Assembly (NCBI GenBank): GCA_001899175.1
Contig: MKVH01000003.1
Coordinates: forward strand, 309,735-373,734
Direction of reading: 5' to 3'
Length of the DNA: 64,000 nt
Source: Candidatus Kapaibacterium thiocyanatum
Lineage (GTDB): Bacteria; Bacteroidota; Ignavibacteria; Kapaibacteriales; Kapaibacteriaceae
The notes below the pieces were generated by a model, which was not told the DNA's origin, made no database searches, and saw only the letters and a program-made list of their open reading frames with translations. Below, one piece after another: positions 1 to 64,000 of the stretch. A program made the translations under genes and the position numbers. Each line of letters begins with the position of its first letter. Positions within the stretch are counted from its first letter, which is position 1.

Positions 1-1
1 C

Positions 2-913
2 AAGGGTGGACCCGACGGCGGCAACGGCGGTAACGGCGGCGACGTCGTCGTCGTGGCCGACAAGCAGCTTGGTACTCTTCTCGACTTCACCTACAAGCGT
101 CATTACAAGGCCAAGGACGGAGAGCGCGGTGGAAAGTCCAACTGCACCGGCCGCAGCGGCAACGACGTCATCATCAAGGTCCCGTGCGGAACTGTCATCC
201 GTGACAGGGAAACCGGGGATCAGATCGCGGACATGGAAGCCGACGGCGACACGGTCGTCGTAGCCCACGGCGGGCGAGGTGGCAAGGGCAACAGTGAATT
301 CACGACGGCCACGAACCAGACGCCGAGGACGGCCGAGGACGGTACGCCGGGCGAAGAGCTCGAGCTCGAGCTCGAGCTCAAGCTCCTTGCCGATGTCGGC
401 CTGGTAGGCTATCCGAATGTCGGGAAGAGCACGCTCATCTCGAGCATTTCGGCGGCCAGGCCGAAGATCGCCGACTATCCCTTCACCACGCTCGTACCCA
501 ACCTGGGAATGGTCAAGGCCGGGGACTACCGCAGTTTCACCGTAGCCGACATCCCGGGGCTCATCGAAGGGGCGCACGAGGGCAGGGGACTCGGTCTCCA
601 GTTCCTGCGTCACGTCGAGCGGACGGCCGTTCTCCTCTTCCTCATCGACGCGCGTTCGGAGGATCCGGAGGAAGACCTCCGGGTACTGCGCAACGAGCTG
701 GAGCAGTACGACGAGGCCATGATGGATAAGGAGTGGCTCGTCTGCATCAGCAAGTGTGACACGCTCACGGCGGAGGAGCGGGCCGAGCTGGAACATCATC
801 CCTTCGTGAAGCGTCATCGTGCCCGGATGATATCGGCCGTTGCGCACGAGGGGCTGGATGAGCTCGTCCGGGTATTGTGGACGTACGTCGAGAGACAACG
901 GCAGGCGCTCTGA
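2..913 (+). CDS. obg: GTPase Obg/CgtA, 5'-truncated by the window edge
   Basis: Reading from nt 2 gives KGGPDGGNGGNGGDVVVV... (glycine-rich Obg fold), then LELKLLADVGLVGYPNVGKSTL (G1 P-loop), DIPGLIEGA (G3) and SKCD (G4). TGA stop at 911-913. The track's start at 53 is an internal GTG. Confidence 0.95.
   Translation, partial: KGGPDGGNGGNGGDVVVVADKQLGTLLDFTYKRHYKAKDGERGGKSNCTGRSGNDVIIKVPCGTVIRDRETGDQIADMEADGDTVVVAHGGRGGKGNSEFTTATNQTPRTAEDGTPGEELELELELKLLADVGLVGYPNVGKSTLISSISAARPKIADYPFTTLVPNLGMVKAGDYRSFTVADIPGLIEGAHEGRGLGLQFLRHVERTAVLLFLIDARSEDPEEDLRVLRNELEQYDEAMMDKEWLVCISKCDTLTAEERAELEHHPFVKRHRARMISAVAHEGLDELVRVLWTYVERQRQAL
356..385 (+). repeat. Tandem palindromic hexamer (GAGCTC)x4 plus AAGCTC inside obg
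   Basis: Read directly: gagctc gagctc gagctc gagctc aagctc. It encodes ELELELELKL immediately before the Obg G1 motif. Confidence 0.9.
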
Positions 914-1445
914 ACGTCAGGAAATGAATTTGGCACATGAGTTGTAGAGTATGATCCGCCACTAAGGTCGGTGGTCGGAAGTGGTCAAAACGGCCAGTTC
1001 CGACATTCGGGCTCGTGTCACTGTGGAGTTCGCTTCACAGGTATGTGTACGTAGTAGTTCGTACACATCGTTTTGTGCATGACGACGGGGAAATGAGGAG
1101 TGATGAAGAACCATCATATCGTTGGGACACCACGGCTTGACACAGGTTTCTGTGCCAAAAAATGGTTTGTTTATCACTCGGGTCGGCGATATTTTAGCGG
1201 CGCTTTAGAGACGTGCACTTCCGCGTGCGGGGGTGTATTGCGCCGTTCTGCCACAATGGAACGGTACACGAGAGGCGTATGAATCAACGGTACACCGGAG
1301 CTGGACGGTTGAGGACAGTTCCCTCTGCACATATGAACGAAACGAGGCGCCATGAGCGCCTTTCGGTGTTTCCGGTCTTTACTACCGCAACAATCGATTT
1401 GACAACATCAACCATTTCAATCTTTACACTCTTTCGGAGGATCGT

Positions 1446-4400
1446 ATGAATCGTTTCGATTCCGCGTATCCCTCACAACGGCAACGCAAGTCTGGCAGTA
1501 GCTGGCTACTTGCGATGTTGTTGTCGGCTATTGTAGCCGTCGGCCTGCTACCAAGCAGTGTTGTGAGGGCGCAGACTCTGACGGTTACGGGCGCACCGAA
1601 CCCCCAGTGTTCTGGGTCGTCGGTCACTCTAACCGCTACAGAGGCGGGGTTACCGGCCAATTCCGGTTACGCCGCTGCGGGTCTGGCATACGCAGCACCG
1701 GTTGCTGCGGGTGCGGCCAACAACGTCGTCCTTGGTGACGACCAGGTGTCGGCCCAGCAGCTCGCGGCTGGCCAAGTTTTCAATTTCTTCGGAACGCCGA
1801 TCGACCTTGGTGTCAACGGCTTCTACATCGGCTCGAACGGCTTCATTACGTTCCGTAATGATCCGCTCGCAACGCAGATCAATCCGAAGAATCTGGCGGC
1901 ACCTGCCGTCGGCGAGTCGTACAACGCCATCTATCTGGCCAACACGGACCTTTCGCCGCAAGCCGGCGGACAGATCTGGTGGGAAGTCCAGAACATCGGT
2001 GGTGGTAACGTTCTCGTCGTGACGTTCGACGCGGTTCCGATGTATAACTATCAGAACCCCGGTGTGAACGACGGCGATGTCGTTACGGTTCAGGCGCTCC
2101 TCTATCTCCAGGGCCATCCGAACGATGGTCGCATCGAGATCCGTGTCACGCTCATCAGCGATCAGGATCCGGGCGCTCCGGCGAATCAGCAGGAGTACTC
2201 CATCGGTATCGCCAACAATTGCCAGCCTCCGGCTGCAGTTGTCGGTCAAAGCCAGGACAACCCCGGCGCCGATGTCGTCAATGCCGCCTATAACTGGGAT
2301 CCGGCAGGTCCGGCCATCACGGTCACGAGTGTCGAATTCTTCCAGGTCGGCGGTGGTTCGCTGGGTGTAGACAATACGTCTCCGTATAACGCGGTCGTTT
2401 CGTCGCCCACGGCTGCGAACGTCGACTATTATGCGGTTGCGACGCTGTCCAACTGTACGACGGTTCAAGCTCCGGATTACCAGGTCACCTGGATCCAGTC
2501 CCCGACGGCATCGCTGCCTGTAGGCAACGCCAACGTCTGCTCGGGTACGGGTAACTCGTATTCGTTCACGCAGACGGTTCCGGGTTCGACCTTCCAATGG
2601 TCCGTTCCTGGTCTCACCGCCGGTGTCGACTATACGATCACGCCGAACGCTACCTCGTCTCCGGTCACGATCACCTTCAATCCTAGCGCAGCTTCGATCG
2701 GTGGTACGCCGCAGACGATCCGCGTCGTTGAAACCGGCCCTGGTGTTCCTGCCTGCGTCGGCCCGAACAACGACCTTCCCGTTACGGTATACCTCACGCC
2801 TTCCGGTCCGATCACGGGCGGCACGACGCCGATCTGTGCTCCGGCTACCGGTAGCTCCGCTACGGCTCCGTTCACGGCTCCTGCCGGTACGGGCTATGCG
2901 TGGTCCTTCAACCCTGCACTTCCTGCATCGGTTGCTCCGTATGTAACGATCAACACGCCTTCGGCTTCGTCGACGACGGTCACGCTGACCAGCGGCTTCA
3001 CGCAAGCCGCCAGCCTGAGCCCGGTTGCGACCACGCTTCAGGTCGTCGTCACGACGGGTGCCGGTGTGACGTGTACGTATACGACGACGACGTCGATCAC
3101 GTTCAACCCCGCTCCGATCACGCGTACGATGACGTCGGTTCCGACGTCCATCTGCCCCAACCAGAACATCACGTTCTCGTTGGACGGTGGCGCGACGGCG
3201 AACAACATCGCATGGTCGTTCAGCGGCGTTCCGGGTTCCATCATCGGTTCCGCTGGCGGTCCTGGCCAAACCAGCGCTGTGATCAACTTCACGGCTGCCG
3301 GTACGGCAACGGTCAACGCTCTGGAAACGACGGGTGCCGGTTGCACGCGTACGCACACGCAGACGTTCACGGTCAATCCGCTGCCGACGCCGACGGTTGC
3401 CGTCGCTTCGCCGGTTTGCCAGTACGTCGCTCCCGTGGCAGGTAATCCTTCCTATCAGACGAACCCCAACCCGCTGCAGTATGTCTATACGGTAACGGGT
3501 GCTCCCGCCGACGGATATCGCTGGCAGGTCACGAACGGTATCATCGTTGCTGTCAACGGTGTACCGGGTGCCTACGCCAACCCGTATCCGAGTGCCGGTA
3601 CGTTCACGACGGGTGCAATGCAGATCACCGTTCAGTGGACGGCTCCGGGTGCAGGTGTTCTCCAGGTATGGGAACAGAACGTAACCACCGGTTGCGTCGG
3701 TACCAATACCTATAACCTCACGGTCAATCCCACGCCGACGGCTGCCAACATGTCCCTAACGGGTCCTGGCATTTCGGCTGCCAATCCTTGCGCCAATTCG
3801 ACGGGCAACGTCTATACGTTCAACACGGCCGCTGCCGATAACAGCAGCTTCACGATCACGGGTGGTACGATCACGGCCGCTCCGGATCCGGGTGGCGTTG
3901 TAACGGGTGGTGGTACGGGTGCTACGTATACGGCCGCCGCTACGGGTACGCTCCAGGTAACGTGGGGTGCCGGTACGTCGGGCTCCATCAGCCACGAATA
4001 TTCGAATGCCGGCGGTTGCTCGGCCATCGAAGTCTACACGATCACCATCGAGCCGCTTCCCTCGTTCCTCGTTTCGGGTCCGACGGCAGCTTGCGGTGGT
4101 TCCTCGATCGCCTTCAGCGTATCCGGTCTCACCAATGGTGGTGTTCCGGCCTATGCATGGTCGCTCACGGCGAACCCCGGTGGTCTCGCCACGATGGTCG
4201 GTGCCGGCAACGGTCCGTCCGAAAGCTTCAACCTGACGAATCCGATCACGGCTACGTCCGGTCCGTACACGGTTCAACTCCAGGTGACGAACACCGTCAC
4301 GGGTTGCTCCAACACGAACACGGCGAACTTCACGATCGTCCGCACGCCGGCCGCTCCGGTCATCGGTGGTACGGGTACGGATCGTTGCGACGCCGACGTC

Positions 4401-7400
4401 GTAGCGGCAGGAACGTATACGATTACCGCCGAAGCCGGTATGGCATGGACGGTAACGGTCACGAACGGTCTCTTCAACGGTACGTCGGCTACGGCTACGG
4501 GTGTCGGTACGGGCGCTCCCCAGAACCTGCCTTCCGTAACGTGGACGAACAACACGCCGGCGCCGATCGTCGGTTCGTTCTCCGCTACGCAATCCAACAC
4601 GTTCGGTTCGACGACGTGTACCAGCCCTGCCGGTACCGCCAACGAGAACATCAATCCTCGTCCGATGGCCGTAGGCACCACGCCTTCCGGCACGCCGTAC
4701 GTCGATTACAACCCGCCGGCTCCGTTCTGCCAAACGCAGACGCCCCTGCCGACGATCACGATCAACAATGCTGAAGCCGGTATCGACTATTACTGGCTGG
4801 CCAGCATGGACATCGACTTTGGTAGCGGCTTCGGTATCAATGTCGGTCCTTCGAACAACGTGACGGTCGCTGGCTGGAATGCCGGTAGCGTCGTCTACGG
4901 TATCCAGGCTGTCAACCCCGTCACGGGTTGTATGCGCGTATCGATCATCACGATCACGGTCAACCCGGCTCCGAACACGACCTTCACGGGTAACTTCGGT
5001 CCGGTCTGCCCCAACGGCGAAACGGTAGCTACGTACAATCCGAACATCGCGGATGAGAAGTACTACGTCACGTCGCCGATCGTTGTCGGCTCGAACTACA
5101 ACTGGACGGTTACGAACGGTTACATCGTCGCTTACAGCGATAACGGTGCAACGGTAACGAACACCATGCCTCTCTCGACGACGTCGCAAATCACGACGTG
5201 GTCGGGTAACTACGGTGCGGAAACCGCTCCGTTCGTCGTCGTACGCTGGACGGGTCCGAACCCTGGCAAGATCAAGGTCACGGAAATCCGCCAAGGCGGT
5301 GCAGGTTGCTCGTTCACGACGCCTGACTTCCCCGTCATCATCAATCCTTCGGTCATCCCGACGGTATACTCGCTCGGCTTCGGTGCTTCGCCGACGCCCG
5401 CAACCCTGCCTGACATGTGCGCCGGCGCCTCGCCGCTCGTAGAACTGTCCGGCTCGGAAGTCGGTTATAGCTATACGCTCGAGATCTCCGCAGACGGCGG
5501 TACGACGTGGGGCGCCTCTACGGCTCTCGCTCAGGCCGGTACGGGTGCGGTCATCACGAACTGGGCTATCCCCGCAGCCGATCTGCCGTACACGGGTTCC
5601 ATGGGTTCCATCACGACGTACCTCGTACGCACGGTGGTGAACCCGAACGGCTCGTGCCCCGGTTATCTCGCTTCCAACAACATCACGATCAACGTCCATC
5701 CGAACCCGGATGTCAAGACGGTGACGGCTACGACCGTTCTCTTCTGCGAAGGTCAGCCCATCCCTGTCGACGTCGCTTCGACGGATGCATGGATCACGTA
5801 CACGCTCGAGCGCCGTTCGCTCCCTGGTGGCGTCTTCGCCAGCACGGGTGTCTCGGCTGCCGGTAACGGCGGTACGCTCACGCTCGTCGACAACACCAGC
5901 CCCGCTGGTAGCGGCCCGCTCACGGCAGCTCCGAACTACGAATATCAGGTCGTCGCTACCACGACGTCGCTGCCTTCGTGCTCGGCAGTCATGAACGGTA
6001 ATCCGCAAGTGACGGTCTTCGCTCCGATCACGCCGCAAGTGGTAACGGTTACTCCGGCAGCAGTCTGCTGGAACAACGATGCCACCACGCTGACGGTCGC
6101 CAACACGCAAGACGGTGTGGAATACGAAGTCTACTGGGGTGGCGGCATGACGCCGTTCGTTCCCACGAAGCTTCAGCAGATCACCACGCCTACGGGTGCG
6201 ATCAACTTCGCGATTTCGCAAGCTGACATCCTCCAGATCCAGGCTACGAACCCCGGCGCTCCGGTCAACGTGACGCTGACGGTTCAAGGTCGCCTCTTCG
6301 TCGATGGTGTCACGATCACGCGTCCGATCCCGGTCGGTGGCTGCGAAGTCACGGTCGGTACCACGATGCTGACGATCAATCCGGAACCGACGGCTGCCAT
6401 CGTGCCGCCGACGTCTCCGATCTGTGGTGGTGACGTAGAGAACTACTCGCCCGTAGGTTCGAGCGCTGCTTATACCTACGAGTGGTCGATCTCCAACGCA
6501 CCGCTCGGCACCACGCCGCTTGCCGCCATGCCTTCCGGTCCTGGAACGGTCGATCCGTTCACGGTCACGTGGGGTCCGAACGATCTTGCCTGCAATGGTG
6601 TGAACAGCCCCATCACGGCAACGATCCAGCTCGTTCAAGTCGATGTCGTTACGGGTTGCGATGACACGACGACCGTCGATGTCGTGATCAACTCGGCCGT
6701 TCATGACGGCGACATCGAAGGCGATGCTACCGCATGTATCTATGGTGGTTACGAACAGCACGTCGAAGACTACGATGTGTATCGCACGACGTGCGGCACG
6801 GGTACGAACACGACGTGGCCTGCTGGTACGACCTTCCTCTGGACGATGCCGACGAGCCCGACGGGTCCGACGGGTGTCATCCGCTCGGGTCAAGGTACGC
6901 GCCACATCGCTGCCGAATGGAATACGACGGCCGGTACGGGTATCGCTCCGGTCACGGTTCTCGTTACGCTTCCGTGGGGCTGCGCAACGACGGTTACGAA
7001 GAACGTAACGGTCTACTCGCTCCCGACGCCGAACGTCACGGGTCCGGCTACGGTTTGCCAGAACCAGATGGGTGTGATCTACACGTCGACGCTCATCGCC
7101 GGTGACAACTACCTCTGGGAAGTTGTCGGTGGTACGATCGTCGGTGGTACGGGTGCAGGCACGAATGCCAGCCCCAGCGTTCTTGCCGGTCTCGGCCTGA
7201 ACACGATCACGATCGACTGGCTCGACATGCCGAATCCGACGGCTACGATCAAGCTCACGGAAACGTCCGTTCAAGGCTGTATCGCCGTGAACACGTATAC
7301 CGTAGATGTCACGCCGACGCCGACGCCGGTCGTAACTGGCCCGACGACGGCTTGCGACAACACGAACATCGTTCTCTCGACGCAGAACAACGCTCCGAAC

Positions 7401-10400
7401 AGCGTGTACACGTGGAACATCACCGGCACGACCGACCTTACGGGCGTAAGCATCGTATCGGGCGGCTCGACGGCCAGTGCCACGTTCAACACGGGTACCG
7501 TAACGCTGCCCGCTACCTTCGGTACGTTCACCGTCGAAGTGACGGAAACGTTCACGGTAACGAACTGCTCGAAGACGTCCGCTGCCTTCACGGTCACGGT
7601 CTACACGAAGCCCGCTCCGGCTATCACCCGCATCACGGCTGGTGGTGTCCTCGGCGCTGCATGCGTCGGTCAGACGGTCGTCTACGAAACCGCCAACGTC
7701 GCTGGTCATAGCTACAACTGGACGGTTGTCGGCGGCGCCATCACGGGTGGCCAAGGCACGAATCAGATCACGGTCGACTGGAACACGGTCGGCAGTGGTT
7801 CTGTGACGGTTGCCGAATGGGTCACCAGCACGCAATGCACGACGACGGTATCGCAACCCGTAACGGTCGTGAATCCGCCGGCTCCTGTCATCTCCGGTCC
7901 GGTCAATGTCTGCGGCGAAACCACGGCTACGTACTCCACGCCGATGGTCGCAGGCAACACCTACATGTGGACGGTCACGGGTGGCACGCTGACGACGCCG
8001 AACAACACGAACACGATCGGTGTGCAGTTCACGAGCCCGGCTTCGGGTTCCACGACGGCAACGATCGACGTCACGGAAACGAATACGCTGAGCGGTTGCA
8101 TGGCCATGGCCAACATCACGGTCACGGTCTATCGCCAGCCTGTCGTCTCCACGATCGCTCGCACGGATGCCGGCAATGCAAACCAGGCTTGCGTCGGTAC
8201 GTCGATCGAATACACGAGCGGTGCTACCGTCGCCGGCTCCACGTATACGTGGACGGTAACGGGTGGTACGATCACGGCCGGTCAAGGCACGACGACCGTG
8301 ATGGTTCAATGGACCGCCATCGGTAATCAAACGCTGACGCTCGTTGAAGAAACGACCGGTTCCCCGATGTGCGCCGCTACGTCGGTGCTCAACGTCTCGG
8401 TCGAAGATCAACCTGCACCTGCAATCACGGGCCCGAATACGAGCTGCACGGACAACACGGACACCTATTCGGTTGCCGCAGTTGGCGGTCACACGTATGG
8501 CTGGTCGATCGCTCCTGGCGTGAACAACACGGATTGGCAGATCACCACGGGCACGACGTCGGCAACGATGTCCGTCAAGTGGCTCATCGCCGGTACGTAC
8601 ACGATCACGCTGACCGAAAACAACGCTACGGGCAACTGCACGGCTACGACGACGGAAACGGTAACGGTATCGGCAACGCCGAACCCGGTCATCGCCCGCA
8701 TCGCTCCGGCCGGCGCACTTGGCCAGGCTTGCGAAGGTCAAACGATCACCTACAACACGGGTACTTCGGGTAACACGTATGTCTGGACCGTCGTCGGTGG
8801 TAGCATCGTCACCGGTCAAGGCACGAATCAAGTCGACGTCCTCTGGCTGACGGCTGGTAACGGCTCGATCACGGTAACCGAAACGACGACGGGTTCGACC
8901 TGCTCGAAGACGGTTACGCAAAACGTGAACGTCACGCCGCAACCCACGCCTGTCATCACGGGCCCGACGGTATCCTGCATCAACAAGATCCATACGTACA
9001 GCACGCCGGCTATCCCTGGCAACACGTACGCTTGGACGATCACGCCTGGTGTCGGTTCTGTTACGCCGGTCTTCGCTCCGATCGCCGGTTATCCGAACAG
9101 CAACACGATCACCCTTCAATGGATTCAAACGGGTCTCCACAACGTCGCTGTGACGGAAACGTCCATCGCCGGCTGCTCGAAGACCGTATCCATCGATGTC
9201 CAGGTGAATCCGATCCCGACTCCGGTCATCACGTCGACGACGGGCTTCGGCTCGCCGACCTCGCAGCGCCCGGGTCTGGTTTGCGAAAACAGCACGCACG
9301 TCTACACGACGGCCGCAACGCCTGCCAACGTCTACTTCTGGACGGTAACGGGTGGTTCGATCGTCAGCGGTCAGAACACGAACACGATCACGGTTCTGTG
9401 GGCCGGTCCGGGTGCAGGCACGGTGTCTGTCACGGAAACGGTTCCTGGATCGGATTGCATCACGACGGTAACGGAAGACATCGACAAGCGTCCCAAGCCG
9501 ACGCCTGTGATCACCGGCGCTGTTGATCCGTGCGAAAACAGCACGCAGGTCTACACCACGCCGTTCGTTGCCGGCAACACGTACACGTGGACCGTCTCCG
9601 GTCCTGCAGGTACGGTGTGGTCGCCGATCGCTCCGAATCAGATCTCGGTAACGTGGGGTGCTGCAGGTGCAGGCTCCGTCTCGGTTGAAGAGTTCGTTGC
9701 AGGTACGCTTCCGGCAGTCCCGGATCCGGCCGCTTGCGCAACGTCCACGACGCTGAACGTTACGGTTCGTCCGCTCCCGCCGGTTCCGACCATCACGGGT
9801 ACGACGACGGTTTGCGCTACGGACTACACGGACGTTCCGCCGACCATCAACCAGTACACCTATACCTCGAGCAATCCTGGTAGCGTTTCCTTCAACTGGA
9901 CGGTAACGGGTGGTACCATCATCAGCGGCCAAGGCACGTCCACGGTCGTCGTCGAATGGGCCAACGCAACCAACGCTCCCACGACGGGTACGATCACGGT
10001 TCAGCACACCACGATTCCGTGGGGTTGCACCACGCAGACCACGCAAGTGATCACGATCAACCCGCTTCCGAACCCGACGATCTCCGGTCCTCTGTCGGTT
10101 TGCCAGAACTCGATCCAGACGTACAGCACGCCTGGTATCCCTGGTAACTCCTACAACTGGACGGTGAGCGGTGGTAACATCATCCGCGCGGGTCAAACCA
10201 CGCCGAACGTAACGGTCGAGTGGACGCTTCCTGGCGCAGCTACGCTGTGGGTCACGGAAACGAACACGTATGGCTGCACGGCCATCAACCAGATCGACGT
10301 CATGGTGAACTCGCTGCCGAACGTAACGGTCACGCCTAGCGGTCCGACGACGTTCTGCCAAGGTGGAGACGTAACCCTCTCCGCTCCGCTCGGATTCTCC

Positions 10401-11699
10401 TCCTATGTCTGGTCGACGGGTGAAACCTCGCGTAACATCGTTGCCCGCACCACTGGCGATTACTGGGTAGTCGTCACGGATGGCAACGGTTGCTCGAACA
10501 GCTCGGACACCGTTCGCGTCAACGTCTTCCCGTCTTCGCTGCCGATCATCGCCCTCAGTGGTCCGACGTCGTTCTGCGAAGGTGGTAGCGTAACGCTCAC
10601 GGCTCCGAACGGATTCTCCGCTTATCGTTGGTCGACCGGCGAAACGACGCAGTCGATCACGGTTACCACGTCCGGTTCCTATACTGTAACGGTCGCAGAC
10701 GGCAACGCTTGCACGGGTACGTCGACGGAAGTTGATGTCACCGTCTATCCGACGCCGCATCCGGTCCTCGCAGTCATCGGTGCCACGACGGTATGCGACG
10801 GCGACTCCGTCGAAGTCCGCGCTCCCGCCGGTTACTCGCAATACACCTGGATCAGCGCCGCTGGTCATGTCTATGGCACGGGTCGTACGATCTTCGTCAA
10901 GCAGGCAGACACGGTCAAGGTTCAAGTGGTAGACGCCAACGGTTGCACGGGTGAATCCGATGCAGTCGTCATCAACCTCAGCCAGGTCGTTACCCCGGTC
11001 ATCTCCGCCAACGGTCCGACAACCTTCTGCGAAGGCAATGCGGTAACCCTGACGGCACCGGAAGGCTACGCCAACTACATCTGGTCGAACGGCGCTACGT
11101 CGCGCTCGATCACGGTGACGGACGGTGGTCAATACACGGTCATGGTATCGGATAACATGCTTTGCATGGCTGCTTCGGTAGTCACGGAAGTAACGGTTAA
11201 CCCGCTGCCCGCCCGCCCGACCATCACCCGCGTTGGCGACACGCTGAAGGCTGTCTCCGCAGTAGCAGAATCCTATGTGTGGAAGCGGAATGACGAAATC
11301 ATTCCGGGTGCCACCCAGTCCTTCTACGTCGTCAACCAACCGGGTGCATACACTGTCAGCATCGCTGACAACAACACCTGCTCGGCCAGCTCGCAACCCT
11401 TCGACGTCATTCTCACGAATGTCGACGACGATGTAGTGGCAGGTCGTACGGCTGAACTCCATCTCTTCCCGAACCCGACCAATGGTCTGTTCACGATCGA
11501 GACGGAAATCACGCAAGCCGGTCCGGTTCGCATTGAACTTGTCAATGCAGTTGGCGAGCTTGTCATGACGCTCAACGAACAGACGGCTGGCGGTAACTTC
11601 CGCACCACCGTCACGATGGGTGATCTTGCAAGCGGTGTTTACAACGTGGTCGTCACCACGGGTAACCAACGTTGGACTGTACGCCTGGTTCGTCAGTAA
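1446..11699 (+). CDS. Giant (3417 aa) secreted adhesin-like protein with tandem Ig/PKD-like repeats and a T9SS C-terminal sorting domain
   Basis: GGAGGA lies 6 nt upstream of the ATG. N-terminal signal peptide (WLLAMLLSAIVAVGLLPSSVVRAQ). At least 20 units of about 80 aa share C..Y...Y.W.V.GG.I..GQGT..I.V.W...G.G.V.V.E....C. Five C-terminal units of about 75 aa share FC.G..V.L.AP.G...Y.WS.G.T...I.V...G.Y.V.V.D.NGC. The last roughly 80 aa (LHLFPNPTNGLFTIE...GVYNVVVTTGNQRWTVRLVRQ) match the T9SS type-A CTD pattern. Confidence 0.9.
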   Translation: MNRFDSAYPSQRQRKSGSSWLLAMLLSAIVAVGLLPSSVVRAQTLTVTGAPNPQCSGSSVTLTATEAGLPANSGYAAAGLAYAAPVAAGAANNVVLGDDQVSAQQLAAGQVFNFFGTPIDLGVNGFYIGSNGFITFRNDPLATQINPKNLAAPAVGESYNAIYLANTDLSPQAGGQIWWEVQNIGGGNVLVVTFDAVPMYNYQNPGVNDGDVVTVQALLYLQGHPNDGRIEIRVTLISDQDPGAPANQQEYSIGIANNCQPPAAVVGQSQDNPGADVVNAAYNWDPAGPAITVTSVEFFQVGGGSLGVDNTSPYNAVVSSPTAANVDYYAVATLSNCTTVQAPDYQVTWIQSPTASLPVGNANVCSGTGNSYSFTQTVPGSTFQWSVPGLTAGVDYTITPNATSSPVTITFNPSAASIGGTPQTIRVVETGPGVPACVGPNNDLPVTVYLTPSGPITGGTTPICAPATGSSATAPFTAPAGTGYAWSFNPALPASVAPYVTINTPSASSTTVTLTSGFTQAASLSPVATTLQVVVTTGAGVTCTYTTTTSITFNPAPITRTMTSVPTSICPNQNITFSLDGGATANNIAWSFSGVPGSIIGSAGGPGQTSAVINFTAAGTATVNALETTGAGCTRTHTQTFTVNPLPTPTVAVASPVCQYVAPVAGNPSYQTNPNPLQYVYTVTGAPADGYRWQVTNGIIVAVNGVPGAYANPYPSAGTFTTGAMQITVQWTAPGAGVLQVWEQNVTTGCVGTNTYNLTVNPTPTAANMSLTGPGISAANPCANSTGNVYTFNTAAADNSSFTITGGTITAAPDPGGVVTGGGTGATYTAAATGTLQVTWGAGTSGSISHEYSNAGGCSAIEVYTITIEPLPSFLVSGPTAACGGSSIAFSVSGLTNGGVPAYAWSLTANPGGLATMVGAGNGPSESFNLTNPITATSGPYTVQLQVTNTVTGCSNTNTANFTIVRTPAAPVIGGTGTDRCDADVVAAGTYTITAEAGMAWTVTVTNGLFNGTSATATGVGTGAPQNLPSVTWTNNTPAPIVGSFSATQSNTFGSTTCTSPAGTANENINPRPMAVGTTPSGTPYVDYNPPAPFCQTQTPLPTITINNAEAGIDYYWLASMDIDFGSGFGINVGPSNNVTVAGWNAGSVVYGIQAVNPVTGCMRVSIITITVNPAPNTTFTGNFGPVCPNGETVATYNPNIADEKYYVTSPIVVGSNYNWTVTNGYIVAYSDNGATVTNTMPLSTTSQITTWSGNYGAETAPFVVVRWTGPNPGKIKVTEIRQGGAGCSFTTPDFPVIINPSVIPTVYSLGFGASPTPATLPDMCAGASPLVELSGSEVGYSYTLEISADGGTTWGASTALAQAGTGAVITNWAIPAADLPYTGSMGSITTYLVRTVVNPNGSCPGYLASNNITINVHPNPDVKTVTATTVLFCEGQPIPVDVASTDAWITYTLERRSLPGGVFASTGVSAAGNGGTLTLVDNTSPAGSGPLTAAPNYEYQVVATTTSLPSCSAVMNGNPQVTVFAPITPQVVTVTPAAVCWNNDATTLTVANTQDGVEYEVYWGGGMTPFVPTKLQQITTPTGAINFAISQADILQIQATNPGAPVNVTLTVQGRLFVDGVTITRPIPVGGCEVTVGTTMLTINPEPTAAIVPPTSPICGGDVENYSPVGSSAAYTYEWSISNAPLGTTPLAAMPSGPGTVDPFTVTWGPNDLACNGVNSPITATIQLVQVDVVTGCDDTTTVDVVINSAVHDGDIEGDATACIYGGYEQHVEDYDVYRTTCGTGTNTTWPAGTTFLWTMPTSPTGPTGVIRSGQGTRHIAAEWNTTAGTGIAPVTVLVTLPWGCATTVTKNVTVYSLPTPNVTGPATVCQNQMGVIYTSTLIAGDNYLWEVVGGTIVGGTGAGTNASPSVLAGLGLNTITIDWLDMPNPTATIKLTETSVQGCIAVNTYTVDVTPTPTPVVTGPTTACDNTNIVLSTQNNAPNSVYTWNITGTTDLTGVSIVSGGSTASATFNTGTVTLPATFGTFTVEVTETFTVTNCSKTSAAFTVTVYTKPAPAITRITAGGVLGAACVGQTVVYETANVAGHSYNWTVVGGAITGGQGTNQITVDWNTVGSGSVTVAEWVTSTQCTTTVSQPVTVVNPPAPVISGPVNVCGETTATYSTPMVAGNTYMWTVTGGTLTTPNNTNTIGVQFTSPASGSTTATIDVTETNTLSGCMAMANITVTVYRQPVVSTIARTDAGNANQACVGTSIEYTSGATVAGSTYTWTVTGGTITAGQGTTTVMVQWTAIGNQTLTLVEETTGSPMCAATSVLNVSVEDQPAPAITGPNTSCTDNTDTYSVAAVGGHTYGWSIAPGVNNTDWQITTGTTSATMSVKWLIAGTYTITLTENNATGNCTATTTETVTVSATPNPVIARIAPAGALGQACEGQTITYNTGTSGNTYVWTVVGGSIVTGQGTNQVDVLWLTAGNGSITVTETTTGSTCSKTVTQNVNVTPQPTPVITGPTVSCINKIHTYSTPAIPGNTYAWTITPGVGSVTPVFAPIAGYPNSNTITLQWIQTGLHNVAVTETSIAGCSKTVSIDVQVNPIPTPVITSTTGFGSPTSQRPGLVCENSTHVYTTAATPANVYFWTVTGGSIVSGQNTNTITVLWAGPGAGTVSVTETVPGSDCITTVTEDIDKRPKPTPVITGAVDPCENSTQVYTTPFVAGNTYTWTVSGPAGTVWSPIAPNQISVTWGAAGAGSVSVEEFVAGTLPAVPDPAACATSTTLNVTVRPLPPVPTITGTTTVCATDYTDVPPTINQYTYTSSNPGSVSFNWTVTGGTIISGQGTSTVVVEWANATNAPTTGTITVQHTTIPWGCTTQTTQVITINPLPNPTISGPLSVCQNSIQTYSTPGIPGNSYNWTVSGGNIIRAGQTTPNVTVEWTLPGAATLWVTETNTYGCTAINQIDVMVNSLPNVTVTPSGPTTFCQGGDVTLSAPLGFSSYVWSTGETSRNIVARTTGDYWVVVTDGNGCSNSSDTVRVNVFPSSLPIIALSGPTSFCEGGSVTLTAPNGFSAYRWSTGETTQSITVTTSGSYTVTVADGNACTGTSTEVDVTVYPTPHPVLAVIGATTVCDGDSVEVRAPAGYSQYTWISAAGHVYGTGRTIFVKQADTVKVQVVDANGCTGESDAVVINLSQVVTPVISANGPTTFCEGNAVTLTAPEGYANYIWSNGATSRSITVTDGGQYTVMVSDNMLCMAASVVTEVTVNPLPARPTITRVGDTLKAVSAVAESYVWKRNDEIIPGATQSFYVVNQPGAYTVSIADNNTCSASSQPFDVILTNVDDDVVAGRTAELHLFPNPTNGLFTIETEITQAGPVRIELVNAVGELVMTLNEQTAGGNFRTTVTMGDLASGVYNVVVTTGNQRWTVRLVRQ

Positions 11700-11724
11700 T
11701 CCTGACGTCCGGCAGATGAATGAA

Positions 11725-11753
11725 GGGCGCACCTCGGTGCGCCCTTTTTTTTT
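11725..11753 (+). terminator. Rho-independent terminator after the giant adhesin gene
   Basis: Perfect 8-bp GC stem gggcgcac / gtgcgccc with loop ctcg, followed by a run of 9 T, starting 26 nt after the TAA stop. Confidence 0.85.
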
Positions 11754-11846
11754 CTCCGAAGCCCACCACTATTCGTAACATGTGCGGGGCTTCGCCCATC
11801 ATACAGCAAACACACACCACATCATTTCAAGTACGAGGAGTCATTC

Positions 11847-12704
11847 GTGACGATGTTGCGTTCCCTGTTTTCTTCGGTTCTTCCCCTTGCAGCCATCCTG
11901 ATGCTGACCCCGTCGGACGCGCATGCATCGTCCAGCGGTATCGTGCGCCGCTCCACCCTCAATTCCGGCGGCTGCGGTGGTGGCCAGTGTCATGGCACGT
12001 CGGCCTCCACGCTGACGACGCTGCGTATCGCCGAGAGCATCGACAACACCCTGCGCGTACTGCCAGGCCAGGTGGTCGATCTTACCCTGGTCGTCAGCAA
12101 CAGCACGGCCAAGGCCTGCGGACTCAACCTTTCCGTCAAGACGTCGGAGAACGGCAATACGAATGCGGGCAGTCTGGCCAGCGTCGCGGGTCAATCCACA
12201 TGGGTCCAGCTCGGTGAGCTCACGCATACGTCGCCGAAGTCCTTCAGCGCCGGTGAAGTCTCGTTCAAGTTCACATGGACGGCCCCGCAGACGGAAGGGA
12301 CGGCCTGGCTCCACGCCGCTGCCAATGCCGTGAATCTCAGCGGCGCGCCCGATGCCGGCGACAGGTGGAACTTCCTCTCTCCCATCAGGATCATCATCAG
12401 CCCCGCATCAAGCGTCGACGACATCATCGCGGCACACGAGACAATGGACGTGGCCCCGGTTCCGTCATCGGCTACGGTGACGGCTTCCTTCGGCGCCGTC
12501 GCCGGAGAGCCCTACGTCGTCAACGTCTTCGACGCGTTCGGGATACTCGTTCACCAGGATCGCATCTCGGCCGGTTCGGACCGTGTTTCCTACGTATGGA
12601 ACGGCAGGATGAACGACGGTGCACAGGCAGCGCCCGGAACCTATGTTCTCGCCATCGTCGGCGAACGTCGTGTCATCCACGGTCGTGCCGTCATCGTCCG
12701 CTGA
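11847..12704 (+). CDS. Secreted protein with a single CX4CH motif and a FlgD-Ig/T9SS-like C-terminal domain
   Basis: GTG start 8 nt after GAGGAG. Signal peptide (LPLAAILMLTPSDAHA). GGCGGGQCHG motif near the N-terminus. The C-terminal roughly 80 aa (YVVNVFDAFGILVH...YVWNGRMNDGAQAAPGTYVLAIVG) resemble FlgD-Ig-like/T9SS CTDs. The family itself is not recognised. Confidence 0.7.
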   Translation: MTMLRSLFSSVLPLAAILMLTPSDAHASSSGIVRRSTLNSGGCGGGQCHGTSASTLTTLRIAESIDNTLRVLPGQVVDLTLVVSNSTAKACGLNLSVKTSENGNTNAGSLASVAGQSTWVQLGELTHTSPKSFSAGEVSFKFTWTAPQTEGTAWLHAAANAVNLSGAPDAGDRWNFLSPIRIIISPASSVDDIIAAHETMDVAPVPSSATVTASFGAVAGEPYVVNVFDAFGILVHQDRISAGSDRVSYVWNGRMNDGAQAAPGTYVLAIVGERRVIHGRAVIVR

Positions 12705-12709
12705 CAAGC

Positions 12710-15052
12710 ATGCAGAATCGCAGTCTTCATAGCACACATATCCGTCAGCGCCATGTCGTTGCAGCTCTGCTGTGCGTGGTGCTGACGGTGCTGGGTGCCC
12801 ATGAAGGCAAGGCCCAGTGGAAGAAGCTCACATTGCCCGGCAAGTATGCCACGGGATACTATCTGGACGTCTTCTTCCTGCCCTCGTCTCCGAACTACGG
12901 ATGGGCCTGCAGTATCGAAGGGTGGGTCGTCCGGACGACGGACGGAGGTCAGACGTGGGAGGGTTCGACCCTTCCCCAGGAATTCCTCGAAAGCGTCCAG
13001 TTCCTGACCCCGCTGGTCGGCTATACGTCGGGTCCTGCTGGGATCTTCAGGAGTACCGACGGTGGCGTGACCTGGCGCGACATCACGCCGTTCAACGCTA
13101 CGGCCTCCAAGTCCTGGGGGTGCTACTTCCTCAACGAGATGGAAGGTCTCTTCCTGGCCGGTGGCTGCGGGACCGATGCACAGTCCTACTACCGCACCAC
13201 CGACGGTGGCAATTCGTGGACGGTATCCTTCACCATCGAGCCCAGCAGTGGTCTCAGCGACTGCCTGCTCTACCGCGACGGCAGCGGCTACGCCGTATCC
13301 AGCGGTGTGCTGTGGACGACGGACGACTATGGCGTGAACTGGTCCATGATGGCACGTACCGGTGAGAAGTACTGGACGGAAGAGATCACCCATATCAACC
13401 AGACGTTCTGCCTGCCTACGGCCGGCAACGACTGCGATGGCCAGGATCCGACGCACGGCTCCATCCGCTGGACCCCGGATATGGGGAAGACCTGGCGTGA
13501 ATTCCAGACCGGTGCCAGCATGTTCGGTACCTTCCTCCTGAACGAAAACGAGGGATGGGGTGTCGGCTCCAGGAGATCCGTCTACTACACGTCGAACGCG
13601 GGCCGGTCGTGGATACTGCGCAACTGCGGTATCGACGGAGATGTCGATGATGTCTGGTTCGTGAACGACACGCTGGGCTACATCGCCGGCGACGGCATCT
13701 ATCGGTCGAACTTCAACGAGATCGGGTTCAGCGTCACCTTCGTGCAACCGCAAACGGACACCATTTCGATCTGTCCGGGGGATGTCACCGTACTGGAAGG
13801 GTCGGAAGGATTCCGGGACTATACGTGGAACGATGGTGTAAGCGGTCGTGAACGCCCGGTAGGAACGGAAGGCCGCTACGTCATTACCGCCTACGACGTC
13901 CGTACCTGTCGCCAGTCGTCCGACACCGTCTACGTCCGGGTATATCCGAACGACAAGCCGCAGATCCAGGGAGCGGCCACGACGCTCTGTCAGGGCGACT
14001 CCGCCGTGCTCTCCTGTACCGGCACGTTCATCTCGAAGAAATGGTCGACGGGCGACACGACATCGACCATCGTCGTCAAGACGTCCGGATCGTATACCGT
14101 CACCGTTCTCGACACGAACGGGTGCCAGCACGTTTCCGATCCCTTCGTGCTGACCGTACGTCCGATACCTGCGCCCGTGATCACGGCCAACAGGAATACG
14201 ACGATCTGCATCGACGAAATGGTCAAGCTCAGCGCACCGCGCGGCTACGCACGATACGAGTGGTCGAACGGTTCCACGGATGCCGACATCACCGTGGGAG
14301 AGGCGGGGACGTATACGGTACATGTCGTGGACGACTTCGGCTGCGCGGGTACATCGCCAGCCATGACCGTCACGGTCCTGAACACGCGCAACAAGGTCGA
14401 AGTCCTTTCCTCGGTCACGCCTATCCATATTCCCGATCACGCCGTTGGCGACAGGTCGTGCTATACGGTGGCCATCAGGAACAAGTCGACGGAGGACAAT
14501 CTGGTCATCGCGCATCCGGCCTTCGTCGGCAACGTCCTCTTCAGCATTCCGCTTCATCAGCTTCCCATCGTGATTCCACCGGGAGAGACGAGAATGCTCG
14601 ATGTCTGTGCATCGGCACAGGACTCGGGAATGATCGATGACACACTCGTCCTGCCCGATACCTGTTCGCCCACGTACATCGCTTTCGAGAGCAGAGGACT
14701 CGCCATCGTTACCGAGGGAACGTCGCGCTGTAACGTACCGGTGGGGACCACCATCGTCCGTGCGGGATCGAGCTATCGTCTGTCACTTCCGTCACCCGTA
14801 CCGTCGAACACCTTCATCGATCTTCGCATTCTCGCGTCATCCATGGCAGGCCGTCCTGAGGTCCATCTGGTGGACGCCCTGGGCCGGGCCGTCACCATCG
14901 CGGATGCAATCGCGACGGACGACGAGGATGGGATGACGGGATATGCCTTCAGAACGAGCGTCGCGAACCTACCGCCCGGACCATATCTGCTCGTCGTGCT
15001 TTCATCCGACGGCCATGTCATCCGGTCCGTACCCGTCACCGTCGTGCAGTAA
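12710..15052 (+). CDS. Secreted BNR/Asp-box (Ycf48-like) beta-propeller protein with Ig-like repeats and a T9SS C-terminal domain
   Basis: Start taken at ATG 12710 (MQNRSL...VVAALLCVVLTVLGAHEGKAQ signal peptide); the track's upstream extension is R-rich and overlaps the previous gene. Six Asp-box-like repeats (TTDGGQTWEG, STDGGVTWRD, TTDGGNSWTV, TDDYGVNWSM, PDMGKTWREF, SNAGRSWILR). Three C.G....L...G...Y.W..G......V...G.Y.V...D...C units of the type seen in the giant adhesin. CTD-like tail (PGPYLLVVLSSDGHVIRSVPVTVVQ). Confidence 0.85.
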   Translation: MQNRSLHSTHIRQRHVVAALLCVVLTVLGAHEGKAQWKKLTLPGKYATGYYLDVFFLPSSPNYGWACSIEGWVVRTTDGGQTWEGSTLPQEFLESVQFLTPLVGYTSGPAGIFRSTDGGVTWRDITPFNATASKSWGCYFLNEMEGLFLAGGCGTDAQSYYRTTDGGNSWTVSFTIEPSSGLSDCLLYRDGSGYAVSSGVLWTTDDYGVNWSMMARTGEKYWTEEITHINQTFCLPTAGNDCDGQDPTHGSIRWTPDMGKTWREFQTGASMFGTFLLNENEGWGVGSRRSVYYTSNAGRSWILRNCGIDGDVDDVWFVNDTLGYIAGDGIYRSNFNEIGFSVTFVQPQTDTISICPGDVTVLEGSEGFRDYTWNDGVSGRERPVGTEGRYVITAYDVRTCRQSSDTVYVRVYPNDKPQIQGAATTLCQGDSAVLSCTGTFISKKWSTGDTTSTIVVKTSGSYTVTVLDTNGCQHVSDPFVLTVRPIPAPVITANRNTTICIDEMVKLSAPRGYARYEWSNGSTDADITVGEAGTYTVHVVDDFGCAGTSPAMTVTVLNTRNKVEVLSSVTPIHIPDHAVGDRSCYTVAIRNKSTEDNLVIAHPAFVGNVLFSIPLHQLPIVIPPGETRMLDVCASAQDSGMIDDTLVLPDTCSPTYIAFESRGLAIVTEGTSRCNVPVGTTIVRAGSSYRLSLPSPVPSNTFIDLRILASSMAGRPEVHLVDALGRAVTIADAIATDDEDGMTGYAFRTSVANLPPGPYLLVVLSSDGHVIRSVPVTVVQ

Positions 15053-15118
15053 TGCCGTACAGACAGGGTTGCCCGTAAACCCGTATCTTTGCAGGAAATA
15101 CAACGATTGTGCAGGGAT

Positions 15119-15511
15119 ATGGCTACGATTGTTTCGCTCGATCCGCGCGTGATGCGCGCTCACATCGATTCCGATCCGCAACGGCCTCTGGAGCCGAAAC
15201 CGGAGCTCGACCAGTTTCCGACCTATGAGGTCTTCCACCAACAGAAGACCGGTGCACGTCATATACACGTAGGTACGGTGCATGCACCCAACCGCGAGAT
15301 GGCCCTGGTCCTGGCGAAGGAACAATACGGTCGCCGCGGCCAGAGCGTCAACCTGTGGGTCGTGAGCACGGAGAATATCTTCACGATGGCTGCGGAAGAC
15401 GCGGACGTGTTCGCCACGACGCCGGAGAAGAAGTATCGCGACGTCGCCGCCTACATGGTGCGGAACAAGGTAGAAGCCTTCAAGAAGGAACAGAAAGGCC
15501 CAACGGAATGA
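15119..15511 (+). CDS. paaB: 1,2-phenylacetyl-CoA epoxidase subunit B
   Basis: YEVFHQQKTGARHIHVGTVHAPNREMALVLAKEQYGRRGQSVNLWVV matches the conserved PaaB core. First ATG chosen because the track start at 15089 is TTG. The stop overlaps the paaC start (ATGA). Confidence 0.85.
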   Translation: MATIVSLDPRVMRAHIDSDPQRPLEPKPELDQFPTYEVFHQQKTGARHIHVGTVHAPNREMALVLAKEQYGRRGQSVNLWVVSTENIFTMAAEDADVFATTPEKKYRDVAAYMVRNKVEAFKKEQKGPTE

Positions 15512-16260
15512 ACATGGATGCCCTCAAGGATCTGCTCTATCGCGTCGCGGATGACGAACTGATTCTGGCGCATCGCCACTCGGAATGGACAGGGCTCGGC
15601 CCTGTCCTCGAAGAAGACATCGCCTTCTCGTCGATCGCACAGGACAAGCTCGGCCATGCACAGGCTCTGTATCAGATCCTGCATGAGCTGGGCGAGGCCG
15701 ATCCCGACGCCACGGCTTTCATGCGCGACGAAGCATCGCTCCGGTGTTCGCAGCTCGTGGAACTGCCGAACGGTGAATACGATCGCAGTCTCGTACGTCA
15801 CTTCCTCTTCGATGCGGCGGAATATCATCGCTACGGCATGTTCCAGTCGTCATCGTATGAACCTCTCGCGAAGCTCGCACGCAAGGTGCACGGAGAGCTC
15901 AAGTATCACCTGTACCACGGTCAGACGTGGGTCGTCCAGCTCGGCGCCCAGGGTGACGAGGAAAGCCACCGTCGTATGCAGGCGGCATTGGACGAGATGT
16001 GGCCCTATGCGCTCGGAATGTTCGAACCCGGTGCCGACGAGGCGGCCCTAAAGGCCGATGGCGTCTTCGCAGGCGAGGACGAACTGAAGCGGATGTGGCT
16101 CGACTTCGTCGGTGCGACGCTCGGCAATGCGGCCCTGCGCATTCCCGATCATGCGGAACCCGTCTACGGTGGACGCAAGGGCACGCATACGGAATACCTG
16201 CAGCCCCTTCTCAACGAAATGACCGAAGTATATCGTATCGATCCTTCGGCGGAATGGTAG
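15508..16260 (+). CDS. paaC: 1,2-phenylacetyl-CoA epoxidase subunit C (ferritin-like, structural)
   Basis: LLYRVADDELILAHRHSEWTGLGPVLEEDIAFSSIAQDKLGHAQALY resembles the PaaC N-terminus (LGD..L.L.QRL.EW....P.LE.D.A.ANI.LD.LG.A). About 250 aa. It lacks obvious paired EXXH di-iron motifs, so PaaC rather than PaaA. TAG stop. Confidence 0.85.
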   Translation: MNMDALKDLLYRVADDELILAHRHSEWTGLGPVLEEDIAFSSIAQDKLGHAQALYQILHELGEADPDATAFMRDEASLRCSQLVELPNGEYDRSLVRHFLFDAAEYHRYGMFQSSSYEPLAKLARKVHGELKYHLYHGQTWVVQLGAQGDEESHRRMQAALDEMWPYALGMFEPGADEAALKADGVFAGEDELKRMWLDFVGATLGNAALRIPDHAEPVYGGRKGTHTEYLQPLLNEMTEVYRIDPSAEW

Positions 16261-16266
16261 ACGACG

Positions 16267-16746
16267 ATGACGACCGACGACATCATGACCGCACTGCGTG
16301 AAGTCAAGGACCCCGAGATCCCGACGATCTCCGTCGTCGACATGGGTATCATCACGGATGTGCGGATCGATGATGACGATGACGTCGTAGTGACGATGAC
16401 ACCGACATTCGTCGGATGTCCGGCCATCGACGTCATGCGCAACGACGTGGAGCAGGCGGTACGATCACTCGGTGTACGGTCGGTGGTGGTCAACGTGAAT
16501 TTCGACGTTCCCTGGACGACGAACCGTCTGACGGAAAACGGCAGGAAGGCCTTGCTGAAGCATGGCCTCGCACCGCCCGAACCATACGAACTGGTACTGT
16601 CGCTCGATGTGCTCGAGCACATGCATTGCCCCTACTGCGGCAGCGACGATACCGTCATGAAGTCCCCGTTCGGGCCGACGCTCTGCCGCTCGCTTCACTA
16701 CTGCAACTCCTGCCTGCAGGCCTTCGAAGGCTTCAAGCCGATCTGA
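16267..16746 (+). CDS. paaD: 1,2-phenylacetyl-CoA epoxidase subunit D (DUF59/MIP18 domain plus C-terminal Cys cluster)
   Basis: VKDPEIPTISVVDMGII...TPTFVGCPA (DUF59 signature), then CPYCGS...YCNSC zinc-ribbon-like cysteines typical of PaaD. Confidence 0.9.
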   Translation: MTTDDIMTALREVKDPEIPTISVVDMGIITDVRIDDDDDVVVTMTPTFVGCPAIDVMRNDVEQAVRSLGVRSVVVNVNFDVPWTTNRLTENGRKALLKHGLAPPEPYELVLSLDVLEHMHCPYCGSDDTVMKSPFGPTLCRSLHYCNSCLQAFEGFKPI

Positions 16747-16753
16747 GAGACGG

Positions 16754-18892
16754 TCAGTCGAACCGTAACGCTGCCTGGAAGAAGAACTGTCGTCCGACGA
16801 GTCCCGGGATCAACGTCGGATTCATGATGTCGAACAGATTGTTCGCGCCGGTCGAAAGGGAGACCGACGTATGGTCGGTGAACGTGAACGTATGCGTCAC
16901 GGCGGCATTCACCATGGTATATCCTGGAACGTATTCATCCTCACGGTCGAGAACCTTGCGCGGGGGATCGCTCATCACGAAGCCGTTCTTGTCGAGGGCT
17001 TCGTCCCCGTATCGCCCGACGAACTGACATCGCAGGCTGGCGCTCCATGCACGTTCTGGTGAGTTGTAGAGCAGCCGCAACGTTCCGCTGTGATGCGAGC
17101 GCATCCACAGTCCGTCGTAGTCGGCCCGTGTGAGCGGTTTGTCGATGGTGCCGGCGAGTCCCCTGTCGATGGCATCCAGTACTTCACGGTCCTTGGCATC
17201 GAGGTACTGATAGCCTCCGCCGAGGGTGAAGGAGCCGACTTCGTCGATGACGAGAACGCTATTGAGATTGATTTCGATACCCTGCGTATAGACGCGCGAA
17301 AGATTCCGGTACGAATAGACGGCACGGTTGTCGACGCGGCCGGCGAGATAGTATTCGATGAGATTGTGAAGATCGTTATGGAATCCGCGAATCTCCGCGG
17401 CGAGAAGCAGCGTGTGATCCGCATCGATCCTGAACTCCACATCGTCGTAGCGGAATCCAAGATCGTAGGAGATGCTGCGCTCGGGCTGAAGATGTATGCC
17501 GAGCCTGGCTGCACCGATGAGATCGTATCCTGCACCGGGCAGACGATTCGAGAACGAGACGAAGAGCTGGCGGAAGTCGGGTGCCTTGAAGCCTGTGCCC
17601 ACGCTCCCGCTGACGCGGAAGTGATCGTCCGGTTTCCACAGCACGGACAGGCGTGGACTCAGCGCCGCACCATAGACGTTGTTGTCGTCGAACCGCGCGC
17701 TGAGCACGTAGGATATCCAGTCCGTCGGCATACCTTCCCATTGCGTGAACGCGACGCCGGTGCGGTAGAACGGACGGTATCCCGGTGTGAGCGAATCGTG
17801 ATAGCGTGAACCGCCTACGTCGTCGTACAGGAACTCACCGCCGACGGTCATACGATTGCTCGAGCCGAAGAGAAGGTCGTACTGTGCGTACAGGCGTGCA
17901 TTCCGTCGTATGAGATCGTCGACCGTACCGCGATCGCCCTGTGCGACGTCGAAGTTGTAGCGTTCCTGATAGACGGCGGCATAGGCGTTCGTGGTGAGGC
18001 GAGCTCGACCCGACTGCCATTCCGTACCGACCGTTCCCGAAACGTCCCACTGCGTGACGCTGCCCGAGTTCTCGGCGACTTGACCGAAGACGCTCTCGAC
18101 GAACGTGCCTCGCGTCTGCGTTCCGAACAGACGCAGGGTGCCCCTGGCCTTCCATCCTTTCGCGAAGGACCATTGGGCCTTGGCATGCAGGGTGCCGTCC
18201 TGATACGCCGAATAAGGAATCGAAAGAGTGTCCCGCTGCAGCGAGAACGACGGCGCGTTCTTGTAGTTGACGTAGGCCGACGCTTCGACTTCGTCGCTTC
18301 CCCAGCCCGTTTCCATCTGCACTTCGGCGGGGCCGCGGTTCAGGTACTGGGAATAGAGGCGGCCCGTCCATCCGTCCGCCGCCCTGCGCGTGATGATGTT
18401 GATCACACCGGCAAGGGCTTCGCTGCCGTACATGCTACTCATCGGGCCCTTCACCACTTCGACGCGGTCGATGTTGCCGACGCTGATACGCGAGAGGTCG
18501 AGGACGCCTGCTACGCGACCGACCATCGGTTGGCCATCGATGAGGATCATCGTATAGTCCGGACCGAGGCCGTTCATCTGTACGCCGGTGCGGATCCCTC
18601 CGTTCATCAGCAGGCCCGTCTGTTCCTTGAGCAGATCGGCGAGCGTCACCATCGCCGTCGTGCGTATACGTTCCTGGCCGATGACTTCGACCCGCACGGG
18701 AGAGTCCTTGAGATGGACTTCGTTGCGTGTGCCGGTGACGACGATCTGCTGTTTCGTGACGGTACGGATGCTGTCGATCACACGGCGTGTCGTCGTGGAG
18801 TCGCGGCTATCGTTCCGTGCCGATGCGCGGCCGGTCGTGGCGATGCTGATAAGGCAGACGGCGGTGAGGAGGAGCGGTATTCGCGGGAACAT
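16754..18892 (-). CDS. TonB-dependent outer-membrane receptor
   Basis: Signal peptide. Plug domain (IVVTGTRNEVHLKDSPVRVEVIGQERI, ILIDGQPMVGR, IDRVEVVKGPMSSMYGSEALAGVINIITR). About 22-strand barrel length, ending ...FFFQAALRFD. Confidence 0.9.
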   Translation of the reverse strand: MFPRIPLLLTAVCLISIATTGRASARNDSRDSTTTRRVIDSIRTVTKQQIVVTGTRNEVHLKDSPVRVEVIGQERIRTTAMVTLADLLKEQTGLLMNGGIRTGVQMNGLGPDYTMILIDGQPMVGRVAGVLDLSRISVGNIDRVEVVKGPMSSMYGSEALAGVINIITRRAADGWTGRLYSQYLNRGPAEVQMETGWGSDEVEASAYVNYKNAPSFSLQRDTLSIPYSAYQDGTLHAKAQWSFAKGWKARGTLRLFGTQTRGTFVESVFGQVAENSGSVTQWDVSGTVGTEWQSGRARLTTNAYAAVYQERYNFDVAQGDRGTVDDLIRRNARLYAQYDLLFGSSNRMTVGGEFLYDDVGGSRYHDSLTPGYRPFYRTGVAFTQWEGMPTDWISYVLSARFDDNNVYGAALSPRLSVLWKPDDHFRVSGSVGTGFKAPDFRQLFVSFSNRLPGAGYDLIGAARLGIHLQPERSISYDLGFRYDDVEFRIDADHTLLLAAEIRGFHNDLHNLIEYYLAGRVDNRAVYSYRNLSRVYTQGIEINLNSVLVIDEVGSFTLGGGYQYLDAKDREVLDAIDRGLAGTIDKPLTRADYDGLWMRSHHSGTLRLLYNSPERAWSASLRCQFVGRYGDEALDKNGFVMSDPPRKVLDREDEYVPGYTMVNAAVTHTFTFTDHTSVSLSTGANNLFDIMNPTLIPGLVGRQFFFQAALRFD

Positions 18893-18921
18893 CCGACAAA
18901 ATTACCGCTCGCGGACCGAAC

Positions 18922-21900
18922 CTAGGGCATGTAGAGGATGGGCGAGGCGTCCGTCCCCGTCGGCCGGTGGAAGACGACGTAGTAGAGGCCGGTCCCGATG
19001 GCCGACATGTCGATCGAAAGGTGGCGGGGCTGCGCGTCGTCAAACGGGCGTTCGAAGTCGCTCTCCCACAGGGTACGCCCTTCGGTACTGACGAGACGGA
19101 GTCCATAGGTTCCGGGCATGGTGCCGCCGATCTCGAGGTCGATGGCCTGGCGTTCGACGCTGGTCTGGATACTCAGGGTGGCATCCATGAAGCGCTTGAG
19201 TGCGCGTCCCCTGATGTTGCAGCCCGATACGAAGAGCATGCCCGGGGTGGACGTGATCTCGGGGCAGGTGATACCCTTCACCAGAATGTCGGCCCAGGTG
19301 AACGGCGTCGTATCGTCCTTGCCCAGGAGCACGATGCCACGGATCTCGGTCAGCTTCTGTCGGGGGGCCAGCAGGACGACATTGGCGATTTCGAGGTACG
19401 TGATGCGGATTCCGTCATCGAGGCGGAAGCCCGGAACGATCTTGCCACGGTCCGTCGATTCGGGCTTGAAGATGTCGATGTTGTTGTGGATCTCGGCGCG
19501 CAACGTATCGATCGTCATCCCAAGTTGCGAGGGGTCGATGTCGATGAAGATCGGTATGCCCGCATTGATGGAGCCCGCTTCCGCAGTCACCGTACCGAGA
19601 CGCAGGGTGATAGGAGTGTGCGGCCGCACGCTGACGGTGACCGAGCGCGTATCTGTGCATCCGTACTGATCGGTTCCCTGCACGATGTACGTCGTCGTCG
19701 TCGCCGGTGAGGCGATCGGATTGCTGATCGTATGATCGCTCAGGCCGTCGGAAGGAGTCCAGACGTACTTCGTGGCGCCTTCGGCGCGCAGTCGTATGCC
19801 GTCGTTCGCGCAGATCGTCGTGTCGGGTGTGACGGTAAGGTTCAACGACGAGACGAAGACCATGACGGTATCCATGGCCATGCATGATCCGGAGCGGGCC
19901 GTCAGCACGTACATCGTCGTGACCGATGGCCTCGCGATGGGCGAGAGGCTGGTGGGATCGCTCAGGCCCGTCGTCGGGGACCACGAATACGTGGCGGATT
20001 CTCCGAAGGCCGTGAGCTGTACTGCCTGTCCTGCACAGATCGACTTGTCGGTGCCTGCATTGATGGATACCGACGAGCGCACGATGACGGTGACGGAATC
20101 CACGGCGACGCAGTTATTGGCGGACGTAGCCCTGAGGTAGTAGGTCGTCGTTCTGGCCGGTGTCGCCTTCGGCGTCAGCGACGTCGGATCGCTGAGCCCG
20201 GTGACCGGCTGCCACAGTACCGACGTGGCCGTCGTCGTGGCGCTGAGTGCGGCCGTATCGCCCGCACAGATGACGGCATTCTTTCCCGCATCGACCATGG
20301 GTGGATCGAGGACGGTGATCGTGATCTCCGCCTCGGCCTTGCACGAACCGCTCAGGGCCGTCACGCGGTACGTCGTCGTGCGCAGCGGTCTCACGACGGG
20401 TGTGGGCGACGTCGGATCGTCCAGTCCTTCTTCCGGTGTCCATCTGAACGACGAGCCTCCGCCGCTGACGCTGAGGGGAGCCGCCTGGCCTGCGCACATC
20501 GTCGGTGCACCCGAGATGGCGACCCGGAACGTATCGACGACGTTGACACGTACGGTGTCGGAGATCTCGCACGTCGGCGTGATCAGGCGTACGACGTAGT
20601 TCGTGCTGATGGTCGGTGAGGCGACGGGTGCGGGCGACGTCGGATCGTCCAGTCCCTCCGCCGGTGTCCACACGTAGGATGTCGCCCCGTGGGCCGCCAG
20701 ACGTGCACTGCCGCCGCGGCAGATCGTGATGTCGGGACCGGCACCGACGTCCAGGACCCGTACGGTCACACTGGCCGTGTCGGCACAGCCGTGGGCATTC
20801 CGTCCGACGACGATGTAGTGCGTCGTACGCTTCGGTCGGGCCAACGGTCTCGGAGATGCCGGATCGTCCAGTGATTCCCTGGGCGACCATTCGTACGTAT
20901 CGGCTCCGGAGACGCCGAGACGTACGGATGTTCCAGGACAGAGGTCGGCCACGCTGTCGGTCGAGATCGACGGTGGCGGTTGTATGCGTACCAGACGATA
21001 GGTCGTGTCCGAGCCGAACCTGTTGCTGACGACGAGGCGTACGGGATAGAGTCCGGGTTGTGCGTAACAGATGCGGGACGGATTCTTCAGTATGGAGGAT
21101 GCGGGTGTGCCGCCATCGAAGTACCATTCCCACGTATCGATGTTGCCGACGCTCTCGTCCATGAAGCCGAGACACGTGTTCGCGCACGTCGTATCACCCG
21201 TGAAGGACGCGATGGGAGCGTTGCATCCTGCCTGGATCGGATTCGGTGGAACGAGCATCGAGCCGATGACGTTCGGGAGGCCCACCCTGCACTGGCCCGT
21301 CAGGATGACCGCCGAATCGCGGAACCGGATGGAGTCGACGTTCCGTCCCGGACGTTCGATGACTGCGAGGTACGGTTCGCCGGGCCGCGTGGCGTAGATC
21401 CTGCCGTCGGGGCCGAGCTGGAGGGACGTCCACGTCGTCACGTTCGGCAGCGTGAATGCGAGTTTGCGCGAATTCTGGATGTCGGAAGCATCACCGGCGG
21501 CCGTGTTGAACTGATAGACTTCGGCGGGAATCGTATCGCCTCTGTTCGAGACGGAGATGTAGAGTTTTCTGGAATCGCGCGAGAAGGCCGCACCGTAGTG
21601 GGATCCCGCCGTCGACGTCGGGAAGAGATCTATGGCGTTGAGGACCTTGCCGGTGATGGTGTTGAAGTCGTAGAGCTGGGAATTTCCGGCCGCGCTGGTG
21701 ATCACGAGATGACGGCTGTTGGGCGAGATGTGCATCTGCCCGGCGTCGCGTACGGGAAGGTTGGGATTGCCTGCATCGCTGATGACGGGCGTCGTCTGCA
21801 GGCCATCACGCGTCAGCCGGAAACTGAGGAACTGCCGAAAGGTGCGGCTTCGTACCACGATCCAGTAGGAATCGCCGCGACAGTCGATGGTCGCCGTAAG

Positions 21901-22404
21901 ATGTTCCGTGATGTCGGTGGTCAGGAGCTGGTTCCAGCGCACCACCTCGCCGAACGATCCCTGCTTCCGCATGTCGACGACGGAGTAGTAGAGACAGAAG
22001 CAGCGGTTGCCGATGGCCGATGACGTTATCGGAGCCGGATTGAAAATGTAGTAGAGGCTCGAATTGCCGGGTACCGGTACGATGAGCGCGCTCTGACTCG
22101 TCGATGCATCGCCGTACAGACCTTCACCGCCCGGCATGACGTCATGCATGCGGTTCCATACCGTAACGCCATCCGTATAGAAAAGCAGGTCGCCGGTGAC
22201 GGGATCGGACTGCGTCGCACAGCCTTCGTTGGTGCTGAGACGGCCGTCCGACAGGGACTGGGCCGTACCGGAACTGAAGGTCACACCGGCACGGTGACCG
22301 AAATACCAGTTCCACGCTTCGCGTTGGGCGCTGACTGTTGGTGCGAGGCCAAGCAACAGCAGTGTCGTGACAACGAGGTGGCGATATCGTGGGAGAGGGC
22401 GCAT
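18922..22404 (-). CDS. Secreted T9SS cargo: N-terminal propeller-like domain, PKD domain, seven or more Ig-like repeats, CTD
   Basis: Signal peptide (TLLLLGLAPTVSAQ). N-domain W.WYFG..AGVTF...EGCATQSD..GDLLFYTDG..VWN. PKD-like WEWYFDGGTP...GLYPVRLVVSN. Repeats C.G....L.A.GA..Y.W.P..GL.DP.S..P.A.P..TT.Y. Tail GLYYVVFHRPTGTDASPILYMP. Only 29 nt upstream of the TonB receptor gene on the same strand. Confidence 0.85.
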   Translation of the reverse strand: MRPLPRYRHLVVTTLLLLGLAPTVSAQREAWNWYFGHRAGVTFSSGTAQSLSDGRLSTNEGCATQSDPVTGDLLFYTDGVTVWNRMHDVMPGGEGLYGDASTSQSALIVPVPGNSSLYYIFNPAPITSSAIGNRCFCLYYSVVDMRKQGSFGEVVRWNQLLTTDITEHLTATIDCRGDSYWIVVRSRTFRQFLSFRLTRDGLQTTPVISDAGNPNLPVRDAGQMHISPNSRHLVITSAAGNSQLYDFNTITGKVLNAIDLFPTSTAGSHYGAAFSRDSRKLYISVSNRGDTIPAEVYQFNTAAGDASDIQNSRKLAFTLPNVTTWTSLQLGPDGRIYATRPGEPYLAVIERPGRNVDSIRFRDSAVILTGQCRVGLPNVIGSMLVPPNPIQAGCNAPIASFTGDTTCANTCLGFMDESVGNIDTWEWYFDGGTPASSILKNPSRICYAQPGLYPVRLVVSNRFGSDTTYRLVRIQPPPSISTDSVADLCPGTSVRLGVSGADTYEWSPRESLDDPASPRPLARPKRTTHYIVVGRNAHGCADTASVTVRVLDVGAGPDITICRGGSARLAAHGATSYVWTPAEGLDDPTSPAPVASPTISTNYVVRLITPTCEISDTVRVNVVDTFRVAISGAPTMCAGQAAPLSVSGGGSSFRWTPEEGLDDPTSPTPVVRPLRTTTYRVTALSGSCKAEAEITITVLDPPMVDAGKNAVICAGDTAALSATTTATSVLWQPVTGLSDPTSLTPKATPARTTTYYLRATSANNCVAVDSVTVIVRSSVSINAGTDKSICAGQAVQLTAFGESATYSWSPTTGLSDPTSLSPIARPSVTTMYVLTARSGSCMAMDTVMVFVSSLNLTVTPDTTICANDGIRLRAEGATKYVWTPSDGLSDHTISNPIASPATTTTYIVQGTDQYGCTDTRSVTVSVRPHTPITLRLGTVTAEAGSINAGIPIFIDIDPSQLGMTIDTLRAEIHNNIDIFKPESTDRGKIVPGFRLDDGIRITYLEIANVVLLAPRQKLTEIRGIVLLGKDDTTPFTWADILVKGITCPEITSTPGMLFVSGCNIRGRALKRFMDATLSIQTSVERQAIDLEIGGTMPGTYGLRLVSTEGRTLWESDFERPFDDAQPRHLSIDMSAIGTGLYYVVFHRPTGTDASPILYMP

Positions 22405-22520
22405 CGCTCCAGCGTTCTAGCAAGATACAACGTGAAAACGAGTTAGGAACCGAAATAGGTCCCCGGCGTTACCAATTTTTAACCCGTTACCGCATCTGGA
22501 TTTGCGGTAGTTTTGTCCAT

Positions 22521-23246
22521 ATGTCAGCAGACGCGCAGGTCCCCATGGAAAAAAAGATCCTTATCGTCGATGATGAGCAGGATATCGTCGATCTCATCTC
22601 CTATAACCTGAGCAAGGAAGGGTACCGGGTCTTCACGGCCACGAATGGTACCCAGGCCGTGGAACTGGCCGAAAAGGCACAGCCCGACCTGATCATCCTC
22701 GACATCATGATGCCGGGTATGGATGGCTTCGAGGTCTGCCGCACGTTGCGCCAGCATCCCACGACGCAGACCACGTCCATCATGTTCCTGACGGCGAAGT
22801 CCGGCGAGATCGACCAGATTCTCGGCCTCGAACTCGGCGCCGACGACTACATCCAGAAACCGATCTCACCGCGCGTCCTCCTGGCCCGCGTGAAGACGAT
22901 CCTCAGACGCGGAACGGAGAAGGTGCGCACGGAAACGATCGCCGCACCGGAAATCCTGCGCATCGGGGCCATCGAAGTCAATCGCCAGAACTATACCGTC
23001 CGTATCGACAACAAGGAGAGCTTCTTCCCGAAGAAGGAATTCGAACTGCTCGCCTTCCTGGCGTCGAACCGCGGGAAGGTATTCACCCGCGAAGCGTTGT
23101 TGCGCCGCATCTGGGGCGAGAGCGTCTTCGTCATCGATCGCACGGTCGACGTTCACGTTTCCAAGATCCGCGAGAAGCTCGGCAAGTACGGCCCCTTCAT
23201 CGAGACCGTCAAGGGGGTTGGCTACCGCTTCCGCGATCAGATCTAA
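22521..23246 (+). CDS. OmpR/PhoB-family response regulator
   Basis: Receiver domain (KILIVDDEQDIVDLI...DLIILDIMMPGMDGFEV...FLTAK) plus winged-helix output (FTREALLRRIWGESVFVIDRTVDVHVSKIREKL...VKGVGYRF). An alternative start at the MEKKIL ATG (22545) is possible. Confidence 0.95.
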   Translation: MSADAQVPMEKKILIVDDEQDIVDLISYNLSKEGYRVFTATNGTQAVELAEKAQPDLIILDIMMPGMDGFEVCRTLRQHPTTQTTSIMFLTAKSGEIDQILGLELGADDYIQKPISPRVLLARVKTILRRGTEKVRTETIAAPEILRIGAIEVNRQNYTVRIDNKESFFPKKEFELLAFLASNRGKVFTREALLRRIWGESVFVIDRTVDVHVSKIREKLGKYGPFIETVKGVGYRFRDQI

Positions 23247-23258
23247 CGTGCCGACAGC

Positions 23259-24350
23259 ATGAGTATACCGACGCGACGGTCGTCGCTGCATCGACATAGC
23301 TGGTTCTGGTTCCTCCTCGCCCTCGCCGGTGCCCAGGTCATAGGCGTGATCGCCCTCGCCGCACTGGTACCCGACCTGCGCACTCTCCTTACGCCTTCCG
23401 TCGTTATCGTTTACGTCATGATCGTTTCCATCATCGGTACGATCTGTACGTGGGCCTATGCGCATTCGCTCGAGCGTCGTCTGTTACGCCCGCTACGCCA
23501 GATCACGGAAGTGACGCAGGCCATCACGGAAGGCGCCGTGTCCGGTCGTATCGAACTCGCCGGCCCGGCCTTCAGTGACGCCCAGCGCGTGGCCGAGGCC
23601 ATCAACAGACTGGCGGAGAAGGCGATCCGCGACATCGCCGAGATGAAGCGCCTCGAACGCGTACGGAGTGAATTCATCGGCAACGTCTCCCACGAACTGC
23701 GCACGCCGATCTTCAGCGTACAGGGCTATCTGGAAACGCTGCTCGACGGTGCACTGGACGATCCGGCGGTGTCCAGACAGTTCCTCGAGAAGGCCTATTC
23801 GAATGCACTCCGGCTAAATGCACTGCTGAGCGATCTCATCGACATTTCACGGATCGAGAGCGGCGAACTGCGTCTGAGCTTCCGGTACTTCAACATCGGC
23901 GAGCTGCTACGCGATCTCGTCCATACGATGGAAATCCGCGCCGTACAACGTAACGTCACGGTGGAGTTCAAGGAATCGGGGGATCAGGAAGTGATCGTCT
24001 ACGGAGACAAGGAGCGCCTCACGCAGGTGCTGACCAACCTGATCGATAACGCTATCAAGTACAACGTCCCCGAAGGTACCGTCACGGTATCGGCCATCCC
24101 CGATCACGGTCAGGTACGCGTGCGCATCCAGGATACGGGCATCGGTATTCCACCCGAACATCAGGCCCGCGTCTTCGAACGCTTCTATCGTGTCGATCGC
24201 GACCGTTCACGTGCCGTGGGTGGTACGGGCCTGGGCCTCGCCATCGTGAAGCATATCCTGGAAGCCCATCAGGCCCCGGCTCGCGTGCAGAGCGAGGTCG
24301 GCGTCGGAACGTGTATCGAATTCGTCCTCAAGGGGAATGGTGGGGGCTGA
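23259..24350 (+). CDS. Sensor histidine kinase (PhoR-like HisKA plus HATPase_c)
   Basis: Two N-terminal TM segments. H-box FIGNVSHELRTPIFSVQGYLETL, N-box LTNLIDNAIKYN, G-boxes IQDTGIGIP and GGTGLGLAIVKHI. Confidence 0.95.
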   Translation: MSIPTRRSSLHRHSWFWFLLALAGAQVIGVIALAALVPDLRTLLTPSVVIVYVMIVSIIGTICTWAYAHSLERRLLRPLRQITEVTQAITEGAVSGRIELAGPAFSDAQRVAEAINRLAEKAIRDIAEMKRLERVRSEFIGNVSHELRTPIFSVQGYLETLLDGALDDPAVSRQFLEKAYSNALRLNALLSDLIDISRIESGELRLSFRYFNIGELLRDLVHTMEIRAVQRNVTVEFKESGDQEVIVYGDKERLTQVLTNLIDNAIKYNVPEGTVTVSAIPDHGQVRVRIQDTGIGIPPEHQARVFERFYRVDRDRSRAVGGTGLGLAIVKHILEAHQAPARVQSEVGVGTCIEFVLKGNGGG

Positions 24351-24464
24351 GTTCTGCGGGAGAGCATTTCCCGATATGGATCGTCAGGGTGTTACATCGG
24401 GGCGAAGATGACGATCACTGCAACATATCGGCAGAAATGATCCGGCTATCCACCTGGTTATGGA

Positions 24465-25067
24465 TCAATGTACGACCGGTTCATCGACTAGCCTGAAGGT
24501 CTTTGCCATCTCGCTGAAAGCCCCGATGTGCTTCTCTTTCTTGTTCTTCAATGTCCATGCCATGATGCAATACACATTGTCGGTCCCCTCTATGAAGGTG
24601 AGCAGGTAAGAGATGTCAGTCCCGTCCACCCGCGCATCCATCGTGAGCATTTCCGCATCCAGACCATCGATGCGTAGTGATTTCGACGTCGATTGCTCGA
24701 CATTGCTGTAGTGCTCCGTCATCAACTGTAGTTACACATCGCGGTAGTTCTGGGCAACGGAACGTGTGGTGTCGTATTCATCGATGCCTTTGAAGGTGTC
24801 GATGAATGTATCCTTCGATTCGTCGATCACGATGACATACATGCCTTTGAAGATATTGCAGAACTGCAGGGAAGCGTCGTCATTGAGGCCTTTCCTCTCT
24901 TTCATGTGGTCGGGTATGTCGATCGAGTAGTCCCCGTTGATCACGACCTTCCTGGTCTTCGTCACCGTTGCAGTATTCGTTTCCTCGGAAACCTTCCGAT
25001 CGGAACTGCAGGCTGTGAGCGATAACGACAGAAGCATGGAAATGCAGATGGTATACATGTACCTCAT
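24465..25067 (-). pseudogene. Lipoprotein gene in a lower-GC islet, interrupted by one in-frame TAA (or two short ORFs)
   Basis: N-terminal lipobox MLLSLSLTAC. ORFs 24732..25067 and 24465..24725 are in the same frame and separated only by TAA (24732-24734): ...NYRDV*LQLMTEHYS.... Base composition and third-position usage differ visibly from the flanking genes. Confidence 0.45.
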
Positions 25068-25254
25068 ATGGGGAAGCGATGGTTTCGGGTTGAAGGAGAC
25101 GTGTAACGAGCGGAACGTGGCGACGGCTTCCGTGGGTCACGCTTCCGGGGCGCCATCGACCGATGTTCCTTCGTACGCTAACGGAAAGACCTTTCCGAAC
25201 ACGCCTGTCGGAACTATGATCTGATCCTGCTACTGATCGCAGTTCAATCCGGCA

Positions 25255-28104
25255 TCACTTCCAGACGTGGATGACACGCCGTTCGGCACGCATGCCCTGC
25301 ATGAAGGTCACGCTGTAGATGCCGCTCGGAACGGAATGCAGGTCGATATGCAGCGTCCGTGACGATTGCGTCCACGGCGCTTCCATCTCCACGCCATCCA
25401 CGGACGTTACCACGACGCGGTCGAGCGGCGCCTCGGTGGCGAGGCCCACGGCCACGCCGAGCGATGCCGGTTGGGGACGTACGGTGGTGGCGATGGGCGA
25501 ACCCTCTTCCACACCCGATGCGGGTGTGACCTTGATGTCGTCCACGTACCAGCCATCGGAATGACGTGTGATGTTCGATCGCATGCGCAGGCGTACGTAG
25601 GCCGTATCGCCCTCCTGCGGTGCGGTGAAGGGAATGGAGGCGAATCGCCATGCATCGGTACCCTTCGTCGTATCCTTCCAGCGATCGTACTGTCCCGCAT
25701 TGTAGGTCGCCAGCGTCGTCCATTGCGTCGACGGATAGCTGTAGGCGATGTCCACGTAGGCCGTATCGCCTGGATCGATGAAGGCGGCATGCCAGAACGT
25801 GAGAGCCGCGGCGCGCGGCGTCACGCGGAATGGGTAGAGCATGATGCTGTCGCGTTCCGATGGTCCATAGGGGCCGTTCGGTGATTCCGTCAGCGATGCG
25901 TCGGGACTGTAGGAGAAGAGCGTCGTGCGGTCCCATCCACCACGGATGCGGAGCAGACGCGGCATGGTGTCGAACGTCTCGCCACGTGTGAGCATGGGAT
26001 GTCCTGTACCGAGCGATCCGGTGTAGGCGACGAGGGTGTCGGATGACGGTCCGACGTTGCCCAGGGCGTCGACGATGCGTGCGCTGACGCGATACCAGCC
26101 CCATGCGGAAGGAAGGGCATCGAAGGATCGTACCGTACCCGTATCGGATGCCGCAACGTCGAGATCGAACGTCTGCTCGTCGAGGCGTATCCTGATCTTC
26201 GCCATGTTCACGAGCGGAGTGATTCCATCCGAACGCCGCGACGGCAGGCGGAAGGTCGACGCCATGAAGCCACTCTCACTGCCCGTCGCGACCATGATCG
26301 CAGGCGCGGCAGGTTGGCGCGATCCGCCGGAGAAGGCGCTGGCGATGCGGCGTGCACTCGTATCGGCAGCGCTCACCACGTCGAGGCCATACGTGTATTC
26401 GGTGAAGGCGTCGAGTCCCTGGTCGAGATACGTCGTCGTTCCCGATGCGATGTCGCGCAGGAACCGTCCGTTTCGATACAGGACATATTTATAATCCTGA
26501 AGAGCGAGTTCCTGGCCATAGGAACGCTCCGTCGGCGCCGTCCATGCAAGGGAGATGGACGTCGTATCGGCGGGCAGGGTCGCGGCCGTGAATTCGTCGA
26601 CGGCGGAAGGGGCGCGCACGTTGACGATGGCCGTGTAGACGTCGTTGTTGGATGGGTTCTCGTCGGTGTGACGCATGTCGACCCACGAGGGATAGAGCAT
26701 GCCGTCGCGGAAGTCCATACCGCTGTAGTCGCCGGCGAAGGTATTGCCGGAGAAGGGATTGCGCCGCAGGTCGTTGACGCCGTCGCCCACGCGACGGTCT
26801 TTCCACGTCAGACCACCGTCGGCCGAGTAGCTCACGTAGCAGTTGACGAGGATGTTCGCCGCATCGTCTCTGCTGTCGAAGTACATCACGCCGAGATCGC
26901 CGTTGACGGGATCGAGGGCGATCCAGGGCCAGAACTGGTCGTTGGTGGTGTCGCTATGGACGATGACGGGGTCCGACCATGTTTCTCCGTTGTCGGTGGA
27001 GCGGCTGAAGTAGACGTTCGGAATGCGGTCGGCGCTCCATACGAGATAGATGTTGCCACGGCGCGGACCGTTCGTGTTGTCGATGACCATCGTTGGATAC
27101 GCTTCGGCACGTACGATGCCCTTGACGCGGCTGTTGGTCTGACCGTTGATGGTGCTCTGGATACCGAAGCGGTTGTATCGCTGGATGATGCGTGGTGCCG
27201 TCCATGTGGCGCCGCCGTCGGTCGAGCGCGCATAACGTACGGCGCGTTCCGTGCCGCTGTTCCATACGAGGTGCACGCTGCCGTCAGGACCCGTCCGTGC
27301 AAGCGGAAAACTCTGTCCGAAGGTCGTGTCCTCGCTCGTATGCGGGAAGCGCGTGCTCACGGGAACGGGAGGAAGCCAGGTGAGGCCGCGGTCGAGACTG
27401 CGCGCGATGACGATCTGCGTGGAGGAGTCGGCGTTGACGACGCGTTTCCATGGAATGTAGACGCGATGCCTGAAGGGCGATGCGGATGCGGTGTCGACAT
27501 GGACGTAGTACTTGTCCTCGAAGGACGAGTCCGCCGTCTGCTGTCCGGTATGGATGATGACGGGAACGTGTTTCGGATTCCACGTCTTGCCGCCGTCGTT
27601 CGTGACGGAGATGAAGACGCCGTTCTCGCCGAACTGGGTATTCCCCGTCCTGTTGAAGCCACCATAGCAGAGATAGCCACGGCCGTCTGCATCGAAGGCT
27701 ACGGAAGGATCGTTACTCGATGCCCATCCCTGGCGGGCGGTGCCGAGGTCGACGTTCTCCCATGTCTTGCCGCCGTTGGTGGAATAGTAGGCCCACGTGG
27801 ACGACCGCTTGCGATAGTCCACGGCCGAGCCGATGATGTTGCGTGGATCGACGGGATTGATGGCGATGGACGATTCGTTCTGCACGGGCAGGTCGTCGTT
27901 CTCGCCCGTGATCATGTCCACGTTCTCGAAGCGCGAGGGGAAGCGCCGTTCCGCCACGATCGGAACGAGGTAGGGGAAGCGGTACTGACGTCCCGTGACG
28001 ACGGGCGTCGGATGGGCCCGCTCCATGTGGCGTACGTTGGGGTGTTCCTGGGCGATGATCGAGCACGTGACGAGCATGAACAGGGTTAGGAATCTCATCA
28101 CCAT
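25255..28104 (-). CDS. Secreted BNR/sialidase-like beta-propeller protein with Fn3-like region and T9SS C-terminal domain
   Basis: Start at MVMRFLTLFMLVTCSIIAQ (signal peptide). Repeated Asp-boxes (STNGGKTWEN, TNDGGKTWNP, SLDRGLTWLP, STDGGATWTA, STDNGETWSD, SADGGLTWKD). Tail HIDLHSVPSGIYSVTFMQG...VIHVWK resembles a T9SS CTD. The start overlaps the stop of the upstream VOC gene. Confidence 0.9.
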   Translation of the reverse strand: MVMRFLTLFMLVTCSIIAQEHPNVRHMERAHPTPVVTGRQYRFPYLVPIVAERRFPSRFENVDMITGENDDLPVQNESSIAINPVDPRNIIGSAVDYRKRSSTWAYYSTNGGKTWENVDLGTARQGWASSNDPSVAFDADGRGYLCYGGFNRTGNTQFGENGVFISVTNDGGKTWNPKHVPVIIHTGQQTADSSFEDKYYVHVDTASASPFRHRVYIPWKRVVNADSSTQIVIARSLDRGLTWLPPVPVSTRFPHTSEDTTFGQSFPLARTGPDGSVHLVWNSGTERAVRYARSTDGGATWTAPRIIQRYNRFGIQSTINGQTNSRVKGIVRAEAYPTMVIDNTNGPRRGNIYLVWSADRIPNVYFSRSTDNGETWSDPVIVHSDTTNDQFWPWIALDPVNGDLGVMYFDSRDDAANILVNCYVSYSADGGLTWKDRRVGDGVNDLRRNPFSGNTFAGDYSGMDFRDGMLYPSWVDMRHTDENPSNNDVYTAIVNVRAPSAVDEFTAATLPADTTSISLAWTAPTERSYGQELALQDYKYVLYRNGRFLRDIASGTTTYLDQGLDAFTEYTYGLDVVSAADTSARRIASAFSGGSRQPAAPAIMVATGSESGFMASTFRLPSRRSDGITPLVNMAKIRIRLDEQTFDLDVAASDTGTVRSFDALPSAWGWYRVSARIVDALGNVGPSSDTLVAYTGSLGTGHPMLTRGETFDTMPRLLRIRGGWDRTTLFSYSPDASLTESPNGPYGPSERDSIMLYPFRVTPRAAALTFWHAAFIDPGDTAYVDIAYSYPSTQWTTLATYNAGQYDRWKDTTKGTDAWRFASIPFTAPQEGDTAYVRLRMRSNITRHSDGWYVDDIKVTPASGVEEGSPIATTVRPQPASLGVAVGLATEAPLDRVVVTSVDGVEMEAPWTQSSRTLHIDLHSVPSGIYSVTFMQGMRAERRVIHVWK

Positions 28105-28460
28105 ATCTCCGCTATCTGTTGTCCGAATCTGATGAGGTTGCCGCTCGGATCGAGTACTCCGAATTCGAGCATACCGTATGGTTTGGCCTCGATGTGGGCC
28201 TTCGGGTGGATGACTCCCGCCTTCGCGCAGGCATCGTACAGGTACTGTGCATCGTCTATCGTTATCCAGCAGCCCGATGCCGCGGGAATGTCGGGATCGC
28301 TGCATGTCCAGAGATGGAGGGCCATGCCGTTGCGTGATACCACGGCGTAGGAGTCATCCTGATACGTCTGGATCGTGCACCCGAGAACGTCGCGATAGAA
28401 TGCGATGCTGGCCTGCATGTCCAGGCTGGGCAGGGCCGGGGCGATGGCGAGGAATTTCAT
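28098..28460 (-). CDS. VOC-family (glyoxalase/bleomycin-resistance-like) protein, 120 aa
   Basis: Size and pattern (LPSLDMQASIAFYRDVLG......DDSYAVVSRNGMALHL.......WITIDD...LY.....G.......E.KPYGMLEFGVLDPSGNLIRF) resemble Ble/glyoxalase-fold proteins. Confidence 0.8.
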   Translation of the reverse strand: MKFLAIAPALPSLDMQASIAFYRDVLGCTIQTYQDDSYAVVSRNGMALHLWTCSDPDIPAASGCWITIDDAQYLYDACAKAGVIHPKAHIEAKPYGMLEFGVLDPSGNLIRFGQQIAEIW

Positions 28461-30436
28461 AGCTCAAGATCAGCACGGATACCGTCCCATGCAAGCGAGG
28501 ACGTGATGCGGCGAAGGTGGCGTTCGTACCGTGCGATGCCGGGATCTCCCGTGCGACGAAGGAGGATGACGATGTTGCCGAGCGTGAGTACCTGCAGGGC
28601 AGCGGGCAGCTCCGATGCCAGCGATGCCGCCTCGTGCAGTGCCGTCCGTGCCGCGTCCATGTCCTGTTGCCGCATGGCGGCAGCGGCCCGTACGTTAAGG
28701 ATCGTCGTGCGATCCCGCGGCGACAGATTGTGGATCTGCTCCGCCCGTGCGAGGAAGGTGAGGGCGTCGTGATACTCGTCGATGGCGATCGCAGCACGCG
28801 CGGCGAGGCAGAGCAGGGTGACGTGTTCGCCGGTGGCGAGAGCGTCGGACCGCTCCGCCAGAATGGTCATGGAGGCCGAGAGTGCATCGACGGCACGACC
28901 TGCGATCAGCATGTCGGCGATCGTCCGCAATGCATCGCGTACGGGAGGATGCTGCAGGGCACCGCCAGCAACGGACGATGAGGTTTCGCCGGCGACAGGG
29001 CGTTCGTCCGCATCACCAGCCACGTATGGTGCATGATAGAGGGGGAGAAGATGCTGATGGATGTGTGCGGCCACGTCGTTGGCACCCATGCGCACGGCCG
29101 CTTCGGCACTGATGGTGAGCATGCGTTCCGTCGTCACCGCATCGTCGGCCTCGGCGCTGTGAGCTGCGATCATGCCTGCGAGCTGATCCTTCACCTGGTC
29201 GAGCTCGGCTGCTGCGTATTCCCGCGCGAGGATGTCGGCGATCCGCTGATGGAGCGCCTTGCGCTCTTCGTACTCCGGAAGATGGACGAAGTACGTATAG
29301 GCGAAGGACTGCGTGAACTCATAGGCCGTCGTCTTGATGCCATAGCGCGTACGCATGCCGATGCTGCGGATCATTCCCGTCGTTCGCTGTATACGGCGCA
29401 ACGTGCGGATGATGGAGAGTACGTCTGTATTCGTCAGTGCGGCGACAAGGAAGGCCGTGAACTCGCGTCCTTCGGCGGCGCACAACGACAGGATCGTGGC
29501 GTCTTCTTCCGGGACGGTCCGGAGAATCGTATCGGTATCGGGATGATCACCCAGGTGGATATCCGCTTCGTCGATGGCATCGTCGGCGAAGGTTCCGTCG
29601 GCATCGATACGTCCCGTCCTCTGGAGATAGCGGACATATTCCGCGAGGATGCCCGGCGATCCACCGGAGCGGTCGTGCAGACGTCCGACGAGCGCATCGG
29701 TGATGGTGGCCGACGGGAGAAGCGACGACAGGATGGAAGCTGTCTGTGCGGTGTCGATGGGACCGAGTGCGATGGTGCGCGAAACCACGGCCGGCGAACG
29801 CAGCAGGTTCGTCATCGGCAGGTTCGAGCGCTGGGCGACGGATGGCGTGACCGTCCACACGATCAGTAGCGGGACGTCCGAGATGGTTTCGGTAAGGGAG
29901 CGTATCACTTCCACGCTCTGGCCATCGCTCCACTGTCCGTCGTCGACGAGCAGGATGAAGGGCGTCCGTTCGGCGATGCGTACCAGCGTGTCGACGCATT
30001 CGCTCACGGCCGCGCGTTTCTTCTGTTGCAGGGCTGCCGTTTCCCGCTTGTATTCGCTGACGTCCTGCGATATCGCTTTCACCGCATAGAAGAGATCGCC
30101 TGCGATGGGAATCGATGCGAGAACGCTCATGCCGATGTTCAGGGCGAGGCGCTTGCGCGCCGTCTGTTCCCCCTGCAGGTAGAGGCGTTCGATGGCATGA
30201 CCGAAGGGCTGGAGCGGCTGGATCGTGCTGACGTTGAAGGAGCCGACGGGAGGACGGCAGTCCACGCGGACGATGGTTTCCTTGACCGATGCTTCGAGCC
30301 ATTCGAGCAGGGCGCTCTTGCCCATACCCGATTCTCCCGACAGGATGACGACGTCGCCCGCACCCTTCTTCCATCGTTCCACGGCTTCGAGAAGGCGTTC
30401 GCAGACATGCTCGCGTCCGGCCAGTGGTGTCGTCAT
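28457..30436 (-). CDS. AAA_16-type P-loop ATPase with C-terminal TPR-like helical repeats (STAND-like, no N-terminal effector domain)
   Basis: Walker A GESGMGKS at residues 34-41 (nt 30314-30337). Walker B FILLVDDGQW at residues 160-169. The C-terminal roughly 250 aa are alanine/leucine-rich helical-repeat sequence. ATGA overlaps at both ends (30433-30436 and 28457-28460). Confidence 0.8.
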   Translation of the reverse strand: MTTPLAGREHVCERLLEAVERWKKGAGDVVILSGESGMGKSALLEWLEASVKETIVRVDCRPPVGSFNVSTIQPLQPFGHAIERLYLQGEQTARKRLALNIGMSVLASIPIAGDLFYAVKAISQDVSEYKRETAALQQKKRAAVSECVDTLVRIAERTPFILLVDDGQWSDGQSVEVIRSLTETISDVPLLIVWTVTPSVAQRSNLPMTNLLRSPAVVSRTIALGPIDTAQTASILSSLLPSATITDALVGRLHDRSGGSPGILAEYVRYLQRTGRIDADGTFADDAIDEADIHLGDHPDTDTILRTVPEEDATILSLCAAEGREFTAFLVAALTNTDVLSIIRTLRRIQRTTGMIRSIGMRTRYGIKTTAYEFTQSFAYTYFVHLPEYEERKALHQRIADILAREYAAAELDQVKDQLAGMIAAHSAEADDAVTTERMLTISAEAAVRMGANDVAAHIHQHLLPLYHAPYVAGDADERPVAGETSSSVAGGALQHPPVRDALRTIADMLIAGRAVDALSASMTILAERSDALATGEHVTLLCLAARAAIAIDEYHDALTFLARAEQIHNLSPRDRTTILNVRAAAAMRQQDMDAARTALHEAASLASELPAALQVLTLGNIVILLRRTGDPGIARYERHLRRITSSLAWDGIRADLEL

Positions 30437-31449
30437 GGCCGTTCTCCGCGTTGCGTGCCGAGGAAGGCGCGCAGCAGGTGTTCCGTATCCGCATCGGCCG
30501 TGAGACCGCCGATGCCACCACTGCCCTGGTGGACCTGCAGCGTCGGTGCGGAATCCTCGGACTTGCCGTACATGAGGACGACGGCATAGGTGATGAGAAG
30601 CATGAATTCCAGACCGAGTGCACCGAGGACGAGCGAGGGGTCCGTGGCGGGCAGGAATTTGAGACCGCGCAGACCGATGACGATGATGAGGATGGCTGCG
30701 CCGATGTAGACCATGCCCAGGACGGCATTCGAATACCGGTCCGTGAAGTACTCGCGCATGTAGAATTTGATGGCGTCGTGCACCTTCGAGAGCTTGCCCA
30801 CGCCGGACGCTTCGCGCCAGCGCAGGGCGCGCTGCAGAAGGTCGATGGCATCGAAGGACATACCGTAGATATCGGCCATGTCGTGGAGCCGGCGTGTATC
30901 CGCCTGAAGGATATCGCGTGTGAGCTGGCGGATCTCTTCCGGCGTATGCTCTCCGAACTGCGATATGGCGAGGCGGTCCAGGACGTTCAGGATTTCACGT
31001 TCGATCTTCTGTCGGACCAGGCCGGCTCCGCCGGACAGGACCGTGGTGACGAGCGCCGCGAGCGTGAAGCCTCCGACGATGAGCAGCGGCGCCAATGCGA
31101 AGAGCGGCTTGAAGATGTACTCGGCTCTGGGGAGTTCCTTCGACCGCATGCCCGGAGGCGTCATGGCGATGCGCGACGAGTCCCTCGCTTCGACGAGTGC
31201 CCACGTACCGAAATCTCCCGTCGTGATGATCTCTTCGGGTCTGTTCTCGGCGAAGCGGTAGATCACCGGTGTTCCATCCCGGACGACTTCGCTGCGCAGG
31301 AAGGAAGCGAAGAAGAGTTCCATCGACGGTGCGGCGACGAAGACGAGCAGGGAGACGGCACAGAGCAGGGAGAGCAAACCGTAGAAGATGATCTGCAGCG
31401 GAGTGTGTTCCGACAGTTCTACGTATTTCGAGCGTGTGGTGGCTGTCAT
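30433..31449 (-). CDS. Integral membrane protein with about 4 TM segments, unknown family
   Basis: Hydrophobic segments LQIIFYGLLSLLCAVSLLVFVAAP, LFALAPLLIVGGFTLAALVTTVL, AVLGMVYIGAAILIIVIGL and LVLGALGLEFMLLITYAVVLMY, with a soluble loop of about 130 aa between TM2 and TM3. First gene of the coupled operon. I recognise no family motif. Confidence 0.7.
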   Translation of the reverse strand: MTATTRSKYVELSEHTPLQIIFYGLLSLLCAVSLLVFVAAPSMELFFASFLRSEVVRDGTPVIYRFAENRPEEIITTGDFGTWALVEARDSSRIAMTPPGMRSKELPRAEYIFKPLFALAPLLIVGGFTLAALVTTVLSGGAGLVRQKIEREILNVLDRLAISQFGEHTPEEIRQLTRDILQADTRRLHDMADIYGMSFDAIDLLQRALRWREASGVGKLSKVHDAIKFYMREYFTDRYSNAVLGMVYIGAAILIIVIGLRGLKFLPATDPSLVLGALGLEFMLLITYAVVLMYGKSEDSAPTLQVHQGSGGIGGLTADADTEHLLRAFLGTQRGERP

Positions 31450-31512
31450 GGAGCAAGTATACGAACGATGTTCCTACTATGGACAGCGCCGTCATACGCC
31501 ATGACGACGGCC

Positions 31513-31560
31513 GAAAAAAGGCGAAGGCGAACCGTCTCACCAGGGAGACGATTCGCCTTC
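31513..31560 (-). terminator. Rho-independent terminator downstream of dnaK
   Basis: On the minus strand: gaaggcgaatcgtctc-cctggt-gagacggttcgccttc (one G-U pair), then gcc and tttttt. It lies 24 nt after the dnaK stop and separates dnaK from the operon starting at 31449. Confidence 0.7.
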
Positions 31561-31583
31561 GTTGCGATGGGAACGACGTCGGT

Positions 31584-33503
31584 TTACTTTTCTTCGTCGA
31601 CGATGGTATAGTCCGCATCTTCGACCTTGCCGTCACCAGTGGAACCGCTGCCAGCGGAGCCGGTACCTGCATCCGATGCATCACCGGCAGTGGAGCCCGA
31701 AGCTCCCGCATCCTGATACATCTTCGTCGAAGCTTCGCTCCAGAGCTGATTCAGGGCATCCATTGCGGGACGGACGTCGGCCGTGTTGTTCTTCACGGCA
31801 TCGGAGAGACGATCCTTCGCCTTCGTGATGCGATCCTTCGTATCGGCATCGAGCTTCTCGTCGAATTCCTTCAGTTGCTTTTCCGTGGAGTAGACGAGGT
31901 TGTCGGCCTGGTTCTTCAGTTCGATCTCTTCCTTGCGCTTCTTGTCTTCGGCGGCGTGGTCCTGTGCCTGACGCTTCATGCCTTCCACTTCTTCCTTGGA
32001 CAGGCCGCTCGACGACGTGATGCGGATGGACTGTTCCTTGTTCGTGGCCTTGTCCTTGGCGCTTACGCTCAGGATACCGTTGGCATCGATGTCGAACGTC
32101 ACTTCGACCTGCGGAATGCCGCGCGGTGCCGGCGGAATGCCGTCGAGGTGGAACTTGCCGAGCGAGCGGTTGTCCGAAGCCATCGGGCGTTCGCCTTGCA
32201 GGATGTGGATTTCCACGCTGGGCTGGTTGTCCGAAGCCGTCGAGAACGTCTCCGTCTTGCGATGGGGAATCGTCGTATTGGACGGAATCATCGGCGTCAT
32301 CACACCACCCATCGTTTCGATGCCGAGCGACAGCGGCGTCACGTCGAGCAGGAGGACGTCCTTGACGTCGCCTGCGAGAACGCCACCCTGGATCGCAGCA
32401 CCGACGGCCACGACTTCATCGGGGTTCACACCCTTGGAGGGATCCTTGCCGAAGAAGTTGCGTACGATTTCCTGGATCTTGGGAATACGCGTGGAGCCAC
32501 CGACGAGAATCACTTCGTCGATCTGCGACGGCGTGATCTTCGCATCCTTCAGTGCCTGCTCGCAGGGGCGCAGCGAACGGTCGAACAGATCGGCGCAGAG
32601 CGATTCGAACTTCGCACGCGTGATGTTCACATTCAGGTGCTTCGGGCCGTCCTGCGTCGCCGTGATGAAGGGCAGGTTGACGTCCGTCTGCAGCATCTGC
32701 GACAGTTCGATCTTGGCCTTTTCGGCCGCTTCGCGCAGACGTTGCAGGGCCATCGGGTCCTTGCGCAGATCGATGCTTTCCTGCTTGAGGAATTCGTCGG
32801 CAAGGAAGTCGATGAGGCGCTGGTCGAAGTTGTCGCCACCGAGGTGCGTATCGCCGTTGGTCGACTTCACTTCGAAGACGCCGTCACCGATTTCGAGCAC
32901 CGAGATGTCGAACGTACCGCCACCGAGGTCATAGACGGCAACGGTCTGGTTCGCGCCCTTCTTGTCGAGACCATAGGCGAGCGCCGCCGCCGTAGGTTCG
33001 TTGATGATGCGTCGTACCGTGAGGCCCGCGATCTCGCCGGCATCCTTCGTGGCCTGACGCTGTGCATCGTTGAAGTATGCAGGTACCGTGATGACGGCTT
33101 CCGTCACCTTCTGACCGAGGTAGTCCTCGGCCGTCTGCTTCATCTTCTGGAGAATCATCGCCGATACTTCAGGCGGCGAGTAGAGACGTCCGTCGATCTC
33201 GACACGAGCCGAGTTGTTGTCTCCGGCTACGACGGCATAGGGGACGCTCTTGGCTTCTTCGCTCACTTCGCCCATGGTGCGACCCATGAAACGCTTGACC
33301 GAATAGACCGTGTTCCTGGGATTGGTGACGGACTGGCGCTTGGCAGCCTGTCCGACCAGACGCTCTCCGGACTTCGTGAAGCCCACGATGGACGGAGTCG
33401 TCCGCATGCCTTCGCTGTTGGCGATCACCACCGGTGTGGTGCCTTCCATCACGGCTACGCACGAGTTGGTGGTGCCGAGGTCAATTCCGATGATTTTTCC
33501 CAT
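31584..33503 (-). CDS. dnaK: Molecular chaperone DnaK (Hsp70)
   Basis: [21 protein letters not shown]..., [46 protein letters not shown]. Full-length, 639 aa. Confidence 0.99.
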
Positions 33504-33529
33504 CGCTCGATGTTCCTTTCGTTAGAATG

Positions 33530-33550
33530 GCCCCCGGCCAGGCCGGGGGC
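33530..33550 (-). other. GC-rich stem-loop between hsp20 and dnaK, no U-tract
   Basis: gcccccggcc a ggccgggggc is a near-perfect palindrome of up to 10 bp per arm, 27 nt upstream of the dnaK start. It may be a processing, attenuation or stability element rather than a full terminator. Confidence 0.5.
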
Positions 33551-33615
33551 TGAGTGTGTTCCGTCGTTGTGTCCTGGGGCGACAACTCCGCCCGCATGCA
33601 GTGCTGCGGCGAACC

Positions 33616-34056
33616 TTAGCTGATGCTGATTTCCTGCTCCTTGGGAGCGGTCGGTTCGGCCTTCGGAATGGTGAGCGTAAGGACACCGTTCTCGAAGGAA
33701 GCCGTCACCGCATCCTTCTGCAGATTGTCCGGCAGTGCAAAGCTACGCGTAAAACTGCCATAGCTGCGTTCGAGCCGTACATGATTTCCGTCCTTGTGGG
33801 TTTCCGCATGCTTCTTCTCTCCGCGGATCGTCAGCACGTTGCCTTCACCGATGGTGATCTTGACGTCTTCCTTGCTGACACCCGGCAATTCGGCCTGTAC
33901 CGTGAGAGCCGTCGCATCGTCGGAGATATCCACGCGAGGCGTGAAGTCGCCGACTTCCAGACGGACACCGCCACGGTTGATATCCTCGAATACTTCGTTG
34001 ACACGTCGCATGACGTGATCCAGGCCCCGAAACGGGGCGACGTTGACGATACCCAT
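33616..34056 (-). CDS. Hsp20/alpha-crystallin family small heat-shock protein
   Basis: Start at MGIVNVAPF. Alpha-crystallin core PRVDISDDATALTVQAELPGVSKEDVKITIGEGNVLTIRGEKK...ERSYGSFTRSFALPDNL...ASFENGVLTLTIPK. Confidence 0.95.
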   Translation of the reverse strand: MGIVNVAPFRGLDHVMRRVNEVFEDINRGGVRLEVGDFTPRVDISDDATALTVQAELPGVSKEDVKITIGEGNVLTIRGEKKHAETHKDGNHVRLERSYGSFTRSFALPDNLQKDAVTASFENGVLTLTIPKAEPTAPKEQEISIS

Positions 34057-34328
34057 TGTCGATCTCCTGGGATGATGATGATAGAACATGACCGTTACCT
34101 TACCGATTGTGTATTGCAAGTGTTCGCTCGTGAAAAGGTTCTCTGAAGAACCGTGCCAAACCGGAATTCATGCCAGAATGGCGGCTTTCTCGAACATCAT
34201 GCAGACAGAATGGCAGGTTTTGGTGACAGAATGCTTGTCTGCCCGGGTAAAGCACCGATGATGGGGGTAAGGTCGATCGAGAACGGCCTGGAGTCCTCGA
34301 CATGAACGGTCGGGCAGGATCGAAACGG

Positions 34329-34358
34329 AAAACCCCGATCGGCGGCGAACGGGGTTCG
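34329..34358 (-). terminator. Probable intrinsic terminator after the TlpA-like gene
   Basis: Minus strand: aaccccg-ttcgccgccgat-cggggtt, followed by ttccgtttcg. It lies 45 nt downstream of the stop at 34403. Confidence 0.5.
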
Positions 34359-34402
34359 TACTGTACGTTGATGCAGGTGGGGCGTCGCGGGGGCCGGGTC
34401 GA

Positions 34403-36088
34403 CTATTGTCCCATTGCCCGTGCCACGATGCGATCCACACCGGCACCTTTCAGGCCGTTCGTGACGCCGATGATCTTCCCTTCGGGATTCACGACGATGA
34501 TCTTCGGCAATGTGGCCACTTCGAAGAGTTCGGCAGGAGGACTCTTCCATACACCGGGCAGATGGACATGTTGCCAGGGCATTTCGGGTCCGTTCTTCCG
34601 GAAGTTCCTGACGGCCTGCGGATCGCTGTCGAGCGAGATGCTGACGATCTGGAACTGGGGACCTTCGAATTGACGGTAGAGCTTCAGCAGGGAATCGCGC
34701 TCCTCGACGCAGGGGCCGCACCATGTGGCCCAGAGATCGATGAGGACGAACTTGCCTTTCAGCGACGAGCCCGTGATGGACTGCTTGGGTTGCTCGAAGT
34801 CCGGGAAGGTGAAGGCCGGAAGGGATTTGCCGACGACGATCTCCGTACGCGGTACGTAGGAGAGTCGTGCACTCGTGGTGAAATGGTTGTAGGGGTGGTT
34901 CTCCACAAGTTGTCGGAAGAAGGTGACCTGCCTGAGCGTGTCGTGGTGGTCGGCGGCATGCCCGACCAGGAAGTACAGGGCTGCCGGACGGACGTCGACG
35001 GCCATGTTCTGTGTCGCCACGCGCTCGAGGTAGGCCCGCGTGTCGGCATTGCCGCCCGAGGCCTTGAGCAACGTGCCCAGGGCGGTCGGATAGGCCGACC
35101 ATGCGATCGAGGAAGGAGGGATGGAGGTAGCGAAACCGATGGCCTTGCCCACCTGCTGCTGGTCAAGGCTGCCCGACAGTTCCACGTAGGAGAGCATCCG
35201 CAGCGTCATCAGTTCGCGCTGGAAGTCGTCCGTCTGTTTCGCATAGGCCTCGACGTCGGCGTCGAGCAGGGTATTCAGCGAGTCGTGGAGTTTGGCGTGT
35301 TCCTCGTATCCCGTCCCGGCGGCGATGAAGGCGTTCTGGAAATTGTAGATCGTCTTTTCGATGGACATCATCGTGGCCACGAGGTCGCGTTCCCGTGCGT
35401 CCATGAGCTTCAGATATCCGGTTCCCTGTGCGATGGGCAGCTTCGAGACGTCGAACGAGACCGTCGTCGTCGGAGCCGTCGTATTGATGACGGAGCGGTA
35501 GTCGCCGGCGCTGTCGTATTCGAGCTCGTCGTACTGGATTCCGTTGATGCTGCGCACTTCGTCCGAGCGCGGTCCGGCGCCCTTGCTTTCGTAGATGACG
35601 ATCTGATAACGCGTCCTCTTCTTCGGCGAGGGGATACTGGCCGAGTAGAGTCCGTTCTGATCGGGGGTCATCAGGATGCCGTTGTCGAACTCGAACCTGT
35701 TGAAGTCGCCGATGATCTGGATGGAGTCGACGTGCGTGCCGGACAGATAGGTCTCCAGTACGGCATCCACGGCCAGCGTGGGTTGCCCGTACAGGAAGAT
35801 GGCATGTCCCACCGGACGATGATGCGGTGCCGTGATGACGATGTAGGCCCTGCCGCGGAACGCCGTCGATATGGTGAAGTTACCCTTGCCATCCACCTGG
35901 GCCGATACGTCGGGGCGACCGTCTTCGCTGTCGCATATATGGACGTCGGCCTTGGGGAAGGGGTGTCCCGTAATGCTTTTCACCGTACCGCTCACAAGGG
36001 TCGCGTCGCCCGCACGTAACGTCCAGGGCAGGAAAAGGATCAGGAGGATCATGAAGAGTAACGGTTTCATTACCGTACCCTTTCTCAA
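34403..36088 (-). CDS. TlpA/ResA-like thiol-disulfide oxidoreductase with a long N-terminal extracytoplasmic region
   Basis: Signal peptide (MKPLLFMILLILFLPWTLRAG). Carboxypeptidase-regulatory-like start (ATLVSGTVKSITGHPFPKADVHI). C-terminal thioredoxin fold with FVLIDLWATWCGPC. The MKPLLF ATG (36070) is an alternative start. Confidence 0.85.
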   Translation of the reverse strand: MRKGTVMKPLLFMILLILFLPWTLRAGDATLVSGTVKSITGHPFPKADVHICDSEDGRPDVSAQVDGKGNFTISTAFRGRAYIVITAPHHRPVGHAIFLYGQPTLAVDAVLETYLSGTHVDSIQIIGDFNRFEFDNGILMTPDQNGLYSASIPSPKKRTRYQIVIYESKGAGPRSDEVRSINGIQYDELEYDSAGDYRSVINTTAPTTTVSFDVSKLPIAQGTGYLKLMDARERDLVATMMSIEKTIYNFQNAFIAAGTGYEEHAKLHDSLNTLLDADVEAYAKQTDDFQRELMTLRMLSYVELSGSLDQQQVGKAIGFATSIPPSSIAWSAYPTALGTLLKASGGNADTRAYLERVATQNMAVDVRPAALYFLVGHAADHHDTLRQVTFFRQLVENHPYNHFTTSARLSYVPRTEIVVGKSLPAFTFPDFEQPKQSITGSSLKGKFVLIDLWATWCGPCVEERDSLLKLYRQFEGPQFQIVSISLDSDPQAVRNFRKNGPEMPWQHVHLPGVWKSPPAELFEVATLPKIIVVNPEGKIIGVTNGLKGAGVDRIVARAMGQ

Positions 36089-36208
36089 ATTAGGTTGTAT
36101 CTCTTGCCGTTCCCTATCGTGCCCATACTATCCGGAACGACCTGAGCGGTAAATATATCTACTTACGTACTACTACGCAAAGTCGCGATATCAACAGGGT
36201 GGGCGCCC

Positions 36209-36670
36209 CTACCCCGCGACCCGGCGTGCGCCGACATATCGTTGCCGCCAATATACGTCCGACAGGGATGTGATGATCACGCCTTTCGACGTGCTCGAAT
36301 GGATGAATCTGTCCTCTCCGACGTAGATGCCTACGTGGGAAATGCGGGAGCCACCGGTGCGGAAGAAGACAAGGTCGCCCGGCTGCAGGCCGGCTTTCTT
36401 CACGGCCACGCCGGCAGCGTACTGTTCTTCCGATCTCCGGGGGAGTGCGACGCCGGCACGGCCGAAGCAGAAGGACACGTAACCCGAACAGTCGAAACAG
36501 TCGGGAGTGGTACCCGCGGAACAGTAATCGGTCCCGAGAAGATCTTCTGCTTCCTCGAGGACGCGGACGATGACGGGATTCGACGATCGCGACGCGATGC
36601 GCGACGTCGAACATGCCGACAGGATCAATCCGAGCAGGAGAATCAGGACGATGGACGAGCGTCGGATCAT
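36209..36670 (-). CDS. NlpC/P60 (C40) family peptidoglycan peptidase lipoprotein
   Basis: Lipobox LGLILSAC. Catalytic signature DCSGYVSFCF...GDLVFF......SHVGIYVGEDRFIHS. The start ATG overlaps the oxyR TGA (ATGA at 36667-36670). Confidence 0.9.
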   Translation of the reverse strand: MIRRSSIVLILLLGLILSACSTSRIASRSSNPVIVRVLEEAEDLLGTDYCSAGTTPDCFDCSGYVSFCFGRAGVALPRRSEEQYAAGVAVKKAGLQPGDLVFFRTGGSRISHVGIYVGEDRFIHSSTSKGVIITSLSDVYWRQRYVGARRVAG

Positions 36671-37605
36671 AGGACAGGCGGTACGATACGGTTCTTCGTG
36701 CGTTGGGGGAAGTCCCCGGGCAGACTCCCGACGATCTCCTTGCGGAGACCATCGAGCAGGCGCCGCTTCAGTGCCGATCGATGGCATACGAGGCTGATCT
36801 CGCGTGCCGGAGCCGACGGGGCGAAGCGACGAACGAGACGTCGCTGGCGTGCATCGAGCGTATCGAAGGCGAGCTCGGGAACGATCGTGACGCCACCGCA
36901 GGTATCGACCATGCGGATGAGCGTTTCGATGCTACCGGCGTCGTAGTGCAGCGAGCCATGCTCCGCACGTTCACGTATCGTGCAGATCTGCGTCATCTGT
37001 GAACGCATGCAATGGCCTTCCTCCAGAAGCCACATACGGTCCGTGACGAGGTCCTTCGGACGCACCACCGACTTGTCGCCGCGTACGGCATCCGCCGATG
37101 CGTAGGCGAAGAATTCCTCACGGAACAGGGCCTCTTCCCGGAGGGAGGCGTCGTCCAGCGGTGTGGCGAGGATGGCGCCGTCGAGACGGATCGTCTTGAG
37201 GCGTTCCACGATCTCCGTCGTTGTGATCTCCGTGAGCGTCAGCCGTACGTTCGGATACCGTTCCAGGAACGAGGGCAGGAAGCGCGGTACGAGGTACGGC
37301 GCGAGCGTCGGAATGATGCCGATGCGCAACTCGCCCGAAAACGTTCCGTGCTGTGCGTGCGAGTTCTCCTTCAGCCTGCTGGTTTCGTGCAGGACGACAC
37401 GGGCCTGGTCGATGACGGCCTTGCCTTCGTCGGTGGCCACCACCGGCGCCCTGCTTCTGTCGAATATCACGATGCCCAGTTCGTGTTCGAGCTTCTGGAT
37501 CTGCATACTCAGCGTGGGCTGTGTTACGAAACAATGATGCGCTGCATCGGTAAAGCTGTGCCACGTGTCGACGGCGACGATATATTCGAGTTGCGTCAGT
37601 GTCAT
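36667..37605 (-). CDS. oxyR: LysR-family hydrogen-peroxide sensor OxyR
   Basis: HTH MTLTQLEYIVAVDTWHSFTDAAHHCFVTQPTLSMQIQKLEHELG. Redox-cysteine context LLEEGHCMRSQ. Divergent from a catalase gene. Confidence 0.9.
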   Translation of the reverse strand: MTLTQLEYIVAVDTWHSFTDAAHHCFVTQPTLSMQIQKLEHELGIVIFDRSRAPVVATDEGKAVIDQARVVLHETSRLKENSHAQHGTFSGELRIGIIPTLAPYLVPRFLPSFLERYPNVRLTLTEITTTEIVERLKTIRLDGAILATPLDDASLREEALFREEFFAYASADAVRGDKSVVRPKDLVTDRMWLLEEGHCMRSQMTQICTIRERAEHGSLHYDAGSIETLIRMVDTCGGVTIVPELAFDTLDARQRRLVRRFAPSAPAREISLVCHRSALKRRLLDGLRKEIVGSLPGDFPQRTKNRIVPPVL

Positions 37606-37747
37606 CGTTGCGCTCCGATGGCCGATTCAATGAAAGGGATATCGAGAAAATCGATGGATCGATAGAAAGTATCAATTTTCATGATGGAAAGATAAGGCCG
37701 AGTTTGGTCGAAACAATTTCATGTCGATCAATAGAATGGAGTCTGTC
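37606..37747. promoter_or_regulatory. oxyR-catalase divergent control region with three ATCGA(T) repeats
   Basis: AT-rich intergenic region. ATCGA at 37640-37644, ATCGAT at 37649-37654 and ATCGAT at 37657-37662, with GATAGAAAGTATC next to them. Proposed as an operator by position only. Confidence 0.35.
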
Positions 37748-39205
37748 ATGGCATCGAACAAGCGTCTGATGACGACGGCATCGGGACGTCCGATCGCGGA
37801 GAACGAGAATTCGCAGACTGCCGGGCCGCGGGGCCCGGTCCTGCTGCAGGACTACATTCTGCATGAGAAGATGGCCCATTTCAACAGGGAACGCATTCCC
37901 GAACGCGTCGTTCACGCCAAGGGCAGCGGCGCCTATGGCACGTTCCGCGTCACGCACGATATCACGTCCTTCACGCGTGCGAAGCTGTTCGGCGCCATCG
38001 GGAAGGAGACGCCGGTATTCCTCCGGTTCTCGACCGTCGGTGGCGAGAAGGGTAGTGCCGATACGGAACGCGACCCGCGCGGCTTCGCGGTGAAGTTCTA
38101 TACCGAGGACGGGAACTGGGACCTCGTGGGCAACAACACGCCGGTATTCTTCGTGAAGGATCCGAAGAAGTTCAGCGACTTCATCCACACGCAGAAGCGC
38201 GACCCGCGCACGAATACGAAGAGTCCGACGATGGTATGGGATTTCTGGTCGCTGAATCCCGAGAGCCTGCACCAGGTCCTCATCCTCATGAGCAGTCGCG
38301 GCACGCCGTATAGCTACAGGCATATGGACGGATTCAGCAGCCACACGTTCTCGCTGATCAACGACGCGGGTGAACGCACGTGGGTGAAGTTCCACTTCAA
38401 GACCATGCAGGGCATCCGCAACTACAACGATGCCGATGCGCGCACGATGCGTGGTACCGATCCCGACTGGGCACAGCGCGACCTCGTCGAGGCGATCGAC
38501 AGGGGAGACCATCCCCGATGGGCGATGAAGATCCAGATCATGACGCAGGCCCAGGCCAATGCCTTCCCCTGGAATCCGTTCGACATCACGAAGATCTGGC
38601 CCCATGCCGACTTCCCGCTGCACGACGTGGGAGTCCTCGAGCTGAATCGTATTCCGGACAACTACTTCGCCGATGTCGAGCAGTCGGCGTTCGCACCGGC
38701 GCACGTGGTGGACGGTATCAGCTATTCGCCGGACAAGATGCTGCAGGGACGTCTGCTGTCGTATCCCGATGCACAACGCTACCGCCTCGGTACGAACTAC
38801 GAACAGATTCCCGTCAATCGCTGTCCGTTCGCGGCCAACCATCAGCGCGATGGTAAGATGCGTGTGGACGGTAACGGTGGAGGATCGCCCAACTACTGGC
38901 CGAACAGCAGCGAGGACCTCGTTCAGGATACGCGCCGTCCGGATGCCCCTCTCGCCCTCGATGGAGCGGCCGACTGGTACGACCGTAACGGTCCGGGTGA
39001 TGACGACCACTATACGCAGCCGGGTATGCTGTGGCGCAACGTGCTGTCGGCGGACGAGCGCGATCAGCTCGTGGGCAACATCGTATCGTCGATGAAGGGT
39101 ATCGGTGGCCCGCACCGCGATGCCATCGTCAGACGGCAGATCGGACACTTCACGAAGGCGGATGCCGATCTCGGTGCCCGTGTGGCAGCGGGGCTCGGCC
39201 TGTAG
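37748..39205 (+). CDS. katA: Monofunctional heme catalase
   Basis: GPRGPVLLQDYILHEKMAHFNRERIPERVVHAKGSGAYGTF, RFSTVGGEKGSADTERDPRGFAVKFYT, and the proximal Tyr region. GGAG lies 6 nt before ATG 37748; in-frame ATGs at 37721 and 37736 are alternatives. Confidence 0.97.
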   Translation: MASNKRLMTTASGRPIAENENSQTAGPRGPVLLQDYILHEKMAHFNRERIPERVVHAKGSGAYGTFRVTHDITSFTRAKLFGAIGKETPVFLRFSTVGGEKGSADTERDPRGFAVKFYTEDGNWDLVGNNTPVFFVKDPKKFSDFIHTQKRDPRTNTKSPTMVWDFWSLNPESLHQVLILMSSRGTPYSYRHMDGFSSHTFSLINDAGERTWVKFHFKTMQGIRNYNDADARTMRGTDPDWAQRDLVEAIDRGDHPRWAMKIQIMTQAQANAFPWNPFDITKIWPHADFPLHDVGVLELNRIPDNYFADVEQSAFAPAHVVDGISYSPDKMLQGRLLSYPDAQRYRLGTNYEQIPVNRCPFAANHQRDGKMRVDGNGGGSPNYWPNSSEDLVQDTRRPDAPLALDGAADWYDRNGPGDDDHYTQPGMLWRNVLSADERDQLVGNIVSSMKGIGGPHRDAIVRRQIGHFTKADADLGARVAAGLGL

Positions 39206-39220
39206 GAATCGATGACGTCG

Positions 39221-40150
39221 TTACGTCGTTTCCTCTTCCTTCTTCTGGGGGAAGAGGAGCGACGCCACGATGGAGATGGCGAGCACGCCCACGATGACGC
39301 CGAGGGCGATGTCGATGGGCAGCTTGTACCAGTGCTGGATGAACATCTTCACGCCGATGAAGCAGAGGATGACGCTCAGGCCGAACTTCAGGTAGTGGAA
39401 GAGATTCATGACGCCGGCGACGGCGAAGAACAGCGAGCGAAGCCCCATGACGGCGAAGACGTTCGACGTGAAGACGATGAACGTATCGTGCGTGACGCCG
39501 AGGATGGCCGGAATGGAGTCGATGGCGAAGATCAGGTCCGTGAATTCGATGACGACGAGGACGAGGAACAGCGGCGTGAACCATCGCACGCCGTCTTTCA
39601 CGATGGAGAACCGTTCCTGATGGTAGTCGGGGGTGATGCGCAGGAAGCGCTTCGACCACCTGACGATGATGTTGTTCTCGAGGTCTTCGGCCTCTTCCTT
39701 GTCGAAGGCCATCCGTACGCCGGTGATGACGAGGAAGGCGCCGAACAGATAGAAGATCCAGTCGAACTGATGGATGAGCATCGTTCCAAGCGATATCATC
39801 GCCCCGCGCATGACGAGGGCGCCGACGATACCCCAGAACAGGACCTTGTGATGATACTGCGGGGCGACCTTGAAGTATCGAAGTATCAGGATGATGACGA
39901 AGATATTGTCGACCGACAGGGACTGTTCGAGCAGATATCCGGCGAAGAATTCCTTGGCTGGCAGAGCCCCACGTGTGAAGTAGATGAAGCCGTTGAACGC
40001 CATGGCCAGCGTTACCCAGAAGGCTGTCCAGCCCAGTGCCTCGCTCAGCTTCACCACATGGGGCGTGCGGTTGAAGATTCCCAGGTCGAGAGCGAGCAGG
40101 AACAGGACGAGGATGACGAAGCCAGTATAGAGCCAGATATCCGGAATCAT
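39221..40150 (-). CDS. terC: TerC/Alx-family integral membrane protein
   Basis: Start at MIPDIWLY. Motifs AGYLLEQSLSVDNIFV and IFAIDSIPAILGVTHDTFIVFTSNVFAVMGLRSLFF are typical of TerC. Confidence 0.9.
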   Translation of the reverse strand: MIPDIWLYTGFVILVLFLLALDLGIFNRTPHVVKLSEALGWTAFWVTLAMAFNGFIYFTRGALPAKEFFAGYLLEQSLSVDNIFVIILILRYFKVAPQYHHKVLFWGIVGALVMRGAMISLGTMLIHQFDWIFYLFGAFLVITGVRMAFDKEEAEDLENNIIVRWSKRFLRITPDYHQERFSIVKDGVRWFTPLFLVLVVIEFTDLIFAIDSIPAILGVTHDTFIVFTSNVFAVMGLRSLFFAVAGVMNLFHYLKFGLSVILCFIGVKMFIQHWYKLPIDIALGVIVGVLAISIVASLLFPQKKEEETT

Positions 40151-40303
40151 AGGCAGGGGTGATATTGTGAACGACAAACATACGGGGATTCTCTGCATTC
40201 ATATACGAGTGTATCGGGAGGCATGTCCGTGTACGTCCCCCTGGGTATCTTGCCGGTCCCCGAACAGGGCCCAACTTTTTTTGAATCGTCTGGATAGTTC
40301 CCG

Positions 40304-43114
40304 ATGCCCGGTCCCCTGATCCTCATCGACGGCATGTCGCTGGTGTTCCGCGCCTATCACGCGTTGCAGCGCACCGGCATGAAGTCCTCGTCCGGAGAGC
40401 CGACCTTCGCCGTCTTCGCCTTCGCCAACATTCTGACGTCGCTGCTCGACAAGCACAGCCCCGATGCCATCGCCGTGATATTCGATACGAAGGAGCCTAC
40501 CTTCCGTCACCAGATGTACGACCAGTACAAGGCGAACCGCGATGCCTTCCCCGAAGACCTCGTTCCCCAGCTCGACCGCATCAAACGTCTGATCACCCTC
40601 ATGGGCCTGCAGCAGGTCGAACTGCCGGGATACGAGGCCGACGATATCGTCGGGACGATCGCCTGCCGCGAATCGGCCGACGGCCATGAAGTCCTGTGCG
40701 TGACCTCCGACAAGGACTATTTCCAGCTCGTCACGGACAAGGTCAAGATCCTGCGTCCGGGCAAGGACGTCGCCATCTACGATACGTACGATGCCGTACG
40801 CGTGAAGGAGAAGTTCGGCGTCTATCCGGAACATGTCATCGACGTGCTGGCCCTTACCGGCGATGCATCCGACAACGTACCGGGTGTGAAGGGGATCGGC
40901 GAGAAGACGGCCATTCCCCTCGTGGAGAAGTTCGGTTCCGTCGAGGCCATCTACGAACGTCTCGACGAAGTGGAGAGGGAATCGACGAAGAAGAAGCTCG
41001 CCGACAGCCGTGACAATGCCTTCCTCAGCAAGAAGCTCGTCACCATCCATACCGACGTTCCCATCGACGCCAAGCGCATCGCTCTCGTGCGCCAGCCGGT
41101 GGATTTCGCGGCGATCGATGCCTTCTGCGCCGAACTGGGCTTCCATACGCTGCGCAGCCGGTTCCGCAAGGCGGCTCTCGCAGCCGGCGTGGATCTGCTC
41201 GAGGATGCCGCAGATGCACTTGCCGACGAAGCGTCGAGGCTGAGCGACGAAGTCATGCATACGGTCAAGGACACTCCGCACGACTATATTCTCGTCCGGA
41301 CCCATGACGAGGTCGAGGCGATGATGAAGGAGATCGCCACGGCGACGACGGTCTGCTTCGATCTCGAAACGACGTCGCTCGATGCCATGTCCTGCGGTGT
41401 GGTAGGTGTCGCCCTGTCGATCGAACCGGGCAAGGCCTACTATATCGCGGTGGATGATCCCACGGATGCGGCGCCGGAGTCGTTGTTCGTCGACGATTCG
41501 CAGCGGAAGGGCCTGCACGTCTCCGACGTCTTCGCCCGCCTGAAGCCCATGCTCGAAAGCCCGAACGTCGGCAAGGTGGGACAGAACCTCAAGTACGACG
41601 CGCTCATCATGCGGCGTCACGACATCGTCGTCCAGCCTATCGAATTCGACACGATGCTCGCGAGCTACGTGCTGAATCCCGACATGCAGCACGGTATGGA
41701 TGCCCTGGCGCAGCACTGGATGGCATACCGTCCCATTCCCATCACCGATCTCATCGGCGAGAAGAAGGGGCAGCAACTGTCCATGCGTGACATCGATCCC
41801 GAACGCGTCGCCGAGTACGCGGGCGAGGATGCCGACGTCACGCTCAAGCTGATGCACATCCTGAAGCCGAAGCTCGAAGAGGAAGGTCTCATGGATCTCG
41901 CGCGGAACATCGAGTTCCGCACGGAAGAGACGCTCGTGACGATGGAGTACAACGGCATCGCCATCGATACGACAGCATTGAAGGACCTGGCCACGTTCAT
42001 GCGCGACGAGGCCGTGCGTCTCGAGCGCGAGATATGGAACGAAGCCGGCATGGAGTTCAACATCGCTTCGGGCAAGCAGCTCGGCGACGTCCTGTTCGAC
42101 AAGCTCATGCTGCCTGCGGGCAAGAAGACGAAGACCGGATACTCTACCGATGCGTCGGTATTGAGCGAACTGGCCGAGACGTTCCCGATCGCGCAGATGA
42201 TCCTCGACTACCGTCAGGTGGAGAAGCTCCGCTCGACCTACGTGGAATCGCTGCCCCGTCTGATCAATGCACGCACGGGACGCGTACACACGACCTACAA
42301 CCAGACGGTGGCCGCGACCGGCCGTCTGTCGTCCACCGACCCCAACCTCCAGAACATTCCCGTACGCAGCGAACTCGGTCAGCAGATCCGCAAGGCCTTC
42401 GTGCCGCAGCACGAGAACGCCGTGATCATGAGCGCCGACTATTCCCAGATCGAACTGCGCATCATGGCGGCCATCGCCCGCGATCCCAACCTGATGGCCG
42501 CCTTCACCTCCGGCGACGACATCCATTCGGCCACGGCCGCCATCCTCTACGACGTACCCATCGGCGCCGTGACGTCCGATCATCGCCGCACGGCCAAGAC
42601 CGTCAACTTCGGCATCATGTACGGCCTCGGTGCCTTCGGTCTGGCCCAGCGCCTCGGCATCAGCCGCACGGAAGGACAGGCCATCATCGACAACTACTTC
42701 GCCAAGTACGCGGGCATCAAGCGGTACATCGACGATACCATCGCCGCCACGCGGGAGAAGGGCTATGCCACCACGCTCATGGGACGCAGGAGATACTTCC
42801 CTGCGATCAACAGCAGCAACCGCGGTCTGCGTACGGCAGCCGAGCGCGCGTCCATCAACATGCCCATCCAGGGCACTGCGGCGGACATGATGAAGCTCGC
42901 CATGATCCGTGTGCACGACCGCATGAAGCGCGAAGGTCTGCGTTCGCTCCTGATGCTCCAGGTGCATGACGAACTCGTGTTCGAGGCCTATCGTGACGAG
43001 CTGGATGTCCTGCGCATCCTCGTCAAGGAAGAGATGGAAGCCGCACTTCCGCTCGACGGCGTGCCCGTCATCGTGGAAACCGGTGAAGGCGCATCGTGGT
43101 ACGAGGCGCATTGA
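40304..43114 (+). CDS. polA: DNA polymerase I
   Basis: 5'-nuclease (LILIDGMSLVFRAYHAL), 3'-5' exo-like region (CFDLETTSLD), and polymerase motifs A (SADYSQIELRI), B (RRTAKTVNFGIMYG) and C (LQVHDELVFE). Confidence 0.98.
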   Translation: MPGPLILIDGMSLVFRAYHALQRTGMKSSSGEPTFAVFAFANILTSLLDKHSPDAIAVIFDTKEPTFRHQMYDQYKANRDAFPEDLVPQLDRIKRLITLMGLQQVELPGYEADDIVGTIACRESADGHEVLCVTSDKDYFQLVTDKVKILRPGKDVAIYDTYDAVRVKEKFGVYPEHVIDVLALTGDASDNVPGVKGIGEKTAIPLVEKFGSVEAIYERLDEVERESTKKKLADSRDNAFLSKKLVTIHTDVPIDAKRIALVRQPVDFAAIDAFCAELGFHTLRSRFRKAALAAGVDLLEDAADALADEASRLSDEVMHTVKDTPHDYILVRTHDEVEAMMKEIATATTVCFDLETTSLDAMSCGVVGVALSIEPGKAYYIAVDDPTDAAPESLFVDDSQRKGLHVSDVFARLKPMLESPNVGKVGQNLKYDALIMRRHDIVVQPIEFDTMLASYVLNPDMQHGMDALAQHWMAYRPIPITDLIGEKKGQQLSMRDIDPERVAEYAGEDADVTLKLMHILKPKLEEEGLMDLARNIEFRTEETLVTMEYNGIAIDTTALKDLATFMRDEAVRLEREIWNEAGMEFNIASGKQLGDVLFDKLMLPAGKKTKTGYSTDASVLSELAETFPIAQMILDYRQVEKLRSTYVESLPRLINARTGRVHTTYNQTVAATGRLSSTDPNLQNIPVRSELGQQIRKAFVPQHENAVIMSADYSQIELRIMAAIARDPNLMAAFTSGDDIHSATAAILYDVPIGAVTSDHRRTAKTVNFGIMYGLGAFGLAQRLGISRTEGQAIIDNYFAKYAGIKRYIDDTIAATREKGYATTLMGRRRYFPAINSSNRGLRTAAERASINMPIQGTAADMMKLAMIRVHDRMKREGLRSLLMLQVHDELVFEAYRDELDVLRILVKEEMEAALPLDGVPVIVETGEGASWYEAH

Positions 43115-43231
43115 CGGACGTCGACGACGGGCCGGAACCCGTTCCGGCCTGTCGTCCCATGTCTCGCCCTTTTCGGATATTTGCACCGTACTCGCTTCCG
43201 CGAGCAGGCATCCGCAACCCGCGACCAATCC

Positions 43232-44713
43232 ATGACCGTATTCACAGCTCTCATCCTCGGAATCATCCAGGGACTTACGGAATTCATTCCCATTTCGAGC
43301 ACGGCCCATCTCACGATCGCCGCCTCGATGCTGGGAGCCGTGGACCCGAATCATCCCGAGCGGTGGACGGCCTTCATGGCCACGATACAGTTGGGAACGC
43401 TCGCCGCCGTGCTGTTCTACTTCGCAGCCGATATCCGCAACATGGTGATGGCCTTCTTCCGGGAGAACCTCGGCAGTGGCCGCAGGCCCTTCCGTGAACA
43501 GAGTGTCGATGCGCGCCTGGCGTGGATCGTCGTTCTCGGTACGATTCCCATCGTCGTCGTCGGACTCGCCTTCAAGGACTTCATCGAAGGGGCCTTCACG
43601 AAGGACCTCACCGTGATCGGCAGCAGTCTGATCGGTGTGGCCGTCCTGCTCTGGCTCGCCGACCGGCGTGCATCGTTCAGGCGGACGACGGCGGACATGA
43701 ATCTCGTCGACGCCCTCGTGATCGGCTGTGCCCAGGTCTTCGCCCTCATTCCGGGGTCGTCCCGCAGCGGTACGACGATCCTTGCGGGGCTCCTGCGCGG
43801 GCTCTCCCGGGAAAGTGCCGCCCGGTTTTCGTTTTTACTGTCCATTCCTGCAATTTTGGGTGCCGGCGTGCTGGAATTCCTGCACGAGCTGAAGCATCTG
43901 TCCTGGGGTCAGGGCGGTATCGAATTACTGGTAGCTACGATAGCGTCGGGTATCACCGGGTACTGGTCCATCGCATTCCTGATTTCCTATTTGCGCCGAC
44001 GCAGCATGAACGTATTCGTGATGTACAGAATCGCCCTCGGTATCATCGTCCTTCTCTTCCTGACGTCCTGCAGCTCCTCGTCCGATCAGCGTCCTGCCGA
44101 CGTCGTTCCGGAGATGAAGGCGCCGCCGACGAGGCTGACGGATACGACGCCGCAGCCGGCCGTCGTCCAGGACACGGCCGAGATCACGCAGCGCGTCACG
44201 ATGATCACGAGCGAAGGCACGATCGTACTCGGACTGTACGGCAAGGACGCACCGCATACCGTACGCAACTTCGTAGGTCTCGTGCGCAGGAAGTTCTACG
44301 ACGGCATCCTCTTCCATCGGGTCTCGAAGGGCTTCATCGTCCAGGCCGGCGATCCGAAGACGCGCGATGCCTCGGTACGCGCGGAGTGGGGAAGGGGCGG
44401 GCAGACCGCCGACGGCAAGCCACTCAAGGAAGAGCTCGACCAGGTGCTGCCTTCGGCACGGATCGGCTATCAGCCCGGTGTACTCGCCATGGCACGCAAG
44501 CAGGCTGCGGGAACGGGAACCAGCCAGTTCTTCATCTGTCTCGAAAAAGCGTCGGTATTACCCTATCAGTTCACGATCTTCGGACGCGTCCTCGAAGGGA
44601 TGAATGTCGTGGAAGCCATCGGTGCCGTGGATGTCGAGCCCGGGCCGCTCGGCGAGACGGACGGCATTCCACGAAAGCCTATCGTGATACGTTCCATGAA
44701 ACTCAGCGAATGA
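43232..44713 (+). CDS. uppP: Undecaprenyl-diphosphate phosphatase fused to a C-terminal cyclophilin-type peptidyl-prolyl isomerase
   Basis: UppP signatures GIIQGLTEFIPISSTAHL and PGSSRSGTTI over roughly the first 275 aa. A Ser/Pro-rich linker follows (LTSCSSSSDQRPADVV...). Then a cyclophilin domain (GTIVLGLYGKDAPHTVRNFVGL....YDGILFHRVSKGFIVQAGDP...SQFFICL). No stop codon between the two parts. Confidence 0.9.
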   Translation: MTVFTALILGIIQGLTEFIPISSTAHLTIAASMLGAVDPNHPERWTAFMATIQLGTLAAVLFYFAADIRNMVMAFFRENLGSGRRPFREQSVDARLAWIVVLGTIPIVVVGLAFKDFIEGAFTKDLTVIGSSLIGVAVLLWLADRRASFRRTTADMNLVDALVIGCAQVFALIPGSSRSGTTILAGLLRGLSRESAARFSFLLSIPAILGAGVLEFLHELKHLSWGQGGIELLVATIASGITGYWSIAFLISYLRRRSMNVFVMYRIALGIIVLLFLTSCSSSSDQRPADVVPEMKAPPTRLTDTTPQPAVVQDTAEITQRVTMITSEGTIVLGLYGKDAPHTVRNFVGLVRRKFYDGILFHRVSKGFIVQAGDPKTRDASVRAEWGRGGQTADGKPLKEELDQVLPSARIGYQPGVLAMARKQAAGTGTSQFFICLEKASVLPYQFTIFGRVLEGMNVVEAIGAVDVEPGPLGETDGIPRKPIVIRSMKLSE

Positions 44714-44742
44714 CGTCGACACTCGCCCACAACGGAGGTTCC

Positions 44743-45351
44743 ATGACGGTGAAATTTCTTCCATCCCTTGCCATTGCGCTGTTCTGCATGGCAATGTTCC
44801 TTACTGTGACTATGAACGCACAAACGACGGACAAGACGACCGAGAAGACTGCCGGACCCCAGTACGTCATTACGGTGAAGCAGTCGGGCCGCGAACTGGG
44901 CAAGATGGTTCTGCAACTGTGGCCGGATGTGGCTCCCAAGCACTGTGCCTTCTTCGAAGCGCGCGTCGCCGAAGGATGGTACGATGGGTCGGCCTTCCAT
45001 CGTGTGATTCCGAACTTCATGATCCAGGGCGGCGATCCCAATTCCAAGAATGCGGCGCGCGACGCATGGGGAACGGGTGGCTGGCCGGAAAAGGTCGCCG
45101 CGGAATTCTCCTCGAAGAAGCATTCGCGTGGCGTGGTATCCGCAGCACGTACGAACGATCCGAACAGCTTCGGTGGACAGTTCTTCATCTGCGTCGGTGA
45201 TGCATCCTGGCTCGACGGCCAGTACACGGCCTTCGGTGAGATCCTCAGCGGCATGGAAGTCGCGGACGCCATCGTTGCCGCACCGCGCGATGCGCGGGAC
45301 AATCCGTTGGAAAAGGTCGAAATGACGATTCAAAAGAAGAGTGAAAAATGA
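44743..45351 (+). CDS. Secreted cyclophilin-type peptidyl-prolyl cis-trans isomerase
   Basis: Signal peptide (LAIALFCMAMFLTVTMNAQ). LWPDVAPKHCAFFEARVAEGWYDGSAFHRVIPNFMIQGGDP...GQFFICV. ATG 44710, which overlaps the upstream TGA, is an alternative in-frame start. Confidence 0.9.
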   Translation: MTVKFLPSLAIALFCMAMFLTVTMNAQTTDKTTEKTAGPQYVITVKQSGRELGKMVLQLWPDVAPKHCAFFEARVAEGWYDGSAFHRVIPNFMIQGGDPNSKNAARDAWGTGGWPEKVAAEFSSKKHSRGVVSAARTNDPNSFGGQFFICVGDASWLDGQYTAFGEILSGMEVADAIVAAPRDARDNPLEKVEMTIQKKSEK

Positions 45352-46907
45352 TCGAACCCACGTGGTTCCGTTATCTTAAACGGGCAATCATCGCAGGGAT
45401 AGTCGTTACGGGGTTGCCGGCCGCCATGCACGCAGGGGTGGCCGATACGTCGTCCCTGCCGCAGAATCTCGGTCCCTCCGTCAACAGTGTCTATGACGAC
45501 ATCCTGCCCGTCATCGCACCGGATGGCAAGACCCTGTATTTCTGTCGTAGTCTATCGCCGGAAAACATCGGTGGCGGCCGCCAGGATATCTGGTATGCCG
45601 AGCTGCTGCCCGACGGTACATGGGGCAGGGCGAAGAATATCGGTACGCCGCTGAACAATCGCGACAACAACTATCTCTGTTCGATCACGCCCGATGGCAA
45701 TACCATCATCGTCGGGGATGGCTACAGCGACGCCAAGAACCGTCAGCGCAGCATCGCGATCTCGAAGCGTACGGCCGACGGCTGGAGCGTACCGCGCGCC
45801 GTCAACATCCGGAACTTCTACAACAACAACCGCTTCGGTGAATACTCGCTCTCGAACGACGGCAAGACGATGATCCTGGCCGTGGAACGGAGCGATTCCA
45901 GGGGGGGGAAGGATCTCTACGTCTCGTTCCGGGAAGACGACACGACATGGACCGAACCGCAGAACCTGGGCCCCGTCGTGAACTCGGTAGGACACGAGGC
46001 CACACCCTTCATCGCATCGGATAACACATCCCTCTACTTCGCTTCAGACGGCCACGGTGGATACGGTGCATTCGACGTCTTCGTGACACGACGCCTCGAT
46101 TCCACATGGACGAACTGGAGCGAGCCGGAGAACCTCGGAGCGACGATCAACACGAGCGGATGGGACCTGTACTATACGATTCCCGCGAACGGCGAGTTCG
46201 CCTACTACGTATCGTACAACAGTTCGTTCGGCGCGGGAGACATCTTCCGCGTCCGCCTTCCCGAGAAGGTCCGTCCCCGTCCCGTCGTTCTCGTCTATGG
46301 CCGGGTGCTGAACAAGAAGACCAACGAGCCGATCGAAACGGACATCTTCTATGAAATCCTCCCGCAGGGTACGGAGGCGGGGCTCGCCCGCTCCACGCCC
46401 ACGACGGGTGAGTACAAGATCGTCCTGCCTGCCGGCAAATCGTACGGCTTCCGCGCCTCGGCGCCGAATTTCCTGTCGGTGAACGACAACCTCGACCTCA
46501 CGCAACTGAAGGAATACACGGAGATCCGTCGCGACCTGTATCTCGTACCGATCGAAGCCGGTACGTCGGTACAGCTCAATAACATCTTCTTCGACTACGC
46601 CAAGGCATCGCTGCGGTCGGAGTCCTATCCGGAACTCAACCGCGTGGCCAAGCTGCTCGTGGAGAATCCGGGCATGGTCATCGAAGTCGGTGGTCATACG
46701 GACGATCGTGGTGGCGACGACTACAACCAGAAGCTGTCGCTCGCCCGCGCGCAGTCCGTTGCGGACTACGTCGTGAAGCGTGGCAACATCGATCCGTCCC
46801 GCACGGTCGCCGTCGGCTACGGCGAGGCGAAGCCGGTCGCAACGAATACGACGGACGATGGACGACAGAAGAACCGTCGTGTGGAAGTGGTCATCCTCAA
46901 GCAATAG
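45348..46907 (+). CDS. OmpA-family protein with N-terminal PD40/TolB-like propeller repeats
   Basis: Repeats of the type VNS...D..P.I..DG.TLYF. C-terminal OmpA domain NNIFFDYAKASLRSESYPELNRVAKLL...IEVGGHTDDRGGDDYNQKLSLARAQSVADYV...GYGEAKPVA......NRRVEVVI. ATGA overlap with the upstream gene. Confidence 0.9.
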   Translation: MIEPTWFRYLKRAIIAGIVVTGLPAAMHAGVADTSSLPQNLGPSVNSVYDDILPVIAPDGKTLYFCRSLSPENIGGGRQDIWYAELLPDGTWGRAKNIGTPLNNRDNNYLCSITPDGNTIIVGDGYSDAKNRQRSIAISKRTADGWSVPRAVNIRNFYNNNRFGEYSLSNDGKTMILAVERSDSRGGKDLYVSFREDDTTWTEPQNLGPVVNSVGHEATPFIASDNTSLYFASDGHGGYGAFDVFVTRRLDSTWTNWSEPENLGATINTSGWDLYYTIPANGEFAYYVSYNSSFGAGDIFRVRLPEKVRPRPVVLVYGRVLNKKTNEPIETDIFYEILPQGTEAGLARSTPTTGEYKIVLPAGKSYGFRASAPNFLSVNDNLDLTQLKEYTEIRRDLYLVPIEAGTSVQLNNIFFDYAKASLRSESYPELNRVAKLLVENPGMVIEVGGHTDDRGGDDYNQKLSLARAQSVADYVVKRGNIDPSRTVAVGYGEAKPVATNTTDDGRQKNRRVEVVILKQ

Positions 46908-46912
46908 TAACG

Positions 46913-48124
46913 ATGCATATGATGAACGATCAAGGCGGCATGCTCATCGAACGTGAGCATGCCGTCGTATTTCAGACCTACAAGCGGCTTCCCGTCGCCA
47001 TCGCCCACGCGGAAGGGTGTCGTGTCACCGACGTCGACGGAACATCCTATCTCGACATGCTCGGCGGCATCGCGGTGAACGCTCTCGGCCATTCCCACCC
47101 CAAGGTCGTGGAAGCGGTCGTGGACCAGGCTCGCCGCTACATGCATGTGTCGAACTTCTTCTACCAGGAACCGCAGATACGCCTTGCCGAAGCGCTGGTG
47201 GAGGTGTCGGGCTATCCCCGCATCTTCTTCAGCAACTCCGGTGCGGAAGCGACCGACGGAGCCATCAAGATGGCCCGGCGTTTCGGCAGCAGACAGGGCA
47301 GATACGACGTGATCGGCTTCACCGGTGGATTCCACGGCAGGACCTACGGCGCGCTGTCGGTCATGGACAAGCCGCTGTACAAGGACGGGATGGGCCCCTT
47401 CCTGCCCAACACCATGGTGTTGCCGTACAACGACGTCGATGCCCTCGAGTCCCGGGTCGATGAACATACCGCAGCCGTCATCCTCGAATTCGTCCAGGGT
47501 GAAGGTGGCGTCACGGAAGCGACCTCCGAATTCGTCGAAGCGATATGGCGCCTGAAGGAACGCTACGGCTTCATGGTCATCGCCGACGAGGTGCAGGCGG
47601 GGATCGGCAGGACGGGGACGTTCTTCTCGTTCGAGCGCTACGGGGTGCGGCCGGACATCGTGACGGTGGCCAAGGCCATGGGGGGCGGTCTGCCGCTCGG
47701 CGGCATTCTCGCGACGGAAGAGGCCGCGGCCCTGTTCGAACGGGGCATGCACGGCACGACGTACGGGGGCAACGCTCTCGCCTGTGCCGCCGGCGCCGTC
47801 GTCGTCGAAGAAGTCGTCGATGGATTGATGGCCCATGTCGTCGAGATCGGCGACTATCTCCGTGCGCGATTGCTCGATCTCCAGGCGCGGATGCCGGATC
47901 GTATCCGCGAACTGCGTGGCAGGGGATGCATGCAGGGCGTCGTCCTTACATCGGATGCCGCACCCGTCGTCACCGCCCTGCTCGAACGCAGGATCATCGC
48001 CAACGCCACGTCGGGCAACGTCGTGCGTCTCGTTCCGCCGTACGTCATCAGCCGTGCCGAGGTCGACGAATTCGTCGCGACGTTCGGTGACGCCCTGCGT
48101 GCGACTACGGCCCCGGCTGCATAG
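46913..48124 (+). CDS. argD: Class-III PLP aminotransferase, acetylornithine aminotransferase-like
   Basis: DVDGTSYLDMLGGIAVNALGHSHPKVV, FFSNSGAEATDGAIKMAR, IADEVQAGIGRTG, PDIVTVAKAMGGGLPLGG (PLP-lysine region). Substrate specificity is inferred, not shown. Confidence 0.8.
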   Translation: MHMMNDQGGMLIEREHAVVFQTYKRLPVAIAHAEGCRVTDVDGTSYLDMLGGIAVNALGHSHPKVVEAVVDQARRYMHVSNFFYQEPQIRLAEALVEVSGYPRIFFSNSGAEATDGAIKMARRFGSRQGRYDVIGFTGGFHGRTYGALSVMDKPLYKDGMGPFLPNTMVLPYNDVDALESRVDEHTAAVILEFVQGEGGVTEATSEFVEAIWRLKERYGFMVIADEVQAGIGRTGTFFSFERYGVRPDIVTVAKAMGGGLPLGGILATEEAAALFERGMHGTTYGGNALACAAGAVVVEEVVDGLMAHVVEIGDYLRARLLDLQARMPDRIRELRGRGCMQGVVLTSDAAPVVTALLERRIIANATSGNVVRLVPPYVISRAEVDEFVATFGDALRATTAPAA

Positions 48125-48136
48125 ATTGTCCGCATC

Positions 48137-48415
48137 ATGGAATGTCGTCCCGACTGCGGAGCATGCTGCATCGCTCCCTCCATTTCCACGCCGATACCGG
48201 GCATGCCCGACGGCAAGCCTGCAGGTACGCGCTGCGTGCAGTTGACGGATGACGAACGATGCCTGCTGTTCGGATCGCCCGAACGACCTGCTGTCTGCAT
48301 CACGCTGCGGCCTTCCGCGGACATGTGCGGCACGTCGAAGCAAGAAGCCATGACCTATCTGATACGGCTGGAAGAAATGACCCGGCCTGTCGGTCCCACT
48401 GATCCGAAACGATGA
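48137..48415 (+). CDS. YkgJ-family cysteine-cluster protein
   Basis: [36 protein letters not shown]...ERPAVC is a conserved small Cys-rich family seen widely in bacteria. Confidence 0.8.
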
Positions 48416-49614
48416 GTCAAGACGTGAACAACGATACCTTCCCCCTGCTGATCACCTGTCCTCGTGAACTCCCGCCCTATCTCGCACGGGAAGTGGAGGC
48501 CCTCGGACTGCCCATCGTGGCCATGCATCCGGCCGGCGTGGAAACACGCGGGACCTTCGCGGATGCGATGCGACTGAACCTGCACGTCCGTACCGGACAT
48601 CGCGTCCTGCTTCGCCTGCATCAATGGACGGCGCACGGATCGCAGCATCTCTACGACGGCGTCCATTCGGTGCGATGGGAGGACTGGCTCGATCCCGACG
48701 GATACGTGAGCGTCGTATCGAGCGTCGACACGCCGAGCATCGATAACACGCAGTTCGCGAATCTCCGCTGCAAGGACGCTATCGTCGACAGGATGCGCAG
48801 CAAGACGGGCCGCCGCCCCGACTCCGGTCCGCGCACCGATCGTGCCGTCGTCTTCCTCTACTGGCACGACTCCACGGCCATGATCTATCTCGATACGTCG
48901 GGCACGGCATTGTCGGATCGCGGCTACAGGTTGTATCCCGCCAAGGCGCCGTTGCGCGAGACCCTTGCCGCGGCCATCGTCATGGCCACGGTGTGGGAAC
49001 CCGGACAGGCCTTCGTGAATCCGATGTGCGGCAGCGGTACGCTCGCCATCGAGGCCGCCATGATCGCCGGACGTCGTGCTCCGGGGCTGACGCGGACGAA
49101 CTTCGGATTCATGCACGTTCTGCCCTACGACGACAAGGCATGGAAGGCTATCGTGGCCGAGGCCAGGGCCCGGATCCGTACGGACGATGCAACGACGATA
49201 CATGCCGGCGACGTCGACCGTCGTGCCATCGACGCTGCACGGGCCAACGCACGTGCGGCCGGTGTGGAAGCATCCATACGCTTCACCGTCGAGGACTTCC
49301 GCAGCACCGCCATCCCGCCCGCTCCAGGCATCGTCATCCTCAATCCCGAATACGGAATCCGTCTCGGCGACGTGGACGAGCTGCGTGAGACCTATCACGA
49401 TATCGGCGACTTCTTCAAGCAACGTTGCCAGGACTTCACGGGCTACGTCTTCACCGGCAACTTCGAGCTGGCCAAGGAGATCGGGCTCCGGAGCAAGCGC
49501 CGCATACCGTTCTGGACGGCCGACATCGAGTGCAGGCTGCTCGAATTCCCCCTCTATGCGGGAACGAAGAAGGTACGGGCGCAGGACGACGAAGCCGGTC
49601 CGGAGGAGCGGTAG
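48412..49614 (+). CDS. THUMP-domain class I SAM-dependent RNA methyltransferase (RlmL/YpsC-like)
   Basis: THUMP-like N-terminal part. [13 protein letters not shown].....[17 protein letters not shown] (SAM motif I) and [11 protein letters not shown] (NPPY-type motif IV). ATGA overlap with the upstream gene. Confidence 0.85.
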
Positions 49615-49764
49615 CCGCCGCACGCCGGTACGCATCCCGTTCATCGACCGGAAAGAGTGACGTGCTACCGCGCGAAGGGCCTCCATCGGCCGTGTGTTTT
49701 GTTTCCAGCTCCATTGGGTTAAGTTGCTCCCTGCACAACCCGGCTGCCACTGGATACCGACCGT

Positions 49765-52700
49765 ATGCTGCGCCGTCTGCCTTTCATAGTCGCCATACTC
49801 GTCATCTGCACGACGCATGTCGTAGCGCAGAGAGAGTGGGCTACGTGGCACTTCGGCATCCGTTCGGGCATCACCTTCGTGAAGAACGGCAAGGACCTCG
49901 CAGTACCGGAGCCGATCCGCAATACGCCCGTACGACAGATCGAAGGCACGTCCGTATGGAGCGACCCGTGTACCGGTGATGTCCTGCTGTCGAGTGACGG
50001 CATGACGGTCTTCGACCGTATGGGCAGGGGATTGCCGAACGGTACGGCACTGAATGGCGGAATGTCGGCGACGCAGGCGGCGCTGTTCGTACCGCATCCC
50101 GGTAACGCCGATCTCGTCTATCTGTTCACGTCGCCGGATCTCGCCGGCGGAACGCAGCCCGTCAATCCCGGCAATGCCTACAATCTCATCGACATGTCGG
50201 CCAACGGCGGCTTCGGCGACGTCGTCGCGAAGAACCAGGCTATCGGCGGTACGGGATCCGAACGTCTCTGTGCCACCCACGACAACACGGGCCTCGGATA
50301 CTGGGTCGTGATGATGGAGGCCGACACGACGACCTTCTTCGCCTATCATGTCACGCAGAGCGGCGGCCTGGACAGGACGCCCGTGATCTCCCGTTTCAAC
50401 GTCCCGTCCGACCGTGTGGGATACATGAAGATCTCTCCCGATGGACGTCATCTCGCCATCGCATCGCCGATGCACAAGATCGAACTGTTCGATTTCGACG
50501 CCGCGACGGGCGTCCTCACGAACAGGCGTATCCCGATCGGACCGGAGAATCCCGATATCTACAATTCCGCCGAGAACGTGTGGTACGGACTCGCCTACAG
50601 TGGGGATGGGAAGAAGCTCTACTGCTCGGCGCGGAGCATCGGTACGTCGAAGATCATCCAGTTCGACCTGTCGTTGTCCCTGACGTCGGACATCATCAGA
50701 AGCGGAACGATCATCACCACGATGTCCAACGACGGCGTCTACTACTGGGCCATGCCGATGCAGATCGGGCCTACGGGCAAGATCTACGTCGGTGCGAAGG
50801 ATCGTCTGCACGTGATCGACGAGCCGACGCGCAGGGGAACGGCATGCAACTTCCATCCGAACGCCGTGATGTTCCCCGATGACATACAGTGTGCCGACGG
50901 TCTGCCCAACATCATCGAAAGCGGCTATCGCGGACTTCGCACCTACACCTGTCCGGGGCCCGTCGGCTTCTTCAGGGTGCGTAACGTCTGCCTCGGCGAA
51001 GGAGTCGTGGTCCGCGATTCCAGTTCGCGTTTCCCGACGTCGTGGTTGTGGATGTTTCCGCGGGGCAATCCGTCGTTCCATGACGGACCAACACCGCCGC
51101 CCATCATGTACGACAGCCCGGGAACGTATCAGATCATCCTCCGTACGCAGAACGAGCACGGCGAACACATCTACGTCGATTCCGTCGTCGTCTTCCCAAA
51201 GCCCGTCGTCTTCGCCGGGCCCGATATCTCGGCATGTCGTGGGAGCATCGTCCAGTTGCAGGCACGCGGCGCCGACCGCTATGCGTGGATTCCACGCGGT
51301 GCCGTCAGCGATCCGAATTCGGCGAGCCCCACGATACGGGTGGATCGCGACAGCATCGTCCTGATCGTGACGGGCCTCTCCGTCCAGGGATGCGCCACGC
51401 GCGACACGATCGTCGTGCGTTCGGCCATTACCATCGCCGTCGTTCCGGGAGATACGGCGATATGCCGCGGCTCGTCGATACGCCTCATCGCCAGCGGTGG
51501 TGAGACGTACGAGTGGAGGGTCGACGGCCGGGGAACGCTCAGTACGGACCATGACGTCATCGACAGTCCGGATACGACGACGACGTACAGGGTCATCGTG
51601 GCGCGCGGTGATTGCATCGATACGTCCGAGGTGACGGTCACCGTCAGCGATATCCTCTCTGCACGCGTGACATCCGACACGGCCATCTGCAGGGGAACGT
51701 CGATACGGTTGAAGGCGGAGGGAGGAGCGGGATATCGATGGTCACCGATCGACGGTCTTGACGATCCGTCTTCGGCGACGCCTCTCTGCACACCGCAGAA
51801 TACCACGACCTATACCGTGACGGTGATGTCGGCACAGAAATGCGAACGAACCCTCGTGATGACCGTCAGGGTGAAGGAGCCGCCACGCGTACGGTGCAGA
51901 CCCGATACGGCGATCTGCAGGGGCGGTGCGGTGATGCTCTATGCGGACGGCGAAGGATCGGCGACCTGGTCGTCCGACGGAGGAATCGTGAACGCAGGTG
52001 CGGATACGTTCGAAGTACGGCCCGCGCGTACGACGACCTATCGCTGTCGTATGACCATGGATGGATGCGTCGGCGTCGACAGTTGCGTCGTCATGGTCCT
52101 GCCGCGTCCGGTCCTGTCCATCGCCGGTGTTGCCACCGCATGTGCGAATGACAAGGTCGATCTTCATGCGTCTGGTGCGGTGGACATCACGTGGTACGAT
52201 GGCCGGTGGGGGAAGATAGGTTCGGGGAGTTCCTATACCGGGCGTGCGTCCGACATGGCGGTCGTGCGTGCGATCGGACGGTCTCCGGACGGATGCACCG
52301 ACACTGCCGAATGGAGGCTCGTCATTACGGAGCCGCAGACGATCGTCTTCGTCTTGCCCGACGTCATGGTGCAGCCTGGGAAGAACATCCGGCTGCCGCT
52401 GGTCCGCAGGACGGGTCTGGCATCACAACCGGTGGACATCGACATCCATGTGCCGAATCGTGCCTTCCATGTAACGGGCTGGAGTCCTGCGACGCTGGTG
52501 CGACGCACGACGATCGGCGCGATGGATGTGTTGAGGTTGACCGTCGCTCCAGGATCCGACACTGTAGCGATCCTCGAAGGAGTGGCGATGCTTTCGATGC
52601 AACCTGAATTCACGATCACGGGAGCCGGTGTCGATACGGTCGACTGCCGGTCGGTCACCGTGCTGCGGGGAACCGTAGGGCTGGAGAACTGTGGTCTCAC

Positions 52701-52962
52701 CAGGCGTATGGTGCGTTTCATCGAATCGCTGTCCGTCCGCATCGTCGGTACGGGTAGTCTGCGCCAGGCGACGAGCACGACGGTTCTGGATGTTCCTGTG
52801 CGGATGTCGGCATACTCGCCATCGGGCGGGTTGCTGAGCGAGGCAACATGGTTCGGTGCAGGGCCGCACGCCATCGCTCTTCCCGATGGATACGGTCCGA
52901 TGATCTTCCTCGAGTGCCGTACGCCCTGGTCGTCGGAGATGATGCCATTGTTGTTGCGGTGA
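49765..52962 (+). CDS. Secreted T9SS cargo, paralog of 18922..22404 (propeller-like N-domain, PKD-like domain, Ig-like repeats, CTD-like tail)
   Basis: Signal peptide (VAILVICTTHVVAQ). W.FG.R.G.TF, EGTSVWSDPCTGDVLLSSDG..VF, SATQAALFVPHPGN..LVYLFT aligns position by position with the N-domain of the 18922..22404 product. It has the same C.G....L.A.G...Y.W.P....DP.S..P...P..TTTY repeats. Confidence 0.85.
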   Translation: MLRRLPFIVAILVICTTHVVAQREWATWHFGIRSGITFVKNGKDLAVPEPIRNTPVRQIEGTSVWSDPCTGDVLLSSDGMTVFDRMGRGLPNGTALNGGMSATQAALFVPHPGNADLVYLFTSPDLAGGTQPVNPGNAYNLIDMSANGGFGDVVAKNQAIGGTGSERLCATHDNTGLGYWVVMMEADTTTFFAYHVTQSGGLDRTPVISRFNVPSDRVGYMKISPDGRHLAIASPMHKIELFDFDAATGVLTNRRIPIGPENPDIYNSAENVWYGLAYSGDGKKLYCSARSIGTSKIIQFDLSLSLTSDIIRSGTIITTMSNDGVYYWAMPMQIGPTGKIYVGAKDRLHVIDEPTRRGTACNFHPNAVMFPDDIQCADGLPNIIESGYRGLRTYTCPGPVGFFRVRNVCLGEGVVVRDSSSRFPTSWLWMFPRGNPSFHDGPTPPPIMYDSPGTYQIILRTQNEHGEHIYVDSVVVFPKPVVFAGPDISACRGSIVQLQARGADRYAWIPRGAVSDPNSASPTIRVDRDSIVLIVTGLSVQGCATRDTIVVRSAITIAVVPGDTAICRGSSIRLIASGGETYEWRVDGRGTLSTDHDVIDSPDTTTTYRVIVARGDCIDTSEVTVTVSDILSARVTSDTAICRGTSIRLKAEGGAGYRWSPIDGLDDPSSATPLCTPQNTTTYTVTVMSAQKCERTLVMTVRVKEPPRVRCRPDTAICRGGAVMLYADGEGSATWSSDGGIVNAGADTFEVRPARTTTYRCRMTMDGCVGVDSCVVMVLPRPVLSIAGVATACANDKVDLHASGAVDITWYDGRWGKIGSGSSYTGRASDMAVVRAIGRSPDGCTDTAEWRLVITEPQTIVFVLPDVMVQPGKNIRLPLVRRTGLASQPVDIDIHVPNRAFHVTGWSPATLVRRTTIGAMDVLRLTVAPGSDTVAILEGVAMLSMQPEFTITGAGVDTVDCRSVTVLRGTVGLENCGLTRRMVRFIESLSVRIVGTGSLRQATSTTVLDVPVRMSAYSPSGGLLSEATWFGAGPHAIALPDGYGPMIFLECRTPWSSEMMPLLLR

Positions 52963-52976
52963 TTATCGATACGTTG

Positions 52977-53784
52977 ATGAATGGAAGTCTTCGGTCGACA
53001 CGTCGTAGCGTGGACGGGGGGCGGATATTCAATGGAACGGAGAATGCACTGGCCGATCAGGTTCGTAGTTCTCTCGAGATCCGGACAGACGAATTCCGGG
53101 GCATTGACCGGAGCTTCCGTGATATACGTCGGAGAATCGAGTCGCTCGGAATCCTGGTCGTCAGACATACTGCGTGAATCGAGACGCCTTCCGGGGTCTC
53201 TCGGTTCCAGGAGGACAATATCCTGCGATAGCGGTCAACAACAAGGAGTATTCGACCGAGTTCAAGCTGTATACGTTGTTGCATGAACTCGTACATGTTC
53301 TCCAGCATGACGCAACAACCATCAGTGCATCGACCTCCATGGATACAGCGAATGAAGCTGCCGTCGAACGTATCGCCGGCGATGTTCTTCTTCCCGCCAC
53401 CGATCTGAACAAGCTACTGCGAGTTACCACTCCAGGAAAGCTGATGGATGATACCGATCACTTGCGATCGATATCCGGGACCTGGGATTTACCCCAAAGG
53501 GATTGATGACGAGGTTATTGGCGCTGAAGACAATATCGGATCGAGAGTATGATGCATGACTACGTGGATGGAGCGCCCGCAATGCGGGTTTGCCCCAACG
53601 CAAGGTTCCAGGGCAACCGGACCCTGTCTATCTGGCACTGAACAAGAATTCGGGAATGGTCATCCGTCGTGTGGTGCGGGCATATCATCGTAAAGCCTTG
53701 AGTCTGACCGATGCGCTCACGGCTATCGGTGTCAGAGCCAACAACTTTGGCGAATTGATCGAGAACGTCTATCAGGAGTCGTGA
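52977..53784 (+). pseudogene. ImmA/IrrE-family (DUF955) metallopeptidase gene, decayed (two frameshifts plus an in-frame TGA)
   Basis: Fragment 1, 52977..53177, ends ...RRIESLGILVV. Fragment 2 is in another frame, 53174..53506, and carries PAIAVNN......LYTLLHELVHVL (HEXXH at 53282-53296) and AAVERIAGDVLLP. Fragment 3 is in a third frame from about 53479 to 53784 and has TGA at 53557-53559. Lower GC than the neighbours. Confidence 0.65.
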
Positions 53785-54270
53785 ATGGCCGACCGTCATT
53801 ACGTTCTGGATACCAATGTGCTTATCGACTGGTAGAGCGAGAACTATCCTCCCGGTGTCTTCCCTTCGGTATAGGCCAGACTGGAGGAAATGGTCGTACA
53901 TAATCGTATCCATGTCATTCACCATGTCTGGGAAGAGGTCCGCAGAATCGGCGATGCGGAACTGTGTTCCTAGTGTGAGAGCAGTAAGAACTCGATGTAT
54001 CGAGACTCCAGAGGTATGAACCTGTTGCGGATGGCTGACCGTATTCGCAAGGATTGTTCGAGTCTGGTCGACCACGATCCACGAGCAGCCGATCCTTTCC
54101 TCATAGCATATGCGATGGATACGGGTAGCGTGCTCGTCACTCACGAAACGGAAGCAGCCGGCAAATCGAACCGCCGACGCGCGCACTATATACCCGGCGT
54201 CTGTAATGAGAAGAACGGAACGTGGATGCGCTTCATCACCGTGATGAAGCACGAGTGCTGGATCATATGA
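53785..54270 (+). pseudogene. DUF4411 (PIN-like) family gene with three in-frame TAG codons
   Basis: One continuous frame: MADRHYVLDTNVLIDW*SENYPPGVFPSV*ARLEEM...DAELCS*CESS...ADPFLIAYAMDTGSVLVTHE......IPGVC. It matches the DUF4411 pattern as I recall it (LLD.NV.I.....YYP.D.FP.FW.WL, ADP.LIA.A......VVT.E.....KIP.VC). TAGs at 53833-53835, 53872-53874 and 53971-53973. The ATG directly follows the ImmA-like TGA. Confidence 0.7.
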
Positions 54271-54676
54271 TGCGGGCGATCATTCAGGTCGACCTGATGC
54301 CTGTATATTCCCTTGCACGACGAAGACCTGCTTCTCCTCACCGAGGCGGGTATTCGAACCCTGTCCAGGCCCCATCCTTCCCCGTCTCCCCATAAATCCC
54401 TATCTTCCGCCATGTCCTTGCGGCACCTCCATATCGAACCGCGACTGCTGGGCGAGGCCAACCGCCGCCTGCACGGCCGCGTCATACGGTGCGAAGTGCG
54501 CCTCTTCGGCGCCATGCATACGCAGCGAACGTGACCTCCCTCCTCCCGGCCGAACGCCAATAACCCTAACTTTGCAGAATCGAATGCCGATGGCGGCGTC
54601 CCTTCCGGGACATCGCCGTCGCTTCCGCGCCGTTCCATGGCGTGTACCGACGTGACATTCAACACAAGAGACCATC

Positions 54677-56602
54677 ATGATCAAGATCACCCTGCCCAAC
54701 GGTGACGTCCGGGAGTATGCATCCGGCACTACCGGGATGGACATCGCCAAGAGTATTTCGGACGGCCTGGCACGCGTCGCCCTCGGCATCTTCGTCGACG
54801 GCGTACCGTACGACCTGTCGCGTCCCATCGTGGCCGATGCCGCCATCCGTATCGTGACGTTCGACAATGACGAAGGCCGCGAGATCTTCTGGCACTCCAC
54901 GGCCCACCTCATGGCCGAGGCGCTGGAAGGACTCTACCCTGGCGTGAAGTTCGGCATTGGACCACCCATCGAGAACGGATTCTACTACGACGTCGATCTG
55001 CCCGGTGATACGAAGCTGAGCGTCGAGGATCTTCCCGCCATCGAAGCGCGCATGCTCGAACTCGCCAGGCGCGACGTTCCGTATCGACGCGAAGAGGTGA
55101 CGTGGGACGATGCCGTGGCCTACTTCAACGAAAAGGGCGACGAATACAAGCTCGAACTGCTCGACGGGCTGAAGGGCCAGCAGGTCACCTTCTACCGACA
55201 GGGTGACTTCACCGATCTCTGTCGCGGTACGCATGTGCCGTCGACGGGCTTCATCAAGTATCCCAAGCTGCTGTCCGTTGCCGGTGCCTACTGGCGTGGC
55301 GACGAGAAGCGCAAGGTGCTCACGCGCATCTACGGCATCTCCTTCCCGAAGAAGCAGCAACTGGAAGAGTATCTCACGCAACGAGAGGAAGCGGAACGCC
55401 GTGACCATCGCAAGCTCGGCCGCGAGCTGGAGATCTACATGATCAACCCGATGATCGGCGGTGGCCTTCCCGTATGGCTGCCCAACGGCACGCTCATCCG
55501 TCGCCGGCTGGAAGCCTTCCTGCGCGAGGAACAGCTCAAGCGCGGATATCAGGAAGTGATCACGCCCCACATCGGTAACCTGGAATTGTACAAGACGTCC
55601 GGACACTATCCGTACTACGCCGAGTCGCAGTTCGCTCCGATCCAGGTGGAAGAGGAGCAGTACATGCTCAAGCCCATGAACTGTCCGCATCACCACCAGA
55701 TCTTCTCGTCGAAGCCGCGTTCCTATCGCGACCTTCCCGTCCGTATCGCCGAGTTCGGCACGGTCTATCGATACGAACAGTCGGGTGAGCTCAACGGTCT
55801 CTCCCGCGTACGCGGATTCACGCAGGACGATGCCCACATCTATTGCACGCACGATCAGTTGAAGGACGAGATCAAGAGCGTCGTCGAACTCACGCAGTTC
55901 GTGTTCAGCACCTTCGGTATGGACGTGACGACGCGCCTGTCCTTCCGTGACGACAACGCGGACAAGTACGGTGGCGACCTCGCACTGTGGGAAGTCTCGC
56001 AACGCGAGATCAAGGAGGCCGCCGACGAGATGGGGCTCGATTACTTCATCGGTGAAGGCGAAGCCGCCTTCTATGGACCGAAGATCGACTTCATCGTCCG
56101 CGACGCCATCGGCCGCAAGTGGCAGCTCGGTACGGTGCAGGTGGACTACGTCATGCCTGAACGATTCCAGCTCGAATACACCGGCGCCGATAACGCCAAG
56201 CATCGTCCGGTCATCATCCATCGTGCACCGTTCGGATCGATGGAGCGATTCATCTCCATTCTCATCGAGCACTATGCGGGCAACTTCCCGTTCTGGCTCG
56301 CACCGGTCCAGGTAAGCATCCTGCCCATCGCCGATGCGCACCATACGTATGCATCCGATCTCGCGGCCGAACTGGAAGCGATGGGCCTGCGTGTCCATCT
56401 CGACGTGAGGAACGAGAAGATCAATCGCAAGGTCGCCGAGAGCGAACAGAAGAAGGTGCCCTTCGCCCTCGTCGTCGGTGGCAAGGAAATCGAGAACGAT
56501 GCCGCCAGTGTGCGCAAGCATGGCGAAGGCGACAAGGGACAGATGAAGATCGCCGATATCAAGGCACTGTTCCGTGCGCTCAACGTACCCGGTGCGGAAT
56601 AA
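54677..56602 (+). CDS. thrS: Threonine--tRNA ligase
   Basis: TGS domain start MIKITLPNGDVREY. Editing-domain HSTAHLMA. Class II motifs (FRHE-like YRYEQSGELNGLSRVRGFTQDDAHIY; GEAAFYGPKIDF; HRAPFGSMERF). Anticodon-binding C-terminus. Confidence 0.98.
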   Translation: MIKITLPNGDVREYASGTTGMDIAKSISDGLARVALGIFVDGVPYDLSRPIVADAAIRIVTFDNDEGREIFWHSTAHLMAEALEGLYPGVKFGIGPPIENGFYYDVDLPGDTKLSVEDLPAIEARMLELARRDVPYRREEVTWDDAVAYFNEKGDEYKLELLDGLKGQQVTFYRQGDFTDLCRGTHVPSTGFIKYPKLLSVAGAYWRGDEKRKVLTRIYGISFPKKQQLEEYLTQREEAERRDHRKLGRELEIYMINPMIGGGLPVWLPNGTLIRRRLEAFLREEQLKRGYQEVITPHIGNLELYKTSGHYPYYAESQFAPIQVEEEQYMLKPMNCPHHHQIFSSKPRSYRDLPVRIAEFGTVYRYEQSGELNGLSRVRGFTQDDAHIYCTHDQLKDEIKSVVELTQFVFSTFGMDVTTRLSFRDDNADKYGGDLALWEVSQREIKEAADEMGLDYFIGEGEAAFYGPKIDFIVRDAIGRKWQLGTVQVDYVMPERFQLEYTGADNAKHRPVIIHRAPFGSMERFISILIEHYAGNFPFWLAPVQVSILPIADAHHTYASDLAAELEAMGLRVHLDVRNEKINRKVAESEQKKVPFALVVGGKEIENDAASVRKHGEGDKGQMKIADIKALFRALNVPGAE

Positions 56603-56605
56603 TCG

Positions 56606-58210
56606 ATGGGGCCGATGCCGAAGCCGCCGATGATCGATCGAGGACTACGGTCGACGTACGGGATGGTCACCATGATCGTCCTGTACGTCGTCCTGTTCTG
56701 CAGCGGTCTCGCCGCCGCACCGGCGGAGGAGATCCGCGTCTCACGGTCGTCGCCGCGCAACACCATCTATACTTTCCTGCGCACGCAGGCCGAGGACGTC
56801 CAGCGCCCGGACCTCGCGGCGCGTACGCTCAACGGCAGGGGATTCGGTGCCGATGAACTGACGAAGCGTGCCGGGCAGCTCAAGACGTTTCTCGATGTAC
56901 GAGGCCTCTTCGTCGATCTCGAGTCCGTGCCCAACGATCCCAACTACAAGGATAGTGCCACGGATCAGAATATCTATCGTCCGTTCATCGACGAACCACG
57001 CATCACCCTCGAGCGTGTCGGAAGCGAATGGTACATGAGCCGCCGCACGGTAGCCAGTGTTCCCGATCTCTATGCCGAGATCTATCCGTTCGGACTCGAC
57101 CGTTTCGTCGCTCTCTTCCCCATGCAGGGAACGCGTATTCTCGGTCTGTACGTCTGGCAGCACATAGGTCTCGCCATCATCCTCATCCTGGGCTTCATCA
57201 TCGGACGCGTCATCGCCGCCATCACCATGCGCCTGTTGAAGCGGTTCACGCGGGCATGGAAGCTGCCGGAGGAATCGGTGGACATCCTGAAGTCGGCCGC
57301 GAAGCCTTTCTCGCTGATGGTCGCGATCTGCTTCTTCAGTCTGTTGCTGCCGCTGCTCAGGCTCCCTGCCGACATCTCCCACTGGGGCGTCATCATCATC
57401 CGTGCCCTGCTGCCGTTCTTCGGCATCGTCACGGTCTACCGTCTCGTCGACATCGTGGCGCTGCGTGCGGAGCAGCTCGCACAGCGGACGCAGAGCACGC
57501 TGGACGACCAGCTCGTGCCGTTGTTCCGCAAGGCGCTGAAGTTCTTCGTCATCCTCGTCGGTCTTATCTTCATCTTCCAGAATCTCAACTTCGACATCAC
57601 GGCCTTGCTCGCCGGCGTTTCCATCGGTGGTGTGGCCCTCGCTTTCGCGTCGCAGGATACCATCAAGAACGTCTTCGGTTCGGTGATGATCTTCGCCGAT
57701 CGTCCGTTCACCATCGGCGACTGGATTTCCGTGACCGGCGCCGAAGGCGTCGTGGAGGAAGTCGGCTTCCGCAGCACGCGCATACGGACGTTCGCCAACA
57801 GCCTCGTGTCGATTCCGAACGGCCGTCTCGCCGACATGACGATCGACAACATGGGGCTTCGCGTCTATCGACGTTACAAGACCACGCTCGGTATCAACTA
57901 CTCCACGTCGCCGGAGAAGCTGCAGGCCTTCGTCGATGGCGTCAAGCGCATCATGGCCGACCATCCTCACACGGTCAAGGAACCGGGCAAGATGATCGCC
58001 GGCTTCTCGGACTTCGATGCATCGTCGTTGAACGTCACCGTTTCCATGTTCTTCGATGCCGCCGACTACGAAGCGGAACTCACCTATCGTGAACAGGTCA
58101 ACATGGCCATGCTCAGGCTTGCCGCCGAACTCGGCGTGACGTATGCCTATCCTTCACGCACGGTCTATGTCGAATCGATGCCGACTACGCAGTCAATCGC
58201 GAATAGATGA
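56606..58210 (+). CDS. Mechanosensitive ion channel (MscS family) with N-terminal extension
   Basis: Several TM helices followed by the MscS core SQDTIKNVFGSVMIFADRPFTIGDWISVTGAEGVVEEVGFRSTRIRTFANSLVSIPNGRL. Exact start uncertain. Confidence 0.9.
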   Translation: MGPMPKPPMIDRGLRSTYGMVTMIVLYVVLFCSGLAAAPAEEIRVSRSSPRNTIYTFLRTQAEDVQRPDLAARTLNGRGFGADELTKRAGQLKTFLDVRGLFVDLESVPNDPNYKDSATDQNIYRPFIDEPRITLERVGSEWYMSRRTVASVPDLYAEIYPFGLDRFVALFPMQGTRILGLYVWQHIGLAIILILGFIIGRVIAAITMRLLKRFTRAWKLPEESVDILKSAAKPFSLMVAICFFSLLLPLLRLPADISHWGVIIIRALLPFFGIVTVYRLVDIVALRAEQLAQRTQSTLDDQLVPLFRKALKFFVILVGLIFIFQNLNFDITALLAGVSIGGVALAFASQDTIKNVFGSVMIFADRPFTIGDWISVTGAEGVVEEVGFRSTRIRTFANSLVSIPNGRLADMTIDNMGLRVYRRYKTTLGINYSTSPEKLQAFVDGVKRIMADHPHTVKEPGKMIAGFSDFDASSLNVTVSMFFDAADYEAELTYREQVNMAMLRLAAELGVTYAYPSRTVYVESMPTTQSIANR

Positions 58211-58756
58211 GCATATAGTTATTCTTTATGAATGAGTGTATCTCATTGATGAAGCTGGATTATCCACGACATGATGAAATAATGTAGCATCATATGTCGA
58301 TATCGATGATGGAGTATTGATCGACTTTGTCATATCTTCGCGCTGTGTATTGAACGAGAGCATGACGACGAATGAAAGGACTCCGAACGATTGTCACGAT
58401 GTTCGGACGACGATACGACAGATCGATAGCAGGGAGCGGCGATGGAGATCATGTGCTTCGACATGATGACCGCTCATGACGATGCTTGACGACGATGTGA
58501 ATTCGACGATTCGATAACCAGGACACTCCTTCAGGATTTGCGACCGGGACCGACCTCCCGTAACCACGCGACACGACCGACATGATTCTTCCGGCATACA
58601 CCACGAACACGTGGGATCCGGACATCCGAGTGTGGAACGAGTACCAGAGCCGGCTTGCAGGCCGGACGACGAGCGGAACGAGGCCGGCAGTGCGGTGCGG
58701 CCTGTACGACGATCCTTGCGTCCGATGGACCTGACCAGTCCGACGATGCAGGACAT

Positions 58757-58767
58757 CCCCCCCCCCC
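58757..58767. repeat. Homopolymeric C11 (G11 on the minus strand) tract in a non-coding region
   Basis: Read directly: ...gacat ccccccccccc gatatt.... It lies 383 nt upstream of ATG 59150. Confidence 0.95.
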
Positions 58768-59149
58768 GATATTCCGACGTAGGCCATGACTGCATACGAT
58801 CCGAATACGTTGTAGCGCTTCAGGACACGTGAACATCGCCGTTTCACTTCGGATCGTGTTCACACGACGAACGTGCGGAGAGCCGCCATCGTTCACGACC
58901 GCAATGCGGATCGATGTGCGGCATGAAACCAGGACGACCTTCGGGAAAGGTCTCCATACTACATCGACATAGCGTGCGATACGGTCCGATATCACTGGCC
59001 TATCGCCCGTCGACCGGTCCGTGCGGCCAGCAGATAGTGTCCGTACATCATACCATCATCCGGCCTGCACAACTCCATGTGCGGTCAGGACTCCTTCCTG
59101 TGCCGATGCGACCGTATACCCTTTCGAGTACAATGATTGTGCGTGGATC

Positions 59150-62100
59150 ATGAAGCATCACATCCTTGCCCTGTTCGCGGTACTGCTGGCCGTTCCGTTG
59201 CACGAAGCGCATGCCCAGCTTCAACCGCAGCCGAGCGTCGATCCCTTCACCGGGGCCTTCCAGTGCGCTATCCCGGTCATGACCGTGCCGGGTCCGCACG
59301 GCAGCAGCTATACCATCACGCTCAACTACAGCAGCGAAGTGCGCGCCGAGGAGGAAGCGTCGTGGGTTGGATACGGGTGGACGCTCGAGGCGCCGGCCGT
59401 CTATCGCATGCGCAAAGGGCTTCCGGACGATATGAAGGAGCGTACCGTGCTCTATCACGACAAGGGAACGATCAACATGAGTTCGTTGTCCCTGCGTGGT
59501 GGCGGTGAAATACTCAGCTTCAACAACAGTTTCGTCAGCTCCTTCGGTTTGGGTGGTACGTTCATGGTATCGTGTAATTCCATGACCGGCTTCGATGCTG
59601 TCACGGGCATAGCTCCGAATGTCGGCATCAGTCTCCCGAACGGGCTCAACCTCGGTATCGGCCTATCCTACGACACGAAGGGACGGTTCGGCCTGGGTAT
59701 GGGAATGGGCCAGAAGTCGAGGACAGGAGGGCCTTCCACATCCATCTTCGGTATTTCGATGTTCAGCTACGATCCTCAGTCGCGGCAGAGTCCGAACGCC
59801 GGCATGCAGCGTCCCTTCAGCGGTGAGAACGATATCTCGGAACTGTCGTTCCGGCTCGGCTTCTACGAAGCGGCGGGAACCTTCACCACGTCGACCATCA
59901 CCTTCGTCGATCAGACGAAGACGGCCAACGGCTATCTCTACGTTCCCGATGCCATGACGCCGGGTCGGCCCGACATCATGATGGACTATCTCGTCGAACG
60001 TGAACACAACGTCTCTCGCGACGACCCGAGCACGCTACCGATACCGTTGCCTGCCAACGACGAATTCCTCGTGAGCGCTCCCGGTTTCGGCGGGAAGTTC
60101 CGCGCCCACCACGCTCTTCCACTCGGTCTCCGTCCTTCCGTGCAGACGTCGTCGATCGACGTTCGTTCGCTCAGCATCAAGGGTGTCGCCGGGGTCAACT
60201 ACGGGGCCGGTCTCGGCGGCATCGTACCGTTTCCCGCGACGCATACGATGCAGACGAGTGGCCTGGGTACGGAATGGAATCTCAACGGCGAGACGGCGGA
60301 ATGGCTCGCCCAGCGACGTATGCAGCCGTTCTTCCGGTACGTCGACGATCCTGCCGACGAAGTGCGGTATTCGTCGACGGACGGCAGCCTCGTGCCCGGT
60401 TTCGACGGTCTGTCGAAGTCGGCCTATCATCCGGTAAACAGAGGGCGCCTGCCACGTATGAATCGATCCGTCGAGTACCGTACGGCGGGCGATCTCAGGA
60501 ATCTCTACGGTATCGCAACGGGCAACAATATCCTGCGGCGTAGTATCGAAGCCCGCTTCAGGGGAACGAACTATACGATCGAGAGCATGCCTCCCGAAGT
60601 GATCATGGATTTCACCGTGACCAACGAAGACGGATCCATGATCGACTTCAATACGGCGCTGTACTGTTTCAACGAGAAGTCGACAACCTACACGAAACTC
60701 GACAAGGGGCTGAATGTACTCCGCCCTGCGACACGTGTGTTCTATTCAACGGTGCCATACAAGGAAGGTGATGCCAGCGACGTAAGTACGCGCGAGATGT
60801 CCCATCCCTATGTTCATACGTGGTATGCGACGGCCATGTACAGTCCCGACTATGTCGACGTCAATGACAACGGACCCGATGACGCCGATGCAGGAGGATG
60901 GACGACGTTCGGCTATACGGACCGGATGACACGCCGGTGGCGATCGCCTTATAACGGATACTGGATCGACAGACAGGACGTGGACGACAACGTCGACGAC
61001 GTTCTGAGTTTCGCCACGGGCCGCCAGCAACAGACGTTCCTGACGAGAGTGGAAACGGCTACTCACGTAGCCTACTTCTATACGAACAAGGATATTCCGC
61101 CGACGTCCGGGCCGGTGCAGCGCCTGGATGGCTATGAACCCGCCGCCGATGGCAGCGAAGCGAACGTGCCATCTCCACGCCCGATGGTGAACGACGTTCC
61201 GTACCTTTCGCAAATCGTCCTCTACAAGAAGAATGGCGCCAATCCGCCGATCAAGCTGCAGACGGTCCACTTCAGCTACGACTATTCCGTGGCGCCCGGC
61301 AATCCGTCGTCGGCGTCGTATGGCGGAACGCACGTCGGCAAGCTCACGCTGCGACGCATCTGGACCGAAGGTCGCGACGTTAAGGAGTCGTCCATCGCTC
61401 CCGTCGACTTCTACTACAACTATCCGACGGCAGGAACGGGCGCGGGCACGACGACGAAGGACGAGATCAACGTCGGTCCGCTTACGGCGCGATACGGTGC
61501 GAGCGTATCGTTCCCGTCTCCCGTCACCGAGAATCCGACCTTCAATGCCAACAACGTCGATGCATGGGGATATCAGACCGGTATACGACCGGCTGACGAT
61601 CCCGGTAATCCCGTCATGGAGATGCAGCGCTTCGCGCCGCCGCAATACTGGCAGACCGCTGGCGACCCCGGTACCTATCGCCTGAAGACGATCAAGATGC
61701 CGACGGGCAATCGTATCGTGCCCATCTACGAGCGTCGTACCTATGCCTGGGTGCAGGACAAGCCGGCCATGTCACTGGTACCGTTGACGCAGTATGCAGG
61801 AGATATCAGCCGACGGAACAAGACGGGACCGAGTGCGCAGGAGAATGCCTTCACCGTGGCGGTACAGCAGGTTGGACTCGACCCTGCCGACGCCACCGGA
61901 ATCGATCGCTACGTGGCCAATCTGAAGAGTCGCTTCGTGGACAACGGCGAACCGATGTATTTCCGCTTCGCCTACGATCGTAACCTTTGCGACGATGCGA
62001 CCCAGCCACTGGATCAGTTCTACGTACGCGGCTACGGCAAGGTCGTGTCCTGCTCGCTCGTGACGGTGACCGGAGGGCAGAAGGCCATACGTCTTACCAT

Positions 62101-64000
62101 CGGTGCGATGGACGACAGCAACTTCGGGACGTCGACCATGTCCACACTCCAGGAGGCCCAGTATAACTCGCCCTATGGAGTGGTGATCAAGTACTGGAAG
62201 ACCTTCCTGCAAGGGAAATGTCAATGCGACGACGGCGATGCCTACGACCCGATGGGTCTAATGATCAAGTTCGGTCTGCTGCCCGGCTGGATGTTCAATC
62301 AGATCGTTTCCATCCCGACGTCGAGTCTCGCCCGCATCGTGCCCATACGGTCCGTGCTCAAGTTGCCACTGGCCGGTGTCAAGGCCGGAGGTGGTGCCCG
62401 TGTCGCACGTCTCCTCACGATCTCTCCCGACGGTACACAGGAAGCAGGTGACGCCTCCGCGCTCGGTACGGAGTACATCTACGGCGACCGCACTGGCACT
62501 GTGGAAAAGGAATCATGGGGTGTGGCCACGAACGAGCCCGATATCATGCGCGAGGAGAATGCCGTCGTCGGCATCGACACCGAATACTGGCACAGGGCCG
62601 CCAACGAAATCCTCGACGATGCCTTGCTGGCGAAGATGGAAGGTCCAATCGGCTACAGTCTGCTGCCCGGCGCATCGGTAGGATATTCGAAGATCGTCAT
62701 GCGTCCGCTCAACAGGCAGGTCAACACGGCCGGCTACGCGATCATGAAGTACGCCACGGTCAGGGATGTACCGACGGTGGTCGCGACGAAGACCACGGCC
62801 AGCGTCCTTCCCAATGACTATCACCCGCTGTCGGTGCCGATGTTCCAGCGATCGAAGATGGACGTCGGTATCAGACAGGGTTTTGCCATCAAGCTGCGTC
62901 AGCATCACGGTCTGCTGCTTTCGTCCGAACGGTACAGCGGCGTCCATGAATCGGCGGAAACGCAACGTCTCGTCTCGTCGACGCAGTACGATTACACGAT
63001 GCCTGGCGATCTCATCGACTACTTCAATACCGAAGACCATACCCTGCGTGCACGGGCCGGTCTCGACCATCAGGACCTCATGACGGAGTCGCGCCTCTTC
63101 ACCGAGAAGCTCGACATGTTCCGTGGCGACTTCACGATCGAGATCAATCCCGCCGCACCCGTCTTCCCGCTCACGGGCCTCGGCTTCCTGTACAACGGTG
63201 TGAACCATTCACTGAAGACGTATGTCGCGACGAATATCCAGCGTCAGACGCCGGTCGTGCGCAGAACGATATCGATGGTGGACGGACGCCGCGATACGTC
63301 GGAAATCATGGCCTATGATATCCGTACGGGCCTCCCGGCGATTACGCGACGAACGGATTCCTATCAGGGAACGTCGGCGACGGGTTCGGTACCGGCAGGT
63401 AACCACAATAGTTCCATCACCGCGGTAACGACTCCGGCGCTGGCCGTCTATCCTGACGTAGGACAGCGTGCGGAGCTCTATCGGCAAGTATTCAAGAGTA
63501 GCAGCAATCATCCGGTATACGGTGTGGTGACTGCGGACGTCGTATCGCCCACGGCACTGAAGCTTACCCGTAGCGTCGGAACGATCAACGACGGCAGAAC
63601 CGACTCGCTGATGAACCTGTTCAGGATAGGCGATGAGTTCGCCATCTATCAGGGTACGACCTTGCAAGCCATCGTTGCCTCCACTGGCATACCGGTTCTG
63701 GCAACAGGTTCCATCACCATTCCGGTCAGGGCCAAGGTCGGTACGCTGGCTACGACGACGAATGTAGAAGTCGTCGTGCTGCGTTCCGGACGCAAGAACT
63801 TCATCATGGCCCAGGCCGCATCAACCGCATACTACGGCCTGGATCTCGCGCCCGCCGTCACGCGAAGCAGGGCATTGTATGGGCTTGAACGCAATCTCAA
63901 CGCCTTCAACGACTTCGTGCGTGATGGCTCCGGGGCGGTGAGCCGGACGTACGTGAACTATCTGCGATTCGATAACGGTAGCGCATCGTTCGACGTCACG
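59150..64000 (+). CDS. Very large secreted protein, 3'-truncated by the window edge (over 1617 aa seen), with an SpvB/Tc-toxin-B-like N-terminal motif
   Basis: Hand translation of + frame 2 from ATG 59150 to nt 64000 found no stop codon. The ORF is absent from the supplied track, and every track ORF in this span is in another frame or antisense. Signal peptide MKHHILALFAVLLAVPLHEAHA. Then DPFTGAFQCAIPVMTVPGPHGSSYTITLNYSS.......SWVGYGWTLEAPAVYRMRKGLPDD. Confidence applies to coding status; the family call is weaker. Confidence 0.85.
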   Translation, partial: MKHHILALFAVLLAVPLHEAHAQLQPQPSVDPFTGAFQCAIPVMTVPGPHGSSYTITLNYSSEVRAEEEASWVGYGWTLEAPAVYRMRKGLPDDMKERTVLYHDKGTINMSSLSLRGGGEILSFNNSFVSSFGLGGTFMVSCNSMTGFDAVTGIAPNVGISLPNGLNLGIGLSYDTKGRFGLGMGMGQKSRTGGPSTSIFGISMFSYDPQSRQSPNAGMQRPFSGENDISELSFRLGFYEAAGTFTTSTITFVDQTKTANGYLYVPDAMTPGRPDIMMDYLVEREHNVSRDDPSTLPIPLPANDEFLVSAPGFGGKFRAHHALPLGLRPSVQTSSIDVRSLSIKGVAGVNYGAGLGGIVPFPATHTMQTSGLGTEWNLNGETAEWLAQRRMQPFFRYVDDPADEVRYSSTDGSLVPGFDGLSKSAYHPVNRGRLPRMNRSVEYRTAGDLRNLYGIATGNNILRRSIEARFRGTNYTIESMPPEVIMDFTVTNEDGSMIDFNTALYCFNEKSTTYTKLDKGLNVLRPATRVFYSTVPYKEGDASDVSTREMSHPYVHTWYATAMYSPDYVDVNDNGPDDADAGGWTTFGYTDRMTRRWRSPYNGYWIDRQDVDDNVDDVLSFATGRQQQTFLTRVETATHVAYFYTNKDIPPTSGPVQRLDGYEPAADGSEANVPSPRPMVNDVPYLSQIVLYKKNGANPPIKLQTVHFSYDYSVAPGNPSSASYGGTHVGKLTLRRIWTEGRDVKESSIAPVDFYYNYPTAGTGAGTTTKDEINVGPLTARYGASVSFPSPVTENPTFNANNVDAWGYQTGIRPADDPGNPVMEMQRFAPPQYWQTAGDPGTYRLKTIKMPTGNRIVPIYERRTYAWVQDKPAMSLVPLTQYAGDISRRNKTGPSAQENAFTVAVQQVGLDPADATGIDRYVANLKSRFVDNGEPMYFRFAYDRNLCDDATQPLDQFYVRGYGKVVSCSLVTVTGGQKAIRLTIGAMDDSNFGTSTMSTLQEAQYNSPYGVVIKYWKTFLQGKCQCDDGDAYDPMGLMIKFGLLPGWMFNQIVSIPTSSLARIVPIRSVLKLPLAGVKAGGGARVARLLTISPDGTQEAGDASALGTEYIYGDRTGTVEKESWGVATNEPDIMREENAVVGIDTEYWHRAANEILDDALLAKMEGPIGYSLLPGASVGYSKIVMRPLNRQVNTAGYAIMKYATVRDVPTVVATKTTASVLPNDYHPLSVPMFQRSKMDVGIRQGFAIKLRQHHGLLLSSERYSGVHESAETQRLVSSTQYDYTMPGDLIDYFNTEDHTLRARAGLDHQDLMTESRLFTEKLDMFRGDFTIEINPAAPVFPLTGLGFLYNGVNHSLKTYVATNIQRQTPVVRRTISMVDGRRDTSEIMAYDIRTGLPAITRRTDSYQGTSATGSVPAGNHNSSITAVTTPALAVYPDVGQRAELYRQVFKSSSNHPVYGVVTADVVSPTALKLTRSVGTINDGRTDSLMNLFRIGDEFAIYQGTTLQAIVASTGIPVLATGSITIPVRAKVGTLATTTNVEVVVLRSGRKNFIMAQAASTAYYGLDLAPAVTRSRALYGLERNLNAFNDFVRDGSGAVSRTYVNYLRFDNGSASFDVT

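Follow-up and report, generated by a model that had tools for sequence, protein, structure and literature searches.

The Rhs and Tc cocoons are a general means of packaging and delivering toxic enzymes. In the solved Tc toxins (4O9X and 4IGL), the SpvB segment is a part of the cocoon wall and not a channel. T6SS Rhs proteins build a complete cocoon from one chain (7Q97 and 7PQ5), and the YD-shell proteins SGS1 and teneurin of eukaryotes descend from bacterial toxins. A TcdB/TcaC export route, defined by a signal peptide together with an SpvB domain, was proposed by comparative genomics, with Bacteroidetes among its hosts (Zhang et al. 2012), and a census of Tc toxins placed TcC almost exclusively in Proteobacteria and Firmicutes. 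The exit and entry of Rhs toxins other than T6SS cargo are unsettled, especially in Bacteroidota, where authors have merely guessed at the T9SS.

The window analysed here is a stretch of 64,000 nucleotides from Candidatus Kapaibacterium thiocyanatum (GenBank assembly GCA_001899175.1, contig MKVH01000003.1, positions 309,735 to 373,734). Its 3' end includes a giant open reading frame, referred to as gene A, whose product probably makes up half of an antibacterial toxin capsule that consists of two proteins and has not been described before. Features of gene A and its leader, in window coordinates, are as follows.

58211–59149, + strand: non-coding leader of 939 nt from the MscS gene to gene A; the sister strain has no gene call in this interval
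59150–64000, + strand: 5' part of gene A, residues 1–1617 of a predicted secreted Rhs/TcB-like shell protein of ~2115 aa (no stop, identity to P0001, AF2/Foldseek)
59150–59215, + strand: Sec-type signal peptide MKHHILALFAVLLAVPLHEAHA, followed by Q, without a lipobox (read directly from the sequence)
59240–59464, + strand: SpvB/TcB-type N-terminal opening, residues 31–105, including the family-invariant ASWVGYGW...R...G.PDD (Pfam SpvB, invariant columns)
59465–59900, + strand: Gly/Ser-rich, poorly conserved segment, about residues 106–250, modelled with low confidence (pLDDT)
60800–61760, + strand: core with the highest conservation in the family, about residues 551–870 (invariant columns, AF2 hairpins)
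62380–64000, + strand: second conserved shell block, about residues 1078–1617 (invariant columns, AF2 model 2/Foldseek)

Reading frame and family of gene A

Retranslation of gene A from the ATG at 59150 gave 1617 codons with zero stops, in agreement with the earlier note, and the frame leaves the window at 64000. The probability that 1617 random codons are free of stops at the local GC content of 59% is about 2e-24. The same GC-rich window also includes an antisense ORF of 2658 aa at 3756–11732 (minus strand); hence ORF length alone is insufficient here as proof of a gene.

Compared with residues 1–1618 of P0001, a 2115-aa protein from the sister strain GCA_039810545.1, the product shows 98.3% identity, with 26 mismatches and 1 gap; the sister strain itself is 95% identical to the strain of the window. 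The start ATG agrees with the gene call in the sister strain, and about 498 residues lie beyond the window, giving a full length of ~2115 aa. Neither a stop nor a frameshift, the defects that the earlier note had allowed for, was seen, and the 98% conservation in the sister strain extends over the full length. Homologues form a family of at least 3700 clusters at 50% identity (at least 3715 representatives) in >500 species, nearly all Bacteroidota, and the carriers include culturable Chitinophaga, Mucilaginibacter, Pedobacter, Flavobacterium and Niastella. Among the cultured carriers are Chitinophaga rhizophila (locus L005), Mucilaginibacter sp. X5P1 (L058), Pedobacter chinensis (L038) and Flavobacterium gawalongense (L043). 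Given the 98% match to the sister-strain protein and the thousands of homologues, ORF A is taken to be a real gene, homology being decisive. Very long antisense ORFs such as that described above would suit a chance open frame or a pseudogene of GC-rich DNA. This reading is ruled out by the at least 3715 homologous cluster representatives, the frameshift-free conservation and the confident AF2 models.

The family is unnamed, none of its members carries a functional annotation, and no description of it was found in the literature on DUF6443 and on Bacteroidota Rhs/SpvB/Tc-like systems. It has been missed by Pfam, NCBIfam and the Tc/Rhs censuses.

The leader includes a run of 11 C at 58757–58767 that is missing from the sister strain, as seen on alignment with the sister-strain locus (L001). 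An Rfam scan of the window, leader included, detected no RNA family, and a + strand scan of the leader revealed no convincing sigma-70 promoter and no terminator.

Sequence features and predicted fold of the gene A product

The AHA cleavage site for which a Sec signal peptide had been claimed is present, followed by Q, at residues 20–23. A hydrophobic h-region of the Sec type was found in 135/148 family members, as compared with 2/148 for an internal control window; a lipobox was not seen.

The SpvB/TcB-style opening previously read at residues 31–83 stands at the threshold of detection. Pfam SpvB (PF03534) matched residues 32–104 of the full protein with 15.9 bits, below the cut-off of 22, and the isolated N-terminal 100 aa with 22.3 bits (E 8.5e-5). 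The match spans only about profile positions 2–73 of 287, the remainder of the model being unmatched. Among 36 N-termini of the family, SpvB was matched in 19 (E<0.01) and DUF6531 in 10, and the family profile aligned in register, at a non-significant E of about 1, with residues 12–57 of TcdB2. The A protein appears to begin with an N-terminal segment of the kind found in TcB/SpvB proteins. In the Gly/Ser-rich segment that follows, the family consensus is NNYxGxG...G...SLG, and pLDDT falls below 50 at model residues 100–108, 136–148 and 156–196.

The conserved core has invariant or near-invariant columns at D571–P601, D617–D661, L687–Y757 and D805–Q870. Its motifs PDYVD..DGP..DD.GG.TKF.Y, KTVHF.YDYS, GKLTL..W.E and LK.I.LPSGG.I.V.YE..DY.YVQD are degenerate YD-like beta-hairpin motifs, and long beta-hairpins are predicted here with high pLDDT. 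In the second block, the invariant columns are K1079–R1085, G1107–E1137 and P1174–P1209, and the motifs K.GGG.RV.RLL, YG.EY.Y, SSGVA..EP..REEN and EGP.G.S.LP..SVGYS precede long beta-hairpins. Every strand-turn-strand motif quoted in the earlier note was found in the translation: PYLSQIVLYKK at residue 684, VHFSYDYS at 706, GKLTLRRIWTEG at 730, YRLKTIKMPTGNRIVPIYE at 843, GTEYIYGD at 1106 and STQYDYT at 1277.

The C-terminal end of the full-length protein consists of a carbohydrate-binding module (CBM)-like segment, YD-like hairpins and a variable disordered tail. The CBM-like jelly-roll was matched to CIP1 with E 0.004 (profile against PDB), and CBM_4_9 was found in one member. PA14 or PKD modules are added in some members. 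Two YD-like hairpins occur in the family consensus, only at the extreme C-terminus.

No canonical YD..GR or Y.YD..G[RN] motif is present in A, whereas C, the neighbouring gene described below, includes such motifs. RHS_repeat (PF05593/TIGR01643) had no match in A and one weak match (E 0.009) among 22 members; FG-GAP/propeller models of Pfam gave none in A at E≤1 and none in the 22 members at E≤0.01. TcdB_toxin_midN/midC was found neither in the window part of A, nor in the sister-strain proteins, nor in the 22 members; the Rhs core model TIGR03696 did not match A, and no toxin family domain was matched in A or the 22 members. The window part also had no Ig or PKD match in Pfam, and an NCBIfam scan of it and of full-length P0001 returned no match. 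The C-terminal sorting domains of the T9SS (TIGR04183, type A, and TIGR04131, type B) are absent from full-length P0001, which is informative because TIGR04183 does detect a 3417-aa ORF in the same window. Thus, the claimed lack of YD.xGRL, FG-GAP and Ig/PKD repeats held, and of the HMM searches that had been proposed, SpvB reached the threshold with the isolated N-terminus only, while TcdB_mid, RHS_repeat and Rhs core were all sub-threshold. With the family unnamed, this bears out the suggestion of a divergent or new branch.

Two AF2 models were built, one of window residues 23–1200 (model 1; pLDDT 74, pTM 0.75) and the other of P0001 residues 1080–2115 (model 2; pLDDT 73). Foldseek against the PDB at E≤1e-3 gave five matches to model 1, namely TcdB2-TccC3 (5.8e-8), three YenB chains and SGS1. 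For model 2, 16 matches were obtained at the same threshold, nearly all YD/Rhs cocoons, with SGS1 the best (1.7e-7, probability 0.99), followed by TcdB2-TccC3 (1.8e-6), YenB, RhsA, the S. bongori Rhs protein and teneurins. Foldseek TM-scores were just 0.05–0.14 with very large rmsd, and cocoon geometry is not judgeable from split models. Hence, the models resemble Tc/Rhs cocoons in local structure and fold class and not in superposable architecture.

Searches of the PDB with the A sequence and with the full-length family profile retrieved neither TcB nor Rhs proteins; a match to an antibody chain was rejected as spurious, leaving the CIP1 jelly-roll alone. Taken together, A is predicted to be almost wholly an Rhs/YD-type beta-hairpin shell that is exported by Sec and has no core plug or toxin domain. 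The idea of a secreted TcB/Rhs-like shell is supported by the fold matches, led for both models by Tc BC cocoons, SGS1, T6SS Rhs proteins and teneurins (albeit with low TM-scores), by the SpvB-type motif and by the Sec signals.

Neighbouring genes B and C

The window ends inside A, and the downstream genes were taken from the 95% identical sister strain. Among 69 loci with at least 3 kb of downstream sequence, a giant Rhs ORF (gene C), of ~2700 aa in the sister strain, follows A on the same strand in 67. The median A–C gap is 800 nt, and in L004 the genes overlap. The identities of A and C co-vary across loci of very divergent lineages (20–40% identity).

C carries DUF6443, an Rhs shell, an Rhs core and a hypervariable toxin. 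The Rhs profile of C matched SGS1 (2e-32, best), RhsP (3e-25) and YenC2 (8e-10); in the last alignment the core falls at the end of YenC2. TIGR03696 scored 35.2 bits on the sister-strain C (cut-off 32.5), and the Rhs-core motif is kept in 10/11 complete C proteins. The tails past the core are 142–348 aa long, and only 1/55 pairs is similar. The tail of the sister-strain C was identified as TreTu_C (98 bits; PDB 7zhl, 4e-10); TreTu is an antibacterial ADP-ribosyltransferase of EF-Tu (PMC9825190). Locus L002 carries Amidase_2. A toxin is named at these two loci only, and ten other C-terminal regions had no Pfam match. As judged by these profiles, C is a genuine Rhs toxin.

A Sec-type signal was found in 62/63 C proteins, and neither a PAAR, VgrG or clade domain nor a T9SS C-terminal domain was detected in C. 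The N-terminal region adds 600–1900 residues, in which DUF6443 is the sole recognised domain, and a profile of ~1500 residues of this region had no match in the PDB. The conserved shell of C covers about 745 positions, with repeat alignments out of register, and may or may not be too short for closing a cocoon alone. A 99-aa ORF beginning 4 nt past the C stop in the sister strain is a candidate immunity gene; small ORFs after C had no Pfam or PDB match.

Gene B usually lies between A and C and encodes a secreted protein of ~245 aa with a Sec-type signal in 51/53 cases. A B-family gene is present in 59/72 loci, some loci have no B gene at all, and in the lineage of the window the slot is taken by an unrelated Cys-rich protein of 264 aa. 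Neither the B-family proteins nor this Cys-rich protein had a Pfam or PDB match.

Upstream genes common to L003 and L005 (358/365, 838/1005 and 139/166 aa) and a separate 766-aa FG-GAP protein encoded just upstream in L002 were rejected as core parts, because they are lineage-specific and absent from the window.

These neighbours modify the picture drawn from the window. The hypervariable toxin expected at the C-terminus of A is absent from it; toxin and core lie on the separate downstream gene C in the sister strain and at 67/69 related loci. Of the downstream toxin and immunity gene to be looked for, the former was found, and the latter is represented by the 99-aa candidate only. A TcA-like partner was also sought, and precomputed Pfam annotation of five loci (L001–L005) included no VRP1/TcA-type family within 10 kb. 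The identifiable toxins (TreTu and amidase) are antibacterial and not insecticidal.

Proposed role of A and comparison with known systems

It is proposed, with a probability of about 0.55, that A, as a shell protein of the TcB type, is the partner of C, an antibacterial Rhs toxin that resembles TcC, in a Sec-dependent cassette without TcA. A, B and C would all be exported by Sec. In the role of TcB, A would supply a part of the beta-cocoon that is completed by C, and in the role of TcC, C would provide the Rhs shell, an autoproteolytic core and the hypervariable C-terminal toxin, followed by the small candidate immunity gene. B may serve as an assembly or adaptor factor. The A–C complex would carry the antibacterial toxin to competitor cells, and no TcA injector would be involved. 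For target binding, it may use modules close to the C-terminal end of A (CBM-like, PA14 or PKD) and the N-terminal region of C, in which DUF6443 lies. A further step, put forward tentatively and at less than even odds, is that A, B and C constitute a distinct polymorphic-toxin delivery system, largely of Bacteroidota, in which a two-chain BC cocoon is exported by Sec with B as an assembly factor and with no TcA, T6SS or recognisable T9SS signal, and which would be an undescribed antibacterial route.

Because A and C have Sec signals and no T9SS C-terminal domain, another outer-membrane step is needed, and A itself could be the export or translocation device, a giant periplasmic or outer-membrane-associated beta protein that moves C across the outer membrane of the producer. 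The tight genomic coupling of A and C would suit this role, as would weak Foldseek matches (E 0.005–0.4) to secretins, LptD and TonB-dependent barrels, and the combination of signal peptide, SpvB segment and Bacteroidetes host corresponds to the TcdB/TcaC pathway as defined by Zhang et al. 2012. However, the barrels rank below the Tc matches with probabilities of 0.01–0.3, whereas the significant matches are soluble cocoon shells; the place of the SpvB segment in the wall of solved Tc toxins and the CBM-like, PA14 or PKD modules of some members, which suit extracellular binding, further make such a device unlikely. About equally unlikely is that A works on its own as a YD-shell protein, secreted or at the surface, an adhesin or scaffold like teneurins or SGS1, and is tied to the Rhs gene by co-regulation or shared mobility only. 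With ~2100 aa, A is large enough to form a large shell by itself; SGS1 is the best structural match of its C-terminal half and teneurins are matched too, and the CIP1-like jelly-roll, the CBM_4_9 match and the PA14 or PKD additions would fit an adhesin. Self-contained YD shells, however, have plug and core elements and an enclosed C-terminal cargo, all of which A lacks, and the adjacency of co-directional, often overlapping or close A and C genes at 67/69 loci across divergent lineages is difficult to account for unless the two act together.

The SpvB-type N-terminus, the TcB chains among the top structural matches and the TcC-like Rhs gene downstream are also what would be expected if A were TcB in a canonical insecticidal ABC (Tc) complex. 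This assignment is very improbable and largely refuted: A and 22 members have neither TcdB_toxin_midN/midC nor an FG-GAP propeller, no TcA-type gene lies within 10 kb at the five annotated loci, A and C both have Sec signal peptides, and the identifiable cargo is antibacterial (TreTu acting on EF-Tu; amidase). The restriction of TcC almost only to Proteobacteria and Firmicutes in the census also argues against it.

If A is the shell partner of C as proposed, the family, with its strict coupling to Rhs toxins, would offer a genetically tractable model of a split capsule of the Tc type that works with no TcA injector. The C tails, ten of which have no Pfam match, represent a large reservoir of new toxin/immunity domains, and the A/C system could become a new scaffold for the protein-delivery engineering that has been pursued with Tc toxins.

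Among the described systems, mosquito SGS1 and teneurins are, as is predicted for A, large YD/Rhs-type shells with modules of the carbohydrate-binding type, but they are eukaryotic, each is one polypeptide with its own C-terminal domain enclosed, and a separate toxin partner is absent. The T6SS Rhs effectors (RhsA, RhsP, Tse15 and Rhs1/TreTu) share with C the Rhs shell and the core, and the TreTu domain of Salmonella Rhs1 recurs in the sister strain. Unlike them, C lacks PAAR, VgrG and clade domains, is predicted to be exported by Sec and is paired with a separate shell protein, A.

The single-chain SpvB-TcdB-Rhs toxins of Bacteroidetes and further phyla (Zhang et al. 2012; Apibacter Rhs, Steele et al. 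2021) likewise occur in Bacteroidota, combine, as A is predicted to do, a signal peptide with an SpvB-type N-terminus, and are tied to Rhs repeats and polymorphic antibacterial toxins, with a secretion route that is unsettled in both cases. In those toxins SpvB and an integrin-like propeller and/or TcdB are fused to the Rhs toxin, whereas the gene for A stands apart and encodes neither propeller nor TcdB domains, C has its own signal peptide and DUF6443-containing N-terminal region, and a third small gene usually lies between them.

A differs from TcB (Photorhabdus TcdB2 and Yersinia YenB) in lacking an FG-GAP beta-propeller, TcdB_mid domains and, within 10 kb at L001–L005, a TcA partner. It exceeds TcB in length by about 600 residues and carries a Sec signal peptide and a C-terminal CBM-like module with degenerate YD hairpins, and the cargo is antibacterial; the similarity is undetectable by a full-length sequence profile. 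A and TcB are both encoded just upstream of an Rhs-core/HVR (TcC-like) protein and have no toxin of their own, and the probable SpvB-type opening and predicted long beta-hairpin Rhs-like shell of A have their counterparts in TcB.

Gene A and its surroundings in the window

The window contains the following features.

1446–11699, +, ORF of 3417 aa with a T9SS type A tail (TIGR04183, 34 bits) at its end
3756–11732, −, open frame of 2658 aa, antisense to the 3417-aa ORF
58757–58767, run of 11 C inside the 939-nt non-coding leader (58211–59149) upstream of gene A
59150–64000, +, 5' part of gene A, 1617 codons

The frame of gene A, described in the earlier note as open to the window end, was confirmed as stop-free throughout; the chance of this, computed at 59% GC, is ~2e-24. 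Length by itself is weak evidence here because the antisense frame shows that spurious ORFs can be very long in this GC-rich DNA. Homology decides: the A product is 98.3% identical to residues 1–1618 of P0001, the 2115-aa full-length protein of the sister strain (GCA_039810545.1). Hence A is a real gene, and a spurious open frame is virtually excluded. Given the length of P0001 and the colinearity of window 53019–64000 with the sister strain at 95% DNA identity, the window carries about three quarters of A.

Upstream of the synteny break at ~53019, the sister-strain locus (L001) has, besides a DUF4411/PIN gene and an intact M78-peptidase-like one, a gene for a PKD/Ig_7 protein of 1100 aa; the window has other sequence there, with GC falling to 0.57 at 52–54 kb. 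In the leader, the sister strain has CCTTC in place of the 11-C run and a 13-nt indel (GACGATGCTTGAC) ~280 nt farther upstream; the run may be a tract prone to slippage and phase variation, or else an artefact of assembly. The tail of the 3417-aa ORF indicates that the host is a T9SS-bearing organism of Bacteroidota type.

Domains, predicted fold and distribution of A

A begins, as had been proposed, with a Sec signal; it is typical and has no lipobox. All motifs quoted in the earlier note are present where it placed them. SpvB is the sole Pfam match (residues 32–104), sub-threshold at 15.9 bits in the whole product and reaching the gathering score in the isolated N-terminal 100 aa (22.3 bits, E 8.5e-5). 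Among 36 family N-termini, 19 matched SpvB and 10 matched DUF6531, an Rhs N-terminal domain. The family profile and the very N-terminal end of TcdB2 align in register, though not significantly. NCBIfam and PDB sequence searches gave no match. The TcdB_mid domains and Rhs core (TIGR03696) suggested as targets by the earlier note were not found in A by Pfam and NCBIfam scans, nor were a toxin domain, FG-GAP propeller or T9SS sorting domain. Close to the C-terminus, beyond the window end, there is a weak signal of a CBM/jelly-roll, and PA14 or PKD modules are added in some relatives.

Two AlphaFold2 models built with family alignments together span A in overlapping halves: window residues 23–1200 (pLDDT 74.3, pTM 0.75) and P0001 residues 1080–2115 (pLDDT 73.0, pTM 0.71). 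Long β-hairpins make up the bulk of both. At E≤1e-3 the only Foldseek matches of the first model in the PDB were TcdB2-TccC3 (5.8e-8), three YenB chains and mosquito SGS1. The second gave 16 matches, including SGS1 (1.7e-7), TcdB2-TccC3 entries, YenB, RhsA, Rhs proteins of S. bongori and Photorhabdus, and teneurins, with CDTb as the lone outlier. TM-scores were just 0.05–0.14 despite these significant matches; thus, in fold class the predicted models match the Rhs/YD β-cocoon wall, but their architecture cannot be superposed. Together with the SpvB-type N-terminus, the matches of both models support the original description of A as a Tc-B/Rhs-like secreted shell protein; it has no plug or cargo.

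A sequence search revealed 47 homologs of 1600–2500 aa, none named, and a profile search at least 447. Run exhaustively against 1.84 billion cluster representatives, phmmer gave 3715 homologs at E≤1e-3, of which 2761 also pass E≤1e-10 and 798 pass E≤1e-30. A scan with one genome per species found at least 503 carriers, nearly all Bacteroidota, including Chitinophaga, Mucilaginibacter, Pedobacter, Niastella, Flavobacterium, Hymenobacter, Fluviicola, Tenacibaculum, Ekhidna, Dawidia and Kapaibacterium; a few carrying MAGs under other taxon labels may be mis-binned. A literature search found no paper on the A family or on DUF6443.

Genes encoded with A

Downstream of A, L001 includes three features.

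16345–17139, +, Cys-rich secreted protein of 264 aa, overlapping the A stop codon
following the Cys-rich gene, same strand as A, giant Rhs toxin protein C, 2748 aa
25402–25701, +, 99-aa ORF missed by the gene caller, starting 4 nt past the C stop

In this C, a signal peptide, canonical YD repeats and a weak match to DUF6443 are joined by an Rhs core that scores 35.2 bits (cut-off 32.5). Its C-terminal domain is TreTu_C (98 bits; PDB 7zhl, 4e-10). TreTu comes from an Rhs toxin of Salmonella, in which it ADP-ribosylates EF-Tu and is antibacterial (PMC9825190). The identifiable toxins of the cassette are antibacterial. The 99-aa ORF, with no match in Pfam or PDB, is a candidate immunity gene by position. 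The toxin and Rhs core that the earlier note suggested looking for are absent from the ORF of A and lie, like the candidate immunity gene, on neighbouring genes. A DUF7660 gene is found farther downstream.

A same-strand C-type ORF follows A in 67 of the 69 loci that have ≥3 kb downstream, among 85 A-family loci. The A–C gap clusters at 680–870 nt, and A is joined directly to C in a few loci. An iteratively built HMM placed a ~245-aa secreted family (B) in the gap in 59/72 loci. It did not match the Cys-rich protein, for which Pfam and NCBIfam searches gave no match either; the B gene of the window's lineage may have been replaced or have diverged beyond recognition. The conserved region of C (~745 positions; SGS1 2e-32, RhsP 3e-25, YenC2 8e-10), whose core aligns to the YenC2 end, is on these alignments a genuine Rhs shell and core. 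The 142–348 residues past the core are unrelated between loci (1/55 pairs similar) and mostly lack a Pfam match, with Amidase_2 in one locus (L002). C therefore bears the signature of a polymorphic toxin.

Further genes adjoin A in other loci.

L002 7673–9973, +, FG-GAP β-propeller protein of 766 aa (FG-GAP_3, E 4e-13), 27 nt upstream of A
L003 585–9983 and L005 4627–10004, co-directional genes upstream of A (838/1005, 358/365 and 139/166 aa)
L004 22347–25799, L002 26471–26729 and L003 26228–26525, T9SS cargo genes with Por_Secre_tail or CHU_C tails

The extra upstream genes, the FG-GAP gene included, are lineage-specific, and the window has none of them. L002 belongs to the clade nearest that of the window. 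Since the propeller is an internal domain in canonical TcB, its separate protein may be a split-off equivalent. The L003 and L005 genes, common to Chitinophagaceae and Sphingobacteriaceae loci, may be lineage-specific accessory components; the ~360-aa protein, present in 25/85 loci, is weakly like Ig-like 'surface anchored proteins' (PDB 4mkm, E 0.001). T9SS cargo genes adjoin several A–C cassettes, as raw adjacency with background density in Bacteroidota set aside, and echo what was observed in Apibacter, where proteins with T9SS sorting domains are encoded next to rhs genes.

Proposed role and relation to known systems

The favoured reading (probability about 0.55) is a split cocoon, in which A would act as TcB and C as TcC, B would help assembly, and the A–C complex would get to competitor bacteria without a TcA injector. 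A is nearly always encoded together with the secreted Rhs polymorphic toxin; that A is an independent adhesin-like YD shell is unlikely, and so, to a like degree, is its being an export device for C. Of the A proteins, 135/148 carry a Sec-type signal, as do 51/53 of B and 62/63 of C; an internal control segment gave 2/148. Membership of a canonical insecticidal Tc toxin, to which the Foldseek matches might point, is effectively excluded; in the five loci whose Pfam annotation was precomputed, the genes within 10 kb include none of TcA type, the partner proposed in the earlier note.

The split cocoon likens A to TcB in role, but A is without the propeller, TcdB_mid domains and TcA partner. It is also longer than TcB, has a Sec signal and carries a CBM-like module at the C-terminus. 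In a Tc census that screened for TcdB_mid and Rhs-core domains, TcC was all but confined to Proteobacteria and Firmicutes. We infer that the A–C system is a split, highly divergent Tc/Rhs-type capsule without TcA, widespread in Bacteroidota. It resembles the polymorphic toxins of the 'TcdB/TcaC pathway' inferred by Zhang et al. and the SpvB-TcdB-Rhs proteins described from Apibacter; unlike the A system, each of these is one polypeptide in which TcB domains can be recognised.
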